Shown here: piece after piece, positions 1 to 64,000 of the stretch
How positions within the stretch are numbered: position 1 is the first letter of the stretch
Layout: every line of letters starts with the position of its first letter
Source: Azolla caroliniana
Taxonomy: Eukaryota; Plantae; Polypodiophyta
Direction: 5' to 3'
NCBI GenBank assembly: GCA_043228905.1
Contig: JBHGNT010000004.1
Span: forward strand, 5,394,001 to 5,458,000
Length of the DNA: 64,000 nucleotides
Position numbers and translations under genes: made by a program
Notes under the pieces: generated by a model
What the model was told of the DNA's origin: nothing
Seen by the model: only the letters and a program-made list of their open reading frames with translations
The model's database searches: none

Positions 1-117
1 GTACACATCAGAATGATGGCTTGCATTGCATCCTCCAACGGGAACTTGATCGCCGCAAGCTGGTTCACGAATCCCATGAACGTGCTCACATGTTCCACCA
101 TATTCTCGCCGTCCCGG

Positions 118-884
118 TGTCGTGAAGAAAACCGTCCATAGGCGGAATCGGCGCACCAAGGCGTGGGAACCGGTTCTTCACGCGCGCGCGCTCCAAGTCG
201 TACATAGAAGTTAATTGGGAGGATAATCGGCAGGAACGGGCCCTAACTCGAGTGGAGACAAAGACCGCGCGAACAGTCTTTTCGGTCGCGCGCGCGAACT
301 GTACGAGTCGGCGGCGTGACTACGCGGATGCGTGAAAAACGGAGCGGATCCCTGTCCAAAAGGGACAGGGAATAAAGCTGACATGACGGCCTGCTCGTCG
401 GGCTATAAAAAGAGGAGGAAAGAGCTGTTGCAGGGATCTCGCGCGGAGAGGAGGAAGTGCTGTCGGACCGTTTCTGGACGCTTCTCTCTCTGTTTTCCTT
501 CCTTCTCGAGCTCCATAGTTTCTGTGCAGGGTTCCGAGGAGACTCGCGCTGTTTCGAGGAACGCCCGAGTGCTTCCGGCAGCCCCTTTGAGCGTCGAAGT
601 GAACAGGCATCGGCATCTGTTCGCCGGCCTGTTCGGTTGTAACCAACCTGTGCCCCATCGAGGGTTGTAGTCGTGTTAGCCATTGTGTTAATATACATAT
701 TTAGTCATTAGCATCTGTCTGTGTCGGTGTCTGTTTGCGTTCTCCGTGCTGAAGGGCCGTGTCCCTGTGCATCCCCGGTCCTGCGTAGCCGGTTCTCTCT
801 CTTTCTCCTCCCTCGCTTGCTCTTTGGTTCGAGACCCCCGCGGTCCCGCCTCGATTCCTTACGCACTTGCGTAATATCTCGACA
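118..884 (+). repeat. G1 5' LTR
   Basis: Direct repeat of 6597-7363 (offset 6479; ORF-track translations identical); TATA-like TATAAAA at 404-410. Confidence 0.97.
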
Positions 885-888
885 TCTT

Positions 889-906
889 TGGTGAACCCGA
901 CGTGAA
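889..906 (+). promoter_or_regulatory. Primer-binding site complementary to tRNA-Trp 3' end
   Basis: TGGTGAACCCGACGTGAA, 4 nt after the LTR, is the reverse complement of the plant cytosolic tRNA-Trp end ...UUCACGUCGGGUUCACCA (recalled). The same PBS occurs in G2 and G3. Confidence 0.85.
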
Positions 907-928
907 AGAGGCGGCAGAAGAGCAGAAG

Positions 929-3055
929 ATGAGGGGGTCGGATCTTGCAGAGGCCATGGCTTCGGCCGTGGATCGGATTGTAAACGCGCGCGAGGGCACC
1001 GGTGCCCTCGACAGAGCTATTGAGGCGGTCGTTGGCACGATCGGCCGGTTCGATGGGAAGGATGCCACGAAGTATTTGGCGTCCTACGGTGCAGAGATGC
1101 TGATGCGGGACATTCCGGAAGAAAGGCGTCTTGCCGGATTTCCCCGAGTGGCGATGCCGAGCATCCATGCGGAGGTGCTCGAGGTGCGGACGGAGAGCCG
1201 TACCTGGGAGGAGTTCGAAGGTCGGCTCCTAGAGAAATACGGGCTGGACGACGCGCTCCGGCTTTCGAAGCGAAGGTTCATGGAATGGGTGGAGTCCCCG
1301 GGGAAGGGAAGAAACGCGTCGGCGCTCCTCCGGGAGTTCGAGGAAAACTTTGCGCGCCTTTCGGCGCTCGACCGAACCATCCTGGACACGAGCCGGGTCT
1401 TGCTGTTTGTCAAGTCGGTCGACGAGCGGGATCGGGAGCAAGTGGGCCTCTTGCTGGAAACCGAAGACGGGCTCACTACCGACTGGGCGGCTGTCAGGAA
1501 GGTCTGTGGCCGTTTCGACAAACGGCGAGAATGGGCGGATAACGGGGCGACTGGGTCGGGCTCGGTCGCAGCAAGGAAGCTCGAACCAGCGCCACAGGTG
1601 CGCAAGGAAGAGACCCGGGAGTGGTTGGAAACCGGTTCGGCTTCGACCGGCGTAGTCAGAGGCTCAACCGGGGGAGCGGCGCTGGAGGAATTGACGAAGG
1701 CAATAAAGGACCTCCAAATCGCGCAGGCCCGAAGGGAAGGAGGCGAACCGGCTCGTGACCGACGGCCGGCGGCAGGAAACAGGTGCATGTGGTGCGATGA
1801 AGTCGGCCACATTCGGAAGGACTGCAGCGACTTCGCGGAGGCGCTGAGGGACAGGGTGGTGTACCTGTGGGAAGGACGGGTGCATGCCAGCGACACCCGA
1901 AGGGCCCTGAGCCGAAACGACGGAAGAGGTGGTATGAAAAGGGTGATGGAAGAGGCGGCGGCCCGACACGCGGAAACCGTCCACTACTCGGCGTCGGCCG
2001 GCATTCGAGTCGGGGGCGGCGAGGCCCGAAAGGAAAGCAAAGCCGGATTCTGGCCGACGATGCTGGAAGGCCTTGCCGGTGCCGGGCTTAAAAGGGAGGA
2101 ATCGGACCGTGCGGAGAAACGGGTACGGGAGATGACCGGGTGGAGCGACCCGGTCGAGGAAAAGACGGGCTTCGTGGAAGCCGCTTGCCGGAACTACGAG
2201 GCTCTGGTAGAAGAGAAGCGGGTGGGGAAACCCGGGACGACCGGGCCCTCACAACGATACGAGACCCGGTCCGGGCCACGACGGGACGAAGCCGGCGGGG
2301 CCGGTGCGCAAGATAAACCCCAGAAGGGCGGGTACCGTCTGGGGACGGAGATAGAAAGAACCACGGACTTACGAAAGGTCCTGGAGGAACGGATCCTCGA
2401 CAGCAAGGTGGAGCTGTCGCTACGGGAGGTGCTGGGAATCGCCAAGAAGGAGTTCCACGACTCCATCGTGGACTTGGTGAAACGGAAGAGGCTGTCAACG
2501 GAGACAGAACCGGAAAGACCGGTGGAAGTGCGGGCGACGCACCTGGACGACATGGCGCTGGAAGACGAGTGGGCGGAGAGCCACTATTCGCGGCCACACT
2601 GGGCCCGAGCGACCACGGAAACCCCGGTAAAGATCGGCGATGTCCAGGAACCGGTAGTAGCTTTGGTGGACCACGGATCGGAAATCAACCTGATGTCCAT
2701 GGACTTCTATAAGAAGGGCAAATGGCCGATCAACACCAAGCACGGGTGGAAGATAAGGGCGGCGACGCGCGCCACCGAGGAACTTCACGGGGCTTGCCCG
2801 AATGTACGGGTCAAGATCGGCGATGTCGAGATAGACCAGCACTTCTTCGTGCAGGAGTCGTCATCGCACCCCGTCATACTGGGAGAGCCGTACATCACGG
2901 CGGCTCGAATGGAGACCAAAGTGCTGGACAACGGTTCGGCCTATGCGCGGGTCAAGAGCCAGGACGGGCGCCATTCGGTCCAGTTTTTGACGGTTAGGCC
3001 GAACCACGAGCGTAACCGCGACTCCCTCGGTTCCGATAACCGAGAGGATTTTTAG
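929..3055 (+). CDS. gag: G1 Gag-protease polyprotein
   Basis: First ATG at 929; CCHC knuckle CMWCDEVGHIRKDC; aspartic protease VVALVDHGSEINLM...VILGEPY. Confidence 0.92.
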   Translation: MRGSDLAEAMASAVDRIVNAREGTGALDRAIEAVVGTIGRFDGKDATKYLASYGAEMLMRDIPEERRLAGFPRVAMPSIHAEVLEVRTESRTWEEFEGRLLEKYGLDDALRLSKRRFMEWVESPGKGRNASALLREFEENFARLSALDRTILDTSRVLLFVKSVDERDREQVGLLLETEDGLTTDWAAVRKVCGRFDKRREWADNGATGSGSVAARKLEPAPQVRKEETREWLETGSASTGVVRGSTGGAALEELTKAIKDLQIAQARREGGEPARDRRPAAGNRCMWCDEVGHIRKDCSDFAEALRDRVVYLWEGRVHASDTRRALSRNDGRGGMKRVMEEAAARHAETVHYSASAGIRVGGGEARKESKAGFWPTMLEGLAGAGLKREESDRAEKRVREMTGWSDPVEEKTGFVEAACRNYEALVEEKRVGKPGTTGPSQRYETRSGPRRDEAGGAGAQDKPQKGGYRLGTEIERTTDLRKVLEERILDSKVELSLREVLGIAKKEFHDSIVDLVKRKRLSTETEPERPVEVRATHLDDMALEDEWAESHYSRPHWARATTETPVKIGDVQEPVVALVDHGSEINLMSMDFYKKGKWPINTKHGWKIRAATRATEELHGACPNVRVKIGDVEIDQHFFVQESSSHPVILGEPYITAARMETKVLDNGSAYARVKSQDGRHSVQFLTVRPNHERNRDSLGSDNREDF

Positions 3056-6000
3056 AGAGGGCTGCCAAGGCGTGGGGCCGCGACAGTCCGGACACCCCGG
3101 GAAAACCCCACACCTGTACGATAAAACCGAAGAAACCTTGTACCATAGGTAGGGAATTTTTGTTCTCCGACAGCGGAGCGTGTACGATAGTCGGCATCGG
3201 CGGCCGAGAGAAGACGAAGGCGGAGGGGAGACTTCGGGCGTGCGGAGTTCTCGGCCCGGACGAGGGAATCAACGGAGCCGTGGAGGCGGTCTCATTCGAC
3301 GACACCTTGGGGATGCTGGGAAAGGTAGTCGAAGAAGGCCTTAACGAAGACCGGACGATACCGGTGTGTTCTGAGGAGATGTACGAAGTCATCGCGGACT
3401 TCGGTCGAGGGCTCGAGTCAGTTCGGACGGCCCACGTAAGCACCAAGTACAAGACTGTGGACCGGAAGGTAAGGCCAGTCGCGGCACCCTTGCCGGAGGA
3501 CAGCGCGTCGAGAATCAAAGGGGTTGCATCGGACCCTAGTCTACGAGATCCGGCCTGCATAGGGCACACCTTCACCGACGAGACGCTCCGAGAGCTCAAA
3601 ATCGGTGGGGGCGGGTTCCTACTGCCGGCGGAGGAAGACCGGTTTCGGAGAATGCTCGGAAGGCACGGGAAAGCCTTCGCATTCTCGCCGGAGGAGATCG
3701 GGTGCGTTGACCCGACGATCGTGGAGCCGATGGTGATATTCACGATACCGCATGTACCATGGAATCTCAAGCCAATCCCGGTTCCGAGAGCTCACATCCC
3801 GAAGTTGATGGAGCTGCTGAGGCAGAAAGTTGATATGGGAATTCTCGAGCCGTCGAGCGCCCCATATTCGAATCGATGGTTTACCGTACCGAAGAAAAAC
3901 GGTTCGTTGCGCTTCATCCAGGACCTGCAGCCGGTCAATCGAGTGACCATTCGGAACGCCGGGATCGGACCGACCATAGACGAGTTCGCGGAGGCCTTCG
4001 CCGGAAGGTCAATTTACTCGGTCGGGGATCTATACTCAGGGTACGACCAGTTCCAGCTGGCCGTGGAGAGCAGAGACATTACGACGATGCGAACTCCCCT
4101 CGGCCTAGTTCGGATGTGTACACTGCCGCAAGGAGGGACCAACTCGGTGGCCCACATGGTGAATGCGATGAACAAGGTTCTGAGGGACTGTATCCCGGAC
4201 ATCACCATGCCGTTTCTGGACGACATCCCGATCAAGGGAAGCCCGGTGGAAGAAAAGGACGAGACGATCGGGCCGGACGGATGCCGGCGATTCGTGGCGA
4301 CGCACATCGACGACTGCGAGGAGGTGCTGCAAAGGCTAGAGGATGCGAGACTCACCTTCTCCGGGGAGAAGTCGGCCTTCGGGCAGTCAGAAATCATGGT
4401 GGTCGGACACCTGTGCGGACCATATGGCCGGAAACCGTCTCCGGCAAAGGTAGAAGCCATCTCCGCGATGAAGCCCGACTGCAGCTCGGTCACGGAAGTA
4501 CGGAGATTCCTGGGGGCATGCGCGTTCTACCACATATGGATCCCGCATTACGCACACCTCGCGGAGCCACTGTACGGGTTGCTGAAAAAGGGGCGAAGGT
4601 TCGAATGGCTAGACGAGCACGCGGAATCGGTCCGGAAGCTGAAAGAGGCCCTTGCAGCGGCACCGGCACTCCGGAAGGCGGTATACGGGAAGGGTACCCC
4701 GGTATTCATAACGGTGGATACCAGTCCGACCGGGATCGGATGGGTCGTGAACCAGGAAGACAAGGACAGCAATCGGTTTCCGATCCGATTCGGCGCGAAA
4801 GTCCTCAGTGAACGGCAGCGAGGATACGCCCAGGTTAAACGCGAACTCTGGGGTATCGTTTCGGCGGTGAAGGCCGACAAGGACTATCTGATCGGGACGG
4901 AGGTAATCATAGAGACGGATTGCATGCCGATTCTCGGCATGGTTTCCGGGTGCGCGACTCCGGACCTGGCGATGCTCAGGTGGATAGCGTACATCAAGTC
5001 CCTGGACCCGGAAATACGACACATTTCCGGGAAAGACAACGCCATGGCCGACATGCTTTCGAGGGCGAGGTTCGACGACGAAGGCGGCATGGTTTCGGAA
5101 GACGAAGAAGTCGGCGTGGATTTCATCGAGGCGGCATACATGACGACCGACGGGAGGAGCACTCCGGCGCTTAACGAGTTCGACGCGAGTAAGTACGACG
5201 GGGAGTGGTTGCAGATCGGCGGGTTTTTGAAGACAATGACGCCCGATGCGTCATGGACGAAGGACGAGGCCAACCGGATCCGGAAGAAAGCATATCGATT
5301 CTTTCTCCGAGATGGGCATTTGTGGAAGCACCCGAAGAAGAGGAACGGCGTCCCGCTCCGGGTGGTGGCGATGAAGGAAGAACAGGAGGAGCTACTGGCG
5401 GCCTACCACGACAGCTCTTGGGCTGGACACCGTGGAACGTGGGCGACGTTCGAGAAATTAAAGGGGAAGTATTGGTGGCCGGGGCAGTACCGGGACGTGC
5501 ATCGGTTCGTGACAACTTGCGGGAGCTGTCAGATGCACTCCATCGTCCGACATCGGGACGAGCTTCACCCCACGTACCCTCCGACCATCCACTCCAAATG
5601 GATGGTAGATCTGGTGACGATGCCAATGGGGGTAGGACAGATGCGGTACCTGGTCCTAGCACGGGAGGATCTGACGAACCAGGTGGAAGGCCGGGCCCTT
5701 CCGAACAAAACGACCGCGGCCGTATGCCGGTTCCTAATCGAGGACGTGATATGCCGGTACGGGTGCGTCGGGAAGATCGTGGCTGACCGAGGGGAGTTGG
5801 ACGCCGAAGAAGCCGCGGAGCTGTTCGACCGGCTGGGAGTCAAGCTTTCGCTCACCACTGCGTACAACCCGGAGGCGAATGGAAAGGTGGAGCGCGGACA
5901 CGGGCCGATCGTTAAGGCGCTGGTTCGGGCATGCAGAGGCCAAGTCGGTAACTGGCCGCGACTTCTACCTTATGCGTTGTGGGCAGACCGGACCACGCAC

Positions 6001-6525
6001 AGTTCGGTAACCGGGTACATGCCGACGGAGCTCATGTTCGGCCAGAAGCCGATCATGCCGATTGAACGGACGATCTCCTCGTGGGCAACGACCGACTGGA
6101 GGGACGAGATGAGCCGGGAGGAGTTGTTGGCCGCACGTATACGACAGCTCGAGCGGCGACCGGAGGACGTGGCACTGGCTACGGAGAAGCTCCGGGTGGC
6201 GAGGACAAAGAACAAAGCCCGGTTCGACCGAACGCACCGGCTACGACCGAAGAAAATCGAAGAGGGTGACTGGGTGCTCGTCTACGACAGCAGCCTCGAC
6301 AACCAGCACCGAGCTACACGGAAGTTCGCACGAAGATGGTTCGGGCCCTACGTGGTACGGAGCGCCAATGACAACGGGACATATCACCTGGCGGAACTCG
6401 ACGGCACGAGAATGGCGATACCGGTTGCAGGGAAGCGGATCAAAGCGTTCAAGAAGCGACACGACGACGAACCAGACCCGGCTCTCCTGGTCGGCAGTGA
6501 CGAACGATCCGAAAACGAGGAATGA
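3046..6525 (+). CDS. pol: G1 Pol (RT-RNase H-integrase), probably reached by -1 frameshift
   Basis: Frame open from 2998 to 6525. RT LPQGGTNS...FLDD; RNase H VDTSPTGIG...ETDC; integrase HHCC, DLV..DRGE..E and WFGPY (GPY/F); no chromodomain. Confidence 0.93.
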   Translation, partial: GFLERAAKAWGRDSPDTPGKPHTCTIKPKKPCTIGREFLFSDSGACTIVGIGGREKTKAEGRLRACGVLGPDEGINGAVEAVSFDDTLGMLGKVVEEGLNEDRTIPVCSEEMYEVIADFGRGLESVRTAHVSTKYKTVDRKVRPVAAPLPEDSASRIKGVASDPSLRDPACIGHTFTDETLRELKIGGGGFLLPAEEDRFRRMLGRHGKAFAFSPEEIGCVDPTIVEPMVIFTIPHVPWNLKPIPVPRAHIPKLMELLRQKVDMGILEPSSAPYSNRWFTVPKKNGSLRFIQDLQPVNRVTIRNAGIGPTIDEFAEAFAGRSIYSVGDLYSGYDQFQLAVESRDITTMRTPLGLVRMCTLPQGGTNSVAHMVNAMNKVLRDCIPDITMPFLDDIPIKGSPVEEKDETIGPDGCRRFVATHIDDCEEVLQRLEDARLTFSGEKSAFGQSEIMVVGHLCGPYGRKPSPAKVEAISAMKPDCSSVTEVRRFLGACAFYHIWIPHYAHLAEPLYGLLKKGRRFEWLDEHAESVRKLKEALAAAPALRKAVYGKGTPVFITVDTSPTGIGWVVNQEDKDSNRFPIRFGAKVLSERQRGYAQVKRELWGIVSAVKADKDYLIGTEVIIETDCMPILGMVSGCATPDLAMLRWIAYIKSLDPEIRHISGKDNAMADMLSRARFDDEGGMVSEDEEVGVDFIEAAYMTTDGRSTPALNEFDASKYDGEWLQIGGFLKTMTPDASWTKDEANRIRKKAYRFFLRDGHLWKHPKKRNGVPLRVVAMKEEQEELLAAYHDSSWAGHRGTWATFEKLKGKYWWPGQYRDVHRFVTTCGSCQMHSIVRHRDELHPTYPPTIHSKWMVDLVTMPMGVGQMRYLVLAREDLTNQVEGRALPNKTTAAVCRFLIEDVICRYGCVGKIVADRGELDAEEAAELFDRLGVKLSLTTAYNPEANGKVERGHGPIVKALVRACRGQVGNWPRLLPYALWADRTTHSSVTGYMPTELMFGQKPIMPIERTISSWATTDWRDEMSREELLAARIRQLERRPEDVALATEKLRVARTKNKARFDRTHRLRPKKIEEGDWVLVYDSSLDNQHRATRKFARRWFGPYVVRSANDNGTYHLAELDGTRMAIPVAGKRIKAFKKRHDDEPDPALLVGSDERSENEE

Positions 6526-6579
6526 AGACGGGCCGGTTTTCTCCGTCCCAACTCTCTTGGCGCATACCGGAGGATGCGC

Positions 6580-6596
6580 GGTTAGGTGGGGGCGGA
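6580..6596 (+). promoter_or_regulatory. G1 polypurine tract
   Basis: GGTTAGGTGGGGGCGGA immediately before the 3' LTR; similar tracts in G2 and G3. Confidence 0.75.
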
Positions 6597-7363
6597 TGTC
6601 GTGAAGAAAACCGTCCATAGGCGGAATCGGCGCACCAAGGCGTGGGAACCGGTTCTTCACGCGCGCGCGCTCCAAGTCGTACATAGAAGTTAATTGGGAG
6701 GATAATCGGCAGGAACGGGCCCTAACTCGAGTGGAGACAAAGACCGCGCGAACAGTCTTTTCGGTCGCGCGCGCGAACTGTACGAGTCGGCGGCGTGACT
6801 ACGCGGATGCGTGAAAAACGGAGCGGATCCCTGTCCAAAAGGGACAGGGAATAAAGCTGACATGACGGCCTGCTCGTCGGGCTATAAAAAGAGGAGGAAA
6901 GAGCTGTTGCAGGGATCTCGCGCGGAGAGGAGGAAGTGCTGTCGGACCGTTTCTGGACGCTTCTCTCTCTGTTTTCCTTCCTTCTCGAGCTCCATAGTTT
7001 CTGTGCAGGGTTCCGAGGAGACTCGCGCTGTTTCGAGGAACGCCCGAGTGCTTCCGGCAGCCCCTTTGAGCGTCGAAGTGAACAGGCATCGGCATCTGTT
7101 CGCCGGCCTGTTCGGTTGTAACCAACCTGTGCCCCATCGAGGGTTGTAGTCGTGTTAGCCATTGTGTTAATATACATATTTAGTCATTAGCATCTGTCTG
7201 TGTCGGTGTCTGTTTGCGTTCTCCGTGCTGAAGGGCCGTGTCCCTGTGCATCCCCGGTCCTGCGTAGCCGGTTCTCTCTCTTTCTCCTCCCTCGCTTGCT
7301 CTTTGGTTCGAGACCCCCGCGGTCCCGCCTCGATTCCTTACGCACTTGCGTAATATCTCGACA
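6597..7363 (+). repeat. G1 3' LTR
   Basis: Copy of 118-884, followed by TSD CCGG. Confidence 0.97.
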
Positions 7364-7735
7364 CCGGTACTTGAGGTTCACTATCTTCCTCATCAGGGAG
7401 GTCCGGTTCAACGCATTCTTCCTCTCGTAGAGGCCCGACAGCTTCTTCCACATCTCATATGCGTTGGTGTCGTTCGCCACATGTTGTAGAACGCTTACAT
7501 CGACATATTGCCGGATCGTCGCTACGGCTTTCCGGTTCAGGAGCTTCCACTCCGACTCTATTACCCCCTTGGGTATCTCGGCATTGTCGATCGGTTCATA
7601 CAGGTCTCGGACGATGAGAAGGTCTTCCATCTTTATCTTCCAGTCGGCGTAGTTCTGTGACTTCAACACCATCATGCCCGGAGGCCCACTACCGCCGCCT
7701 TCCATTTTCTGTGTTACCGTGCTCTGATACCAATT

Positions 7736-8402
7736 TGTTGCAAACAGCGCTCGGCCACAACCGAGGAATATGATTAACTCACAGAAAACAGGAAATACAA
7801 AATGCACGAAGTACAATAGAGAGAAGAGTACACGGGATGTTTTACGTGGAAAACCCTAACTGGGGAAAAACCACAGGAGCCTCAAACTCCAACTATCACT
7901 ATAGACAGAGATGTACAATGGTGAAGCTACAAGGCAACAACCTTGAGCTCACTGTCTTCGCCACAGGCGGCGGCAGTACACAGAGGCAACGACCTCTTCG
8001 TCTCTCTCTCCCTCTCTCTCTCGGCTACTCACTTTTCTCTCTCTCTCGGCTGAAAACATAAAAATGAGCAACAACATAAACTGTTTGCCCTAAGTCATAT
8101 TTATACACATATGACTTTCGGGCTATTTACAAATATAGCCTCAAGGGCTCTTAGCAGACATATTCACAAATATGTCCCCGCATCCGGATCTCTCTCCGGG
8201 TACATTCGTCATCCGGCTCCGTAACCGGGGTCTTCAGCATCCGGCTCCGTAACCGGGGTCTTCATCATCCGGCTCCGTAACCGGGGTCTTCATCATCCGG
8301 CTCCGTAGCCGGGGTCTTCATCATCCGGCTCCGTAACCGCAACCGGGCTTGCCGTCATTTATCTCCGGGGACATCCCATCCGGAGGGACCGAAATCCCAA
8401 CA
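7736..8402 (-). repeat. C1 5' LTR (667 bp)
   Basis: TG...CA ends, adjacent PBS, homologous to the C4 LTR. Confidence 0.9.
8210..8339. repeat. 28-bp tandem repeat (~4.6 copies) in C1 LTR U3
   Basis: Unit CATCCGGCTCCGTAACCGGGGTCTTCAT at 8210, 8238, 8266, 8294 and partially at 8322. Confidence 0.92.
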
Positions 8403-9874
8403 CGTAATTCATGAGTTGTCAAATTGTCGAAGCCGACTCACTTTTCTTCTTCTGACACTCCACCTCGTAGTGGCCGATTTTGCCGCAATAATTGCAAGTT
8501 GCGGGCCTCATTTTCCGACCATGTTCAACGTGGAAGCTCCCCCTTCTTCCGAAGGTTCTTCAATGGTTTCCGTGAAGGTTTGAGTTCCCTTCGTGTGATG
8601 GGCCGAATTGGCCTCTTCTACCGTCTCAACCTCGTTCTTGGCCACCATCCAAATTCTAGAAGAACATTTGTCCTTCCGATGTCTTGGTTTTGGTTTGGAC
8701 ATGGTTCTCTTCAACCATTAGCATTGATTGAAGGTTGAAGAATGAAGGAGGGTTTTCTCTCGCCAAGATTGCCGTCCTCAACGAGTAGAATCGTTGTGCG
8801 AGGACACCCAAGCATACTTAAACCATCTCGTCTTCGTCGACGTTTATTTTGATGGAGCCAAGCGAGTCGCAAATGCTCTTGATCTTGGCGGTGTAGTCCG
8901 ACACGGACATGTCTTTTTGCCAAATGTTGTTCAACTCTTGTTGGAGTTGAATCTTTCGGGCAGTCGTGTTGGCGGCGAACATTTTCTTTAAGTTCTCCCA
9001 TGCCTCTTTGGGCGTCTTGGTGTCTCGAATGTGGCTTATGGTCGTGGACACATGTTGCCAAGAAATACATGAATCAACTCGGTGCTTGCTCCCATGTTGC
9101 GTAGTCGGCGTTCTTTGAGTCAGGTCGATTTTCTTGAGCGTTGTTGATGTAGCTCCAATACCCTTGTTCGACGAGGTATTGGGTCATCTTGTACTCCCAA
9201 GATGAATAATTGCTCCGGTCTAGGTTTTCACTAGGCAACGAGCTACCCATTTGTGTGTTCATGTTGATTGTAGTGTCTTCCGTTTTGCTTTTCTTCCTTC
9301 GATCACGTACTCGTGCTACGTAGTGGCACTACGGTAGCGGATAGCCGGATTTTGTCGTCGGCGTCTCGAACACACAATCACAGAGTCGGGTGGGCTTAGT
9401 GGATTTTCTAAACCACACGCTCTTATACCATGTTAAGAATTAGCTAAGTAATTAATCAAGGGTTAATTAGTACCTAATTATGTGATTAAGTTATGCGGAA
9501 GATTAAGTGATATGTGTGTGTATGTGTGAGAGAGGAAGACAGAGAGAGAGATACACTTATGAACAACACAAGATGGGGGATGAGTAACAATATTAAATTA
9601 GCATTATGATCATCATCATCTACAAAAATACCCATAATGAGGTATATATACATTTCATGTGCAAGGGTGCACATGTGTGAGGATAATATAGGTACAACCG
9701 TGTAAGTCCTATATTAAATGACCTTGGGAATGGAGGATCTAGAATATCCTACTTAAGTACAAGGTCCTATTTAAGTCGTTTTAGTCAACACTTCTAACTA
9801 GATTCTATCTAGGTAACTATGAAGTTACATGGTTCACTAACTAACTAAACTAAGTTGAGCTTGATCTCTCAACA
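8403..9874 (-). mobile_element. Degenerate Ty1/copia element C2 (5' LTR, PBS, gag pseudogene), interrupted by C1
   Basis: LTR 9431-9874 begins TGTTGAGAGATCAAGCTCAAC in element sense; PBS TGGTATAAGAGC at 9419-9430. Frameshifted gag from 9262 (MNTQMGSSLPSENLDRSNYSSWEYKM) with a zinc knuckle near 8460-8500. Confidence 0.87.
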
Positions 9875-9918
9875 AGGATACTCCTTGACAAGTTGACGTC
9901 GGGCTTTAGCTGAGTGGG

Positions 9919-10238
9919 ATCCTCCAATCATGTAGTATTGTTGAGAGACAAGCTCAACATTCGGTACGTAATCGGGTGCGTAACCCAGTGCGTAAACTGG
10001 GTGCGTAGAACCATGCGCACAATAGGCCATAGCGGGGCGTAAACCGCGAGGCCGTTAGAAAGATATTCCTCTAAAGGAATAATTTTGGGAGTAAGTGTAG
10101 CGGCTCATTTATGAGCGTCAAGTACTGTCAGTACTTGTGTCAGCCCGATTGTTAGGGCTTGTATAAAAGGTGCTCACTGAGCACGGTGTATGTACACAGA
10201 ACAGAGAGTCATTATTTTGAATCTGAGTTTTTCTGTTG

Positions 10239-10297
<59 letters not shown>

Positions 10298-10306
10298 TCC
10301 ATCTCC
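9919..10306 (+). repeat. Tandem duplication of C3 5' flank plus partial LTR
   Basis: ATCCTCCAATCATGTAGTAT|TGTTGAGAGACAAG occurs at 9919 and 10307; the first copy ends just after the (CT)n tract. Confidence 0.9.
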
Positions 10307-10326
10307 ATCCTCCAATCATGTAGTAT

Positions 10327-10613
10327 TGTTGAGAGACAAGTTCAACATTCGGTGCGTAATCGGGTGTGTAACCCAGTGCGTAGAACCATGCGCACAATAG
10401 GCCATAGAGGTGTGTAAACCGCGAGGCCGTTGGAAAGATATTCCTCTAAAGGAATAATTTTGGGAGTAATTGTAGCGGCTCATTTATGAGCGTCAAGTAC
10501 TGTCAGTACTTGTGTCAGCCCGATTGTTAGGGCTTGTATAAAAGGTGCTCATTGAGCACGGTGTATGTACACAGAATAGAGAGTCATTATTTTGAATCTG
10601 AGTTTTTCTGTTT

Positions 10614-10656
<43 letters not shown>

Positions 10657-13600
10657 TCCATCTCCATCTCTGCGTTTTCTGTGTTTTACCGAATTGTCTT
10701 ATTCCTCCGAACTGTGTACTCTGTGTTTACACACACGCTTCCGCATAACATATTCCGTTACATGGTATCAGAGCGCAAGGGTTGAAGTCCTCTGCAGCCG
10801 ACAAGAAAAGTTTGTGACGAAACATAGTTGAAGTTGTTCGCTTTTGAAGAAGAAAAAGACAGTACTATGGATAGAGGAATGGGAAGCTCACTTCCGACTG
10901 AAAAGCTTGATAGAAGCAACTACACATCTTGGTCTTACAAGATGCACCAGTACCTGCTCGGCCATGGCTACTGGAGTTATGTTGAAGGAGCAAACAATGT
11001 GGCACCCGACTCAACACACAGGGACTATCCGGCTTGGGAACAAGCGGCAAGCAGAGTGTTGTACTGCTTCGCGTCCTGTGTGAGCGATCAGCTTTTGAGC
11101 TATATTCGGGATGCCAAGACGCCGAAGGACGCGTGGGTGAATCTCAAAAGGATTTTCGCTGCCAGCACAACGGCCAGAAAGTTGCAGCTCAGATAGGAGC
11201 TCAACAATGTACGACAAAGAGATATGTCGGTGGCTGATTACACCACCAAGATCAAAGAAATATGCGACTCTCTCGCCTCCGTCAACGTGAACGTCGAGGA
11301 AGATGAAATGGTGCAGGTTTGTCTTGGTGGCTTGACATCAAAATTCGAACCTTTCCGAACGGCAGTGAACGTCGAGGAAGATGAAATGGTGCAGGTTTGT
11401 CTTGGTGGCTTGACATCAAAGTTCGAACCTTTCCGAACGCCTTCATTTTTCGAGCTCCAGTCAATGTTGCTCGTAGAAGAAAACCACGCAGGTGCGTCGA
11501 TGAGTGCGCACGCCGATGGCAAGATGCTTTACACGGAGGATGATAGGCCCCATGGTCGTGGTGGACGAGGCGGATCGGCACGCAATGGAGGCGGCCGAAA
11601 AGAGCAGAATGTAGGGCATAATCGAGATGCCAGAAGCAATTCCGAACCCTCCACAAGCAGGGGGAATTATGGCGGCGCTGGAAGACGGCAAGAGAAGACC
11701 GTGCCGGATTGCTGGTACTATGGCAAGAAAGGCCACAAGGAGAGTGAGTGCTGGAAAAAGCCGATTCGGACAAAGCCGGATCAAGCCGAAGAGATGTAGA
11801 GAGGCGTCAGATATCGCACTACGCAAAAGGCTCTGAATGAGCCGGAAACAAATCGAACCCAGCCTTCGTAACGAAGCATAAGGCCAACTCTATGGTCATG
11901 AACACCTCGAAATCAAGTAAGGTGTGGTATGTTGACTCTGGAGCGTCAAATCATATGACGAGTCACGAGGAATGGTTCTCATACTTGGAGAAACCGGAAT
12001 CACAAGGAGTGGTCGAAACGGGAGACGACACTTTGCATACCATCAAACATGTCGGCGAAGTTCCCCTCAACCATCTCGGGCAGAAAGGGAAGCTAATGAA
12101 CGTGTTGCACATCCCGACAATAATGAAGAACCTAGTGTCGGTCAGTCAGTTCGTCGACCAGGGAATGCAGGCTCAATTCACGCATCTTGGCTGCTTCATA
12201 AAAGAGGAAGGCAAAGTAATCGCGCAAGGGCGCCGTGGAGGATGTTTATCCTCGACATTAATCAAGGTAGAACCGCGTTGTACGCGAAAGGACAAAAGGT
12301 CGAATCGGATATCGACCTATAGCACAAGCGGTTCGGCCACGTAAATTTCCCATGGCTTCGTGAAATGCAGACGAAGAACATTGTTTTCGGGTTGCCGAAA
12401 TTTCGTGGCCGAAATGGCAAGGTCTGCGAAGCCTGTCATATGGGAAAACAACATTGACTTCCCTTCTCCTTGCGCGTAAACTATCTCCTCGGTTCTTTAC
12501 GCGGGGACATCACGGTTGAGTCTCCACTACTTGCCGTCTCATCATCTGGTTGGCCATCTTGGCCCAACCTTTCAATCGGCCCACTTAGCCGAAATGAGAT
12601 TAGACTCTCTCTCAGAGCTCCGACTTCCTCATCATGCGGAGGCATTTCAGCCTCACTTATCTCTTCTTCAGAAGTCGGAATGGAGTCTTGAGGTACTGGA
12701 GGTGAAGGCAAGTACCACAAAACGGACTCGTCGAACACGACGTCGCGGCTTATGCGTACTTCCTTTGTTCGAGGGTTATAACACTTATACCCTTTCTGCT
12801 CATCTAAATAGCCGACCAAGGTACATTTCTCAGCTTTAGCATCGAGTTTCCTCCTTTTCTCCTTCGGCACGTGCACATATGCAATGCTACCGAAGATCCT
12901 CAAGTGTGCCAAGTTCGGCTTCTTCCCGAAATACAGCTCATGTGGCAACACTCCTCCATTAGCAGAAGTTCGATTTTGTAGGTAGACAACCGTCTTCAAG
13001 GCTTCAGCCCAATAGAATTTCAGCATATGCTTCCCTTCAAGCATTGCCCTGGCCACTTCTTCAATCGTCTGATTCTTCTGCTTGGCCACGTCGTTCTGTT
13101 GCAGTGTGTATCTACATGAGAATTCGCGTCGAATTCCCTCCTTCTATAGATAACTTGTGAACTGGTTGGAGAAGTACTCCTTCCCGCCATCGGACCGTAG
13201 GCATTTGGTCGTACGCCCTGTTTCCCTTTCCAGAAGGCTCTTCACCTTTAGAAAACATGTGACGACTTCGCTCTTCTTCATGATTGTGCATACCTACGCG
13301 TGCCGAGTGAAGTCGTCGATGAAGGTTACATAGTAACGTCTTCCACCGAGACTAACGTTCTGTGTTGGACCCCACACATCCGAATGGATCAAAATCAGCT
13401 GACTTCGACTACGATTACGCTCATTGGGGATCTTCGGTAGCATTGCATATGTGCATGTGCCGAAGGAGAAAAGGAGGAAACTCGATGCTAAAGCTGAGAA
13501 ATGTATTTTGGTCGGCTATTCAGATGAGCAGAAAGGGTATAAGTGTTATAACCCTCGAACAAAGGAAGTACTCATAAGTTGCGACGTCGTGTTCGACGAG

Positions 13601-16055
13601 TCCGCTTCGTGGTACTTGCCTTCACCTCCAGTACCTCAAGACTCCATTCCGACTTCTGAAGAAGAGATCAGCGAGGCTGAAATGCCTCCGCATGATGAGG
13701 AAGTCGGAGTTCTAAGAGAGAGTCTGATCTCATTTCGGGTAAGGGGGCCGAATGAAAGGTTGGGCCAAGATGGCCAACCAAATGATGAGACGGCAAGTAG
13801 TGAAGACTCAGTCGTGATGTCCCTACGTAAAGAACCGAGGAGACGGTTTATGCGCAAGGAGAAGGGCAAGAAGAAAATGTTGGAGTACGATTTCGGTAGC
13901 ACTGAGTCAGTTCAAAGTGAATCTGACATTGAGCCGATCATAAAGAAACCTCCACGGAAGAGGTCAAAATCGGCCGAAAAAGTCATGAAATCGGGTAATC
14001 ACGAATTACGCCGATTTACCCACCTGAAGAACCCCATAAAGAGATATGGGTATAATGAATACATGGCGCACCATTATGCGTACATGACACGAGTGGCGGA
14101 AGTGCGTGAGCCGGAGAGCTACACAGAAGCGGCGAAAGACGCGAATTGGCGTGCCGCATTGGAGGAAGAGAGGCGCGCATTGGCGGAAAATGAAACATGG
14201 GACTTGGATGACGCACCGAAAGGTGTGAAGCCGATCGGATGTAAGTGGGTGCACAAGGTTAAGTACAACACCGACGACTTGGTCAACCGATACAATGCCC
14301 GTTTAGAAGCAAAAGGCTACGCGCAGAAGCACAGCGTGGACTACAATGAGACGTTTGTGCCAATCGCGAAGATGACGATTGTCCGCGTCTTGCTTGCAGT
14401 AGCTACGGCACAAGGGTGGCACTTACATCAGATGGATGTAAAGAACGTGTTCTTGCAAGGTGATCTTGAGGAGCAGGTGTACATGGTACAACCCCCCGGA
14501 TTTTTATCTGAACAAAACACCTCGGTAGTTTGCAGATTGAAGAAGTCCTTATACGGACTAAAGCAAGCCCCACGAGCTTGGAACGCAAGGATTACGCAAC
14601 AGTTGCATAGGATGGGGTTTGCGCCATCGAAGTCAGACTCTTCTCTATTTGTTCGGCAGGGTCAATATGGACCAGTCAGCCTGCTCTTGTACGTTGATGA
14701 TTTAGTCATCGTCGATGCCGACCTTGACGAAATTCTCCGCGTGAAGTCTCAACTTGTGGCATCATTTGAAATGAAGGATCTCAGAGACCTTCATTACTTC
14801 CTCGAGATCGAAGTGATCCATACCTTCGAAGGCATATTCATCACCCAGCGTCATTACGTGCTGAATATGCTCTTCAAGTTCGGGATGGCAAATTGTAAGC
14901 CCATCTCAACCCCTCTGGACAGAAACGTAAAGCTTCACCAAGATTCGGGAAAGGCGTGCAACCCGGCACGGTTTCGAGAAATTGTCGGAAGCCTCATCTA
15001 CTTGACGATTACTCGGCCGGATCTTAGCTACCCGGTCGGCTTAATCAGTCAATTTATGTCGTAGCCTACGGCTGAACACTTTCAGTGTGCGCAACGGATA
15101 CTGCGTTATGTCAGCGGCACGAAAGACATGGCATTGTTTTATCAGGTAGGCGTAGCCGAACAGTTGGTTGGCTACACGGATGCTGATTGGGCCGGAAACG
15201 CCCACGATCATAGATCCACATCCGGATATGCATTCTCTCTAGGAAGTGCGGCGATCGTTGGAGCAGCAAAAAAGCAGCCGACAGTCGTACTGAGGCCGGA
15301 TATCGAGGGGCGATTGTCGCTACGTGCGAAGTCATTTGGTTGAAACTGCTATTATGGGATCTGCAAGTAGAGGTGTCTGATCCGACGACGATCTATTGCG
15401 ACAACCTCAGCAGTATCCACCTTGCGAAAAACCCCGTGTTCCACGCCCGGACCAAGCACATTGAGGTGCATTACCATTTTGTCCGCGAGCGGGTCCTTTC
15501 AGGAGAAGTCAAATGGGTGCACGTTTTGTCTGATGGGCAGGTTGCCGACATCTTCACAAAACCTCTTGGTCTCCACAAGTTACGGCATTTCTTGGGTGCG
15601 CTTGGGTTGTGTCACCTCGACACGCCGAACTTGAGGGGGAGAAAGGAAGAACAGGGACAAGAGCATGAAAGGAGTGGAGGTAAGCATCACGGCATAAACC
15701 GCGAGGCCATAACAGTGCGTAAACCACGAGGCTGTTGGAAAGATATTCCTCTAAAGGAATAATTTTGGGAGTAAGTGTAGCAACTCATTTATGAGCGTCA
15801 AGTACTGTCAGTACTTGTGTCAGCCCGATTGTCAGGTCTTGTATAAAATGTGCTCACTGAGCACGGTGTATGTACACAAAACAGAGAGTCATTATTTTGA
15901 ATTTGAGTTTTTTTGTTGTCTACTCTCTCTCTCTCTCTGTCTCTCCATCTCCATCTCCATCTCTGCGTTTTCTGTGTTTTACCAAATTGTCTTATTCCTC
16001 CGAACTGTGTACTCTGTGTTTACGCACACACTTCCACACAACGTATTCCTTTACA
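10327..16055 (+). mobile_element. Degenerate, internally rearranged Ty1/copia element C3 (TSD AGTAT)
   Basis: 5' LTR 10327-10762; PBS TGGTATCAGAGC 10763-10774; 3' LTR remnant ~15694-16055 (PPT and LTR start deleted). AGTAT at 10322-10326 and 16056-16060. Confidence 0.92.
10867..15762 (+). pseudogene. C3 gag-pol pseudogene (Gag, PR, INT, RT, RNase H)
   Basis: MDRGMGSSLPTEKLD; PR WYVDSGASNHMT; RT QMDVKNVFLQG...LYVDD; RH YTDADWAG...RTKHIEVHYH. Stops at 11194 and 15062, frameshifts, and an inverted integrase core at 12461-13430. Confidence 0.9.
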
Positions 16056-16498
16056 AGTATGTGTTCTTGAATCCGATTTTGCTCTGAGATGAGGATTCAT
16101 GAGGCAATCTGGCCACCTGGAGGAATTACTTCGAGTTGTGTATCTTCCTCCTCATCTTCAACGAACTCGAGTACTTCGGGCTCATCCTCCTGAAGATGTT
16201 GTCGTTTCTTGTACTTCTTGTGTTCTACTTTTCCTTTTTTGGCAGACTTCTGTGGGGTGCATGCTTGCGCGACCATGAGTTCTCCTTTGATATACGAGCG
16301 CAAAGCAACAATCAAATTGTTTTTGGTTTATACATCTTTCTTTAAGGCTTTCAGGTGGCAAGAGTCCGTTATAAAATTGCCTTCATCAACCCGGACTCTT
16401 CGCATCCCCACTGAGCTATCAACATCGAAAAGCAAGTTCGATGACTCATTGTCCTCATATTCAACGTTCTTTATTTGCCCATAGTTGAAGGTCTTTCC

Positions 16499-19400
16499 TG
16501 TTGGGATTACGATCCCTTCGGATGGGATGGTCGGATGTCGGAGATGAATGCCGACGAGCCCGGTTTCGGTTTCGGATCCGGATGTTGAAGACCCCGGCTT
16601 CGGTGCCGGATGACGAATGTACCCGGAGAACAATCCGGATGCAGGGACATATCCGTGAATATGTTCGCTATGGGCCCCTGAGGCTATAGTTGTAAATAGC
16701 CCCAAAGTCATATATGTATAAATATGACTTAGGGCAAACTGTTTTAGTGTTGCTGATCATTTTTCTGTTTTTCCACTCAAGAGGAGTGAAGAGGGAGCAG
16801 CCGTGAGAGAGAGAGAGAGAGAGAGCGTGAGAGAGGAAGAGGACGACGCCTCTGTGTATTTCCGCCGCCTGTGGCGAGGACAGCGAGCTCAAGGTCGTCG
16901 CCTTGCAGCTCGCCATTGTATACTCCTCTTTGTATAGTGTTGGTTTGGAGTCTTGTACTCCCGTGGTTTTTCCCATCTAGGGTTTTCCACGTTAATCCCT
17001 GTGTATTCGTGTGTTTCTCTCTGTGGTTCCTATTTTCTGCTACATTGATTCGCGATTACTTGGTTGTGGCCGAGTGGTGAAGGTGAATCGAAGCGTCGAT
17101 TCCCAACAAACTGGTATCAGAGCAAACTGCTGCAGAAAATGGAAGGCGGCGGCAGCGGGCAGCCGGGGATGATGGTGCTGAATGCGCAGAATTACGCCGA
17201 CTGGAAGATCAAGATGGAGGATCTTCTGATTGTTCGGGACCTGTACGAACCGATTGACAGGTCGGAAATACCGAAAGGGGTACTTGAGTCGGAGTGGAAG
17301 CTCCTGAACCGGAAAGCCGTAGCGACGATCCGACAATATGTCGATGTAAGCGTCCTACAACATGTGGCGAACGACACCAACGCATATGAGATGTGGAAGA
17401 AGCTGTCGGGCCTCTATGAGAGGAAGAATGCGTTGAACCGGACCTCCCTGATGAGGAAGATAGTGAATCTCAAGTACCGGGACGGCGAGAGTATGGTGGA
17501 ACACGTAAGCACGTTCATGGGATTCGTGAATCAGCTTGCGGCGATCAAGTTCCCGTTGGAGGATGCAATGCAAGCCATCATCCTGATGTGTACATTGCCG
17601 GAAAGCTGGGAGAACTTGGTGGTGACTCTCAGCACCTCCTGCACAGAAGATAACTTGTCCTTGCAAACGGTAAAGACAAGTATTTTGAACGAAGAAGCGC
17701 GTCGGAGAGATAAAGAACCGGCCTCCGACTCGAAGGCGCTGCTTACCGAATCGGATCGGGGAAGACAATGGAACCGGAGTCCGCAAAGACGGGAGAAGTC
17801 GGGGACCCGGTCGCAGTCAAGAGGAAGACCCACATGCTTCCACTGTGGGAAGCCGGGGCACTTCCGAAAGAATTGTCGGCATTACCGAAAAGACAACGGA
17901 GCCGACGACACCGACTCGAAGAAGTCACCGGAGAGAAACGGTGCATACCGGGGAGCCACGGACCGGAGAGGTTCGGATCGGCGAGGGCAGGACCGGAAAG
18001 GAACAACGGCACTCGCGGCAAGTGAGGAAGAAATCATGCTCATCACCGAAGAAGGTGAGCTAAACGTTGCCGGCGATGAGACGACCTGGGTGGTCGATTC
18101 CGGAGCATCGTTCCACCTGACCCCGGAGAGAAGATACTTCTCATCCTACACAGCCGGTGAGCATGGCTGTGTTCGGATGGGAAATGAAGGTACGTGCCGG
18201 ATTGCCGGCATAGGAGACGTGTGGTTGACAACCCCGACTGGATGCAAAATGCTGCTGAAGGATGTCCGACACGTTCCGGAGGTTCGATTGAACCTGATTT
18301 CGGCCGGGAGGCTAGACGATGAAGGCTACACAGGTAGCATCCGGAACGGCGTAATGAAGTTCAGCAAGGGGAGCCTGATAGTGGCTCGGGCCCGGAAAGT
18401 CAACACATTGTACCTGATGAATGCCCGGTTATGTCCGGAAGAGCTGAATGTGGCAGCTGACACTGCCGGTGAGCTGTGGCACAAGAGACTGTGCCACATG
18501 AGTGAGAAGGGGATGAAGAGGCTTGCAGAAGACAACCTTATCCCAGTGAAGCATGTGCACCTGGAGAAGTGCACCGATTGCCTGGCCGGTAAGCAGAACC
18601 GAACCTCCTTCCACTCAAGGCCACCGACGAGACGTAGCGCACCATTGGAGTTGGTGCACACTGACGTGTGTCAGGTAGAAACGAAGTCACATGGCGGAGC
18701 CCAGTACTTCGTAACATTCATCGATGATCATAGCCGAAAACTGTGGACGGCACCGATGAAGACAAAGGACCAAGTGTTGTGCGTCTTCAAAGAACTCCAC
18801 GCGAGAGTGGAAAGGGAATCCGGCAAGAAGCTGAAAGTGATACGAGCGGATAACGGAGGGGAATACCGGGGGCAGTTCGCGGAGTACTGTCGCTCGAAGG
18901 GAATCCGACTCGAGTTTACTGTGCCGAAGACGCCGGAACTGAACGGGCTGGCCGAGAGGATGAACCGGACCATAATGGAGAGGGTCCGGAGTATGCTGGC
19001 GCATGCGAAATTACCCAAGGGGTTTTGGGCTGAGGCAATGTCGACGGCGACATACGTGATAAACAGATCACCCTCAGCACCTTTGGACGGAGACACGCCG
19101 CAGAGAGTGTGGACCGGTAGGGAAGTATCCTACCGGCATCTGAAGGTGTTCGGGTGTCTCGCATACGTGCATGTGGCAAAGGACCGGAGAGGAAAGCTAG
19201 ATCCAAAGACCCGGCCATGCATATTCCTCGGTTACGGCGACGATGAGTTCGGCTACCGAGTATGGGACCCGGTCGACAAGAAGATGTTCAGGAGTCGAGA
19301 CATCATCTTCATGGAGGACAAGACACTCGCCGACTGGGAGTCGGAGAAGAAGATGAAGAGCTTCAAGTCGACCGGTGAGGATCAACTCTACGAGGAGCAG

Positions 19401-21834
19401 TCCCGACCGGCAAGGGACCGGTTAGCACTCGAGGATCCGGCCGAAGACGGTGAAGAAACAGAACCGGCCGAAGAAGATGAAAATGATACCGGAACCGGCC
19501 CCGATCCCGAAATGGACTCGGATGAAGAAGAATCGGAAGAACCGGTTACCGAAGCTCCGGAACGGAGATATCCTCTAAGAGAGAGAAGGGCCCCCCGGAG
19601 ATTTCCGGAACCAGAGCATGTGCTGCTAACCGACGAAGGGGAGCCGGAGAGCTTTGAAGAAGCAAAGCATGACACCCAGAGCCGCAGGTGGTTGAGTGCC
19701 ATGCAGGACGAGATGGATTCCCTGCATGAGAACCACACATATAAACTTGTGGAGTTGCCGAAAGGAAAGCGGGCACTTCGAAACAAGTGGGTGTTCAAGC
19801 TGAAACCGGGAGATGCCGGAAACCCCCCGAGATAGAAAGCCAGGATCGTGGTGAAGGGGTTTCAGCAGAAGAAGGGCGTCGACTTCGACGAGATATTTGC
19901 CCCGGTAGTGAAGATGACCTCCATCCGGACGGTGCTGAGCATAGCGGCAAGCATGGACCTCGAGGTAGAACAGATTGACGTGAAGACGGCATTCCTTCAC
20001 GGTGACCTCGAAGAAGAGATCTACATGCAGCAACCGGAAGGATTCGAGAAGAAAGGGAAGGAGCACCTGGTATGCCGGTTGAAGAAGAGCCTTTACGGAC
20101 TGAAGCAGGCTCCCCGGCAATGGTACCGGAAGTTCGACTCCTTCATGACCGACGAAGGGTACCTCAAAACGCAGTCCGACCACTGCGTGTTTGTGAAGAA
20201 GTTCGAAGGAGGAGACTTTCTAATACTCCTCCTGTACGTGGACGACATGTTGATCGTCGGACGGGACCAGGTCAAGATCCGGATGCTGAAGAAGGCTCTT
20301 CACCGAACCTTCTCAATGAAGGACCTGGGTCCGGCGAGACAAATACTAGGGATGCACATCATCCGGGACCGGAGCAAGAAGCAGTTGTGGCTGTCACAGG
20401 AGAAGTACGTGACGAAGGTGCTTCACCGGTTCAACATGTCGGAAGCAAGACCGGTCGGATCGACCCTCCCGGCAAACTGCAAGCTGTCCAGCAAGCAAAG
20501 CCCCAAGACAAAGGCTGAAAAGGAGGATATGATGAAAGTGCCGTATGCCTCAGCCGTCGGGAGCTTGATGTACGCCATGGTGTGTACGAGACCGGACATC
20601 GGACATGCAGTCGGAGTGGTGAGCCGGTACATGAGCAATCCCGGCAAAGAGCATTGGAACGCGGCCAAGTGGATACTCCGATACCTGAAGGGCACGGCAA
20701 ACGTGTGCCTCCGATTCGGCTCCGGTAAGCCCGAACTCGACGGCTTCACCGATTCGGATATGTCGGCTGATGCAGATACCAGCCGGTCCACATCAGGGTA
20801 TGTGATGACGTATGCAGGGGGAGCTGTTTCATGGCAGTCGAGGCTGCAGAAGACGGTTGCGTTGTCAACTACGGAGGCGGAGTACATGGCGGCTGTTGAA
20901 GCCGGCAAGGAAGTAATATGGATGAAGGACTTCATTAGAGAGCTCGGTATCCGGCAGGAGGAGTACCGACTCTACTGTGACAGTCAGAGTGCAATCCACC
21001 TTGCGAAGAACGCGGCCTATCACTCCCGGACGAAGCACATCCAGCGAAGATATCACTGGATCCGGGAAAGGATAGAAGACAAGGAGTTCGTGCTGACAAA
21101 GATCCACACGGACGAGAACGGGTCGGATATGCTGACCAAGGTCCTCACACCCGACAAGCTGGAAGCATGCCGGAAGAGGATCGGATTGGAAAGACATCCC
21201 ATGCCGAAGTGAAGGGGGAGTTTGTTGGGATTACGATCCCTTCGGATGGGATGGTCGGATGTCGGAGATGAATGCCGACGAGCCCGGTTTCGGTTTCGGA
21301 TCCGGATGTTGAAGACCCCGGCTTCGGGGCCGGATGACGAATGTACCCGGAGAACAATCCGGATGCAGGGACATATCCGTGAATATGTTCGCTATGGGCC
21401 CCTGAGGCTATAGTTGTAAATAGCCCCAAAGTCATATATGTATAAATATGACTTAGGGCAAACTGTTTTAGTGTTGCTGATCATTTTTCTGTTTTTCCAC
21501 TCAAGAGGAGTGAAGAGGGAGCAGCCGTGAGAGAGAGAGAGAGAGAGAGAGCGTGAGAGAGGAAGAGGACGACGCCTCTGTGTATTTCCGCCGCCTGTGG
21601 CGAGGACAGCGAGCTCAAGGTCGTCGCCTTGCAGCTCGCCATTGTATACTCCTCTTTGTATAGTGTTGGTTTGGAGTCTTGTACTCCCGTGGTTTTTCCC
21701 ATCTAGGGTTTTCCACGTTAATCCCTGTGTATTCGTGTGTTTCTCTCTGTGGTTCCTATTTTCTGCTACATTGATTCGCGATTACTTGGTTGTGGCCGAG
21801 TGGTGAAGGTGAATCGAAGCGTCGATTCCCAACA
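16499..21834 (+). mobile_element. Young near-intact Ty1/copia element C4 (TSD TTTCC)
   Basis: LTRs 16499-17108 and 21223-21834 differ by about one SNP and one GA unit. PBS TGGTATCAGAGC 17112-17123; PPT GTGAAGGGGGAG 21209-21220; TTTCC at 16494-16498 and 21835-21839. Confidence 0.97.
17139..21212 (+). pseudogene. C4 gag-pol single ORF with one nonsense codon (TAG 19833-19835)
   Basis: CFHCGKPGHFRKNC; WVVDSGAS; integrase HTDVC..DNGGEY..E; RT LYVDD; RH DSDM...RTKHI. ORFs 17064-19835 and 19848-21212 share a frame, and TAG replaces the Tyr of RYKAR. Confidence 0.93.
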
Positions 21835-22316
21835 TTTCCCACTTGAAGCTTTCCTTCACCTTCTGATTTTGCAAGTGTGAGGAGCAAATCCCCTTCTTCC
21901 TCGGAATAGATCAATGTCCATTCCACATTGGGGTAGCTCTTGAGACGAGGCTCCCCAGTCTTTTCGGCTAACGTCTTCATTGTATTTCCGCCCAAAGACG
22001 TGGAAGTCCCATCACCTCACAACTCAATCAATGTTTTTCGGGATTCTAGCTTATGCATGTGGTCAACAGGTTTTCTGGTTGGGGAGGGAATCTTCAATTT
22101 GAAAGATGATGCCTTCTAACATGGTTCACTGAAAAAAACAAGTAAAAACACAATGATACAAAAATATTCTTAAAAATAAATACTCTAAACCTTAAAACAA
22201 AGGTAGAGTTCATCAAAATATTTAAATGTAACCTTGTATCAAAAACACTTAAAAAGAAGCTAATAAATAGCAATAAAGTTACTACTTCTGGTATATCAAT
22301 CATAAAATTTGCCTCC

Positions 22317-22406
22317 TTCAACGAGAAATCAATGCAATGCATCGAGTTCTCGTTGAAAGCAACACTCATTCAACGAGAACTCGATGGCTTTCAACGAGAA
22401 CTCGAT
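22317..22406. repeat. Cluster of 17-bp motif TTCAACGAGAACTCGAT in direct and inverted orientation
   Basis: Copies at 22317 (degenerate), 22341-22357 (inverted), 22369-22385 and 22390-22406. Confidence 0.8.
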
Positions 22407-23310
22407 ACAAAAAGTGAACACAAATAAAATGGAATCTTTTGGGAATCTTTAGAGAATCTTAACAAACGGTTAAAAGAAGATACCTGGCAAATTTCTCTGC
22501 CTTGTTCATTGTAAAAGAATACGTTGTCGTGAAGATTTCGGCCCATAGTGAGAAATCGAAAAATGTTGGAAGGATCGGCAAGGTGCACCATGTGCACCCA
22601 CCCTTGTACAAAATTAGCATAGGGGCTAGGGGTTGCCTTTGTGGCGCCGAATAGGCAATAAAGTTGGGACAGAGGATCCCATGTAATATGGGATTTATCC
22701 CACATTGTAACCTCCTTCCCTCCTTGGGCTATAAAATGAAGGAAGGGGACTCTTGTATGGGGTTGCCCATTTTGAGTTAGGAGGGTATATTGTTAGATTT
22801 AGGGTTAGGTAGTTTCTTTCTTCTTCTCCTTCTTCTTCTTCTTTGTCGTCATGTGGGTTGAGAGTTCGTGTCTGTTTAGGGTTTGCTTCGGCTCGGTCCC
22901 TTGTGCAAGACCCCGCTCGGCGCGACGAGCCCGAGAGCTCCCCCGATCGGCGGCTTGGCAGCAGACTGTCGTTGCAACCTACCCTACCTTGGTCCGGCTC
23001 GAAGCCGGGGTTGTATCTCTTCCATTGTAATATATATATATGTTTGGTTGTGCACATCCGCGTCTCTGGTAGTGTCGAGTGTTCCCACCCCTTTTTGTTT
23101 TCCGTGCATAAGAGTCAGTGTAGTGCGCACAAGCTCTCTCACTCTCACTCTCTCTCTCGAGTTCGGTTGCCTCCAGGACATGTCCAGAGTTGGTTTCTCG
23201 GCATCCCTTCCTCCCTCATCCGAGACCCCCGTGGTCCCGCCCCTTCTACACGCACACGCATAACAAGGCGACATCTTTGGTGAACCCGATGTGAAGGGAG
23301 GCAAGCGAGA

Positions 23311-23910
23311 ATGGAGTTGGAAGAAGACGACTTCGCACAACTTTTTGTTGAAGCGGTCAGGGAGTTTGGACGAGCAACAACAAGAAGAGAGACAGTGCAG
23401 CAAGCTATTGAGCGAGTGGTTGAAAGAGTCGGTTGTTTCAACGGGGACAAAGTCCCATTCTACTTGGAGGCCTACAACATAGAAAAGGAGGAGCGAGACA
23501 TAGACGAGGCGTTGAGGCTGGAGTTCTTCTGTCGAGTTGTCGTTGTCCGTATGCATGTGGAAGTGAAGGAGCTCTGAGAAGCTCATAGTTCGTGCGAGGC
23601 CTTCGAAGAGGCGCTCCTGCAGGCATATGGAGGACGGCGGAAGAGCCGGGGACGACGCGACTTCGACCAATGGGTAGCATCGGCGAAGACCCATCGGGGC
23701 GCAACAAAGGCATTCCGAGAGTTCAAGCGACGGCTTGCTCAGCTCCCGGAGTGGGAGCAATGTTTGGTGGGGGTGGACAAAGTCTTGTTCGTTAGGTCGA
23801 TCGACCGACCGGAACAGGAGGCCATTGGGATTGAGCTCAAAGACGAGGACGGAGCAAATGGCCTTACGGAGGATTGCTCGAAGGTCTGAAGGGTATGCCA
23901 ACAGCTAGAT
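23311..23910 (+). pseudogene. G2 degenerate gag
   Basis: QAIERVVERVGCFNGDKVPFYLEAY and ..VLFVRSID.. align with G1 Gag RAIEAVVGTIGRFDGKDATKYLASY and VLLFVKSVD; contains stops and frameshifts. Confidence 0.75.
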
Positions 23911-25400
23911 GACGAGTGAGCCGAGAAGGCTAGGAGGAAGCCGCGCGACGGCGCGCCATCGCAACGGGAAGAGGTCGAATGGCAAAGAGAGTCGGCAAGG
24001 CTTGGCTTCAGGGCCAGGATTGCAGAGGCATACGCAGCTTTCGAGGCAATGCTCGAGGAAGAGGAAAGATCGAGGCTGTAAGCTGACGCCGAGGAGGCGG
24101 ACTTGCCCCACAAGATGGCAGAAGATCGGTACCACGGTACCACGGGAGAGGGTGCGGAACAAAACGCCCTCTCGGCTTGCGGAGATAGAACGGCCAAGGA
24201 CAAGGCTGAGATACCAATTGCAGAATCGGAACGTTGGGACCGGCAGTTTCGGGCGCGTCATCCCAAAACTCCGGACGTTGGAGAAGCAAGGTCAGGCATG
24301 GCTTGCGCGATCAGTAAGAAGATGACCACCGACCACGAGGAGCCGGTGGCTACAAACAAGGGCGTAAACAGGACGAGCGATTCTATACGTCTTCCCACAC
24401 TTGCTCCCGAGACAATGGCAGTCGGGTCCGAGTGCCCACGTGAGTCCCAAGAGGAGGAAAGCGACAACAAGAGACCGAGAATCACCGACAAAACGATACG
24501 GGGAAGGAACGGACAAGAGCCCTCGGGACCGATTCTGGAGAACTCGGCAATCGGGCCCTTACACCCATGTGAGACCGAGGACATGGGTGACAGTATCGAG
24601 GAATCCTGGCACGATGCCAGCGAAGAAGGATGGGAAATGGCGCACGAAAAGGTTGACGAAGAGACCAAGAAATGACCCGACTGGGAACCGAACCGCGCGG
24701 CACTCCGATTCGGTTGGAGCGCGATCCGGTCGTGGATTATTCGATCGGGGCCAGAATCGGCATGAGGTTGCTGATATGGAAGAGGGTGCGGAATGAGCCG
24801 CCCTCTTTTACATGGGGAGAAAGACCGACCGGGCGAAGGTCGGGGATAGGGGATCAGAGGGAGGTGATCAAGGGTTCGGAACGCGTCCGGCAGGATCGGC
24901 ATCGGAGCCAAAACTCCGGACATTGGAGAATCAAGCCCAGGTGGGGCTTGATTGATCACAGAGTGGATGCTATCCACCGGCACCACTAGAAGGGTTGGTG
25001 GCCCCAGATGAGTCGTCGAGATTCATTACGAAATCGGTGTCCCCACATCTTGACCGGACACTTCGGCAGTTCGAGCCAACATGGCAACGATAGACTGAAA
25101 GAGATGGAAGATGGAGGCAGGAACACAGCAAGGAGAGTGACGACGAATCCGGTAAAAGTACAAGGGACGAAGCGGAGAGTGAGGACCGGTCCTATGGGTC
25201 ACCTCACACCGGGCTAGAGACTTCGGCGGTCGGCATCGGATCCGACGTAAGGCCAAGATACTGACGGTGGCGGCAGGAGAACGAGACTCGGTAATGCTGA
25301 GTGACGGTCGGACCCGGACGAGAACCGGGCGGAGCGGACTTCCGAATAACCGATCCAGAAGGGAGGAAGAGGCAGGCCTACAAAGAGGCCGGGAACACGG

Positions 25401-28400
25401 TGTCACGTTGTTACACACATGCATGGAGAACGAGGCAGGACAACCGAGGCCTCGGACCGAGAAATAACCGAATGAAGGGAGGGGAAGGACTCTTACGATG
25501 TAATTCACACACGCACAAACCCACAAAATCAAAGGAATTCCAATTAGCTATAGAACGCCAGATGGAGATAGAACGAACGTTTATGTATGTATATATAAAT
25601 CAAGGTGTTCCAACCGGCAAGCTGGCGAGTGATGGGCACCGACGCCTACGTGCGCGCACACACACACACACACATAGAACACGAGATGGAGACTCTGCCG
25701 GTAGCACTTGGGCGTCCTGCGGAGAAGAGTCCGCCTCCCAAAACCTGCACAGAACAATTAAAGGGGAGACGGAGGAGAGGAGAAGGGCTTGGTCCCTGTC
25801 GAGCAGCACTTCGTCCTCTGCTAAAACGTGATATATTTTCAATACCTCTCCCTCTCTTTTATAGCCTATGGAGAGAGGTCGTTACCATCCATCATATCAT
25901 GTTTATTCCCTATCCTTTCGGAAAGGGATACGCCTCAATTCTCTCCCTACTGAATGCGCGCTACTTAGGATTTCACCTCGGGCAACTTGTACCTACCTAC
26001 GAACTATACAACAAAACTTGTGCCCACGTGTAAGGGCCGGTTTATGCACGTTATACTCGGTTTCCGCTTAGGGACAGTTTTCTCCACGACATCCACCCCC
26101 CCCTAACCGTGCATCCACCGGTATGCGCCAAAATGAGACTCCTACCGGAGAATACCGGCCCACGCTTATCGTTCGTCTTCCGGATCGGCATCCGTCCCAA
26201 CCGGTCGTTGTCGCTATCCGGGTCGCCCGGGTCCGGTTTAGCCTCGTGCCGCTTTTTGAAGGCTTTGATCCTCTTCCCCGCCACCGGTACCGCCATCCTT
26301 GTCCCGTTGAGCTCTGCGAGATGGTAGGTCCCATTGTTGTTGGCACTTGTCACCGCATAAGGCCTGAACCACCTTCTTGCAAACTTCCGCGTTGCCCAGT
26401 GTTGGTTGTCGAGGCTGATGTCATACACTAGAACCCAGTCGCCTTCCTCGATCTTTTTTGGTCTCAGTCTGTGAGTCTGGTCGAACCGTCCTTTGTTCTT
26501 TACCCTCGCCACCCGTAGCTTCTCCGCGGCTCAATCCACGTCCTCCGGTCTTCGTTCCAGCTGCCGAATTTGTGCCGCTAACAACTCCTCCCCGCTCATC
26601 TCGTTGTTCCAATCCACTGTGGCCCACGAGGAGATTGTCTGCTCCGTTGGCATGATCGGCTTCTGCCTGTACATTAGCTCTGCCGACATGAACCGGTTAC
26701 CGAATTGTGCGTAGTTCAGTCCGCCCACAACGCGTAGGGTAGGAGTCGCGGCCAGTTCCCGACTTGGCCTCCACATGCCCGTACTAACGCTTTGACAATC
26801 GGCCCATGTCCACGCTCCACCTTCCCGTTGGCCTCCCGATTGTACGCCGCGGTGAGCGAGAGTTTAATTCCTAGCCATCCAAATAGCTCTTCCACCTCTT
26901 GCGTGTCCAATTCCCCGCGGTCGGCCACGATCTTCCCAACGCACCCATACCGACATACCACTTCTTCGATCAGAAATCTGCACACGGCCACGGTCGTTTT
27001 GCTCTGCAACGCTCAGCCTTCCACCTCATTCATCAGGTCCTCCCGAGCCAGCACCAGATACCGCATATGCCCTACCCCCGTCGGCATCGTCACCAGATCC
27101 ACCATCCACTTGAAGTGGACAGTCGGAGGGTAGGTTGGGTGGAGCTCGTCCCGATGTCGGACTATGGAGTGCACTTGACAACTTTTGCAAGTTATCACGA
27201 ATCGATGCACGTTCCGGTATAGTCCCGGCCACCAGCACTTCCCCTTTAGCTTCTCGAATGTGGCCCACGTCCCGCGGTGTCCGGCCCAAGGACTCTCATG
27301 GTACGCTGTCAGCAATTCTTCCTGTTCCTCTTTCTTCGCCACTACTCGGAGCGGGATACCGCCTCTCTTCTTCGGGTGCTTCGATATGCTCCCATCCCGT
27401 AGAAAGAATCGGTACGCTTTCTTCCGAATCCGGTTTGCCTCTTCTTTCGTCCATGCCGCGTCTGGTGTCATTGCCTTCAGGAACCCGCCGATCTGGAGCC
27501 ACTCGCCGTCGTACTTGCTCTCGTCGAATTCGTTAAACGCCGAAGTGCCCCCCTTTCTTGTTGTTACGTTGGCTGACCCGATGAAATCTTCGCCGACTTC
27601 CTCGTTATCTGAAACCATGTCGTCCTCGTCACTGAAACGCGCCCTCGAAAGCATATCGGCCATGGCATTATCTTTTCCGGAGATGTGCCGTATCTCCGGG
27701 TTCAAGGACTTGATGTACGCGATCCACCTGAGCATCGCCAAGTCCGGAGTCGCGCATCCGGAAACCATACCTAGAATCGGTAGGCAGTCCATCTCGATGA
27801 TCACTTCCGTCCCGATCAAATAGTCCTTGTCGGCCTTGACTGCCGAAGCGATACCCCAAAGCTCGCTTAACTTGGGAGTATCCTCGCTGCCGCTCGCTCA
27901 ATACCTTCGCCCCGAACCAGATCAGGAACCGTACGTCGCCCTTGTCCTCCTAACTGATTACCCTCCCGATCCCGGTCGGGCTCGTGTCCACCATTACGCA
28001 GATGGGGACTTCCTTGTCGTAAACCGCTTTTCGAAGAGCCGGTGTCGTGGCAAGCGCCTCCTTCATCCTCCGGACCAACTCCGTGGGCTCTATCCTCCAC
28101 TCGAACCTACGCCCTTTCTTCAATAACCCGTAGAGCGGCTCCGCGGCATGCGCGTAGTGCGGAATCCAGATGTGGTAGAACGCGCACGCCCCCAAGAATC
28201 TGCAGACCTCCGTAACCGACCTGCAGTCGTCCTTCATCGCGGAGATGGCTTCTACCTTCGCCGGGGACGGTTTACGGCCATAGGGCCCACACAGGTGTCC
28301 GACTACCGGGATCTCCAGCTGTCCGAAGGCTGATTTTTCTCCAGAGAAGGTGAGCCGCGCGCTCTCGAGTCTTTGTAGCACCTTCTTGCAGTCACGGATG

Positions 28401-31400
28401 TGGTCCGTCACGAACCTCCGGCAACCGTCGGGCCCGACAGACTCATCCTTGTCCTCCACTGGACATCCTTTGATTGGTATGTCATCCAGAAATGGCATGG
28501 TGATGTCCGAGATGCAGTCCCTCAACACCTTGTTCATCGCATTCACAATGTGCGCCACCGAGTTCGTTCCTCCTTGCGGCAGCATACACATTCGAACTAG
28601 GTCGAGAGGAGTCCGCATCATCCTGACATCCCTGCTCTCTACGGCTAGTTGGAACTTATCGTACCCTGAGTACAGATCCCCAACCGAGTAGATTTACCTC
28701 CCTGCAAAGGCCTCCATGAACTCATCGATGGTCGGTCTGATACCTGCGTTTCGAATGGTCACCTTGTTGATCGGCTACAGGTCCTGTATGAAGCGCAGTG
28801 TGCCGTTCTTATTCGGCACGGTAAACCACCGATTCGAATATGGGGCACTCGACGGTTCGAGGATGCCCATCTCCACCTTCTGTTTCAGCAGCTCCATCAG
28901 CTTCGGGATGTGAACTCTGGGTACCGGAATCGGCATGAGATTCCACGGCACATGTGGTACCGTGAAGATCACCATCGGTTCCACAACCTTCGAGTCTACG
29001 CACCCGATCTCCTCCGGTGAGAATGCAAAAGCTTTCCCGTGCCTCCCGAGCATTCTCCGAAACCGGTCCTCTTCCGCCGGCAGTAGAAAACCGCCCCCAC
29101 CAATCTTGAGCTCCCGTAGCGTTATGTCGGTGAACGTGTGTCCTATGCTGACCGGATCTCGTAAACTTGGCTCCGATGTGACCCCCTTTATCCGTAACTC
29201 GCTACCCTCTGGCAAGGGTGCCGCGACTAGCCTAACCTTCCGGTCCACAATCTTGTACTTAGTATCCACTCGGGTCGTCCGATCCGACTCGAGTCCACTA
29301 CTGAAGTCGGCGATGACTTCGTACATCCTTTCCGAGCATACCGGAATCGTCCGGTCCGCATTAAGGCCTTCTCCGAACACCTCCCGTAACTTCCCCAAGG
29401 TGTCGTCGAAAGAGACCGCCTCCACGGCTCCGCTAATTTCTTTTTCAAGCTCGACGACTCCGCATGCCCAGAGTCGCTCCTCCGCCCATTTCTTTTCCCG
29501 GCCTACTACGCCGGCTACCGTACAACCACCGCTATCAGAAAACCAAAATTTCCTACCTATGGTACAAGTCTTTTCGCCTATAGTACATCTGTGGGGTTTT
29601 TCCGAGGTATTTGGACTATTGCGGCCCCACACCTTGATAGCCCTCTCTAAAAATCCTCTCGGTTTTCGGCACCGAGGGTCTCGCGGTTATGCTCATGGTT
29701 TGGTCGCACCGTCAGGAACTAGACCGAGTGACGCCCATCCTAGCTCTTGACTCGTGCATATGCCGAACCGTTGTCTAGCACCTTTGTCTCCATGCGCGCC
29801 GCCGTGATGTACGGTTCTCCGAGTATCACCGGATGCAAGGACGTCTCCTACACAAAGAAGTGTTGGTCAATCTCGACGTCGCCGATTTTGACTCGTACAT
29901 TCGGGCAGGCTCCGTGTAACTCTTCCGTGGCACGCGTTGCTGCCCGTATCTTCCACCCGTGCTTGGTGTTGATCGGCCACTTTCCCTTCTTGTAGAAGTC
30001 CATGGACATCAGGTTGATCTCTGAATCGTGGTCTACCAACGCTACTACGGGCTCCTGAACATCCCCGATCTGAACAGGGGTTTCCGTAGTGGCCCTAGCC
30101 CAATGTAGCCTCGAGTAGTGGCTTTCCGCCAACTCGTCCTCCAGGGCCATGTCTTCTAGGTGAGTCGTTCGCACCTCCACCGGCTTCCCTGCCTCCGGTT
30201 CCGTTGAAAGCCTTTTCCGCTTTACCAAGTCTACAATGGAGTCGTGGAATTCCTTCTTGGCGATACCGAGCACTTCCCTTAGCGACAACTCCACTTTGTT
30301 GTCGAGGATCCGTTCCTCCAGGACCTTCCATAGGTCCGTGATCCTTTCGATCTCCGTGCTCAACCGATAACCGGCCTTCTTGGCCTTGTCCGGCGCGTCG
30401 GATGCACCTACATCACTCTGCTTCGGCCCGAACCAGGTCTCATACCGTTGCGAGGGTTCGGCCCCCTCGATCTTTCCCGCTCGCTTGTCTTCCACCAAAA
30501 CCTCGTAGTTCTGGCACGTGGTTTCCACGAAGCCCATCTTCTCTTCGACCGGGTCACTCCACCCGGTTACCTCCCGGACCCGTCTTTCCGCGCGGTCCGC
30601 TTCCTCTTTCCTCAGTCATACGCTGGTGAGGTCTTCCAGCACCACTGGCCAGAATCCGGCTTCTTTCGTCTTCCGGTCTTCATCGCTTCCGACCTAGATT
30701 CCAGCCGACGCCGAGTAGTGGATGGTCTCCGCGTGACGAGCCGCCACTTCTTCCATCAGCCGTTTCATACCCCCTCGTCCGACATTTAGATCCAGGGCCC
30801 TCCAGGTCTCACTAGCGTGCACCCGACCGTTCCATAGGTACACCACGTTAGCATTTATCGCTTCGGCGAAATCCCCGCAGTCCTTTCGGGCGTGGCCGAC
30901 CGCGTCATGCCACAAGCACCAGTTCCCAGCCGGAGGCCTTCGATCGTGGACTTGTTCGTCGCCATCCCTCTGTGCTTGCGCGATCTGGAGGTCCCTCACC
31001 ATCTAAGTCAGCTCCTCCAAAGCCACTCCTCCGGACGAGCCTTTGACCATGCCGGTTGAAGTCGAGTCGGTCTCGGGTCTCTCCCCTTCGCGCCGGTGGG
31101 GGTACCTCGACCTTCCTTGTCGCAACAGAACCTGCCCCCGTCGAGCCTTTATCGACCCACTCACGTCGTTTGTCAAAGCGGCCGCAGACTCTCTTTACCA
31201 TGGCCCAATTGGTTGTTAGGCCGTCATCGGTCTCTAGCAGGAAGCCCACTTGCTCCCGGTCCCTTGCATCCACCGATTTAACAAACAATAGGACACGACT
31301 CGTGTCCAGCACGGTCCGGTCCAGCGCCGAAAGTCATGCGAAGTGTTCTCCAAACTCCCGAAGGAGCACCGATATGTTTCTCCCCTTTTCGGGGTCTCCA

Positions 31401-32496
31401 CCCATTCCATGAAGTCTCTCTTGGACAGCCGGAGCGTGTCATCAAGCCTGTATTTTTCAAGGAGCCGACCTTCAAACTGTTCCCAGGTCCGACGCTCAGC
31501 CCGTACCTCAAGCACCTCCGTGTGGATGCCCGGCATCACCACCCGAGGGAATCCGGCCAGTCGCCTGTCCTTTGGGATGTCCCTCATCACCATTTCGGCT
31601 CAGTAGGCCTCCAAATAGCTCGTGGCGTCCTTCCCACAGAACCGGCCTATCGTGCCAACGACCGCTTCAATAGCCCTATCGAGGGCGCCTATGCCTTCGC
31701 GCGCATTCACTATCTGATCCACACCCGAAGCCATGGCTTTTGCAAGATCCGACCCTCTCATCTTTCTATTCCTCTGTCGCCTTTTCACATCAGGTTCACC
31801 AAATATGTCGCGTTGTTACGCGCGTACGTGGAGAACGAGGCAGGACCACCGGGGCCTCGGACCGAGAAATAACCGAATGAAGGGAGGGGAAGGACTCTTA
31901 CGATGTAATTCACACGCGCACAGACCCACAGAATCACCGGAATTGCAATTAGCTACAAAACGCCAGATGGAGACAGAATGAACGTTTACGTATGTATATA
32001 TAAATCAACGTGTTACAACCGGCAAGCCGGCGAGTGATGGGCACCAACGCCTACGCACACGCACACACACACACACACACAGAACGCGAGATGGAGACTC
32101 TGCCGGTAGCACTCGAGCGTCCCGCAGAGTAGAGTCAGCCTCCCAAAACCTGCACAGAACAATTAAAGGGGGGACGGAGGAGAGGAGAAGGGCTTGGTCC
32201 CTGTCTAGCAGCACTTCGTCCTCTGTTAAAACGCGATATATTTTCCATACCTCTCCCTCTCTTTTATAGCCTATGGAGAGAGGCCGTTACCATCTGTCAC
32301 ATCATGTTTATTCCCTGTCCTTTCGGACAGGGATACACCTCGATTCTCTCCCTACTGAATGTGTGCTACTTAGGATTTCACCTCAGGCGACTTGTACCTA
32401 CCTACGGACTATACAACAAAACTTGTGCCCACGTGTAAGGGCCAGTTTACGCACATTATACTCGATTTCTACCTAGGGACGGTTTTCTCCACGACA
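25401..32496 (-). mobile_element. Degenerate full-length gypsy G3, G1 relative (4-bp TSD ACGG)
   Basis: 691-bp LTRs at 31806-32496 and 25401-26091; PBS TGGTGAACCTGATGTGAA at 31784-31801; ACGG at 25397-25400 and 32497-32500. Confidence 0.95.
26170..31761 (-). pseudogene. G3 gag-PR / RT-RH-INT pseudogene
   Basis: Fragmented ORFs closely match G1 proteins (MRGSDLAKAMAS, LPQGGTNSVAH, FLDDIPIKG, integrase), with many stops. Confidence 0.93.
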
Positions 32497-32568
32497 ACGG
32501 TATGACGGTGCCACGAGGGAGAGTGTGGAGCAAGCCACCCTCTCGACATGCGGATAAGGGTGACCCGG

Positions 32569-33282
32569 TGTCATGAAGATTTTCGTCCATAGGGGGAAAA
32601 CCGAGCGGAGTGAGCAAAACCGGGGTGTGCAACGTTGCACATGCACATGATGTACTTGTAAATATTAATAAGAACAAATGTAAATTGTAAGAAATACACC
32701 ACAAGATTCCTAAATGTAAATGTGATGTGCACTTATGTGCACATCCACATGAGGAAGAGAGTGGTACATAGGAGTACGAGGTGAGTAAGGGGCATAGTAG
32801 TATGTGTGAGGAGTGGGAGTTAGGGCCCCATCAATCCCTCCTCCAAGAATCCAAGGAAATATCCCCCATTGAATGAAGGGGATATTTAGTCTCTCCCTTT
32901 TGTAACGGCTTCCTCTCCTTATGCTATAAAAGGAGAGGAAGGGGCACCATTGAAAGGGTTGCCTATTTTGAGTGAGAAGAGGTATACCACTTAGGTCGAG
33001 GGTTTCTATTCGGTTTAGGGTTTCTTCATTTCTTTCTTTACTTATCCGATTAGGGTTTACATTCTACTTATGTTTTTAGTCCGGCCCACGTGGCCGCGGT
33101 TGTAATCGCATTGAGGTTTTCATGCCCATAATATACATAACTTCTTAAATCTTGTCTCTTTCTACTTTCTCTACCGTGTTAATCTCTTCCACTTTGCTCA
33201 TACCCGTCTTCCCATCTACTCCCTAGTCCAAGACCCTCGTGGTCCCGCCTTATTCTACACGCACGCGCGTAGTAACGCGACA
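32569..33282 (+). mobile_element. Solo LTR of the G1/G2 clan (4-bp TSD CCGG)
   Basis: TGTCATGAAGAT...GTGGTCCCGCC...CGCGACA resembles the G1/G2 LTR ends; CCGG at 32565-32568 and 33283-33286. Confidence 0.88.
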
Positions 33283-33319
33283 CCGGGAAAGGGTCGGGAA
33301 GACAAATCGAGGCCCAAGG

Positions 33320-33875
33320 AGGATCCTTCGCACCAGATCTAGAGACTTCGGCAGTCGGCAGCGGAGCCGACGTAAGACCAGGAGACGGACGGTGGCGGCG
33401 AGGGTACGAGGGAAAAGGGGCAGCCAATGGGTGTTCCTATGGGATCCTCACACCGATCCGGAGACACCGTTAGTCCAAGCCAACATGGTAACGTGAGACC
33501 GAGCATGAAGGAGGGTGGCGGCAGGAAACGAGAACTGGCGATGTGGGAAGTGTGGATGGGCGATCCTATGGCGATACTTACACCGATCCGGAGACACCGG
33601 CAGTTCAAGCCGACATGGCAACGTGAGACCCAGTGAGAAGGACGGTGGCGGCAGGTGAACGGGATCAGGCAAAAGGAGCGGCAAGGAGGTATGAGGCCGG
33701 CGAGGCAGCCACAACCCAAAACCAGACCTTTCGACAAGGTCGATGGGAGGTGGACGAAGAAGAAAAGGGAAGGCGTTCCTACGACGATCCTTACACCAAT
33801 CCGGAGACACATTTCAAGCCGACATGGCAATGTGAGATCGAGTGTGAAGGACGGTGGCGGCAGGAAGCGGGAACC
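33320..33875 (+). repeat. Degenerate tandem repeats in the G2 internal region
   Basis: GATCC(T/C)TACACCGATCCGGAGACAC...GGACGGTGGCGGCAGG-like units near 33322, 33443, 33573 and 33786, with another copy near 25200. Confidence 0.7.
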
Positions 33876-36039
33876 GACGATGCAGGAAGAGCGGACCGAG
33901 AGCTGGCAAGGCCGGAGTTGATGAGGGCCGAAACCCTTACCGGCTGGTTACGGTTTCGGAAGGAAGCCGGTGGGGGGGGTAAGCACGGGGCGAAATAAGA
34001 GATCTGCGAGTGGCCATCGAGGGCCAAAGCAAGCACGAGTACGGGATGGCGTTGGGTAGAGACCGTGCCGAACAAGCATGGTGGAGGACACCGCACGACG
34101 CGGCGACCATAAAAGGAACAAGGAGCACATAATGAGGTCACCTAAGGACCGAAGAACGAGCACGCATTCGGGGAACGATAACGGCACACAGGAAGAACCT
34201 GCAGAAGGCGAACGGGAGATGTTCGGGATGTAGAAACAATCGAACCAACGGAGGGACACGAGCACGCGGAGGTGTCAAAAAGAAAGTACGCGCGCGGTGG
34301 ATGGTTGACAGAGGCAAGCGGGCCACGACGAATGTTCCTCAAGCGTAGAACACCAGGCGCACGGTGGAGAGCGGAGCGTGCCTACGGCCGAGCGGAGGGC
34401 CAACAACGGGGCATGCATACAAGGGGGTCGCGGCGGACGACCTATTGACGGGTCGAACAAACCTACCGAGAGGCAAGCGCAAAGGAGGAACCGGAACCGA
34501 CGGTTCAAACCGGCAGCAGTCGACGCGGCAAGCCGGGATGCAGGTCACGGGGGACCAATTTCTCACCAACCCGAATCTTTCGCCTTTCTCCGGATTTGGC
34601 ACGTACCAGTGGACTTGCGGTTTGGTGGGGGTGAATGTCGTGAAGATTTCAGGCCACGGTGAGAAATCGGAGAATGTTGGAAGGATCGGCAAGGTGCACC
34701 ATTTGCACCCACCCTTGTACAGAATTAGCATAGGGGCTAGGGGGTGCCTTCGTGGCGCCGAATAGGATCCCATGTAATATGGGATTTATCCCACATTGTA
34801 ACCTCCTTCCCTCCTTGGGCTATAAAATGAAGGAAGGGGACTCTTGTATGGGGTTGCCCATTTTGAGTTAGGAGGGTATATCGTTAGATTTAGGCTTAGG
34901 TAGTTTCTTTCTTCTTCTCCTTCTTCTTCTTCTTCGTCGTCGTGTGGGTTGAGAGTTCGTGTCTGTTTAGGGTTTGCTTCGGCTCGGTCCCTTGTGCAAG
35001 ACCCCGCTCGGCGCGACGAGCCCGAGAGCTCCCCCGATCGGCGGCTTGGCAACAGACTGTCGTTGCAACCCACCCTACCTTGGTCCGGCTCGAAGCCGGG
35101 GTTGTATCTCTTCCATTGTAATATATATATATATATATATATATGTTTGGTTGTGCACATCCGTGTCTCTGGTAGTGTCGGGTGTTCCCACCCCTTTTTG
35201 TTTTCCGTGCATAAGAGTCGGTATAGCGCGCGCAAGCTCTCTCTCTCTCTCACTCTCTCCCTCGTGTTTAGTTGCCTCCGAGACATGTCTGGAGTTGGTT
35301 TCTCGGCATCCCTTCCTCCCTCGTCTGAGACCCCAATGGTCCTGCCCCTTCTACACGCACGCGCGTAACAACGCCACAACGTGTGCGTAAACACAGAGTA
35401 CATACACAGTTTGGAAATAAGACAATTCGGTAAACTCAGAAAACACAGAGACGGAGATGGAGAGAGAGAGAGAGAGAGAGTAGACACTCAATTCTATTTC
35501 AAAAAATGACACTCTGTACATACTTCGTGCTCAGTGAGCACCTTTTATACAAGCCCTGACTATCGGGCTGACACAAGTACTGACAGTACTTGACTAGTCA
35601 TAAATGAGCCTCCTACACTAACTCCCAAAATTATTCCTTACGAGGAATACCGTACTAACGGCCTTTCGGTTTATGCACCGATATGGCCACGTTATGCGTA
35701 CTGTTTTACGCACCTAGTCTACGCACTAGGTTATGCACCGTGTTACGCACCCAATGTTGAGCTTGTCACTCAACACTCCCCCTCAAGCTCAACTTGAGGT
35801 TCCGTCCGCTCTTCCAAATCTACGTTCCGGTTCCTTCTGGCTTCACGCCTCGCTCGCGCTCCTCGACCCGTTCGATTCCGCGCGCTTCGACCCTTCCGGT
35901 CGGCTTGTCTGCTTGTTCGGCCCTTCTCGGCTCCCTTGCTGTCACGGTGTTGGCGCGTCCTTCACTGCCCTTTTCTCCGCTTGGCCCTCAATCAATTCAT
36001 AATAACCAAATCGAACATTTCGATTGAGTCGAACGTTTC

Positions 36040-39000
36040 TTATTCAATTCCGCTTTCATCCGAATTGGTTGTCTCCAATTCCTCTTTAGTCTTTAGGCCT
36101 TTGACAATGTCAGACCATGTCTTGGTCTTGGCCTTACCTGCCCCTAATTCGGTTGTCCTTGGCTCTTCCCTACGATTACGGCCCTTGCTCTCTTCTTCGG
36201 CTTCTTCAGCCAGCCCGGAATCGAATTCTACATCCAACTCCGCATCACGATCACTTCCGCCGCAATGATCACCTCCGCTCCTTTCACTCTCTTGTTCCTG
36301 TCTCCCCCTCAAGTTCGGCGTGTCGAGGTGACGCAACCCAAGCTCACACGAGAAATGTCGTAACTTGTCGAGACCAAGAGGCTTGGTGAAAATGTCGGCA
36401 ACCTGTCGATCCGTCGGAACATACGCTAGTTTGATGTCACCTGAAAGGACCCGCTCGCGGATAAAATGGTAATACACCTCAATATGCTTGGTCCGGACGT
36501 GGAATACAGGGTTTTTTGCAAGGTGGATACTGTTGAAGTTGTCGCAATAGATCGTCGTCGGATTGGACACCTCTACATGCAGATCTCGTAACAGTCGTTT
36601 CAGCCAAATGACTTCGCACGTAGCGACAGTCGCCCCTCGATATTGACGAGAAATCGATGCGGAATAGATCACAATAAACGAACTACACGCTGAAATACGA
36701 ATTACAGAAATATGCCAAGAAAAGACAAGATGAACAATGGTGCACAGAGATTTACATGGAAACCCTAAAACGGGGAAAATCACGAGTGAAAAGAATCTTC
36801 ACTATACAAAGTGGATATACAACACCGAGAGGAATACAACACTCTGTCGAGTGTATCAACCGCATAGGGCTCTTCGCGTCTGTTGTTACTCACACAGCTA
36901 TGGCGCGGCTCACACACACACTCTCTCTCTCGCTCTCCTGCACACTACAACTTCTGTACACTGTTCTATACACATCATAAAGTTTGCCCTAGTTGCATAT
37001 ATACTTACGCAACTTCCGTCTATTTACATACGTAGCCCTCATGGGGCGCACATCTAGACTATTTACAATTATAGTCTCCTGAGTTGGCTATGTACACGAT
37101 TCCGGTTTCGGGCTCGGCCTATCGTCCTTGGTCGAGTCCCTCATCAACTCGGCTCCTCTCTCTCCCCATCCAGAGAGACTTGTTTCCTAACAACATCATT
37201 ATTATTACCATAATAATAATAGTCGAATTCTCAAATAGTCGACTCACTGTTTTCGGCTCTTCGACTATCGGCTTTTCGAATTGTCGGCTCTTCCTTCCAC
37301 TGGAGGGACATATTCCCAACAGATATTCGGCCTCCGTGTTCGACAGTGCCACTGTCAACTGCTTTTTGCTGCTCCACGCGATCGCCACACTTCCCAGTGA
37401 GAATGTGTATCCAGATGTGGATCTACAATCGTGGGCATTTTTGGCCCAATCGGAATCCGTGTAGCCAACTAACTGTTCGGCTACACCTAGTCGATATAGC
37501 AATGCCATGTCTTTCATGCCGATTACATATCGCAATATCCTTTGTGCGCACTAAAAGTGTTTGGCCATAGGTTGCGACATAAATTGACTAATTAAGTCGA
37601 TCGGGTAGCTAAGATCCGACCGAGTAATCATCAAATAAATGAGGCTTCCGACAATCTGTCGAAACCGTTGTGGGTCGCATGCCTTTCCCGAATCTCAGCG
37701 AAGCTTTGCGTTTCTATCCAGAGGGGTCGAGATGGGCTTACAGTTTGCCATCCCGAACTTGAAGATCAAATTCAGCGTGTAATGACGATGGCTGATCAAT
37801 ATGCCTTCAAGGGTACGGATCACATTGATCCCGAGGAAGTAATGAAGGTCTCCAAGATCCTTCATTTCAAATGATGCCACAAGTTGAGACTTTGCACGGC
37901 GGATTTTGTTCAGGTCGGCACCGACGATGACTAAATCATCAACATATAACAGAAGGCTTAGCGGGCCGTGTTGACCTTGTCGAACAAATAGTCAAACTTC
38001 GATGTTGAAAACCCCATCTTACACAACCGTTGCATAATCTTTGCATTCCAAGCTTGTGGGGATTGCTTGAGTCTGTAAAGTGACTTCTTCAATCGGCAAA
38101 CTGCCGAAGTGTTCTGTTCAGATAGAAATCCGGGTGGCTGTACCATGTACACCTGTTCCTCAAGATCGCCTTGCAGGAACGCGTTCTTTACATCCATTTG
38201 ATGTAAATGCCACCCCTTCGCCACTACTACAGCTAGCAAGACACGCACGGTAGTCATCTTCGCAACCAGCGCGAAGGTCTCATCGTAATCCACGTCGTGC
38301 TTTTGCGCATAGCCTTTTGCAACTAAATGGGCCTTATAGCGGTTGACAGAGCCGTCAGTGTTGTACTTGACCTTGTACACCCATTGGCATCCAATCGGCT
38401 TTACACCCTTCAGTGCGTCAACCAAGTCCCACGTCTCATTCTGCGTTAAAGCGCGCATCTCTTCCTCCATTGCGGCATGCCAGTTCGCGTCTTTCGTTGC
38501 TTCTACGTAGCTCTTCGACTCACGCACTTCCGCGACTCGCGTCATGTACGCATAATGGTGCGCCATGTATTCATTGTATATGTATCTCTTAAGGGGGTTC
38601 TTCAGGCGGGTAGATCGGCGTAATTCGTGATTACCCGATTTCATGACCTTTTCGGCCGATTTTGACCTCTTCCACGGAGGTTCCTTTACGATCAGCTCGA
38701 TGTCATATTCGCTCCGAACTGACTCAGCACTGCCGAAATCGTACTCCGGCATTTTCTTCTTGCCCTTCTCCTTGCGCGTAAACCGTCTCCTCGGTTCTTT
38801 ACGCGGGGACATCATGGTCAAGTCTCCACTACTCGCCATCACTTCAATAGGTTGGTCATTTTGGCTCAACCCTTCATTCGGCCCACTTAGCCGAAATGAG
38901 ATCGGACTCTCTCTCAGAGCTCCGATTTCCTCATCATGTAGAGGCATCTCAGCCTCGCTGACTTCTTCCTCAGAATTCGGAATGGAGTCATGAGGGGTTG

Positions 39001-39753
39001 GAGGTGAAGGCAAGTACCACGAAGCGGATTCATCGAACACGACATCTCGACTTACACGTACTTCCTTTGTTCGGGGGTGATAACACTTATACCCCTTCTG
39101 CTCGTATGGATAGCCGACTAAGATGCACTTTTCGGCTTTGGCGTCCAGCTTCCTCCTCTTTTCCTTCGATACGTGTACATATGCAATGCTACCGAAAATC
39201 CTCAAGTGTGCCAAGTTCGGCTTCTTCCCGAAATACAATTCATGTGGCGACACTCCTCCATTAGCAGAAGTTTGATTCTGCAGGTATACAGCCGTCCTCA
39301 CGGCTTCGGCCCAATAGAATTTCAGCATATGCTTCTCTGCAAGCATTGCCCTGGCTGCTTCTTCGATTGTCCAATTCTTCCGCTCGGCCACGCCGTTCTA
39401 CTACGGTGTGTATTTTCATGAGAATTCACCTCGAATTCCCTCCTTCTGTAAATAACTTGTGAACTGGTCGGAGAAGTACTCCTTCCCGCCATCGAACCGT
39501 AGGCATTTGATCTTACGCCCTGTTTCCCTTTCCGCGAGGCTCTTCACCTTCAGGAAGCATGTGAAACCTTCGCTCTTCTTCGCGATCGTGCATACCCACG
39601 TGTGCCGAGTGAAGTCGTCGATGAAGGTTACAAAGTAGCGGCTTCCACCGAGACTCACGTTTTGTGCCGGACCCCACACATCCGAATGGATCAAATCCAG
39701 TGGATTTCGACTACGATTACACTCGTTGGGGAATGGAAGTCAGTGTTGTTTTC
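36040..39753 (-). pseudogene. C5 integrase-RT-RNase H pseudogene
   Basis: IHSDVWGP, FDGGKEY, QMDVKNAFLQG, YTDSDWA, RTKHIEVYYH; interrupted by a solo LTR and by G4. Confidence 0.92.
36644..37321 (-). mobile_element. Copia-type solo LTR (TSD GATAT) in C5 RNase H
   Basis: TG...CA, 678 bp; GATAT at 36639-36643 and 37322-37326; starts TGTTGGGA like C1/C4 LTRs. Its removal restores TEAEY|RGATVATCE. Confidence 0.87.
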
Positions 39754-40253
39754 TGTTAATCGACTAATTACTAACTACTACCGATACAGAAGAGTGAACG
39801 TCGCTACTCAACGTTCTAACAAGGAATTGTGTTTTACGAACAGAAATATACTATATTAATTGGTAATTACCGTGATCGTTACTTAGTTATAAATTAGGAA
39901 GATTGCACTTAACAAAATAGACAATAGAAAGAACACAGAATCCGTACATGATATTCCTAACTTAAACTTATATTACTAAATAAACGACCTTTCTTACAAT
40001 GCCTTCGGTTCCCTTTTATAGGTATACCGAAGGTCTTTTCTCATCAAGAACTATTCCTACTTACTATCAAGAATTACAGAATTATCTAACTAACTCAGTT
40101 CTCTTCGTTCACTACTGAGTCATCGATCCGAACAGTCGCTCCGAACCGACTCCGTTTTCAACGCTTTCCCACTTGTTCGGTAAAACTGACTGTCCGGGTC
40201 CGGGTAACACTTGGCACGTCTGTGGGCCAGGACCTTGTCCAGCGAACCCACGC

Positions 40254-43112
40254 CTATTCCTGTAGCTCTTCATCCGAATCGTTCAGAATATCAAAAATCG
40301 AAGGCTCTTCTGGCCTTGGATGTATTCCATCTATATCTTCCTCTTCATCTTCATCTTCATCTGTGTCACAGTCGTCATTCGGAGCAGGTTTTGAATGTTG
40401 TGATTCGGTTGGTTGCTCTGGTTCACTTATTCCGGGAGCTTGAAGAACAGGAGTCTTGCTGGTTCTTTCAGCTTCGATTTTATCCAACTGGACGGAAGTG
40501 CCTATATCATTTTTGTCGAATTCTTGCATAATACGTTGAATTTCTTCTCTGTAAAATGCCGCAATTTCGTCCATATCTTTCATGATATCCTCTTGGATAT
40601 TGTCAATATCCTTTTGTGCCATTTTAAAAAAACCTGCACCTTGGACCTGACGGTTATTTTTGTCGGCACGCAATAACTGTAATTCCGCCGCTTGTGCCGT
40701 CCATAACTTCCATCCTTGCGCAAGGGATTCGTCGATCATTTTCTTTGCTAGGTTTCGATGTTTCCCTATGATGTGTTGCACTTTGTCCTTAGTGATGCTT
40801 GCGTCGAATTGAGCGGCTTGCAACTCTTTCCGTAAATCCGTAATGGTGGCTCGGTTTTCACTTTCAGCCTGCATTAGTTTGGATTCGACTACATATATGT
40901 CCAGCCGCCTTTGTTCCGATATCTTCCGGATTTCGTTCAGTTGTTGTTCGAATGCCGATTTCTCTTTGCTCCATTCCTCCTGCTGTTCCGTAATTCTTCT
41001 GTTGACTTCTTCAAGACTCCGCTCTTTTTCTGTCAATTGACTTTCCTGTGACACTATATACCTTTCGAATTCCTCAATTTGTTCGGTATATGTATGATTG
41101 GCCGTCTTAGCTTCTTCCAGATTTTTCTGTAATTCATTTATTAATTGATTTTTTTCTTCGAGAACTTTGTATTGGCCATTCTGAATGGTTTCTATTTGTT
41201 TTTATAATTCTGTAGTTCGAAATACAGCATTGTTGGCCCTTGTTGTTTCTGCTTGACGTGCTTTCTCGGCGTCCTCCAATTTCTGCTGCCATTCTGACTC
41301 TGACGCCATAGGTCATGTCTGTGTTTCCGATTTGTTTAGACTTTCTTTTAGTTCTTTATTTTCTGTCTGTATGTTACAAAACTGACGTTTCAGCACCTCC
41401 GCCGATGCTTATACACTTTTGTATCTTTCAGCCATATCACTGCCTGCTTTGCGTGCCTTTTCATATTCTCTATGAATTTCGACCAGTGCTTCATGTAATG
41501 GTGGCATTTCAATAGCCTCCCCTCTATTCTGTGCATTTCTTTTCCGGCCGATTTTCTCTATCTCTGCTTTTTCTTGAGGTTCCAACACTCCTCGTAAGGA
41601 CTTCTGTATCATTATTCGGTCATGATGTTCTTGAGCCAGCCGTTCTGATACTTCTGTCAATCTTCTATGAATTTCGACCAGTGCTTCATGTAATGGTGGC
41701 ATTTCAATAGCCTCCCCTCTATTCTGTGCATTTCTTTTCCGGCCGATTTTCTCTATCTCTGCTTTTTCTTGAGGTTCCAACACTCCTCGTAAGGACTTCT
41801 GTATCATTATTCGGTCATGATGTTCTTGAGCCAGCCGTTCTGATACTTCTGTCAATCTTCTATGAATTTCGACCAGTGCTTCATGTAATGGTGGCATTTC
41901 AATAGCCTCCCCTCTATTCTATGCATTTCTTTTCCGGCCGATTTTCTCTATCTCTGCTTTTTCTTGAGGTTCCAACACTCCTCGTAAGGACTTCTGTATC
42001 ATTATTCGGTCATGATGTTCTTGAGCCAGCCATTCTGATACTTCTGTCAATCTTCTAGCCAACCATTCAACCAGTTCGTATGAAGTTCCGAACTGTAAAA
42101 TGGCAGCTAATTCATGTGCTGCTGGTGGAATATCCAAGCACCCATGTGCTTCCCGAATTGCTACTTTTGAAGATTGTCCTTGTTGAAGTTGTGTCGAAAC
42201 GCTCTCATTCCCTGGTTTTATTACTTCTGTTACTACAGGCGTATTCGAATTTTCCTTTGTGCGTTGCCTTTTCGGTGCTGACTCATCACTGTTTTCTTGT
42301 TGGAATTGCCGATTAGCCTTTTGTTTAACCCTTGTCCTTTGTGGCATCTTCTCTGCTTGTTGTCGATTTTCTGTCGACTGCTGCTTGTTTATCAAATGGT
42401 CAACTGTTTCTTGTTCGGCTGCTGGTTGCCTGTTTTCGGAATTCTCTGGTCTTGGTGGTTCCGACTGAGGCATTTCCGTTTGTATATTATCGGCATGTGC
42501 CGATTCTTCCTCTATCCATTCTTCATGTGCTACCTGTCGGTGTCTTCGAGGTGCTTGTACTATCGGTGGTCTTCTTGACTGAACAGGAGTTTCTGATTCT
42601 TGAATCGGAAACAATACCGATAGCCAACGACCAAAAATTTGCTTCATTGGTTTTCCTGTTTTTACCCCTTGTAGCTGCTCTCTCAGAGCTTCCCCCGACA
42701 ATAGTGGCCAGTTGAAATCCTCTTTTTCGTATGCGGCTATGATAAACCCAGCCCTTTTTTTCGGCATACGATAAAAACGGGGACTGACAAATCCCACCTC
42801 TAGTAAAAATCTAGCCACTTCATGGAAAAACTCATCCCGACCTCCATAAGTCTGATATGCTTTTGCCGAGGGTGAGTATTCTCCGAAATACAATTGGAGT
42901 GCTTCTGATGAAGGTTTTTTAACTGCATCAAAGCCTCCTCTTGGCATCTGTAATGCATTTCGTATTTTCTTTGTGGTGACCTTGGTGATGTCTAATTGTT
43001 GTACCAATTCTTCCGCCTGCGGATGAGGTTCCGCTTCTGCTACTTTGATGAAACCTTGTAAGTTTCTCTCATGAAGCCACAGTCGCAGTTTTTCAGACAC
43101 AGGAATCGGCAT
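40254..43112 (-). pseudogene. G4 extra ORF (~953 codons, coiled-coil-rich, acidic tail) with four in-frame stops
   Basis: ORFs 41919-43391, 41409-41897 and 40254-41054 share one frame; stops at 41919, 41409, 41313 and 41202; likely start MPIPVSEKL at 43112. Confidence 0.8.
41468..42057. repeat. 195-bp (65-codon) tandem repeat x3
   Basis: TATGAATTTCGACCAG at 41471, 41666 and 41861; units nearly identical. Confidence 0.95.
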
Positions 43113-43510
43113 GACTTCTGTGTTTGCTTGTTCTGAATCACTTGTCGATGACGGTTGGAAATCTGCACAGCTTCTGTAGCGATGAAAATCAGAAAAACAG
43201 AGTTTGGGCGAGCTAGGGCACGAAGGCTCAGAATGTTTCGAGATCTGCACTCGTTTCTGTTGCTTTGGCGACACAGAAGATACAGAAATATGCTTTAAAG
43301 ATATTAACTTATGCATTATGACTAAAGAATAGTAATTGCTATTAATGTAGGAATTAATTAGTATTAACTCTACGTGTAGTGGTTGTACCACTTACTAATA
43401 ATAATGCAATTCCTCTTCCTATTTATAGTCGATTCAGACTGTTATGGCAAGATTCTATTTCTGCATTGACAAGAACTTCTTCTTTTTTTTTCTTTTTTTT
43501 TCTTTTTTTT

Positions 43511-46500
43511 TTATTCTTCCGTTTGAATAAACGGGTTTACCGGCATATCTCCCAAATACGGTTTAAGCCAGAATCCATTTACCCATTTCGGTAAAACCTC
43601 TCCGGTTAATGATCCCAGCTGATACGTACCATTTTTACTATTAATTATCCATACTGGACCTGTCCATCTATACCGGAGTTTCCCAGGCATAAGTCCCATT
43701 TTCGTCTGGAATACCAATACCGGTTTCCCAATTTCGAATTGCTCTTCCGATTTCCTTCGATGTCGATTTACGAATGCCTTGATTTGTCTCTGCTTGTGTT
43801 CTAGTGCTGACATTGATTGAATCCGTTCTTCTTCTAATACTAATAAAGCCTCTTTGCGTATCTGCTCCGATTCTATTTCATTTAACTTATTCGTCGCTTG
43901 GATACGAAGTGTCGGAATTTGAAATTCGATCGGCATAACAGCTTCAAGTCCGAATGCCATTCGGAAAGGTGTTGATTTAATGGATGTTTTGTACGAAGTA
44001 CGATATGCCCATAATGCACTATTTAACTTTTGATCCCAATCAGTACGATTTTCATTCACTATCTTCTTTAAAATTGTTTGAATTGTTTTATTTGTCGATT
44101 CTGCCAATCCATTAGCTTGGGGATAGTAAGGCGTACTTTTCTTATGAACTACGGCATAATAATTGGTTAATTCGTGAATTAACTTGTTAATAAAATGAGT
44201 GCCTTGATCGCTTACCAATTCTATTGGGCAACTGAATCGACACCATATATTTTCATACAGGAATTTTGTTGTGGATGCTGCTGTATTGTCTCTGAGAGCT
44301 TTTGCTTCAACCCATTTTGTGCAATAGTCAGTCGCAATTATGATATATCGATTACCGGTTCTTGCAGCTGCTGGTTTGAATGGGCCAACAAAATCTAAGC
44401 CCCATTTCTGAAATGGCTCAAGAGGTAAAACCAGTTGAAAAGGCATTCGATCCTTTTCGGTCGGTTGCCCCATTCTTTGACACAAATCGCATTTCTTACA
44501 GTATTCGTTAGCATCTTTCATCACCGTTGGCCACCATAACCCGCTATTCCATATTTTTCTGGCTGTTGCTTCTCCTGCGTAATGACCGCCAGCAATTCCA
44601 CAATGTGACTCTGTTAATATGGCTAATTTTTCAAATTTCCGTACTGCCCTTCGCCATATTCCATCCGCTCCTTTATGATACAACATGTCATTAAATAAAC
44701 AAAAATTTTGACTTCGTACTGCAATTCTTTTTCTTTCATCTGTCGACATGTGTTCGGCCGGAATTCCTGTTGATAGAAATATCGTCATTTCGGAAATCCA
44801 TTCATCCTCTTTTTCCTCATTCATTTCTTGTGCTTTTACTGCCTCAACCCGAAATAATTGAGTATCTGGAAAATCATCTTTAACACCAACCGCTTCTTCT
44901 CCAGATTCAAGCCGACTGAGATAGTCAGCAATCGCGTGTTGTGCTCCTGGTCGATGTATAATGTCGAATTCAAACTCTTGAAGCAATAACGTCCATCTGG
45001 CTAACTTGCCTGTCAATTCTTGTTTGGAAACTAGATACAGTAGAGCCGAATGATCCACATGAAATGTAAATTTCTTACCCAAAAGGTAATGTCGAAATTT
45101 GTTCACACTATATATCATTCCCAAAGCTTCTCTTTTGGTTGTTGAATAGTTTCTTTCAGCCGACGAAAGTTTCCTACTGGCATAGTATACCGGCCTATAC
45201 CAGTTTGGTTCGGATAATTGCATTAAAGCACTGCCTATGGCAATGTCCGACGCATCAACGAAAACATGAAATGGTTTGTTCCAGTCCGGTGGTTGGACTA
45301 CCGGAACCTTTGTCAGCATCTTCTTGAGACATTCGTATGCATCTTGTTCTATACTTGTCCATATAAAAGGAACTTTGTGTACTGCTGTGTGTAACGGAAT
45401 AGCAATGTCTGCTAGATATCTAATCATTTTACTGTGCCACCGAATTTGACCCAAAAATCTACTTAGAGCTTTAGCATTTGTCGGTGGTGTTGCCTCAATA
45501 ATTGCTTTAACTTTGTCCGGGTCCACTGCAATCCCTTCTTGACTGACAATATGCCCAAGTAACGTACCACTCATTACTCCGAATGCGCATTTGGCTGGAT
45601 TTAAGCTAAGACGCCCTTTTCGACATTTTTCTAAACATAGCCGTAAATGCTCAAAATGATCAGCTTTCCGACTATATACCGCAAAATCATCTAAAAACAC
45701 CTGCATGAAAGCTGGAATATATTCCCCGAATATTTCCTGTATTACCCGCTGAAATGTAGCTGGAGCTGTTTTTAAACCGAACATCATTACTACTGCCACA
45801 AAGACACCCCATTCTGTGACAAAAGCTGTCTTTTCCTGATCTTCCGGATTCATCCGTACTTGGTTGTACCCATTGAACCCATCCAAGAAACTATAAATTT
45901 CATGTCCAGCTACTGCATCTAATATCCCATCTGTGAATGGTAACGGAAACGCATCCGTAATTGTCGCTGCATTCAATTTTCTGTAATCCACACATACGCG
46001 AATTTTCCCATTCTTTTTCGGAACTACTACTATCGGACTCAGCCATGTTGATTTTTTGACGGGTCGAATAAATCCTACTTTTAAGAGTTTATCGATTTCT
46101 TCTTTTACTTTGATAGCATAATTCGGATTCAACCTGTACCTGCGTTGTTGTACTGGCTTTGCATCTTTATGCAAATTGATTTGATGTTGACAAAAAGCGG
46201 GATCCAGACCTTTCATATCGTCAAACGACCATGCAAAAACATCTTTATATTGTAATAGTAATGTTGTTAATGTCCGTTTGTCATTTTCCGCCAAATCTCT
46301 AGCAATCAAGACTGTTTTTCTTTCACCATCCTCTACTCCTGCCAAATCGATCTCCTCTAATGTTGAGGCTTGCACTCTCTGAGATACCTTCATTTCCTTA
46401 TCTGTAGCTTCTTGTTGCATTCGTATTTCTTTCATTGTTTGCTCATCTATTGGCACTTCTTTGTGTGAGTCTACATATGGTGTTAATGCTTGCAAAATAT

Positions 46501-48553
46501 CTACCTCAAATAGAGGGATGATTTTCTGATTATCATTAAAATACTGACTTTCTTCTTCCTCGTCCAATCCTTCCATCATATTAACTGCTTCTGCATGTAC
46601 AGGTAAACTTTGTTTGCTTGTTGTCACTTTGTTGTGCGTCGGAATCCTGACCTTAGTTTTTCCTTTCCTAAATGTTAGCACATTTTGTTTCCAATTTTGT
46701 TTGATATTAGCTGTCTTTAACCATGGTCTCCCCAATAACAAGGGGTATGCTCCCTGTGCTTCTAACTGCAAAATTACTGCCAAAATCTGAAAACTGTGTC
46801 CCCCGATTATTACATCCAGTTGTCGAAGCAAACCAATCGGTCGTACCGTACTTGTATCTGCCATTCGTAACCAAAACGGACATGCTTCCCATTCCGTGAT
46901 TCCTAGTTTTTCACATGTAGCTTTGTTAATCACATTAACTCCCGAGCCTCCATCTATAATCACATTTCCGATTTCTTGCCCGTAAAGTATTACCTTAATC
47001 GACGGATTCTGTTCATCCATGATCGAAGGGTTATTACTTGGCTGATTGTAGTGTACTGCTATTTGTTCGGAACCTTTATATGCAATTAATGCTGCCACTT
47101 TTTTTGTAAACCTTGGTACTAACTTAAGTAAGCCCGTAAGTGGCAATGACACTTGGCAATCAGCCAACAGTTTCCAAGTTTCTTCCTGTTCCTTATTCCC
47201 CAATGACTGTTGTACAGCGATGTTCTGGTCAATGTTATTGTCTTGTAACATTCGATTCACATTACTTTGATTTGCTTCGTCAACCCATTCTTTTGCCGCC
47301 TTCCGAACTGCTTCCTGAATTTCCCATTCTGATTGTTTGCTTTTGCTGCGTGTCGTTACTTGCTGAACTTCCGGTATTACCATATTAACTGCTGGACCCT
47401 TTCCTTTAACCGGACATTGATTAGCATAATGGCCTAGTTTTCGACAAATATAACAAGTGGGTACAAATGTTCCACCGGTCTCTCCATGTGCAAATTGGCC
47501 GTTATTAAATTGCTGCTCTTCATTACCACTCGGGTTTTGTTGGAATTGACGTGTAGCTTTTGGTTTGTAAAATTTCTTATTTTTATACCGATTCTGCCTA
47601 AATTGTTCGGTATTATCATTTGGTTGTGCTACATTTTGTGTTATCCCGGACTCCTGATTTGGCGGAAAATTATTCTGTTGAAACATTTGATTATTTTGTG
47701 GAAAGGTTTGAGTATTATGTTGAAAGGTCATATTACCCGGTTGAAATGCCGGATTCGGTTGAAATGCAGAATTCGGTTGCACATTCGGACAGTTCTGTTG
47801 AAACCCTTGAAATGGTGGGTTACCTTGTTGGAAACTTTGATTATTTTGTTGAAAATATTGATTCGGATTCTGTACGAATGGTGGGTTGGATTGAGCAAAA
47901 CTTGGTTGAAATGCTTGAGTTACTTGAGTGGGTTGCATATTTTGTTGTGAAAAGATCTGATTTGGCTGTAGAACCGGATTTTGTTGAAAAGTTGGATTTT
48001 GTTGTACATTTTGCTGATTTTGTGAAAAATTATTATTTTGATAACCATTGAACAGATTAGTGTTATTTTGGTAACCATTGTCAGTAAAAATTTGTCGTAC
48101 TGACGCCGTAGTTTTATTAAGCAGATTATATTCACATTGTTCTACTGAATGTAATTTTGAATGACATATTGTACAATGTGTTCTTAACGTACATTCAATT
48201 GCCGAATGCCCCGTATTTAAACAAGTGGTGCATTGAACTGCTTGATGAAATTGTAACTCCTCTATTGTTGGTAATGTACGTTGTAATGCCGACATGTCCA
48301 TACTCTGAACATTGACCAGTGGTCGACCCATTTCTATTGCTTTATCAATTACTTGTTCGATAGTCTGATTTCGAAAATCGAACACTTTCAATGTCGTCCT
48401 TAATGGTTCTTTTACAGCTTCTAGAAAGACTTCTTTTAATTCATTATCCGGAATCGGCCTTGAAATCTGAAGTTGTAAGTTTTGAAATCGTATCACAAAC
48501 TGAGATACTGTTTCATTTTTTTCTTGATATAACGCATAAAATTGCGCAATCAA
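43511..48553 (-). CDS. pol: G4 Gag-Pol (1680 aa open; N-terminus up to ~49021 disrupted)
   Basis: Three CCHC knuckles; PR IIDGGSGVN; RT FGLKTAP..FLDD; RH VDASD..VDH; integrase WGLDFVGP..SDQG..E. Confidence 0.92.
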   Translation of the reverse strand: MIAQFYALYQEKNETVSQFVIRFQNLQLQISRPIPDNELKEVFLEAVKEPLRTTLKVFDFRNQTIEQVIDKAIEMGRPLVNVQSMDMSALQRTLPTIEELQFHQAVQCTTCLNTGHSAIECTLRTHCTICHSKLHSVEQCEYNLLNKTTASVRQIFTDNGYQNNTNLFNGYQNNNFSQNQQNVQQNPTFQQNPVLQPNQIFSQQNMQPTQVTQAFQPSFAQSNPPFVQNPNQYFQQNNQSFQQGNPPFQGFQQNCPNVQPNSAFQPNPAFQPGNMTFQHNTQTFPQNNQMFQQNNFPPNQESGITQNVAQPNDNTEQFRQNRYKNKKFYKPKATRQFQQNPSGNEEQQFNNGQFAHGETGGTFVPTCYICRKLGHYANQCPVKGKGPAVNMVIPEVQQVTTRSKSKQSEWEIQEAVRKAAKEWVDEANQSNVNRMLQDNNIDQNIAVQQSLGNKEQEETWKLLADCQVSLPLTGLLKLVPRFTKKVAALIAYKGSEQIAVHYNQPSNNPSIMDEQNPSIKVILYGQEIGNVIIDGGSGVNVINKATCEKLGITEWEACPFWLRMADTSTVRPIGLLRQLDVIIGGHSFQILAVILQLEAQGAYPLLLGRPWLKTANIKQNWKQNVLTFRKGKTKVRIPTHNKVTTSKQSLPVHAEAVNMMEGLDEEEESQYFNDNQKIIPLFEVDILQALTPYVDSHKEVPIDEQTMKEIRMQQEATDKEMKVSQRVQASTLEEIDLAGVEDGERKTVLIARDLAENDKRTLTTLLLQYKDVFAWSFDDMKGLDPAFCQHQINLHKDAKPVQQRRYRLNPNYAIKVKEEIDKLLKVGFIRPVKKSTWLSPIVVVPKKNGKIRVCVDYRKLNAATITDAFPLPFTDGILDAVAGHEIYSFLDGFNGYNQVRMNPEDQEKTAFVTEWGVFVAVVMMFGLKTAPATFQRVIQEIFGEYIPAFMQVFLDDFAVYSRKADHFEHLRLCLEKCRKGRLSLNPAKCAFGVMSGTLLGHIVSQEGIAVDPDKVKAIIEATPPTNAKALSRFLGQIRWHSKMIRYLADIAIPLHTAVHKVPFIWTSIEQDAYECLKKMLTKVPVVQPPDWNKPFHVFVDASDIAIGSALMQLSEPNWYRPVYYASRKLSSAERNYSTTKREALGMIYSVNKFRHYLLGKKFTFHVDHSALLYLVSKQELTGKLARWTLLLQEFEFDIIHRPGAQHAIADYLSRLESGEEAVGVKDDFPDTQLFRVEAVKAQEMNEEKEDEWISEMTIFLSTGIPAEHMSTDERKRIAVRSQNFCLFNDMLYHKGADGIWRRAVRKFEKLAILTESHCGIAGGHYAGEATARKIWNSGLWWPTVMKDANEYCKKCDLCQRMGQPTEKDRMPFQLVLPLEPFQKWGLDFVGPFKPAAARTGNRYIIIATDYCTKWVEAKALRDNTAASTTKFLYENIWCRFSCPIELVSDQGTHFINKLIHELTNYYAVVHKKSTPYYPQANGLAESTNKTIQTILKKIVNENRTDWDQKLNSALWAYRTSYKTSIKSTPFRMAFGLEAVMPIEFQIPTLRIQATNKLNEIESEQIRKEALLVLEEERIQSMSALEHKQRQIKAFVNRHRRKSEEQFEIGKPVLVFQTKMGLMPGKLRYRWTGPVWIINSKNGTYQLGSLTGEVLPKWVNGFWLKPYLGDMPVNPFIQTEE

Positions 48554-49536
48554 ATCCTTCTGCGGAATTTGTCAATGAAATAATTGTAAAAATTTACTAG
48601 TTAACACTTCAAAGGATGGAAATCCTTGAAGACCGTTCTGCGCAAACCAATTGGCGGAATATCCGTCTAATGATAAGACGAACTCAGCGATTTTTTACTT
48701 ATCTTCGGCATCTGCCGACAATCGCTGAGCTCCATGGTTAATCTCCCATGTCGTTAAGAAATCCCTAACATGTGCTTCCGCATCTGTTCCTTCCCGGAAC
48801 TTAGAATAAGTATAAGGCATATCGTCCCAAATGTCGTAAAACGATACCTCTTCCGTCTGTTTTTCGTCTGAAGGTAATTGATCGGATAAGTCAGGAAGTT
48901 TCGACCACTTTGTGCTTGATTCCGACTGTTCTTGCGCAATGAACGCTTCCTACACTGCCTTCGTAACTGACCTTGTACGAGGGCGCTTACAACCGACCGG
49001 TGTCTCCTCTTCAGACGACATCCATTCGATTTGTTCTCTGCTTAATTGCAGATGTAACCGGGCGTGCCAAATTTCTTCTGTGTTAATCGGCTAATTACTA
49101 ACTACTACCGATACAGAAGAGTGAACGTCGCTACTCAACGTTCTAACAAGGAATTGTGTTTTACGAACAGAAATATACTATATTAATTGGTAATTACCGT
49201 GATCGTTACTTAGTTATAAATTAGGAAGATTGCACTTAACAAAATAGACAATAGAAAGAACACAGAATCCGTACATGATATTCCTAACTTAAACTTATAT
49301 TACTAAATAAACGACCTTTCTTACAATGCCTTCGGTTCCCTTTTATAGGTATACCGAAGGTCTTTTCTCATCAAGAACTATTCCTACTTACTATCAAGAA
49401 TTACAAAATTATCTAACTAACTTAGTTCTCTTCGTTCACTGCTGAGTCATCGATCCGAACAGTCGCTTCGAACCGACTCCGTTTTCGACGCTTTCCCACT
49501 TGTTCGGTAAAACTGACTGTCCGGGTCCGGGTAACA

Positions 49537-51053
49537 TTTTCCCATCTGGCAGGCTTCACAGACTTGGCCATTCCGGCCTTCAAATTTCGGCAAGCCGAAC
49601 ACAGTGTTCCCCGTCTGCATTTCACAAAGCCATGGGAAGTTAATATGGCCGAACCTCTTATGTCACAGGTCAATGTCCGACTCGACCATCTGCCCTTTCA
49701 CAAACATAGCGGTGCCCACATTGTTGGTTTCGAGGATAAAAATCCTCCCTTCACGGCGCCCTTGCGCGATTACTTTGCCTTCCTCTTCTATGAAGCACCC
49801 TAGATGCGTGAATCGAACCTACATTCCCTGGTCGACGATCTGACCGACCGACACCAGGTTCTTCGTTATTGTCGGGACGTGCAGCACGTTCATGAGTTTC
49901 CCTTTCTGCCTGACGTGGCTGAGGGGAACTTCGTCGACATGTTCGATGGTATGCGGAGTGTCGTCTGTCGTTTCGACCACTCCTTGAGATTCCGGTTTCT
50001 CCAAGTACGAGAATCATTCCTCGTGACTCATCATATGATTTGACGCTCCGGAATCAACATACCACACCTCGCTCAATTTCGAGGTGTTCACGGCCATAGA
50101 ATTGGCCTTATGCTTCATTACAAAGGTAGGGCCTGATCCATTTCCAACTCGTTCAAAGTCCTCAGCTTACTGCGACTTTTGACGCCTCTCTACATCTCTT
50201 TGGCTCGATCCGGCTTTGTCCGAATCGGCTCTCTTTTTCCAACACTCGCTCTCCTTGTGGCCTTTCTTGCCATAGTACTAGCATTCCGACGCGGCCTTTT
50301 TTTGTTGGTTGCCGATGTTGCCATGACTCCCCCTGCTTGGGGAGGGTCTGGAACTGTTGTCGGCATTTCGATTATGCCGCTTGTTCTACTCTTGTCGGCT
50401 GCCTCCATTGCACGCCCATCCACCTCGTCCACCATGACCACGGGGCCTATCTTCCTCCATGTACAACATCTTGCTGTCAGCGTGCGTACTCGTCGACGCA
50501 CCCGTATGGTTTTCGTCTACGAGCAACATCGATTGAAGCTCGAAAAACGAAGGCGTATTCTCCCTCGTACAGACTGCCACTCGGAATGCTCTGAACCTGG
50601 ACGCTAGCCCACCAAGACACACTTGCACCATCTCGTCCTCCTCGACGTTCACATTGACAGAGGCGAGTGAGTCACAGATTTCCTTGATTCGGGCCGTCTA
50701 ATCGGCCACAGACAGATCTTTTTGCTGGACATTGTTGAGCTCTTGCCTGAGTTGCAGCTTCTTGGCCGTTGTGCTTGCGGCGAAAAGCTTTTTGAGATTC
50801 GCCCACGCGTCCTTTGGCGTCTTAGCATCCCGAATATAGCTCAATAGTTGGTCGCTCACATAGGATGCAAAGCAGTAGAGAACTCTTCTTGCCGCTTGTT
50901 CCCAAGATGAAAAATCTTTGTGTGTCCAATCGGGTGCTACATCATTAGCTCCTTCGGCATAACTCCAGTAGCCGTGATCGAGCAGGTACTGGTGCATCTT
51001 GTACGACCCAGATGCGTAGTTGCTCCTGTCGAGCTTCCCATTCCTCTGTCCAT
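49537..51053 (-). pseudogene. C5 gag-protease pseudogene
   Basis: KLDRSNYASGSYKMHQYLL, EEDEMVQVCLGGL and WYVDSGASNHM, with stops and frameshifts. Confidence 0.9.
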
Positions 51054-51230
51054 GTTGTTGTCTTATCTTTTCCAAAACAACTCAACTATGTCTCTATCGC
51101 AAGCTTTTCTGTCGGCTGCAGAGGACTTCAACCTTTGCGCTTTGATACCATGTAAAAGAATACGTGTGCGGAATCATGTGCGTAAACACAGAGTACACAG
51201 TTCGGTAAACTCAGAAAACACAGAGATGGA

Positions 51231-51276
<46 letters not shown>

Positions 51277-52380
51277 AGACACTCAGTTCTATATCAAAAA
51301 ATGACACTTTGTACATACTTCGTGCTTAGTGAGCACCTTTTATACAAGCCCCGACTATCGGGCTGACACAAGTACTGACAGTACTTGACTGCTCATAAAT
51401 GAGCCTCCTACACTAACTCCCAAAATTGTTACTTACGAGGAATACCATACTAACGGCCTTTCGGTTTACGCACTGATACGGCCACGTTATGCGTACTATT
51501 TTACGCACCCAGTCTACGGACTGGGTTACGCACTGTGTTACGCACCCAATGTTGAGCTTGTCACTCAACATTCATGTTGCTGATGTTGACTCGAGTTGAC
51601 CGGGGAGGCGAAAATGGAAGGTTTGGGATACTCTATGCTCCTATGCTGATTTGCTTTTTGAATGTGATAAGGACAATGCGAAGAGGCCTTTCCTTTATAT
51701 AAGGCTCCAAAGAATTGGTTATAGCATTGGTAACATGAAGCTCCAGAGAATTCAACATCGATTAGTAAAGGGCACGTGGGTACCTTTCAACAATACAGAA
51801 TCTGCATGTAAGGGTCTGATTGGGTGGCATGTTGTTAGATGGATGGAGTAATATTTCTCGAAGCAATGTGATGTTATGCCCACCACGCGAAGATTACATT
51901 TGTCAAATAACTTCACTCTTCGTGAGGTATACCAAGCGTATAAGGATGACGTGTTATTAGAAAGTGTACCTTACATACAATATCGGCATTTTAATCGATT
52001 ATGGAGATCGAAGTTTAACAATGTGGTCATACCCAACAAGGTCTGGATGCCCAACAAGGTCTGGATGGGTGTTTGCTTTGTGTCATGAAGACATACATTT
52101 TGGGCTTACAAGGATTCGAGCCCAAGACGTCTTGGTCTATATGTTAGACCTTTAACCATTATACTAACATATATGGAGATCGAAGTTTAACAATGTGGTC
52201 ATACCCAACAAGGTCTGGATGGGTGTTTGCTTTGTGTCATGAAGACATACATTTTGGGCTTACAAGGATTCGAGCCCAAGACGTCTTGGTCTATATGTTA
52301 GACCTTTAACCATTATACTAACATATATGATGTATAGGTATAATAAATGTATTATTAGTTATTACAAGATATTTAGAGTA

Positions 52381-52466
52381 TTCCAGAACATTCTAGAACA
52401 TTCTAGGATATTCCATGATTATATTAAATATCATAAATATTTAAAATATTCTAGAACATTCTCGAA
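52381..52466 (+). promoter_or_regulatory. Heat-shock-element arrays in G5 LTR U3
   Basis: TTCcaGAAcaTTCtaGAAcaTTC and TTCtaGAAcaTTCtcGAA upstream of TATA (52482); repeated in the 3' LTR at 57652-57740. Confidence 0.7.
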
Positions 52467-52776
52467 TACTCCATAAGGACCTATAAATATGTGTCTATTT
52501 ATTCATCACAACTCATTCGATTCAACATCAGTTTGTAGCCCCTTAGCCTACTCTTTGTAATCCTTGCTCTCTTATAATATAAACTCTCTTTCCATTTCTA
52601 GTGTTCTCTCTCTCTCTCTCTCCCTCTCCCTCTACCTTCTATTCTCATCTTATTTTTCTCTCTCCTATTCTCATGTCACGACAGTTTGAACCAAATATAT
52701 CTCTTTTCTTCTTCTCCAACTTCTTCTTCTTATCTTAACTTGATTCAAGCAAATCTAGCAATTTTCTATCGCAACT

Positions 52777-53895
52777 ATGGAGTCCGTCAGCAAGCAAGAA
52801 TATATGCGTGTTCTCTCCGAGCTCGAAATGCTAACAACCAAATTCGTGGCACTAGAGCATGAAAATCAAATATTGTTGGGAGACCTACAACAAGTAAGTG
52901 CTAAGAAAGTACAACAATATGAAGAATTATCTCAACAGGTGCATCAATTGGAGACTACTCTATTGCAACGACAAGCGGCGGAAGTTCAAACCTCGCCGAA
53001 GGAACCCAAGATTAGTCTGTCGGCCAAGTTTGATGGTACAAGGTCTCAATTTCGTGGATTTTTAAATCAAGTACGGCTTGTGATTAAATTGCATCCTAGT
53101 TGTTACCCAACTGATGTTGCTCGTATGGGTCTAGTTGATACCTTGTTAACGGGTACCGCATTAGCGTGGTTTGCACCACTCCTAGAGAAACACTCACCAT
53201 TATTAGAAGATTTTGAAGGGTTTATTAATGAGTTCCAAGACAACTTTGGAGACACTAATAGTATGAGGACTGCAATAAACAAAATTCGGCGATTACAGCA
53301 AGGAGATCATCCTGCTTCCGCTTATGTTGCAGATTTTCGCCTTCTCGCATGTGATATTCCATGGGACGAGGCGGCATTAATGGACCAATTTCGTCAATGT
53401 CTGCGCAATGATGTGAAGGATATACTTCTTACCTTCCATGATGATCCAAAATCTCTTACTGAAGCAGTACGTCGGGCCGTGCGATGTGACAATCGCTTAT
53501 TTGAGCGGCGTTCTAAGCGCCAACAAATGTTACGCTTCCAACCAACAGAAACATATGCTTCGGTGGTTGCAACTCCAACCCAAGTATCAAAGTCAAGTGT
53601 GGTGGAAGGCCCTAATCCAATGGAAATCGAGACAACACGACGTCGAGGACCATTATCGGATGCTGAAAAGCAACGACGGCGAGCGAATCGTCTATGCCTC
53701 TATTGTGGTGGTCCAGGGCATATTGTTGTGAATTGTCCACATAAACCACGACGACAAGTTAACCAAGGAAGTGCTCATGACAATCCCATCTCAATTTCTT
53801 CCCCGCCTTCTCGTAACCCAAGCAGGCCTAGTAGTCCCTGTCATAAAAATACATTTGATGTCTTGAGCCAATTAGATGATGTGTTAAACGAGTAA
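52777..53895 (+). CDS. gag: G5 Gag
   Basis: KFDGTRSQFRGF, LQQG..SAYVADFR, PMEI, CLYCGGPGHIVVNC. Confidence 0.93.
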   Translation: MESVSKQEYMRVLSELEMLTTKFVALEHENQILLGDLQQVSAKKVQQYEELSQQVHQLETTLLQRQAAEVQTSPKEPKISLSAKFDGTRSQFRGFLNQVRLVIKLHPSCYPTDVARMGLVDTLLTGTALAWFAPLLEKHSPLLEDFEGFINEFQDNFGDTNSMRTAINKIRRLQQGDHPASAYVADFRLLACDIPWDEAALMDQFRQCLRNDVKDILLTFHDDPKSLTEAVRRAVRCDNRLFERRSKRQQMLRFQPTETYASVVATPTQVSKSSVVEGPNPMEIETTRRRGPLSDAEKQRRRANRLCLYCGGPGHIVVNCPHKPRRQVNQGSAHDNPISISSPPSRNPSRPSSPCHKNTFDVLSQLDDVLNE

Positions 53896-56800
53896 GTCCA
53901 GCCAAAATCGGAGCCATTTGGTTAGACAGCCCTAGGCATGTAACGTCCGTCCCTAGTTGCGGTTCCATTTCATCCGTTCAAGTTAGTCGAGTTTTCTCTA
54001 CACAAGTTGAGCTTAACACATCTAGGTGCCATCAAGTCCCAGCTTCTGCCCTCTTAGACTCTGGAGCCAACTCTTGTTTCATGAATCGTGAGTTTGCTAT
54101 AATGCATAATATTCAATTGCATAAGCTCCCAAGCCCAGTGTTAGTCAGAGTCATTGATGGACGCCCCATAGCATCAGGTGATATAGTTGAAGAGTCTGAA
54201 CCAATTCATGTAGTCCTAGGCAATTTGGCTAGTGTCATCTCATTCAACATCATTAGTAGTCCAGAGCACTCCCTAGTTCTTGGTCTTCCATGGTTTGAGC
54301 TACATAACCCAACTATTGATTGGAGAAAAAGAACCATTGAAGAGGTCACAATACAGTCTGAGCCTCTTAAAACTCCAACAAAGGATATGACATTCCAAAA
54401 GATTTCGACAATCTCTATACATCAATTACATGAGGAAGGACGGAAGGAAGACATGTTGGTGTTCGCAGTTTTAGCAACTCCCACATCGAGCTCACAAGAA
54501 TGGGGGCTCCAACCACCAAAGAAATATATAGAATTCTCTGATGTGTTTGATAAGGTGAAGGCCAATAGACTACCAGAACATCGACCATATGATTGCCTGA
54601 TTGATTTGCAGCCCAGAAAAGAGCCTCCATGGGGGCCAATTTATAACCTTTCACCCACGGAGTTAGAGGTTCTTCGGGAATATATCGATGAGAACTTGGC
54701 GAATGGGTTTATCCAGCATTCAAGATCTCTTGCCGGCATACCCATATTTTTCGTTAAGAAGAAAGATGGTTCGCTTCATTTGGTCGTGGATTATCGAGGA
54801 TTGAATAAAGTAACTATTCGAAACCGATATGCTCTACCATTGATTTCGAGCCTTCTCGAACGCCTCAATGGAGCTAACTATTTCACAAAGTTAGATCTTC
54901 GAGGTGCTTACAATCTTGTTCGAATTCGTCCTGGGGATGAATGGAAGAATACTTTCCGTACTCGCTATGGCCATTTTGAGTATACAGTGATGCCATTTGG
55001 TCTCACGAATGCACCAGCAGTTTTCCAACATATGGCGAATGACATTTTTCGAGATTTCCTCGATATTTTCGTCATAATTTACCTGGATGATATCTTGATC
55101 TACTCAAAAACTGAAGAGGATCATGATATACATGTTCGACAAGCTTTGCAATGGTTGCGTGAATATGGTCTCTATGCAAAATTGGAGAAGTGCAGTTTCA
55201 ACCAGCGTCAAGTGGAATTTTTGGGGTACATGGTCTCTTCACATGGCATCTCTATGGATCCAGTAAAGGTTCAAACAGTTTTGGATTGGCAAACACCACA
55301 GTCTGTGCGAGATGTACAATTTTTTTTAGGGTTCGCAAACTTTTATCTCAAGTTCATCAAAGATTATTCAAAGATCGTATTGCCCCTCACTCAACTGACA
55401 TAGAAGAATCGACCATTTGTGTGGAGTATAAATGCAAACTCTGCATTTGAAGGATTAAAGCAAGCATTTACATCTGCACCAATTTTGATGCATGTTGATC
55501 CATTGAAGCGCTTTATACTAGAAGTTGATGCATCCAACTTCGCACTAGGAAGCGTATTATCCCAGATTAGCAATGATGGCCAACTGTACCCTGTGGCTTT
55601 TCATTCACGGAAATTCGAAGCTGCAAAAATCAACTATGAGATTCACGACAAAGAGCTTCTTGCCATTGTGGATTCTTTTCAACAATGGCATCATTTTTTG
55701 GAGGGTTCGTCTCAACAAATCATGGGCTATAATGATCACAAAAATCTAAAGTACTTCCAAAGTGCTCGAGTCTTGAGTCGTCGACAAGCTCATTGGGCGC
55801 AGTTTTTAACTCGTTTTGATTTCGTAATTCTATATCACCCTGGGATGCAACAAGGCAAAGCAGATGCTTTATCTCGGCGTTCATATATGGAACTTCAACG
55901 AGGAGAGGCCACATTTGAAAGTCAGAAGCAAATCCTCTTGGGTCCTGGCCGTCTACGACTAATGGCTTTTCATGCTATAGATACACCCAGGGATTCAAGT
56001 CTTCTGGACTCCATTCGGAAGCATATTGAGACTGATGAATTCGCCCAAGATATTCTGAACCATATTATCCCAGATCGTGCTTCTTGTTCACAATCTCAAA
56101 ATCCTCGTCAAGACTACAACCAGTTCGATTGGCATGATGGTTTACTTTTTCGACAAAATCTCTTATATGTGCCTAATGGTCCTTCTCGACTCCAAGTCTT
56201 GCAACAATGTCATGACACACCAATGGCTGGACATTTTGGCATCCACAAGACTTTGGCGTTAATTTCTCGAAGGTATTGGTGGCCACGACTTCGCCATTTT
56301 GTTACGGGTTATGTTCGTAGTTGTGATACATGTTGCCAATCCAAAAAACCTCGACATCATCCATATGGCTTATTACAGTCAATGCCTATTCCTGAGAGTC
56401 CATGGAAATCTATTTCATTGGACTTCATTACGGATCTACCACCTTCCAAGGGTTTTGATTCTATTCTCACGGTAGTAGATTGTTTTACCAAGATGGCACA
56501 TTTTCTTCCCTGCACAAAGGCCATTACGAGCCAAGAGATAGTCGAGTTACTCATGCGAGAGGTGTTTCGGCATCATGGTCTTCCTGATGATATTATCAGT
56601 GATCGGGGTCCCCAGTTCATCTCAAAATTTTGGCGGCACATGTTCAAACTCTTACATACTTCTTGCAAACTCTCTTCCAGCTACCATCCAGAAACTAACG
56701 GACAGAGTGAGCGCACCAACCAAACAGTAGAACAATATCTTCGTTGTTTTGTCAACTATCAACAAGATGATTGGGTTGATCTATTACATTTGGCGGAATT

Positions 56801-57551
56801 TGCTTACAACAACTCAGAACATTCTTCTACTAGATATTCCCCATTTTTTGCAAACATTGGGTACCATCTTCGTTGGACTATGCTTGAACATCACGAACTC
56901 CCGACAAACCCGGTTGCTGAAGATCGGCTCACCCGACTCCAAGAAGTTCAAGATATCCTTTTGCACCATTTATGTGATGCTCAAAACACTCAAAAGAAGG
57001 TTGTCGACCGTCATCGACGTGATTCATCGACTACGTTTCAAGTGGGAGATCGAGTATGGCTTTTACAAGGTCGCATTAAAACAACCCGACCTTGCTGCAA
57101 ATTGGATTATCAACGTTTTGGCCCATATGTGATATCTGGTAAGATCAATGATGTGGCATTTCGCCTTGATCTTCCCCCTCATATGATGCACCTTCACCCG
57201 GTCTTCCATGTTTCACTTTTGGAGCCGTACACAACCAACTCTATTCCATGCCTTCTTACATCTCCCCCACCTCCAATCGAAGTTTCAGATGGCTCCGAAT
57301 ATGAAGTTGCTGCCATTCTCGACTCCAAGATCGTTCGCAACAAACTATATTATTTGGTTGACTGGTTAGGTTATATACCTAATGATCGAAAATGGGAACC
57401 TCTTGAAAATCTTGCTAATGCCTCCGAAATGGTTGTTGCGTTTCACAACAAATATCCTCATAAGCCAAGTCCGAAATCTTGTCTTCCGACTCGTGGAACT
57501 CATCGTCAAAAAGGGGGGATAATGTCAGGACGACATACATTTTGGCCTTAG
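53883..57551 (+). pseudogene. pol: G5 Pol (PR-RT-RH-INT-chromodomain) in -1 frame, one stop at 55401-55403
   Basis: LLDSGANSCF; YLDD; VDAS; SLDFI..SDRG..E; chromodomain EYEVAAILDSK..YLVDWLGY..WEP. Slippery-like G TTA AAC at 53883-53889. Confidence 0.92.
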
Positions 57552-57874
57552 ACGTCTTGGTCTATATGTTAGACCTTTAACCATTATACTAACATATATG
57601 ATGTATAAGTATAATAAATGTATTATTAGTTATTACAAGATATTTAGAGTATTCCAGAACATTCTAGAGTATTCTAGAACATTCTAGGATATTCCATGAT
57701 TATATTAAATATCTAAAATATTCTAGAACATTCTAGAATACTCCATAAGGACTTATAAATAGGTGTCTATTCATTCATCACAACTCATTCGGTTCAACAC
57801 TAGTTTGTAGCCCCTTAGCCTACTCTTTGTAATCCTTGCTCTCTTATAATATAAACTCTCTTTCCATTTCTAGT

Positions 57875-57918
<44 letters not shown>

Positions 57919-60184
57919 TACCTTCTATTGTCATCTTATTTTTCTCTCTCCTATTCTCAAGTCACGACACTTTGTAGGTGCAAGTTTAAATAGCATGGCA
58001 AAGAGTGGGACAACAAATGAAGAAATAAACAATTATAAGAATTTATTAAAAGAACATCGAGAAAGTGAAGCGTTGGAAAGATCTAGTGTTATGCACCATC
58101 GTCAAAAAGCACTTCAATTACCTGAAAGGTACATGCTTGTTTGCCACACTTTCGAAGGTTGCCCAAGGATATTGGAGATGAATGCCTACTGCAGATGCAC
58201 TTAGTAGGTTTAGACAATAAAGCCTCAAGTGTTCTTAACTTAGTAGTTTTCATGACTTGGCAAGGTTTACTCCCGCCAGTACTATGCGTGCAACTAGACA
58301 ACACAGTAAGAGAAAACAAGAACTCGATTGTGTTTGGTTATTTAAGCATGTTAGTAGATAGGGGTATTTTCAAAAAGATTAAGGTCAACTTCTTACTAGT
58401 TTGTCACACACATGATCACATAGATCAAATGTTTAGTAGGTTCTCCAAGAAATTAGCGAGATGTGATGCTTTCACACTTCCTATGTTGTCAAAGTTTATC
58501 ACTGACGCTTATACCCCAAAGCCAGATGTACAACATTTAGATGAAGTTTATGAATTTTAAACGCTTCTGTGTGGATGGTGATGGGACTAGATGTAGGGTT
58601 CTTGCTAAGCTTAATAATATAAGTTTTAACCATGTCTTCCTCATCCAAAAAAAGTGTGGTCGATCACAACTAGATGATGTTGTATGCCAAACAATACTCA
58701 TCTAGTTCGCAATGGGAGCCACAAGACGGATGTAGGCTCTTATTGCATTTCCTAGATGCAGTAATCTATGGTGCAGAACAAATGCCCTATGACGACCACA
58801 AAAGATTGGCCACTAATAGTTCAATTGAAGAGCAAAAGATATATTGGATGCGGTGTCTTAAGGAAAAACACAAAAAAAATTGAGAGAACCAAAAAGTACG
58901 TAGGTGATCAAGATGTGGAATGGTGAGATAACTTCTTTAATCATCAACGTACGATATTAGATAACTACTTTGCAGGAGTATGGCCACTACAAAATCAATT
59001 CAAATGGAATATTGGTGGCCCATCAATGGCGAGCGCGACTCATTTACAACCACTAGATAATCTTGAATTGAATAATCTAGTTCGTCCACAACAAAGAGAT
59101 ATTTATGTGGAACCAAGATTATCGCATGTTGTTGAGGCGAGATGGCAAAGCAATCTACATGAGCTGCAAGTTGGTATGTTGGTTGCAACATTAGTTGGGG
59201 GTGATAAGTTGGGATGGATCCCTTTTGGATTGCTAAAATCATTGAAATTATTAAGGATGATGAAGGCAATCAAGTTCAATCCATTGTGGTTCATTGGTAT
59301 CGTACCTCTTCCAAAGATGCATTTACTGGGAAGTACTCTTTAGAGATGGTTATGGATGTCAGAGACACAAGCAGAAAGCAGAGAAGAAAGAATCTACCCA
59401 GTGCGTCTACTCTAACACTTGATAATGTCGACATACTCATGTATGACTTCTCCTTGACCAAAACATGCCATCTGCAATAGACTACAATCAAGATAATAAA
59501 AGAGAAGGTCCCATATGTGCCTGTTGATGCATTACAGATACGAACAAGGAGTATGTCTCATAATCACGATGACGTTGGATTGCAATTGGATGAAGGCAAT
59601 GCATTGGTTGCTAGTGATGATGAGGATGAGACCTCACAAAGCTCTTTTAGTTCATCGGGTGGGTCTGAAGGGGAAGGCGTATCTCTGGGAAAGTGATGGA
59701 TCTCATATATGAAATGTAAATATTGTATGTTACATCAATATGGTGATTCACAAATATGTATAAATATAGGTGTTAGTTATTTTGTAATTTTTTGTACGTT
59801 CTCTTGTAAATTTCATGTGTCGATTATTTAGGCATTTTTTGAAAGCCCTAAATTTTTGGACATGGCATAAATCAATATATTTTGATTCAATTTCCAAAAA
59901 CCTTTACGCATGCGATGGTCCTTTTTGTGAAATGACCTACTTTGTGTCTTTTTTGGATAGACTGTTCTTAAATTGCGACATATTACCTGTTTCAAATGAC
60001 CCAATGTTAAAGGGAATTTCTTTCTTAATCTAATGACTTTGGACTTAATATTGTAGAATCCATTTGTAATGCCATGGTCTTTAGGCTAATTATGTTTTTT
60101 AAATCTTAATCTCACACATAATTCATTGTTCGACTCATTGCTACCTTCGACCTTTTGGTTGTTGGAGAGCCTTAACACTTCTTT

Positions 60185-60430
60185 AAACTCACTCATGCGG
60201 TAGCATTATGGAATCATGACGCAAACATGAAGATATGCAAGGTATGTGATGAAAACCTTATCGATGATGAACATCACTTACTTATCGCATGCTCATCATA
60301 TAAGGTAAACTTGCAAGAAATATGATGAGTTCTTAGATGGACATGGTAATGTGAGAATTATGCTCAAATTTCCACCAAGAAGAATATGCACATTTGTGCG
60401 CGCATTATTTTCACATTGAGAGGTTTTGCT
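60185..60430 (+). mobile_element. Probable LINE 3'-end remnant
   Basis: Encodes ICKVCDENLIDDEHHLLIAC, matching the CxxC...ExxxHxxxxC C-terminal knuckle of non-LTR ORF2. Confidence 0.55.
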
Positions 60431-60768
60431 ACAGAGTAATAACCCTCCCCTCCCCCCCAATCCATACAAAAGAGACACATACATGATGGTATGTTGATTT
60501 GGTCTCGTAGATCAAAATGGGCCTCATCATGGATTGATAACAAATCTATTTCTATTCTCAACCCACACAAACACAACACAATATATGGTGCAGAACTTAC
60601 TATAGAGTAGTAACACTCCACTCCCCCCCGAATCCGTAGGAAAGAGACACATACAAGATGATATGTTGATTTGGATGATACAGATCTATTTCTATTTTCA
60701 ACCCACGCAACACAACACAACACAACAGAAAGCACAATGCTTCTGCACCATGCGACACCAACTGACAG

Positions 60769-60949
60769 TTGGTCATGGACAGTCTTACGTGGTGGATTGT
60801 CATAAAATGTTTGGTCGCGAATTCAAGGCACTTAGCAATTTGTTCGAGGCTTTATTTGGTTGATCATGAACAGTCTTATGTGGTGGATTGTCATAAAATG
60901 TTTGGTCGCGAATTCAAGGCACTTAGCAATTTGTTCGAGGCTTTATTTG
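60769..60949. repeat. 91-bp tandem duplication
   Basis: TTGGTCATGGACAGTCTTACGTGG...GGCTTTATTTG at 60769 and 60860. Confidence 0.9.
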
Positions 60950-61120
60950 ATGTCTCCTATGTATTTATTATGCTCTCTTGGTCCTTCTTTCATTGGTCGT
61001 TGGGGACATTTTGGGTCTCATTTGAAGGCTCAAAATCAACAAGGAAATCAATCAATCGCCCATTCATATTCATTCACACCACAAAAGAACAAAGAAGACC
61101 AAGCAGAAGAGGAAAAGCGA

Positions 61121-61403
61121 ATGGCGTCGCTCTTGATGCAGGTATTGAGTTCGAAACCCTAATTTCTGTCCTTTTTTCATTGTCGGGTAGTGAAAGGTAA
61201 CCCTAAATTCTAGTGCGGCGAGGTGTGAAGTTGCTGACTGCGAAACCCTCACTCACACACAGGAGCGTCTGCTGGGATTTTCTCTTGGGGCCGCCTTAGG
61301 GCTCGGCGTGGCTGCCCATCACTACAGATATTATTGGAAATCAACGGCTGAACTCGGCCGCACCGTCTCTCGCGGCACAGTCCCTGCTTACACCCCTGTC
61401 GAG
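61121..61403 (+). CDS. Host gene 5' end (exons 61121-61141 and 61263-61403), small single-pass membrane protein; 3' exons not identified
   Basis: Spliced MASLLMQ|ERLLGFSLGAALGLGVAAHHYRYYWKST...PVE; GT-AG intron in phase 0; strong donor GAG|GTAAGT; telo-box AAACCCTAA in intron 1; resembles small plant proteins starting ...QERLLG. Confidence 0.7.
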
Positions 61404-61494
61404 GTAAGTCTCCAATCCATGACCTTTTTCTTCATTTTTCTGAATGTTCCTTTTTCATTACCTACGTTTTTCATGTGATACATACAAAACTAGA

Positions 61495-61730
61495 CACATA
61501 CACATTACATACATATATACATACATACATACATACATACATACATACATAAACAGGCACAAGCATGCATACACACATACATCCATACATTTCCAAGGAA
61601 AATCACATGTACATACATACATACATACACACATACACACATAAACAGGCACAAGCATGCATACACACATACATTCATACATTTCCAAGGAAAATCACAT
61701 GTACATAAAATACATACATACACACATATC
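61495..61730. repeat. (TACA)n/CA-rich microsatellite region with a local duplication
   Basis: TACATACA runs; ATAAACAGGCACAAGCATGC...TTTCCAAGGAAAATCACATGTACAT occurs twice. Confidence 0.85.
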
Positions 61731-63595
61731 TCTCCAAGGAAATCAAGTTCTTCATTCTGGAGGGCTCAGAGAGAGAGAGAGAGAGAATCTGAATGAACTT
61801 AAGTTTTTTCTATGTGTGTTGTTGTGTGGTAGGTTCCAGAGCCTTTGTTTAATAGGTCTTCCCGGGAGGAACTCGTACATCTTTGGAATCGAACCATTGA
61901 CAATACGCTAGGTGCAGTTGTTGCTGCTCTTAGCTCAAGGGGCTGGTAAGAAACCCACTCTTGGTTTTGGTTTAAAACTCCTTCATGGAATCTTTCATGT
62001 AATGGTTCATAGAGCCGTAATTTTATTCTATATACAAACAATGTCAAGTCAATTCTTTGAAGCCCTTTGTTTCTGTTTAAGTTGAACTGAAACTAATAGA
62101 TATGTATTTCTTTCCATAATGCAAAGCACAATATCACACAATCTGAAGAAGAGAAGATAAACCATTAGGTATATTGTTATGTGTTTTGTGGCTTGCTGCA
62201 TAATTGAGTTTTGAAACTTTTCAAACGTACTTCATAATATTTTGACAATAATCTATTAGGAATCAATGTTGGTATGTAATATTGCAAAGGTATTGATGTT
62301 TAATATTTCTATTTATGCTACATACATCCATTATTAATTATGAGATCAAACAATAACATGATCAATCAAATTATAAGGTTTCTAATCTCGATCAATTTTG
62401 ATAGGCCAATGATATGACACTATGAGGTTTGAATAACTACAAAACTCATTAGTATGATTGTTCATATAGATGATGTGTATGTTGTCATCAATTTGTTGTC
62501 AAAGGTTTAGTTTATAAGAAAGTTTACCTTTCTTGGGCAATTTCAACCACATATTATGGTTAAAGTTATGTAGGGCTAAAACCAAGTTATCATCATAGTC
62601 ATTACATTTTGTTTTTATAGCTTTCACCATTTCTTTCCATTTGTCATTGCATCTAAAGAATCTTCAAGTTGCTTTGAAAGCAATTGCATTGTTTCACTGA
62701 TGATAATGTCCTTATTTGTGACCATCATGTATGCATGAAGTCTCCATCTTCAATTTCTATCAAAGTAATTGCATGATTTCATTAAGGATATTTTTATCTT
62801 AGTGACCACGTTTGCATAATTTTACTCTCTTGGACTTGAACACTAAAAGCTTGATTTTGTAGTTATAACATGCACAAACGGAATGGTGAGGTGAGTGGTG
62901 CAAATATGTTACAGAAAGGTGGAATACTTTGACACTATAGTATTTGTATCCTATTATAGAGTTTTGGTGTCTCAAAAGGAAACATATCCTAGTTAAATTG
63001 AAACAAGGGGTAGAACAATAGTCCAAAAGACTTCATGAGCTCTATAGGTCACAGTGACCAAGCCTAGGCGATTGTTTACCAAAAACATAGGTCTTCGTAA
63101 CGTCATAAGACCATGGGCCAGTTACAGACAAAAAAGCTTTTTGTGCTACTCATGTGATCCAAGTGAATAAAGTGAGCATAAACAAGAAACAAACATGAGA
63201 AAATATATTTCTACAGTGATTTATAAGAAATTGTTCAAGAAATTTTTACGTGTGAATTACGTGAATGAGAATGCTATGATCAGCAAATTACAATACGATG
63301 CTTGTTTATAAGCCTTTACCTGTCATAGTCACGATTTTGAAATTTAAAATTGAGTTTGGATAGTACTAACTAGATAGGATGTGCAATTTTGTGTCATAAT
63401 CATGAGATTGAGGAGCCGTAACCTCACATATCATAATGTGAAGCAAACACAAATTCCTTTGCTTCCTTGATTCATGTACTCCGTGCTCTAACCTCACAAG
63501 GAGTCATTTTAGGAAAATGTATGAGTAGGTGCTTTACACCTTAGTACTAACAAAGAAAATTGTCTTGTAAAGGTCTTTGAGTGGTAAGTCATCTC

Positions 63596-63758
63596 TCTCT
63601 CGTAATTAGTTTACCCTAGTGGTAAGTTGTTTACGCTACTAGCACTACATCTTAGGTTTGAAACCCAATTTTCTCACCTCTTACTTATTATACATATCTC
63701 CTAATTTACTAGATGCCATTGTGGAATGCAAGGGTTGAACCCAAGACCACATGGTCTC

Positions 63759-63793
<35 letters not shown>

Positions 63794-63882
63794 TCTCTCT
63801 CCCTCTTTTCTCGTAATTAGCTTACCCTAGTGGTAAGTTGTTAACACTACAAGTATTGCGTCTTGGGTTTGAAACCCAATTC
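63596..63882 (+). repeat. Two copies of a short tRNA/SINE-like repeat flanked by (CT)n
   Basis: CGTAATTAG(T/C)TTACCCTAGTGGTAAGTTG...GGTTTGAAACCCAA at ~63600 and ~63812; degenerate A- and B-box-like motifs. Confidence 0.45.
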
Positions 63883-64000
63883 TCTCTCTCTCTCTTTCTC
63901 TCAATGTGGTACTCGTTGCTTATAGGTGGGACAGAGAGCATATTATGCATTTGAGAACACATGCAATCTCTCTCTCAATTTGCTACTTGTTGCTTATAGG

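Follow-up and report, generated by a model that had tools for sequence, protein, structure and literature searches.

According to the cited portions of the work on Ty3 (PMC5371799) and HIV-1 (PMC13191261, PMC13332604), canonical LTR retroelements use a host tRNA bound at the primer-binding site (PBS) and a polypurine tract (PPT) for the plus strand, and PPT priming counts there as the general rule among retroviruses and LTR retrotransposons (PMC5371799, PMC13191261). Bipartite binding of the tRNA is also described in these portions, in the form of the split PBS of Ty3 (PMC5371799) and the primer activation signal of HIV-1 (PMC13191261), as is a stop of reverse transcriptase (RT) at m1A58 when the tRNA primer is copied (PMC13191261). 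For Athila-type elements, the cited portions of the literature (PMC6317226; Diaspora and Calypso, PMC1142308; ATHILAfinder, 10.64898/2026.03.20.713144) give a spacer of 3-6 nt before the PBS, and the Athila PBS matches tRNA-Asp, Asn or Ala (PMC6317226, Additional file 5).

The element described here, G4, is a Ty3/gypsy LTR retrotransposon on the minus strand of a 64,000-nucleotide stretch of Azolla caroliniana DNA, the whole of which is called the window below. It occupies positions 39749-49541 including its target-site duplications (TSDs), and the named relatives of its RT come from ferns and liverworts, with approximately 50-60% identity, which makes a non-seed plant the likely host. Its features, in element order, are as follows.

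49537..49541, minus strand: 5-nt TSD on the 5' side, identical to the 5-mer at 39749-39753
49081..49536, minus strand: 5' LTR, 456 nt, TG...CA, with 6 differences from the 3' LTR
49070..49080, minus strand: 11-nt spacer between 5' LTR and PBS, seen in 28/28 copies read among 30 loci and kept in the LTR-LTR junction of the copy on C16
49057..49069, minus strand: PBS, a 13-nt match to the 3' end of tRNA-Arg(UCU), supported by host tRNA genes and by copies with a longer tRNA-exact PBS or read-through
43511..49021, minus strand: gag-pol with Gag, zinc knuckle, protease, RT, RNase H and integrase (Pfam and translation)
41409..43391, minus strand: ORF2 region, an extra sense ORF that ends in a 195-nt triple tandem repeat
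40254..41201, minus strand: ORF3, coiled-coil-like with an acidic end, its stop directly adjoining the tail
40243..40251, minus strand: 5' block of the tail, equal to tRNA-Arg(UCU) positions 49-57 (5' strand of the T arm and T loop) by sequence identity
40227..40242, minus strand: tail hairpin of 6 bp with one bulged T and a 3-nt loop, supported by covariation and sitting where tRNA A58-U60 would pair
40212..40226, minus strand: 3' block of the tail, equal to tRNA positions 61-76 minus one C and ending in CCA; its copy in minus-strand DNA is an inverted primer-binding site
40210..40211, minus strand: 2 nt between CCA and LTR, outside the LTR as judged by the TSD and still present beside the tRNA copy in the C16 junction
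39754..40209, minus strand: 3' LTR, 456 nt, starting at 40209
39749..39753, minus strand: TSD on the 3' side, matching the 5' side

The window copy of G4 carries two stops in the N-terminal gag part of gag-pol. A Pfam search of ORF2 gave no match and the Atlas gave only a lead, PMD/DUF1985 at 0.86. The triple repeat at the end of ORF2 is in frame (window 41469-42057), and the distance from integrase to LTR is about 3,300 nt in this copy versus about 2,900 nt in most others. G4 is nested within a copia-type element; an element of family B at C2:12.0 Mb is likewise flanked by copia sequence (family labels B-F were coined in this analysis).

G4 is like canonical LTR elements in its TG...CA ends, 5-nt TSD, order of RT, RNase H and integrase, and tRNA-primed minus strand. 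The features of Ty3/gypsy elements found in it are the LTRs, the TSD, the protease-RT-RNase H-integrase order and a tRNA PBS after the 5' LTR; the PPT that would adjoin the 3' LTR was not found. Pfam detected no chromodomain on its integrase, while a neighbouring element at 55404-57548 has one. The lack of a chromodomain, the lack of a visible additional RNase H (aRH), the extra ORFs after pol, the 5-nt TSD and the length of about 10 kb are shared with Athila and other OTA non-chromoviruses as far as the cited parts of REXdb (PMC6317226), PMC1142308 and 10.64898/2026.03.20.713144 describe them, and so is an AT-rich spacer that separates the PBS from the LTR. However, G4 differs from Athila in a spacer of up to 11 nt, in short LTRs, in a PBS that matches Arg(UCU) or Arg(UCG) across its lineage, and in the absence of the conserved PPT-LTR junction that described Athila elements have. 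With Tat, Ogre, TatIII and Retand it shares a tRNA-Arg PBS and extra ORFs (PMC6317226, Additional file 5), but it has no PPT, and no additional RNase H was seen between RNase H and integrase; approximately 115 aa separate these domains, and Pfam gave no match to a second, archaeal-type RNase H at E <= 1. Phygy and Selgy have a 4-nt TSD, a Trp or Ala PBS and no extra ORFs, in contrast to the 5-nt TSD, Arg PBS and two extra ORFs of G4. Judged by its sequence, G4 is therefore a Ty3/gypsy non-chromovirus with Athila-like anatomy that departs from Athila in its PBS and missing PPT, and from Tat in showing no aRH. In an RT tree that held no labelled Athila row and in which one row filled 37% of the columns, the sampled families with a tail grouped together (100/99).

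The initial annotation had claimed that G4 has no PPT and that a mimic of a tRNA 3' end occupies its place, and both the absence and the sequence were borne out. The nearest run of at least 8 purines ends 126 nt upstream of the 3' LTR, and the last 15 nt before this LTR contain 9 purines without a G run; in five other LTR elements of the window, the corresponding 15 nt contain 10-14 purines with G runs of 5-8. Two related Ty3/gypsy elements of the window (118-7363 and 25401-32496), whose RT is 23-25% identical to that of G4, have a normal PPT. The gap between the ORF3 stop (40254) and the 3' LTR is filled by 44 nt at 40210-40253, which read as annotated, end in CCA 2 nt before the LTR, and have a predicted fold of -13.4 kcal/mol. 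In the window the tail pattern matches once, against a shuffle mean of 0.02, and 2 of 100 shuffles reached one match; in the genome, 839 sites fit the gapped pattern and no site fits its reversed control. The shuffles and the reversed control together rule out a chance origin of the tail.

The tail was kept in all 30 loci found by similarity to the tail region, a set that is biased because it was picked with that region itself. A second set was picked by integrase alone (125 matches, approximately 98 of them at >=95%), and here the tail was present in 17/17 G4 copies that reach a sense 3' LTR, the other 3 of the 20 fetched breaking off earlier. Among relatives at 78-86%, it was found in 14 of the 20 fetched (of about 27), and 6 end before the tail position. 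Loci with a long Arg PBS have the tail downstream in 6/10 cases and no visible 3' LTR in 4/10. In metagenome contigs, at least 123 stretches match the pattern, 73 of them distinct and with many different LTR starts, although the 80 record ids inspected belong to one accession series and are not many independent samples. Contigs too fragmented to reveal junctions cover the tail bin in 4/4 runs from four organisms; the viral contigs searched gave no relative and three unrelated chance matches. A private rearrangement of the window copy, which the initial annotation had named as a possible refutation, was rejected, since other copies carry the tail and have no PPT. The tail is real and lineage-wide. 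Its CCA stands at a fixed distance of 2 nt from the left LTR end, or of 4-5 nt in some families. Short elements with a PBS and a tail but no G4-like coding match between them were also seen (G000:C3:10313428, C2:6955431 and L112), and it is likely that such non-autonomous derivatives keep the two-site system.

Comparison with the host tRNA-Arg set, which had been proposed as a check, gave tRNA-Arg(UCU) as the match. The host genome carries tRNA-Arg(UCU) genes at 5 of 10 loci (L061, L065, L066, L067 and L070), and the tail equals positions 49-57 of this tRNA, the hairpin, and then positions 61-76 lacking one C, so that it covers 49-76. The window copy carries a minority G>A change (3/30 loci), and 26/30 loci are one base nearer to the tRNA. 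A CpG of the tail reads CA at 493 sites and TG at 125, which are numbers of copies and not of events and have no neutral CpG control; CA preserves a G.T wobble with the tRNA on minus-strand DNA and TG does not. A true mismatch 8-9 nt from the CCA end was found in 5/17 G4 copies. By RNA energy parameters, here applied to an RNA-DNA hybrid, the last 28 nt of tRNA-Arg(UCU) pair with the minus-strand copy of the tail in two blocks at -38 to -50 kcal/mol, and the other Arg tRNA at -29 to -36 kcal/mol.

The fold predicted in the initial annotation, an outer GTGGG/CCCAC stem around an inner stem, was recovered as described, but only its inner part is supported by covariation. Among 69 distinct 40-nt tails, a set that excludes tails of other loop lengths and whose relatedness inflates the figures, 5 of the 6 pairs of the bulged inner hairpin are changed on both sides (for example, 37 G-C versus 29 U-A and 34 G-C versus 32 A-U). 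This covariation score was reached by 0/500 shuffles, and slid pairings drop to 30-46% paired. The outer, T-stem-like helix showed no compensatory change among these 69 tails, in a test in which 3 of its 5 pairs were fixed by the search pattern. At positions 59-60, hairpin pairing outranks tRNA identity in G4, D and C. The sense tail folds at -11 to -18 kcal/mol, and G.U pairs in the hairpin are slightly more frequent on the sense strand than on the minus strand (11 versus 5 and 6 versus 4), which suggests that the hairpin may act in RNA.

Traces of the tRNA itself, here called fossils, were searched with the exact tRNA-Arg(UCU) end together with CCA and the base that the tails lack. This gave 30 matches, against 0 for the control, and most of them proved to be PBS sides; "CCA + 2 nt + TGTT" was dropped as a sufficient mark of a left end, and a left end was counted only where a tail, a TSD or a PBS further on confirmed it. 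A search allowing one mismatch gave 18 matches, of which six belong to the events at C16, C2:12.00 and C2:12.74, two are new left-end events (L390 and L395), six are PBS sides (L382, L387, L389, L391, L394 and L396), two are tails with an extra base (L386 and L393), and two fall in none of these classes (L388 and L392). Altogether, sense tRNA-Arg(UCU) sequence of 17-60 nt with CCA is joined 2-5 nt before a verified left LTR end in six separate events.

G000:C16:17.53 Mb, G4: exact last 18 nt of the tRNA
C2:12.00 Mb, family B: 57 nt, in three tandem duplicates, one of which leads into a full family-B element
C2:12.74 Mb: 54 nt
C3:8.09 Mb: 18 nt and a piece of the anticodon arm
C6:16.78 Mb: 60 nt
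C20:0.88 Mb, B-like: 17/18 nt

The C16 event is a full G4 copy with three tandem 5' LTRs and a TSD around the whole unit. Its junctions consist of the LTR end, the spacer, a T, 18 tRNA bases, 2 nt and the LTR start, and since the two junction units are identical they were counted as one event. The 18-mer stops just before A58 and differs from the tail of that copy. Both of the G4 LTR-LTR junctions found (2/2) carry the tRNA sequence and not the tail sequence. tRNA copies ending at A58 and a 2-nt overhang at the left end are also known from canonical elements in the cited portions of PMC5371799, PMC13191261 and PMC13332604, and tRNA sequence is retained at left ends of the G4 lineage as, according to the same sources, PPT sequence can be at HIV U3 ends. 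The fossils are rare by-products. They indicate that the tRNA was copied at the left end and do not by themselves establish priming, since a template switch of the growing minus strand onto a bound tRNA would yield the same fossils even with another primer.

Read-through of the first-strand tRNA, 39-56 nt long, follows the right LTR ends at L090, L092, L087, L402, L407 and L412, and its stop points may record tRNA modifications. The G4 copies with a longer tRNA-exact PBS or read-through are L090, L092, L095 and L099. At L111, a tRNA 18-mer adjoins mid-pol sequence, and this resembles the outcome of priming or switching at an incorrect position. In three further cases (L078, L079 and L088), an 18-nt PBS is fused directly to the reverse complement of the tail, likely by second-strand transfer to the wrong, mirror site. 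A TSD-bounded element at G000:C3:8.087-8.095 Mb (L107+L108, 5110-12714), inserted in the anticodon region of a tRNA-Phe gene, belongs to one family and carries an inverted family-B interior; this interior is joined at its PBS to the reversed B tail, and a tRNA copy serves the element as its own 3' tail.

The sister families separate the two sites. Among 11 sister-family regions, three PBS-bearing 5' LTRs of B and C were found (L115, C2:12.0 Mb and L132), and the PBS of all three is complementary to tRNA-Arg(UCG); one short element in the same regions has an Arg(UCU)-like PBS, and the rest have no usable 5' LTR end. Families B and C thus have an Arg(UCG) PBS, yet keep the Arg(UCU) tail, and the tail-PBS pairing is -9.4 kcal/mol in B and C versus -18.0 kcal/mol in G4 (RNA energies). 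The fossils of family B and its kin are split in the same way: those at right ends are Arg(UCG), 39-41 nt long (L402 and L412), and those at left ends are Arg(UCU). Therefore, Arg(UCU) reaches the left end even where the first-strand primer is another tRNA. No other observation speaks as strongly against an origin of these joins from the first primer, or against tail-PBS pairing. In four of the six fossil events (C16, C2:12.74, C3:8.09 and C6), Arg(UCU) is or may also be the first-strand primer. At L388, an Arg(UCU) 17-mer is attached to a leader of the UCG type, and no LTR was recognised next to it; tRNA-Arg(UCU) may thus sometimes act at the PBS of UCG-type families.

The reading that we favour, with a probability of about 0.8, is that an inverted tRNA-binding site replaces the PPT and that a second host tRNA-Arg(UCU) would prime the plus strand on minus-strand DNA. 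A second tRNA-Arg annealing to minus-strand DNA had been among the possibilities raised in the initial annotation; the left-end fossils and the two-tRNA split support it and point to Arg(UCU) as the tRNA. After first-strand transfer, RT would copy U3 and the tail, and RNase H would remove the RNA. The tRNA 3' end would then pair with the exposed DNA over 10 nt, one bulged C and a further 5-7 nt, and the freed T-arm strand would pair with the second block, the hairpin being looped out over A58; the HIV primer activation signal holds its tRNA in a similar manner. Common to the G4 site, this signal and the split PBS of Ty3 is that two contacts hold the tRNA, one at its 3' end and one at a second block, which in G4 is predicted to lie in the T arm; the difference is that the sites of Ty3 and HIV-1 are on RNA and serve the minus strand, whereas the G4 site would lie on minus-strand DNA and be used for the plus strand. 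RT would extend from the CCA end through the 2 nt, the LTR, the spacer and the PBS. RNase H would normally clear the tRNA, and integrase would trim the 2 nt. If removal failed, the minus strand would copy the primer up to m1A58 (18 nt) or beyond, leaving fossils. The hairpin may bridge A58 and position the T-arm block, or it may aid clearance of the RNA. The site would be passed on through RNA alone and never corrected from the tRNA, which fits the fixed one-base gap. The G4 lineage differs from canonical elements in lacking a PPT, and its left LTR end would be set by an inverted tRNA site.

The initial annotation had also taken the 2-nt offset as normal integrase processing. This holds for the left end, where the 2 nt are likely the overhang trimmed by integrase, but not for the right end, where the PBS stands 11 nt from the 5' LTR. 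The spacer probably belongs to the right end of the linear DNA before processing; LTR-LTR junctions retain it, so that an unusually long stretch would have to be trimmed from the right end.

Since the left LTR end is tied to the CCA that closes the tail, the primer is either the tail RNA or a tRNA bound to its DNA copy. In the former case, corresponding to the RNase H-resistant mimic of the initial annotation, the hairpin would protect the tail RNA, which RNase H would cut after CCA in the way it would cut a tRNA primer, and the tRNA fossils would be by-products of template switching. This would account for a covarying hairpin that may form on RNA, for its precedence over tRNA identity at positions 59-60, and for the stable fold of the sense tail. 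However, failed removal should then leave tail sequence, and the junction found, albeit a single event, holds tRNA; the left-end fossils of family B are from a tRNA other than its first-strand primer; the G>A bias in the tail fits tRNA pairing; and there is no clear reason for identity with one tRNA once the PBS has switched to another. We regard this explanation as unlikely. The fossils, the two-tRNA split and the 493:125 wobble-compatible CpG outcome favour a tRNA as the primer.

If a tRNA is the primer, it need not be a second, complete molecule; its role could fall to a 3' piece of tRNA-Arg(UCU), or to the first-strand primer, freed by RNase H and reused in cis. Three fossils that are exact over just 17-18 nt would suit this, as would the binding of the same tRNA at both sites of G4. 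Nevertheless, three other fossils extend 54-60 nt into the tRNA and call for a long primer, and in B and C each of the two sites has its own tRNA, which excludes reuse as a general mechanism; we consider this very improbable. Pairing of the tail with the PBS, by which the RNA would be circularised, as the initial annotation had also suggested, or the minus strand self-primed, with the plus strand beginning at an unnoticed site, is harder still to credit. Such pairing comes to -18.0 kcal/mol in G4, and the fusions of a PBS to an inverted tail show that the two sites can meet, but the tails of B and C pair poorly with their own UCG-type PBS, which contradicts this explanation in those families. 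It is also at odds with PBS copies corrected to the tRNA sequence, which point to a tRNA-primed minus strand, with the rarity of C>T, the change that would suit the pairing, and with the position of the left LTR end relative to CCA. Given the two-tRNA split, neither pairing of the tail with the PBS nor renewed use of the first primer can hold as a general explanation.

Priming by a second tRNA-Arg(UCU) is probably, though we hold this with some more reserve, a property of the whole clade. Its members would use two host tRNA primers and no PPT. A dedicated tRNA-Arg(UCU) would be loaded on minus-strand DNA at the two-block site split by the hairpin, whichever tRNA primes the first strand; some families have changed to Arg(UCG) for the latter. 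Because the two sites mirror each other, inverted interiors of other families could also be captured and integrated.

In the openly accessible literature that we searched, no description of an inverted PBS replacing the PPT was found, and the tail likely represents a priming route that is new for an otherwise known type of element. If so, a clade without a PPT has been successful, with at least 839 matching sites in one genome. It would also follow that a tRNA can serve RT as the starting point for synthesis on a DNA template, with no need for RNase H to carve out a primer. Small tRNA fragments would gain a second predicted target in the replication cycle. Furthermore, because such elements have a PBS-like motif at each end, annotation tools that expect a PPT may miss or mis-orient them.
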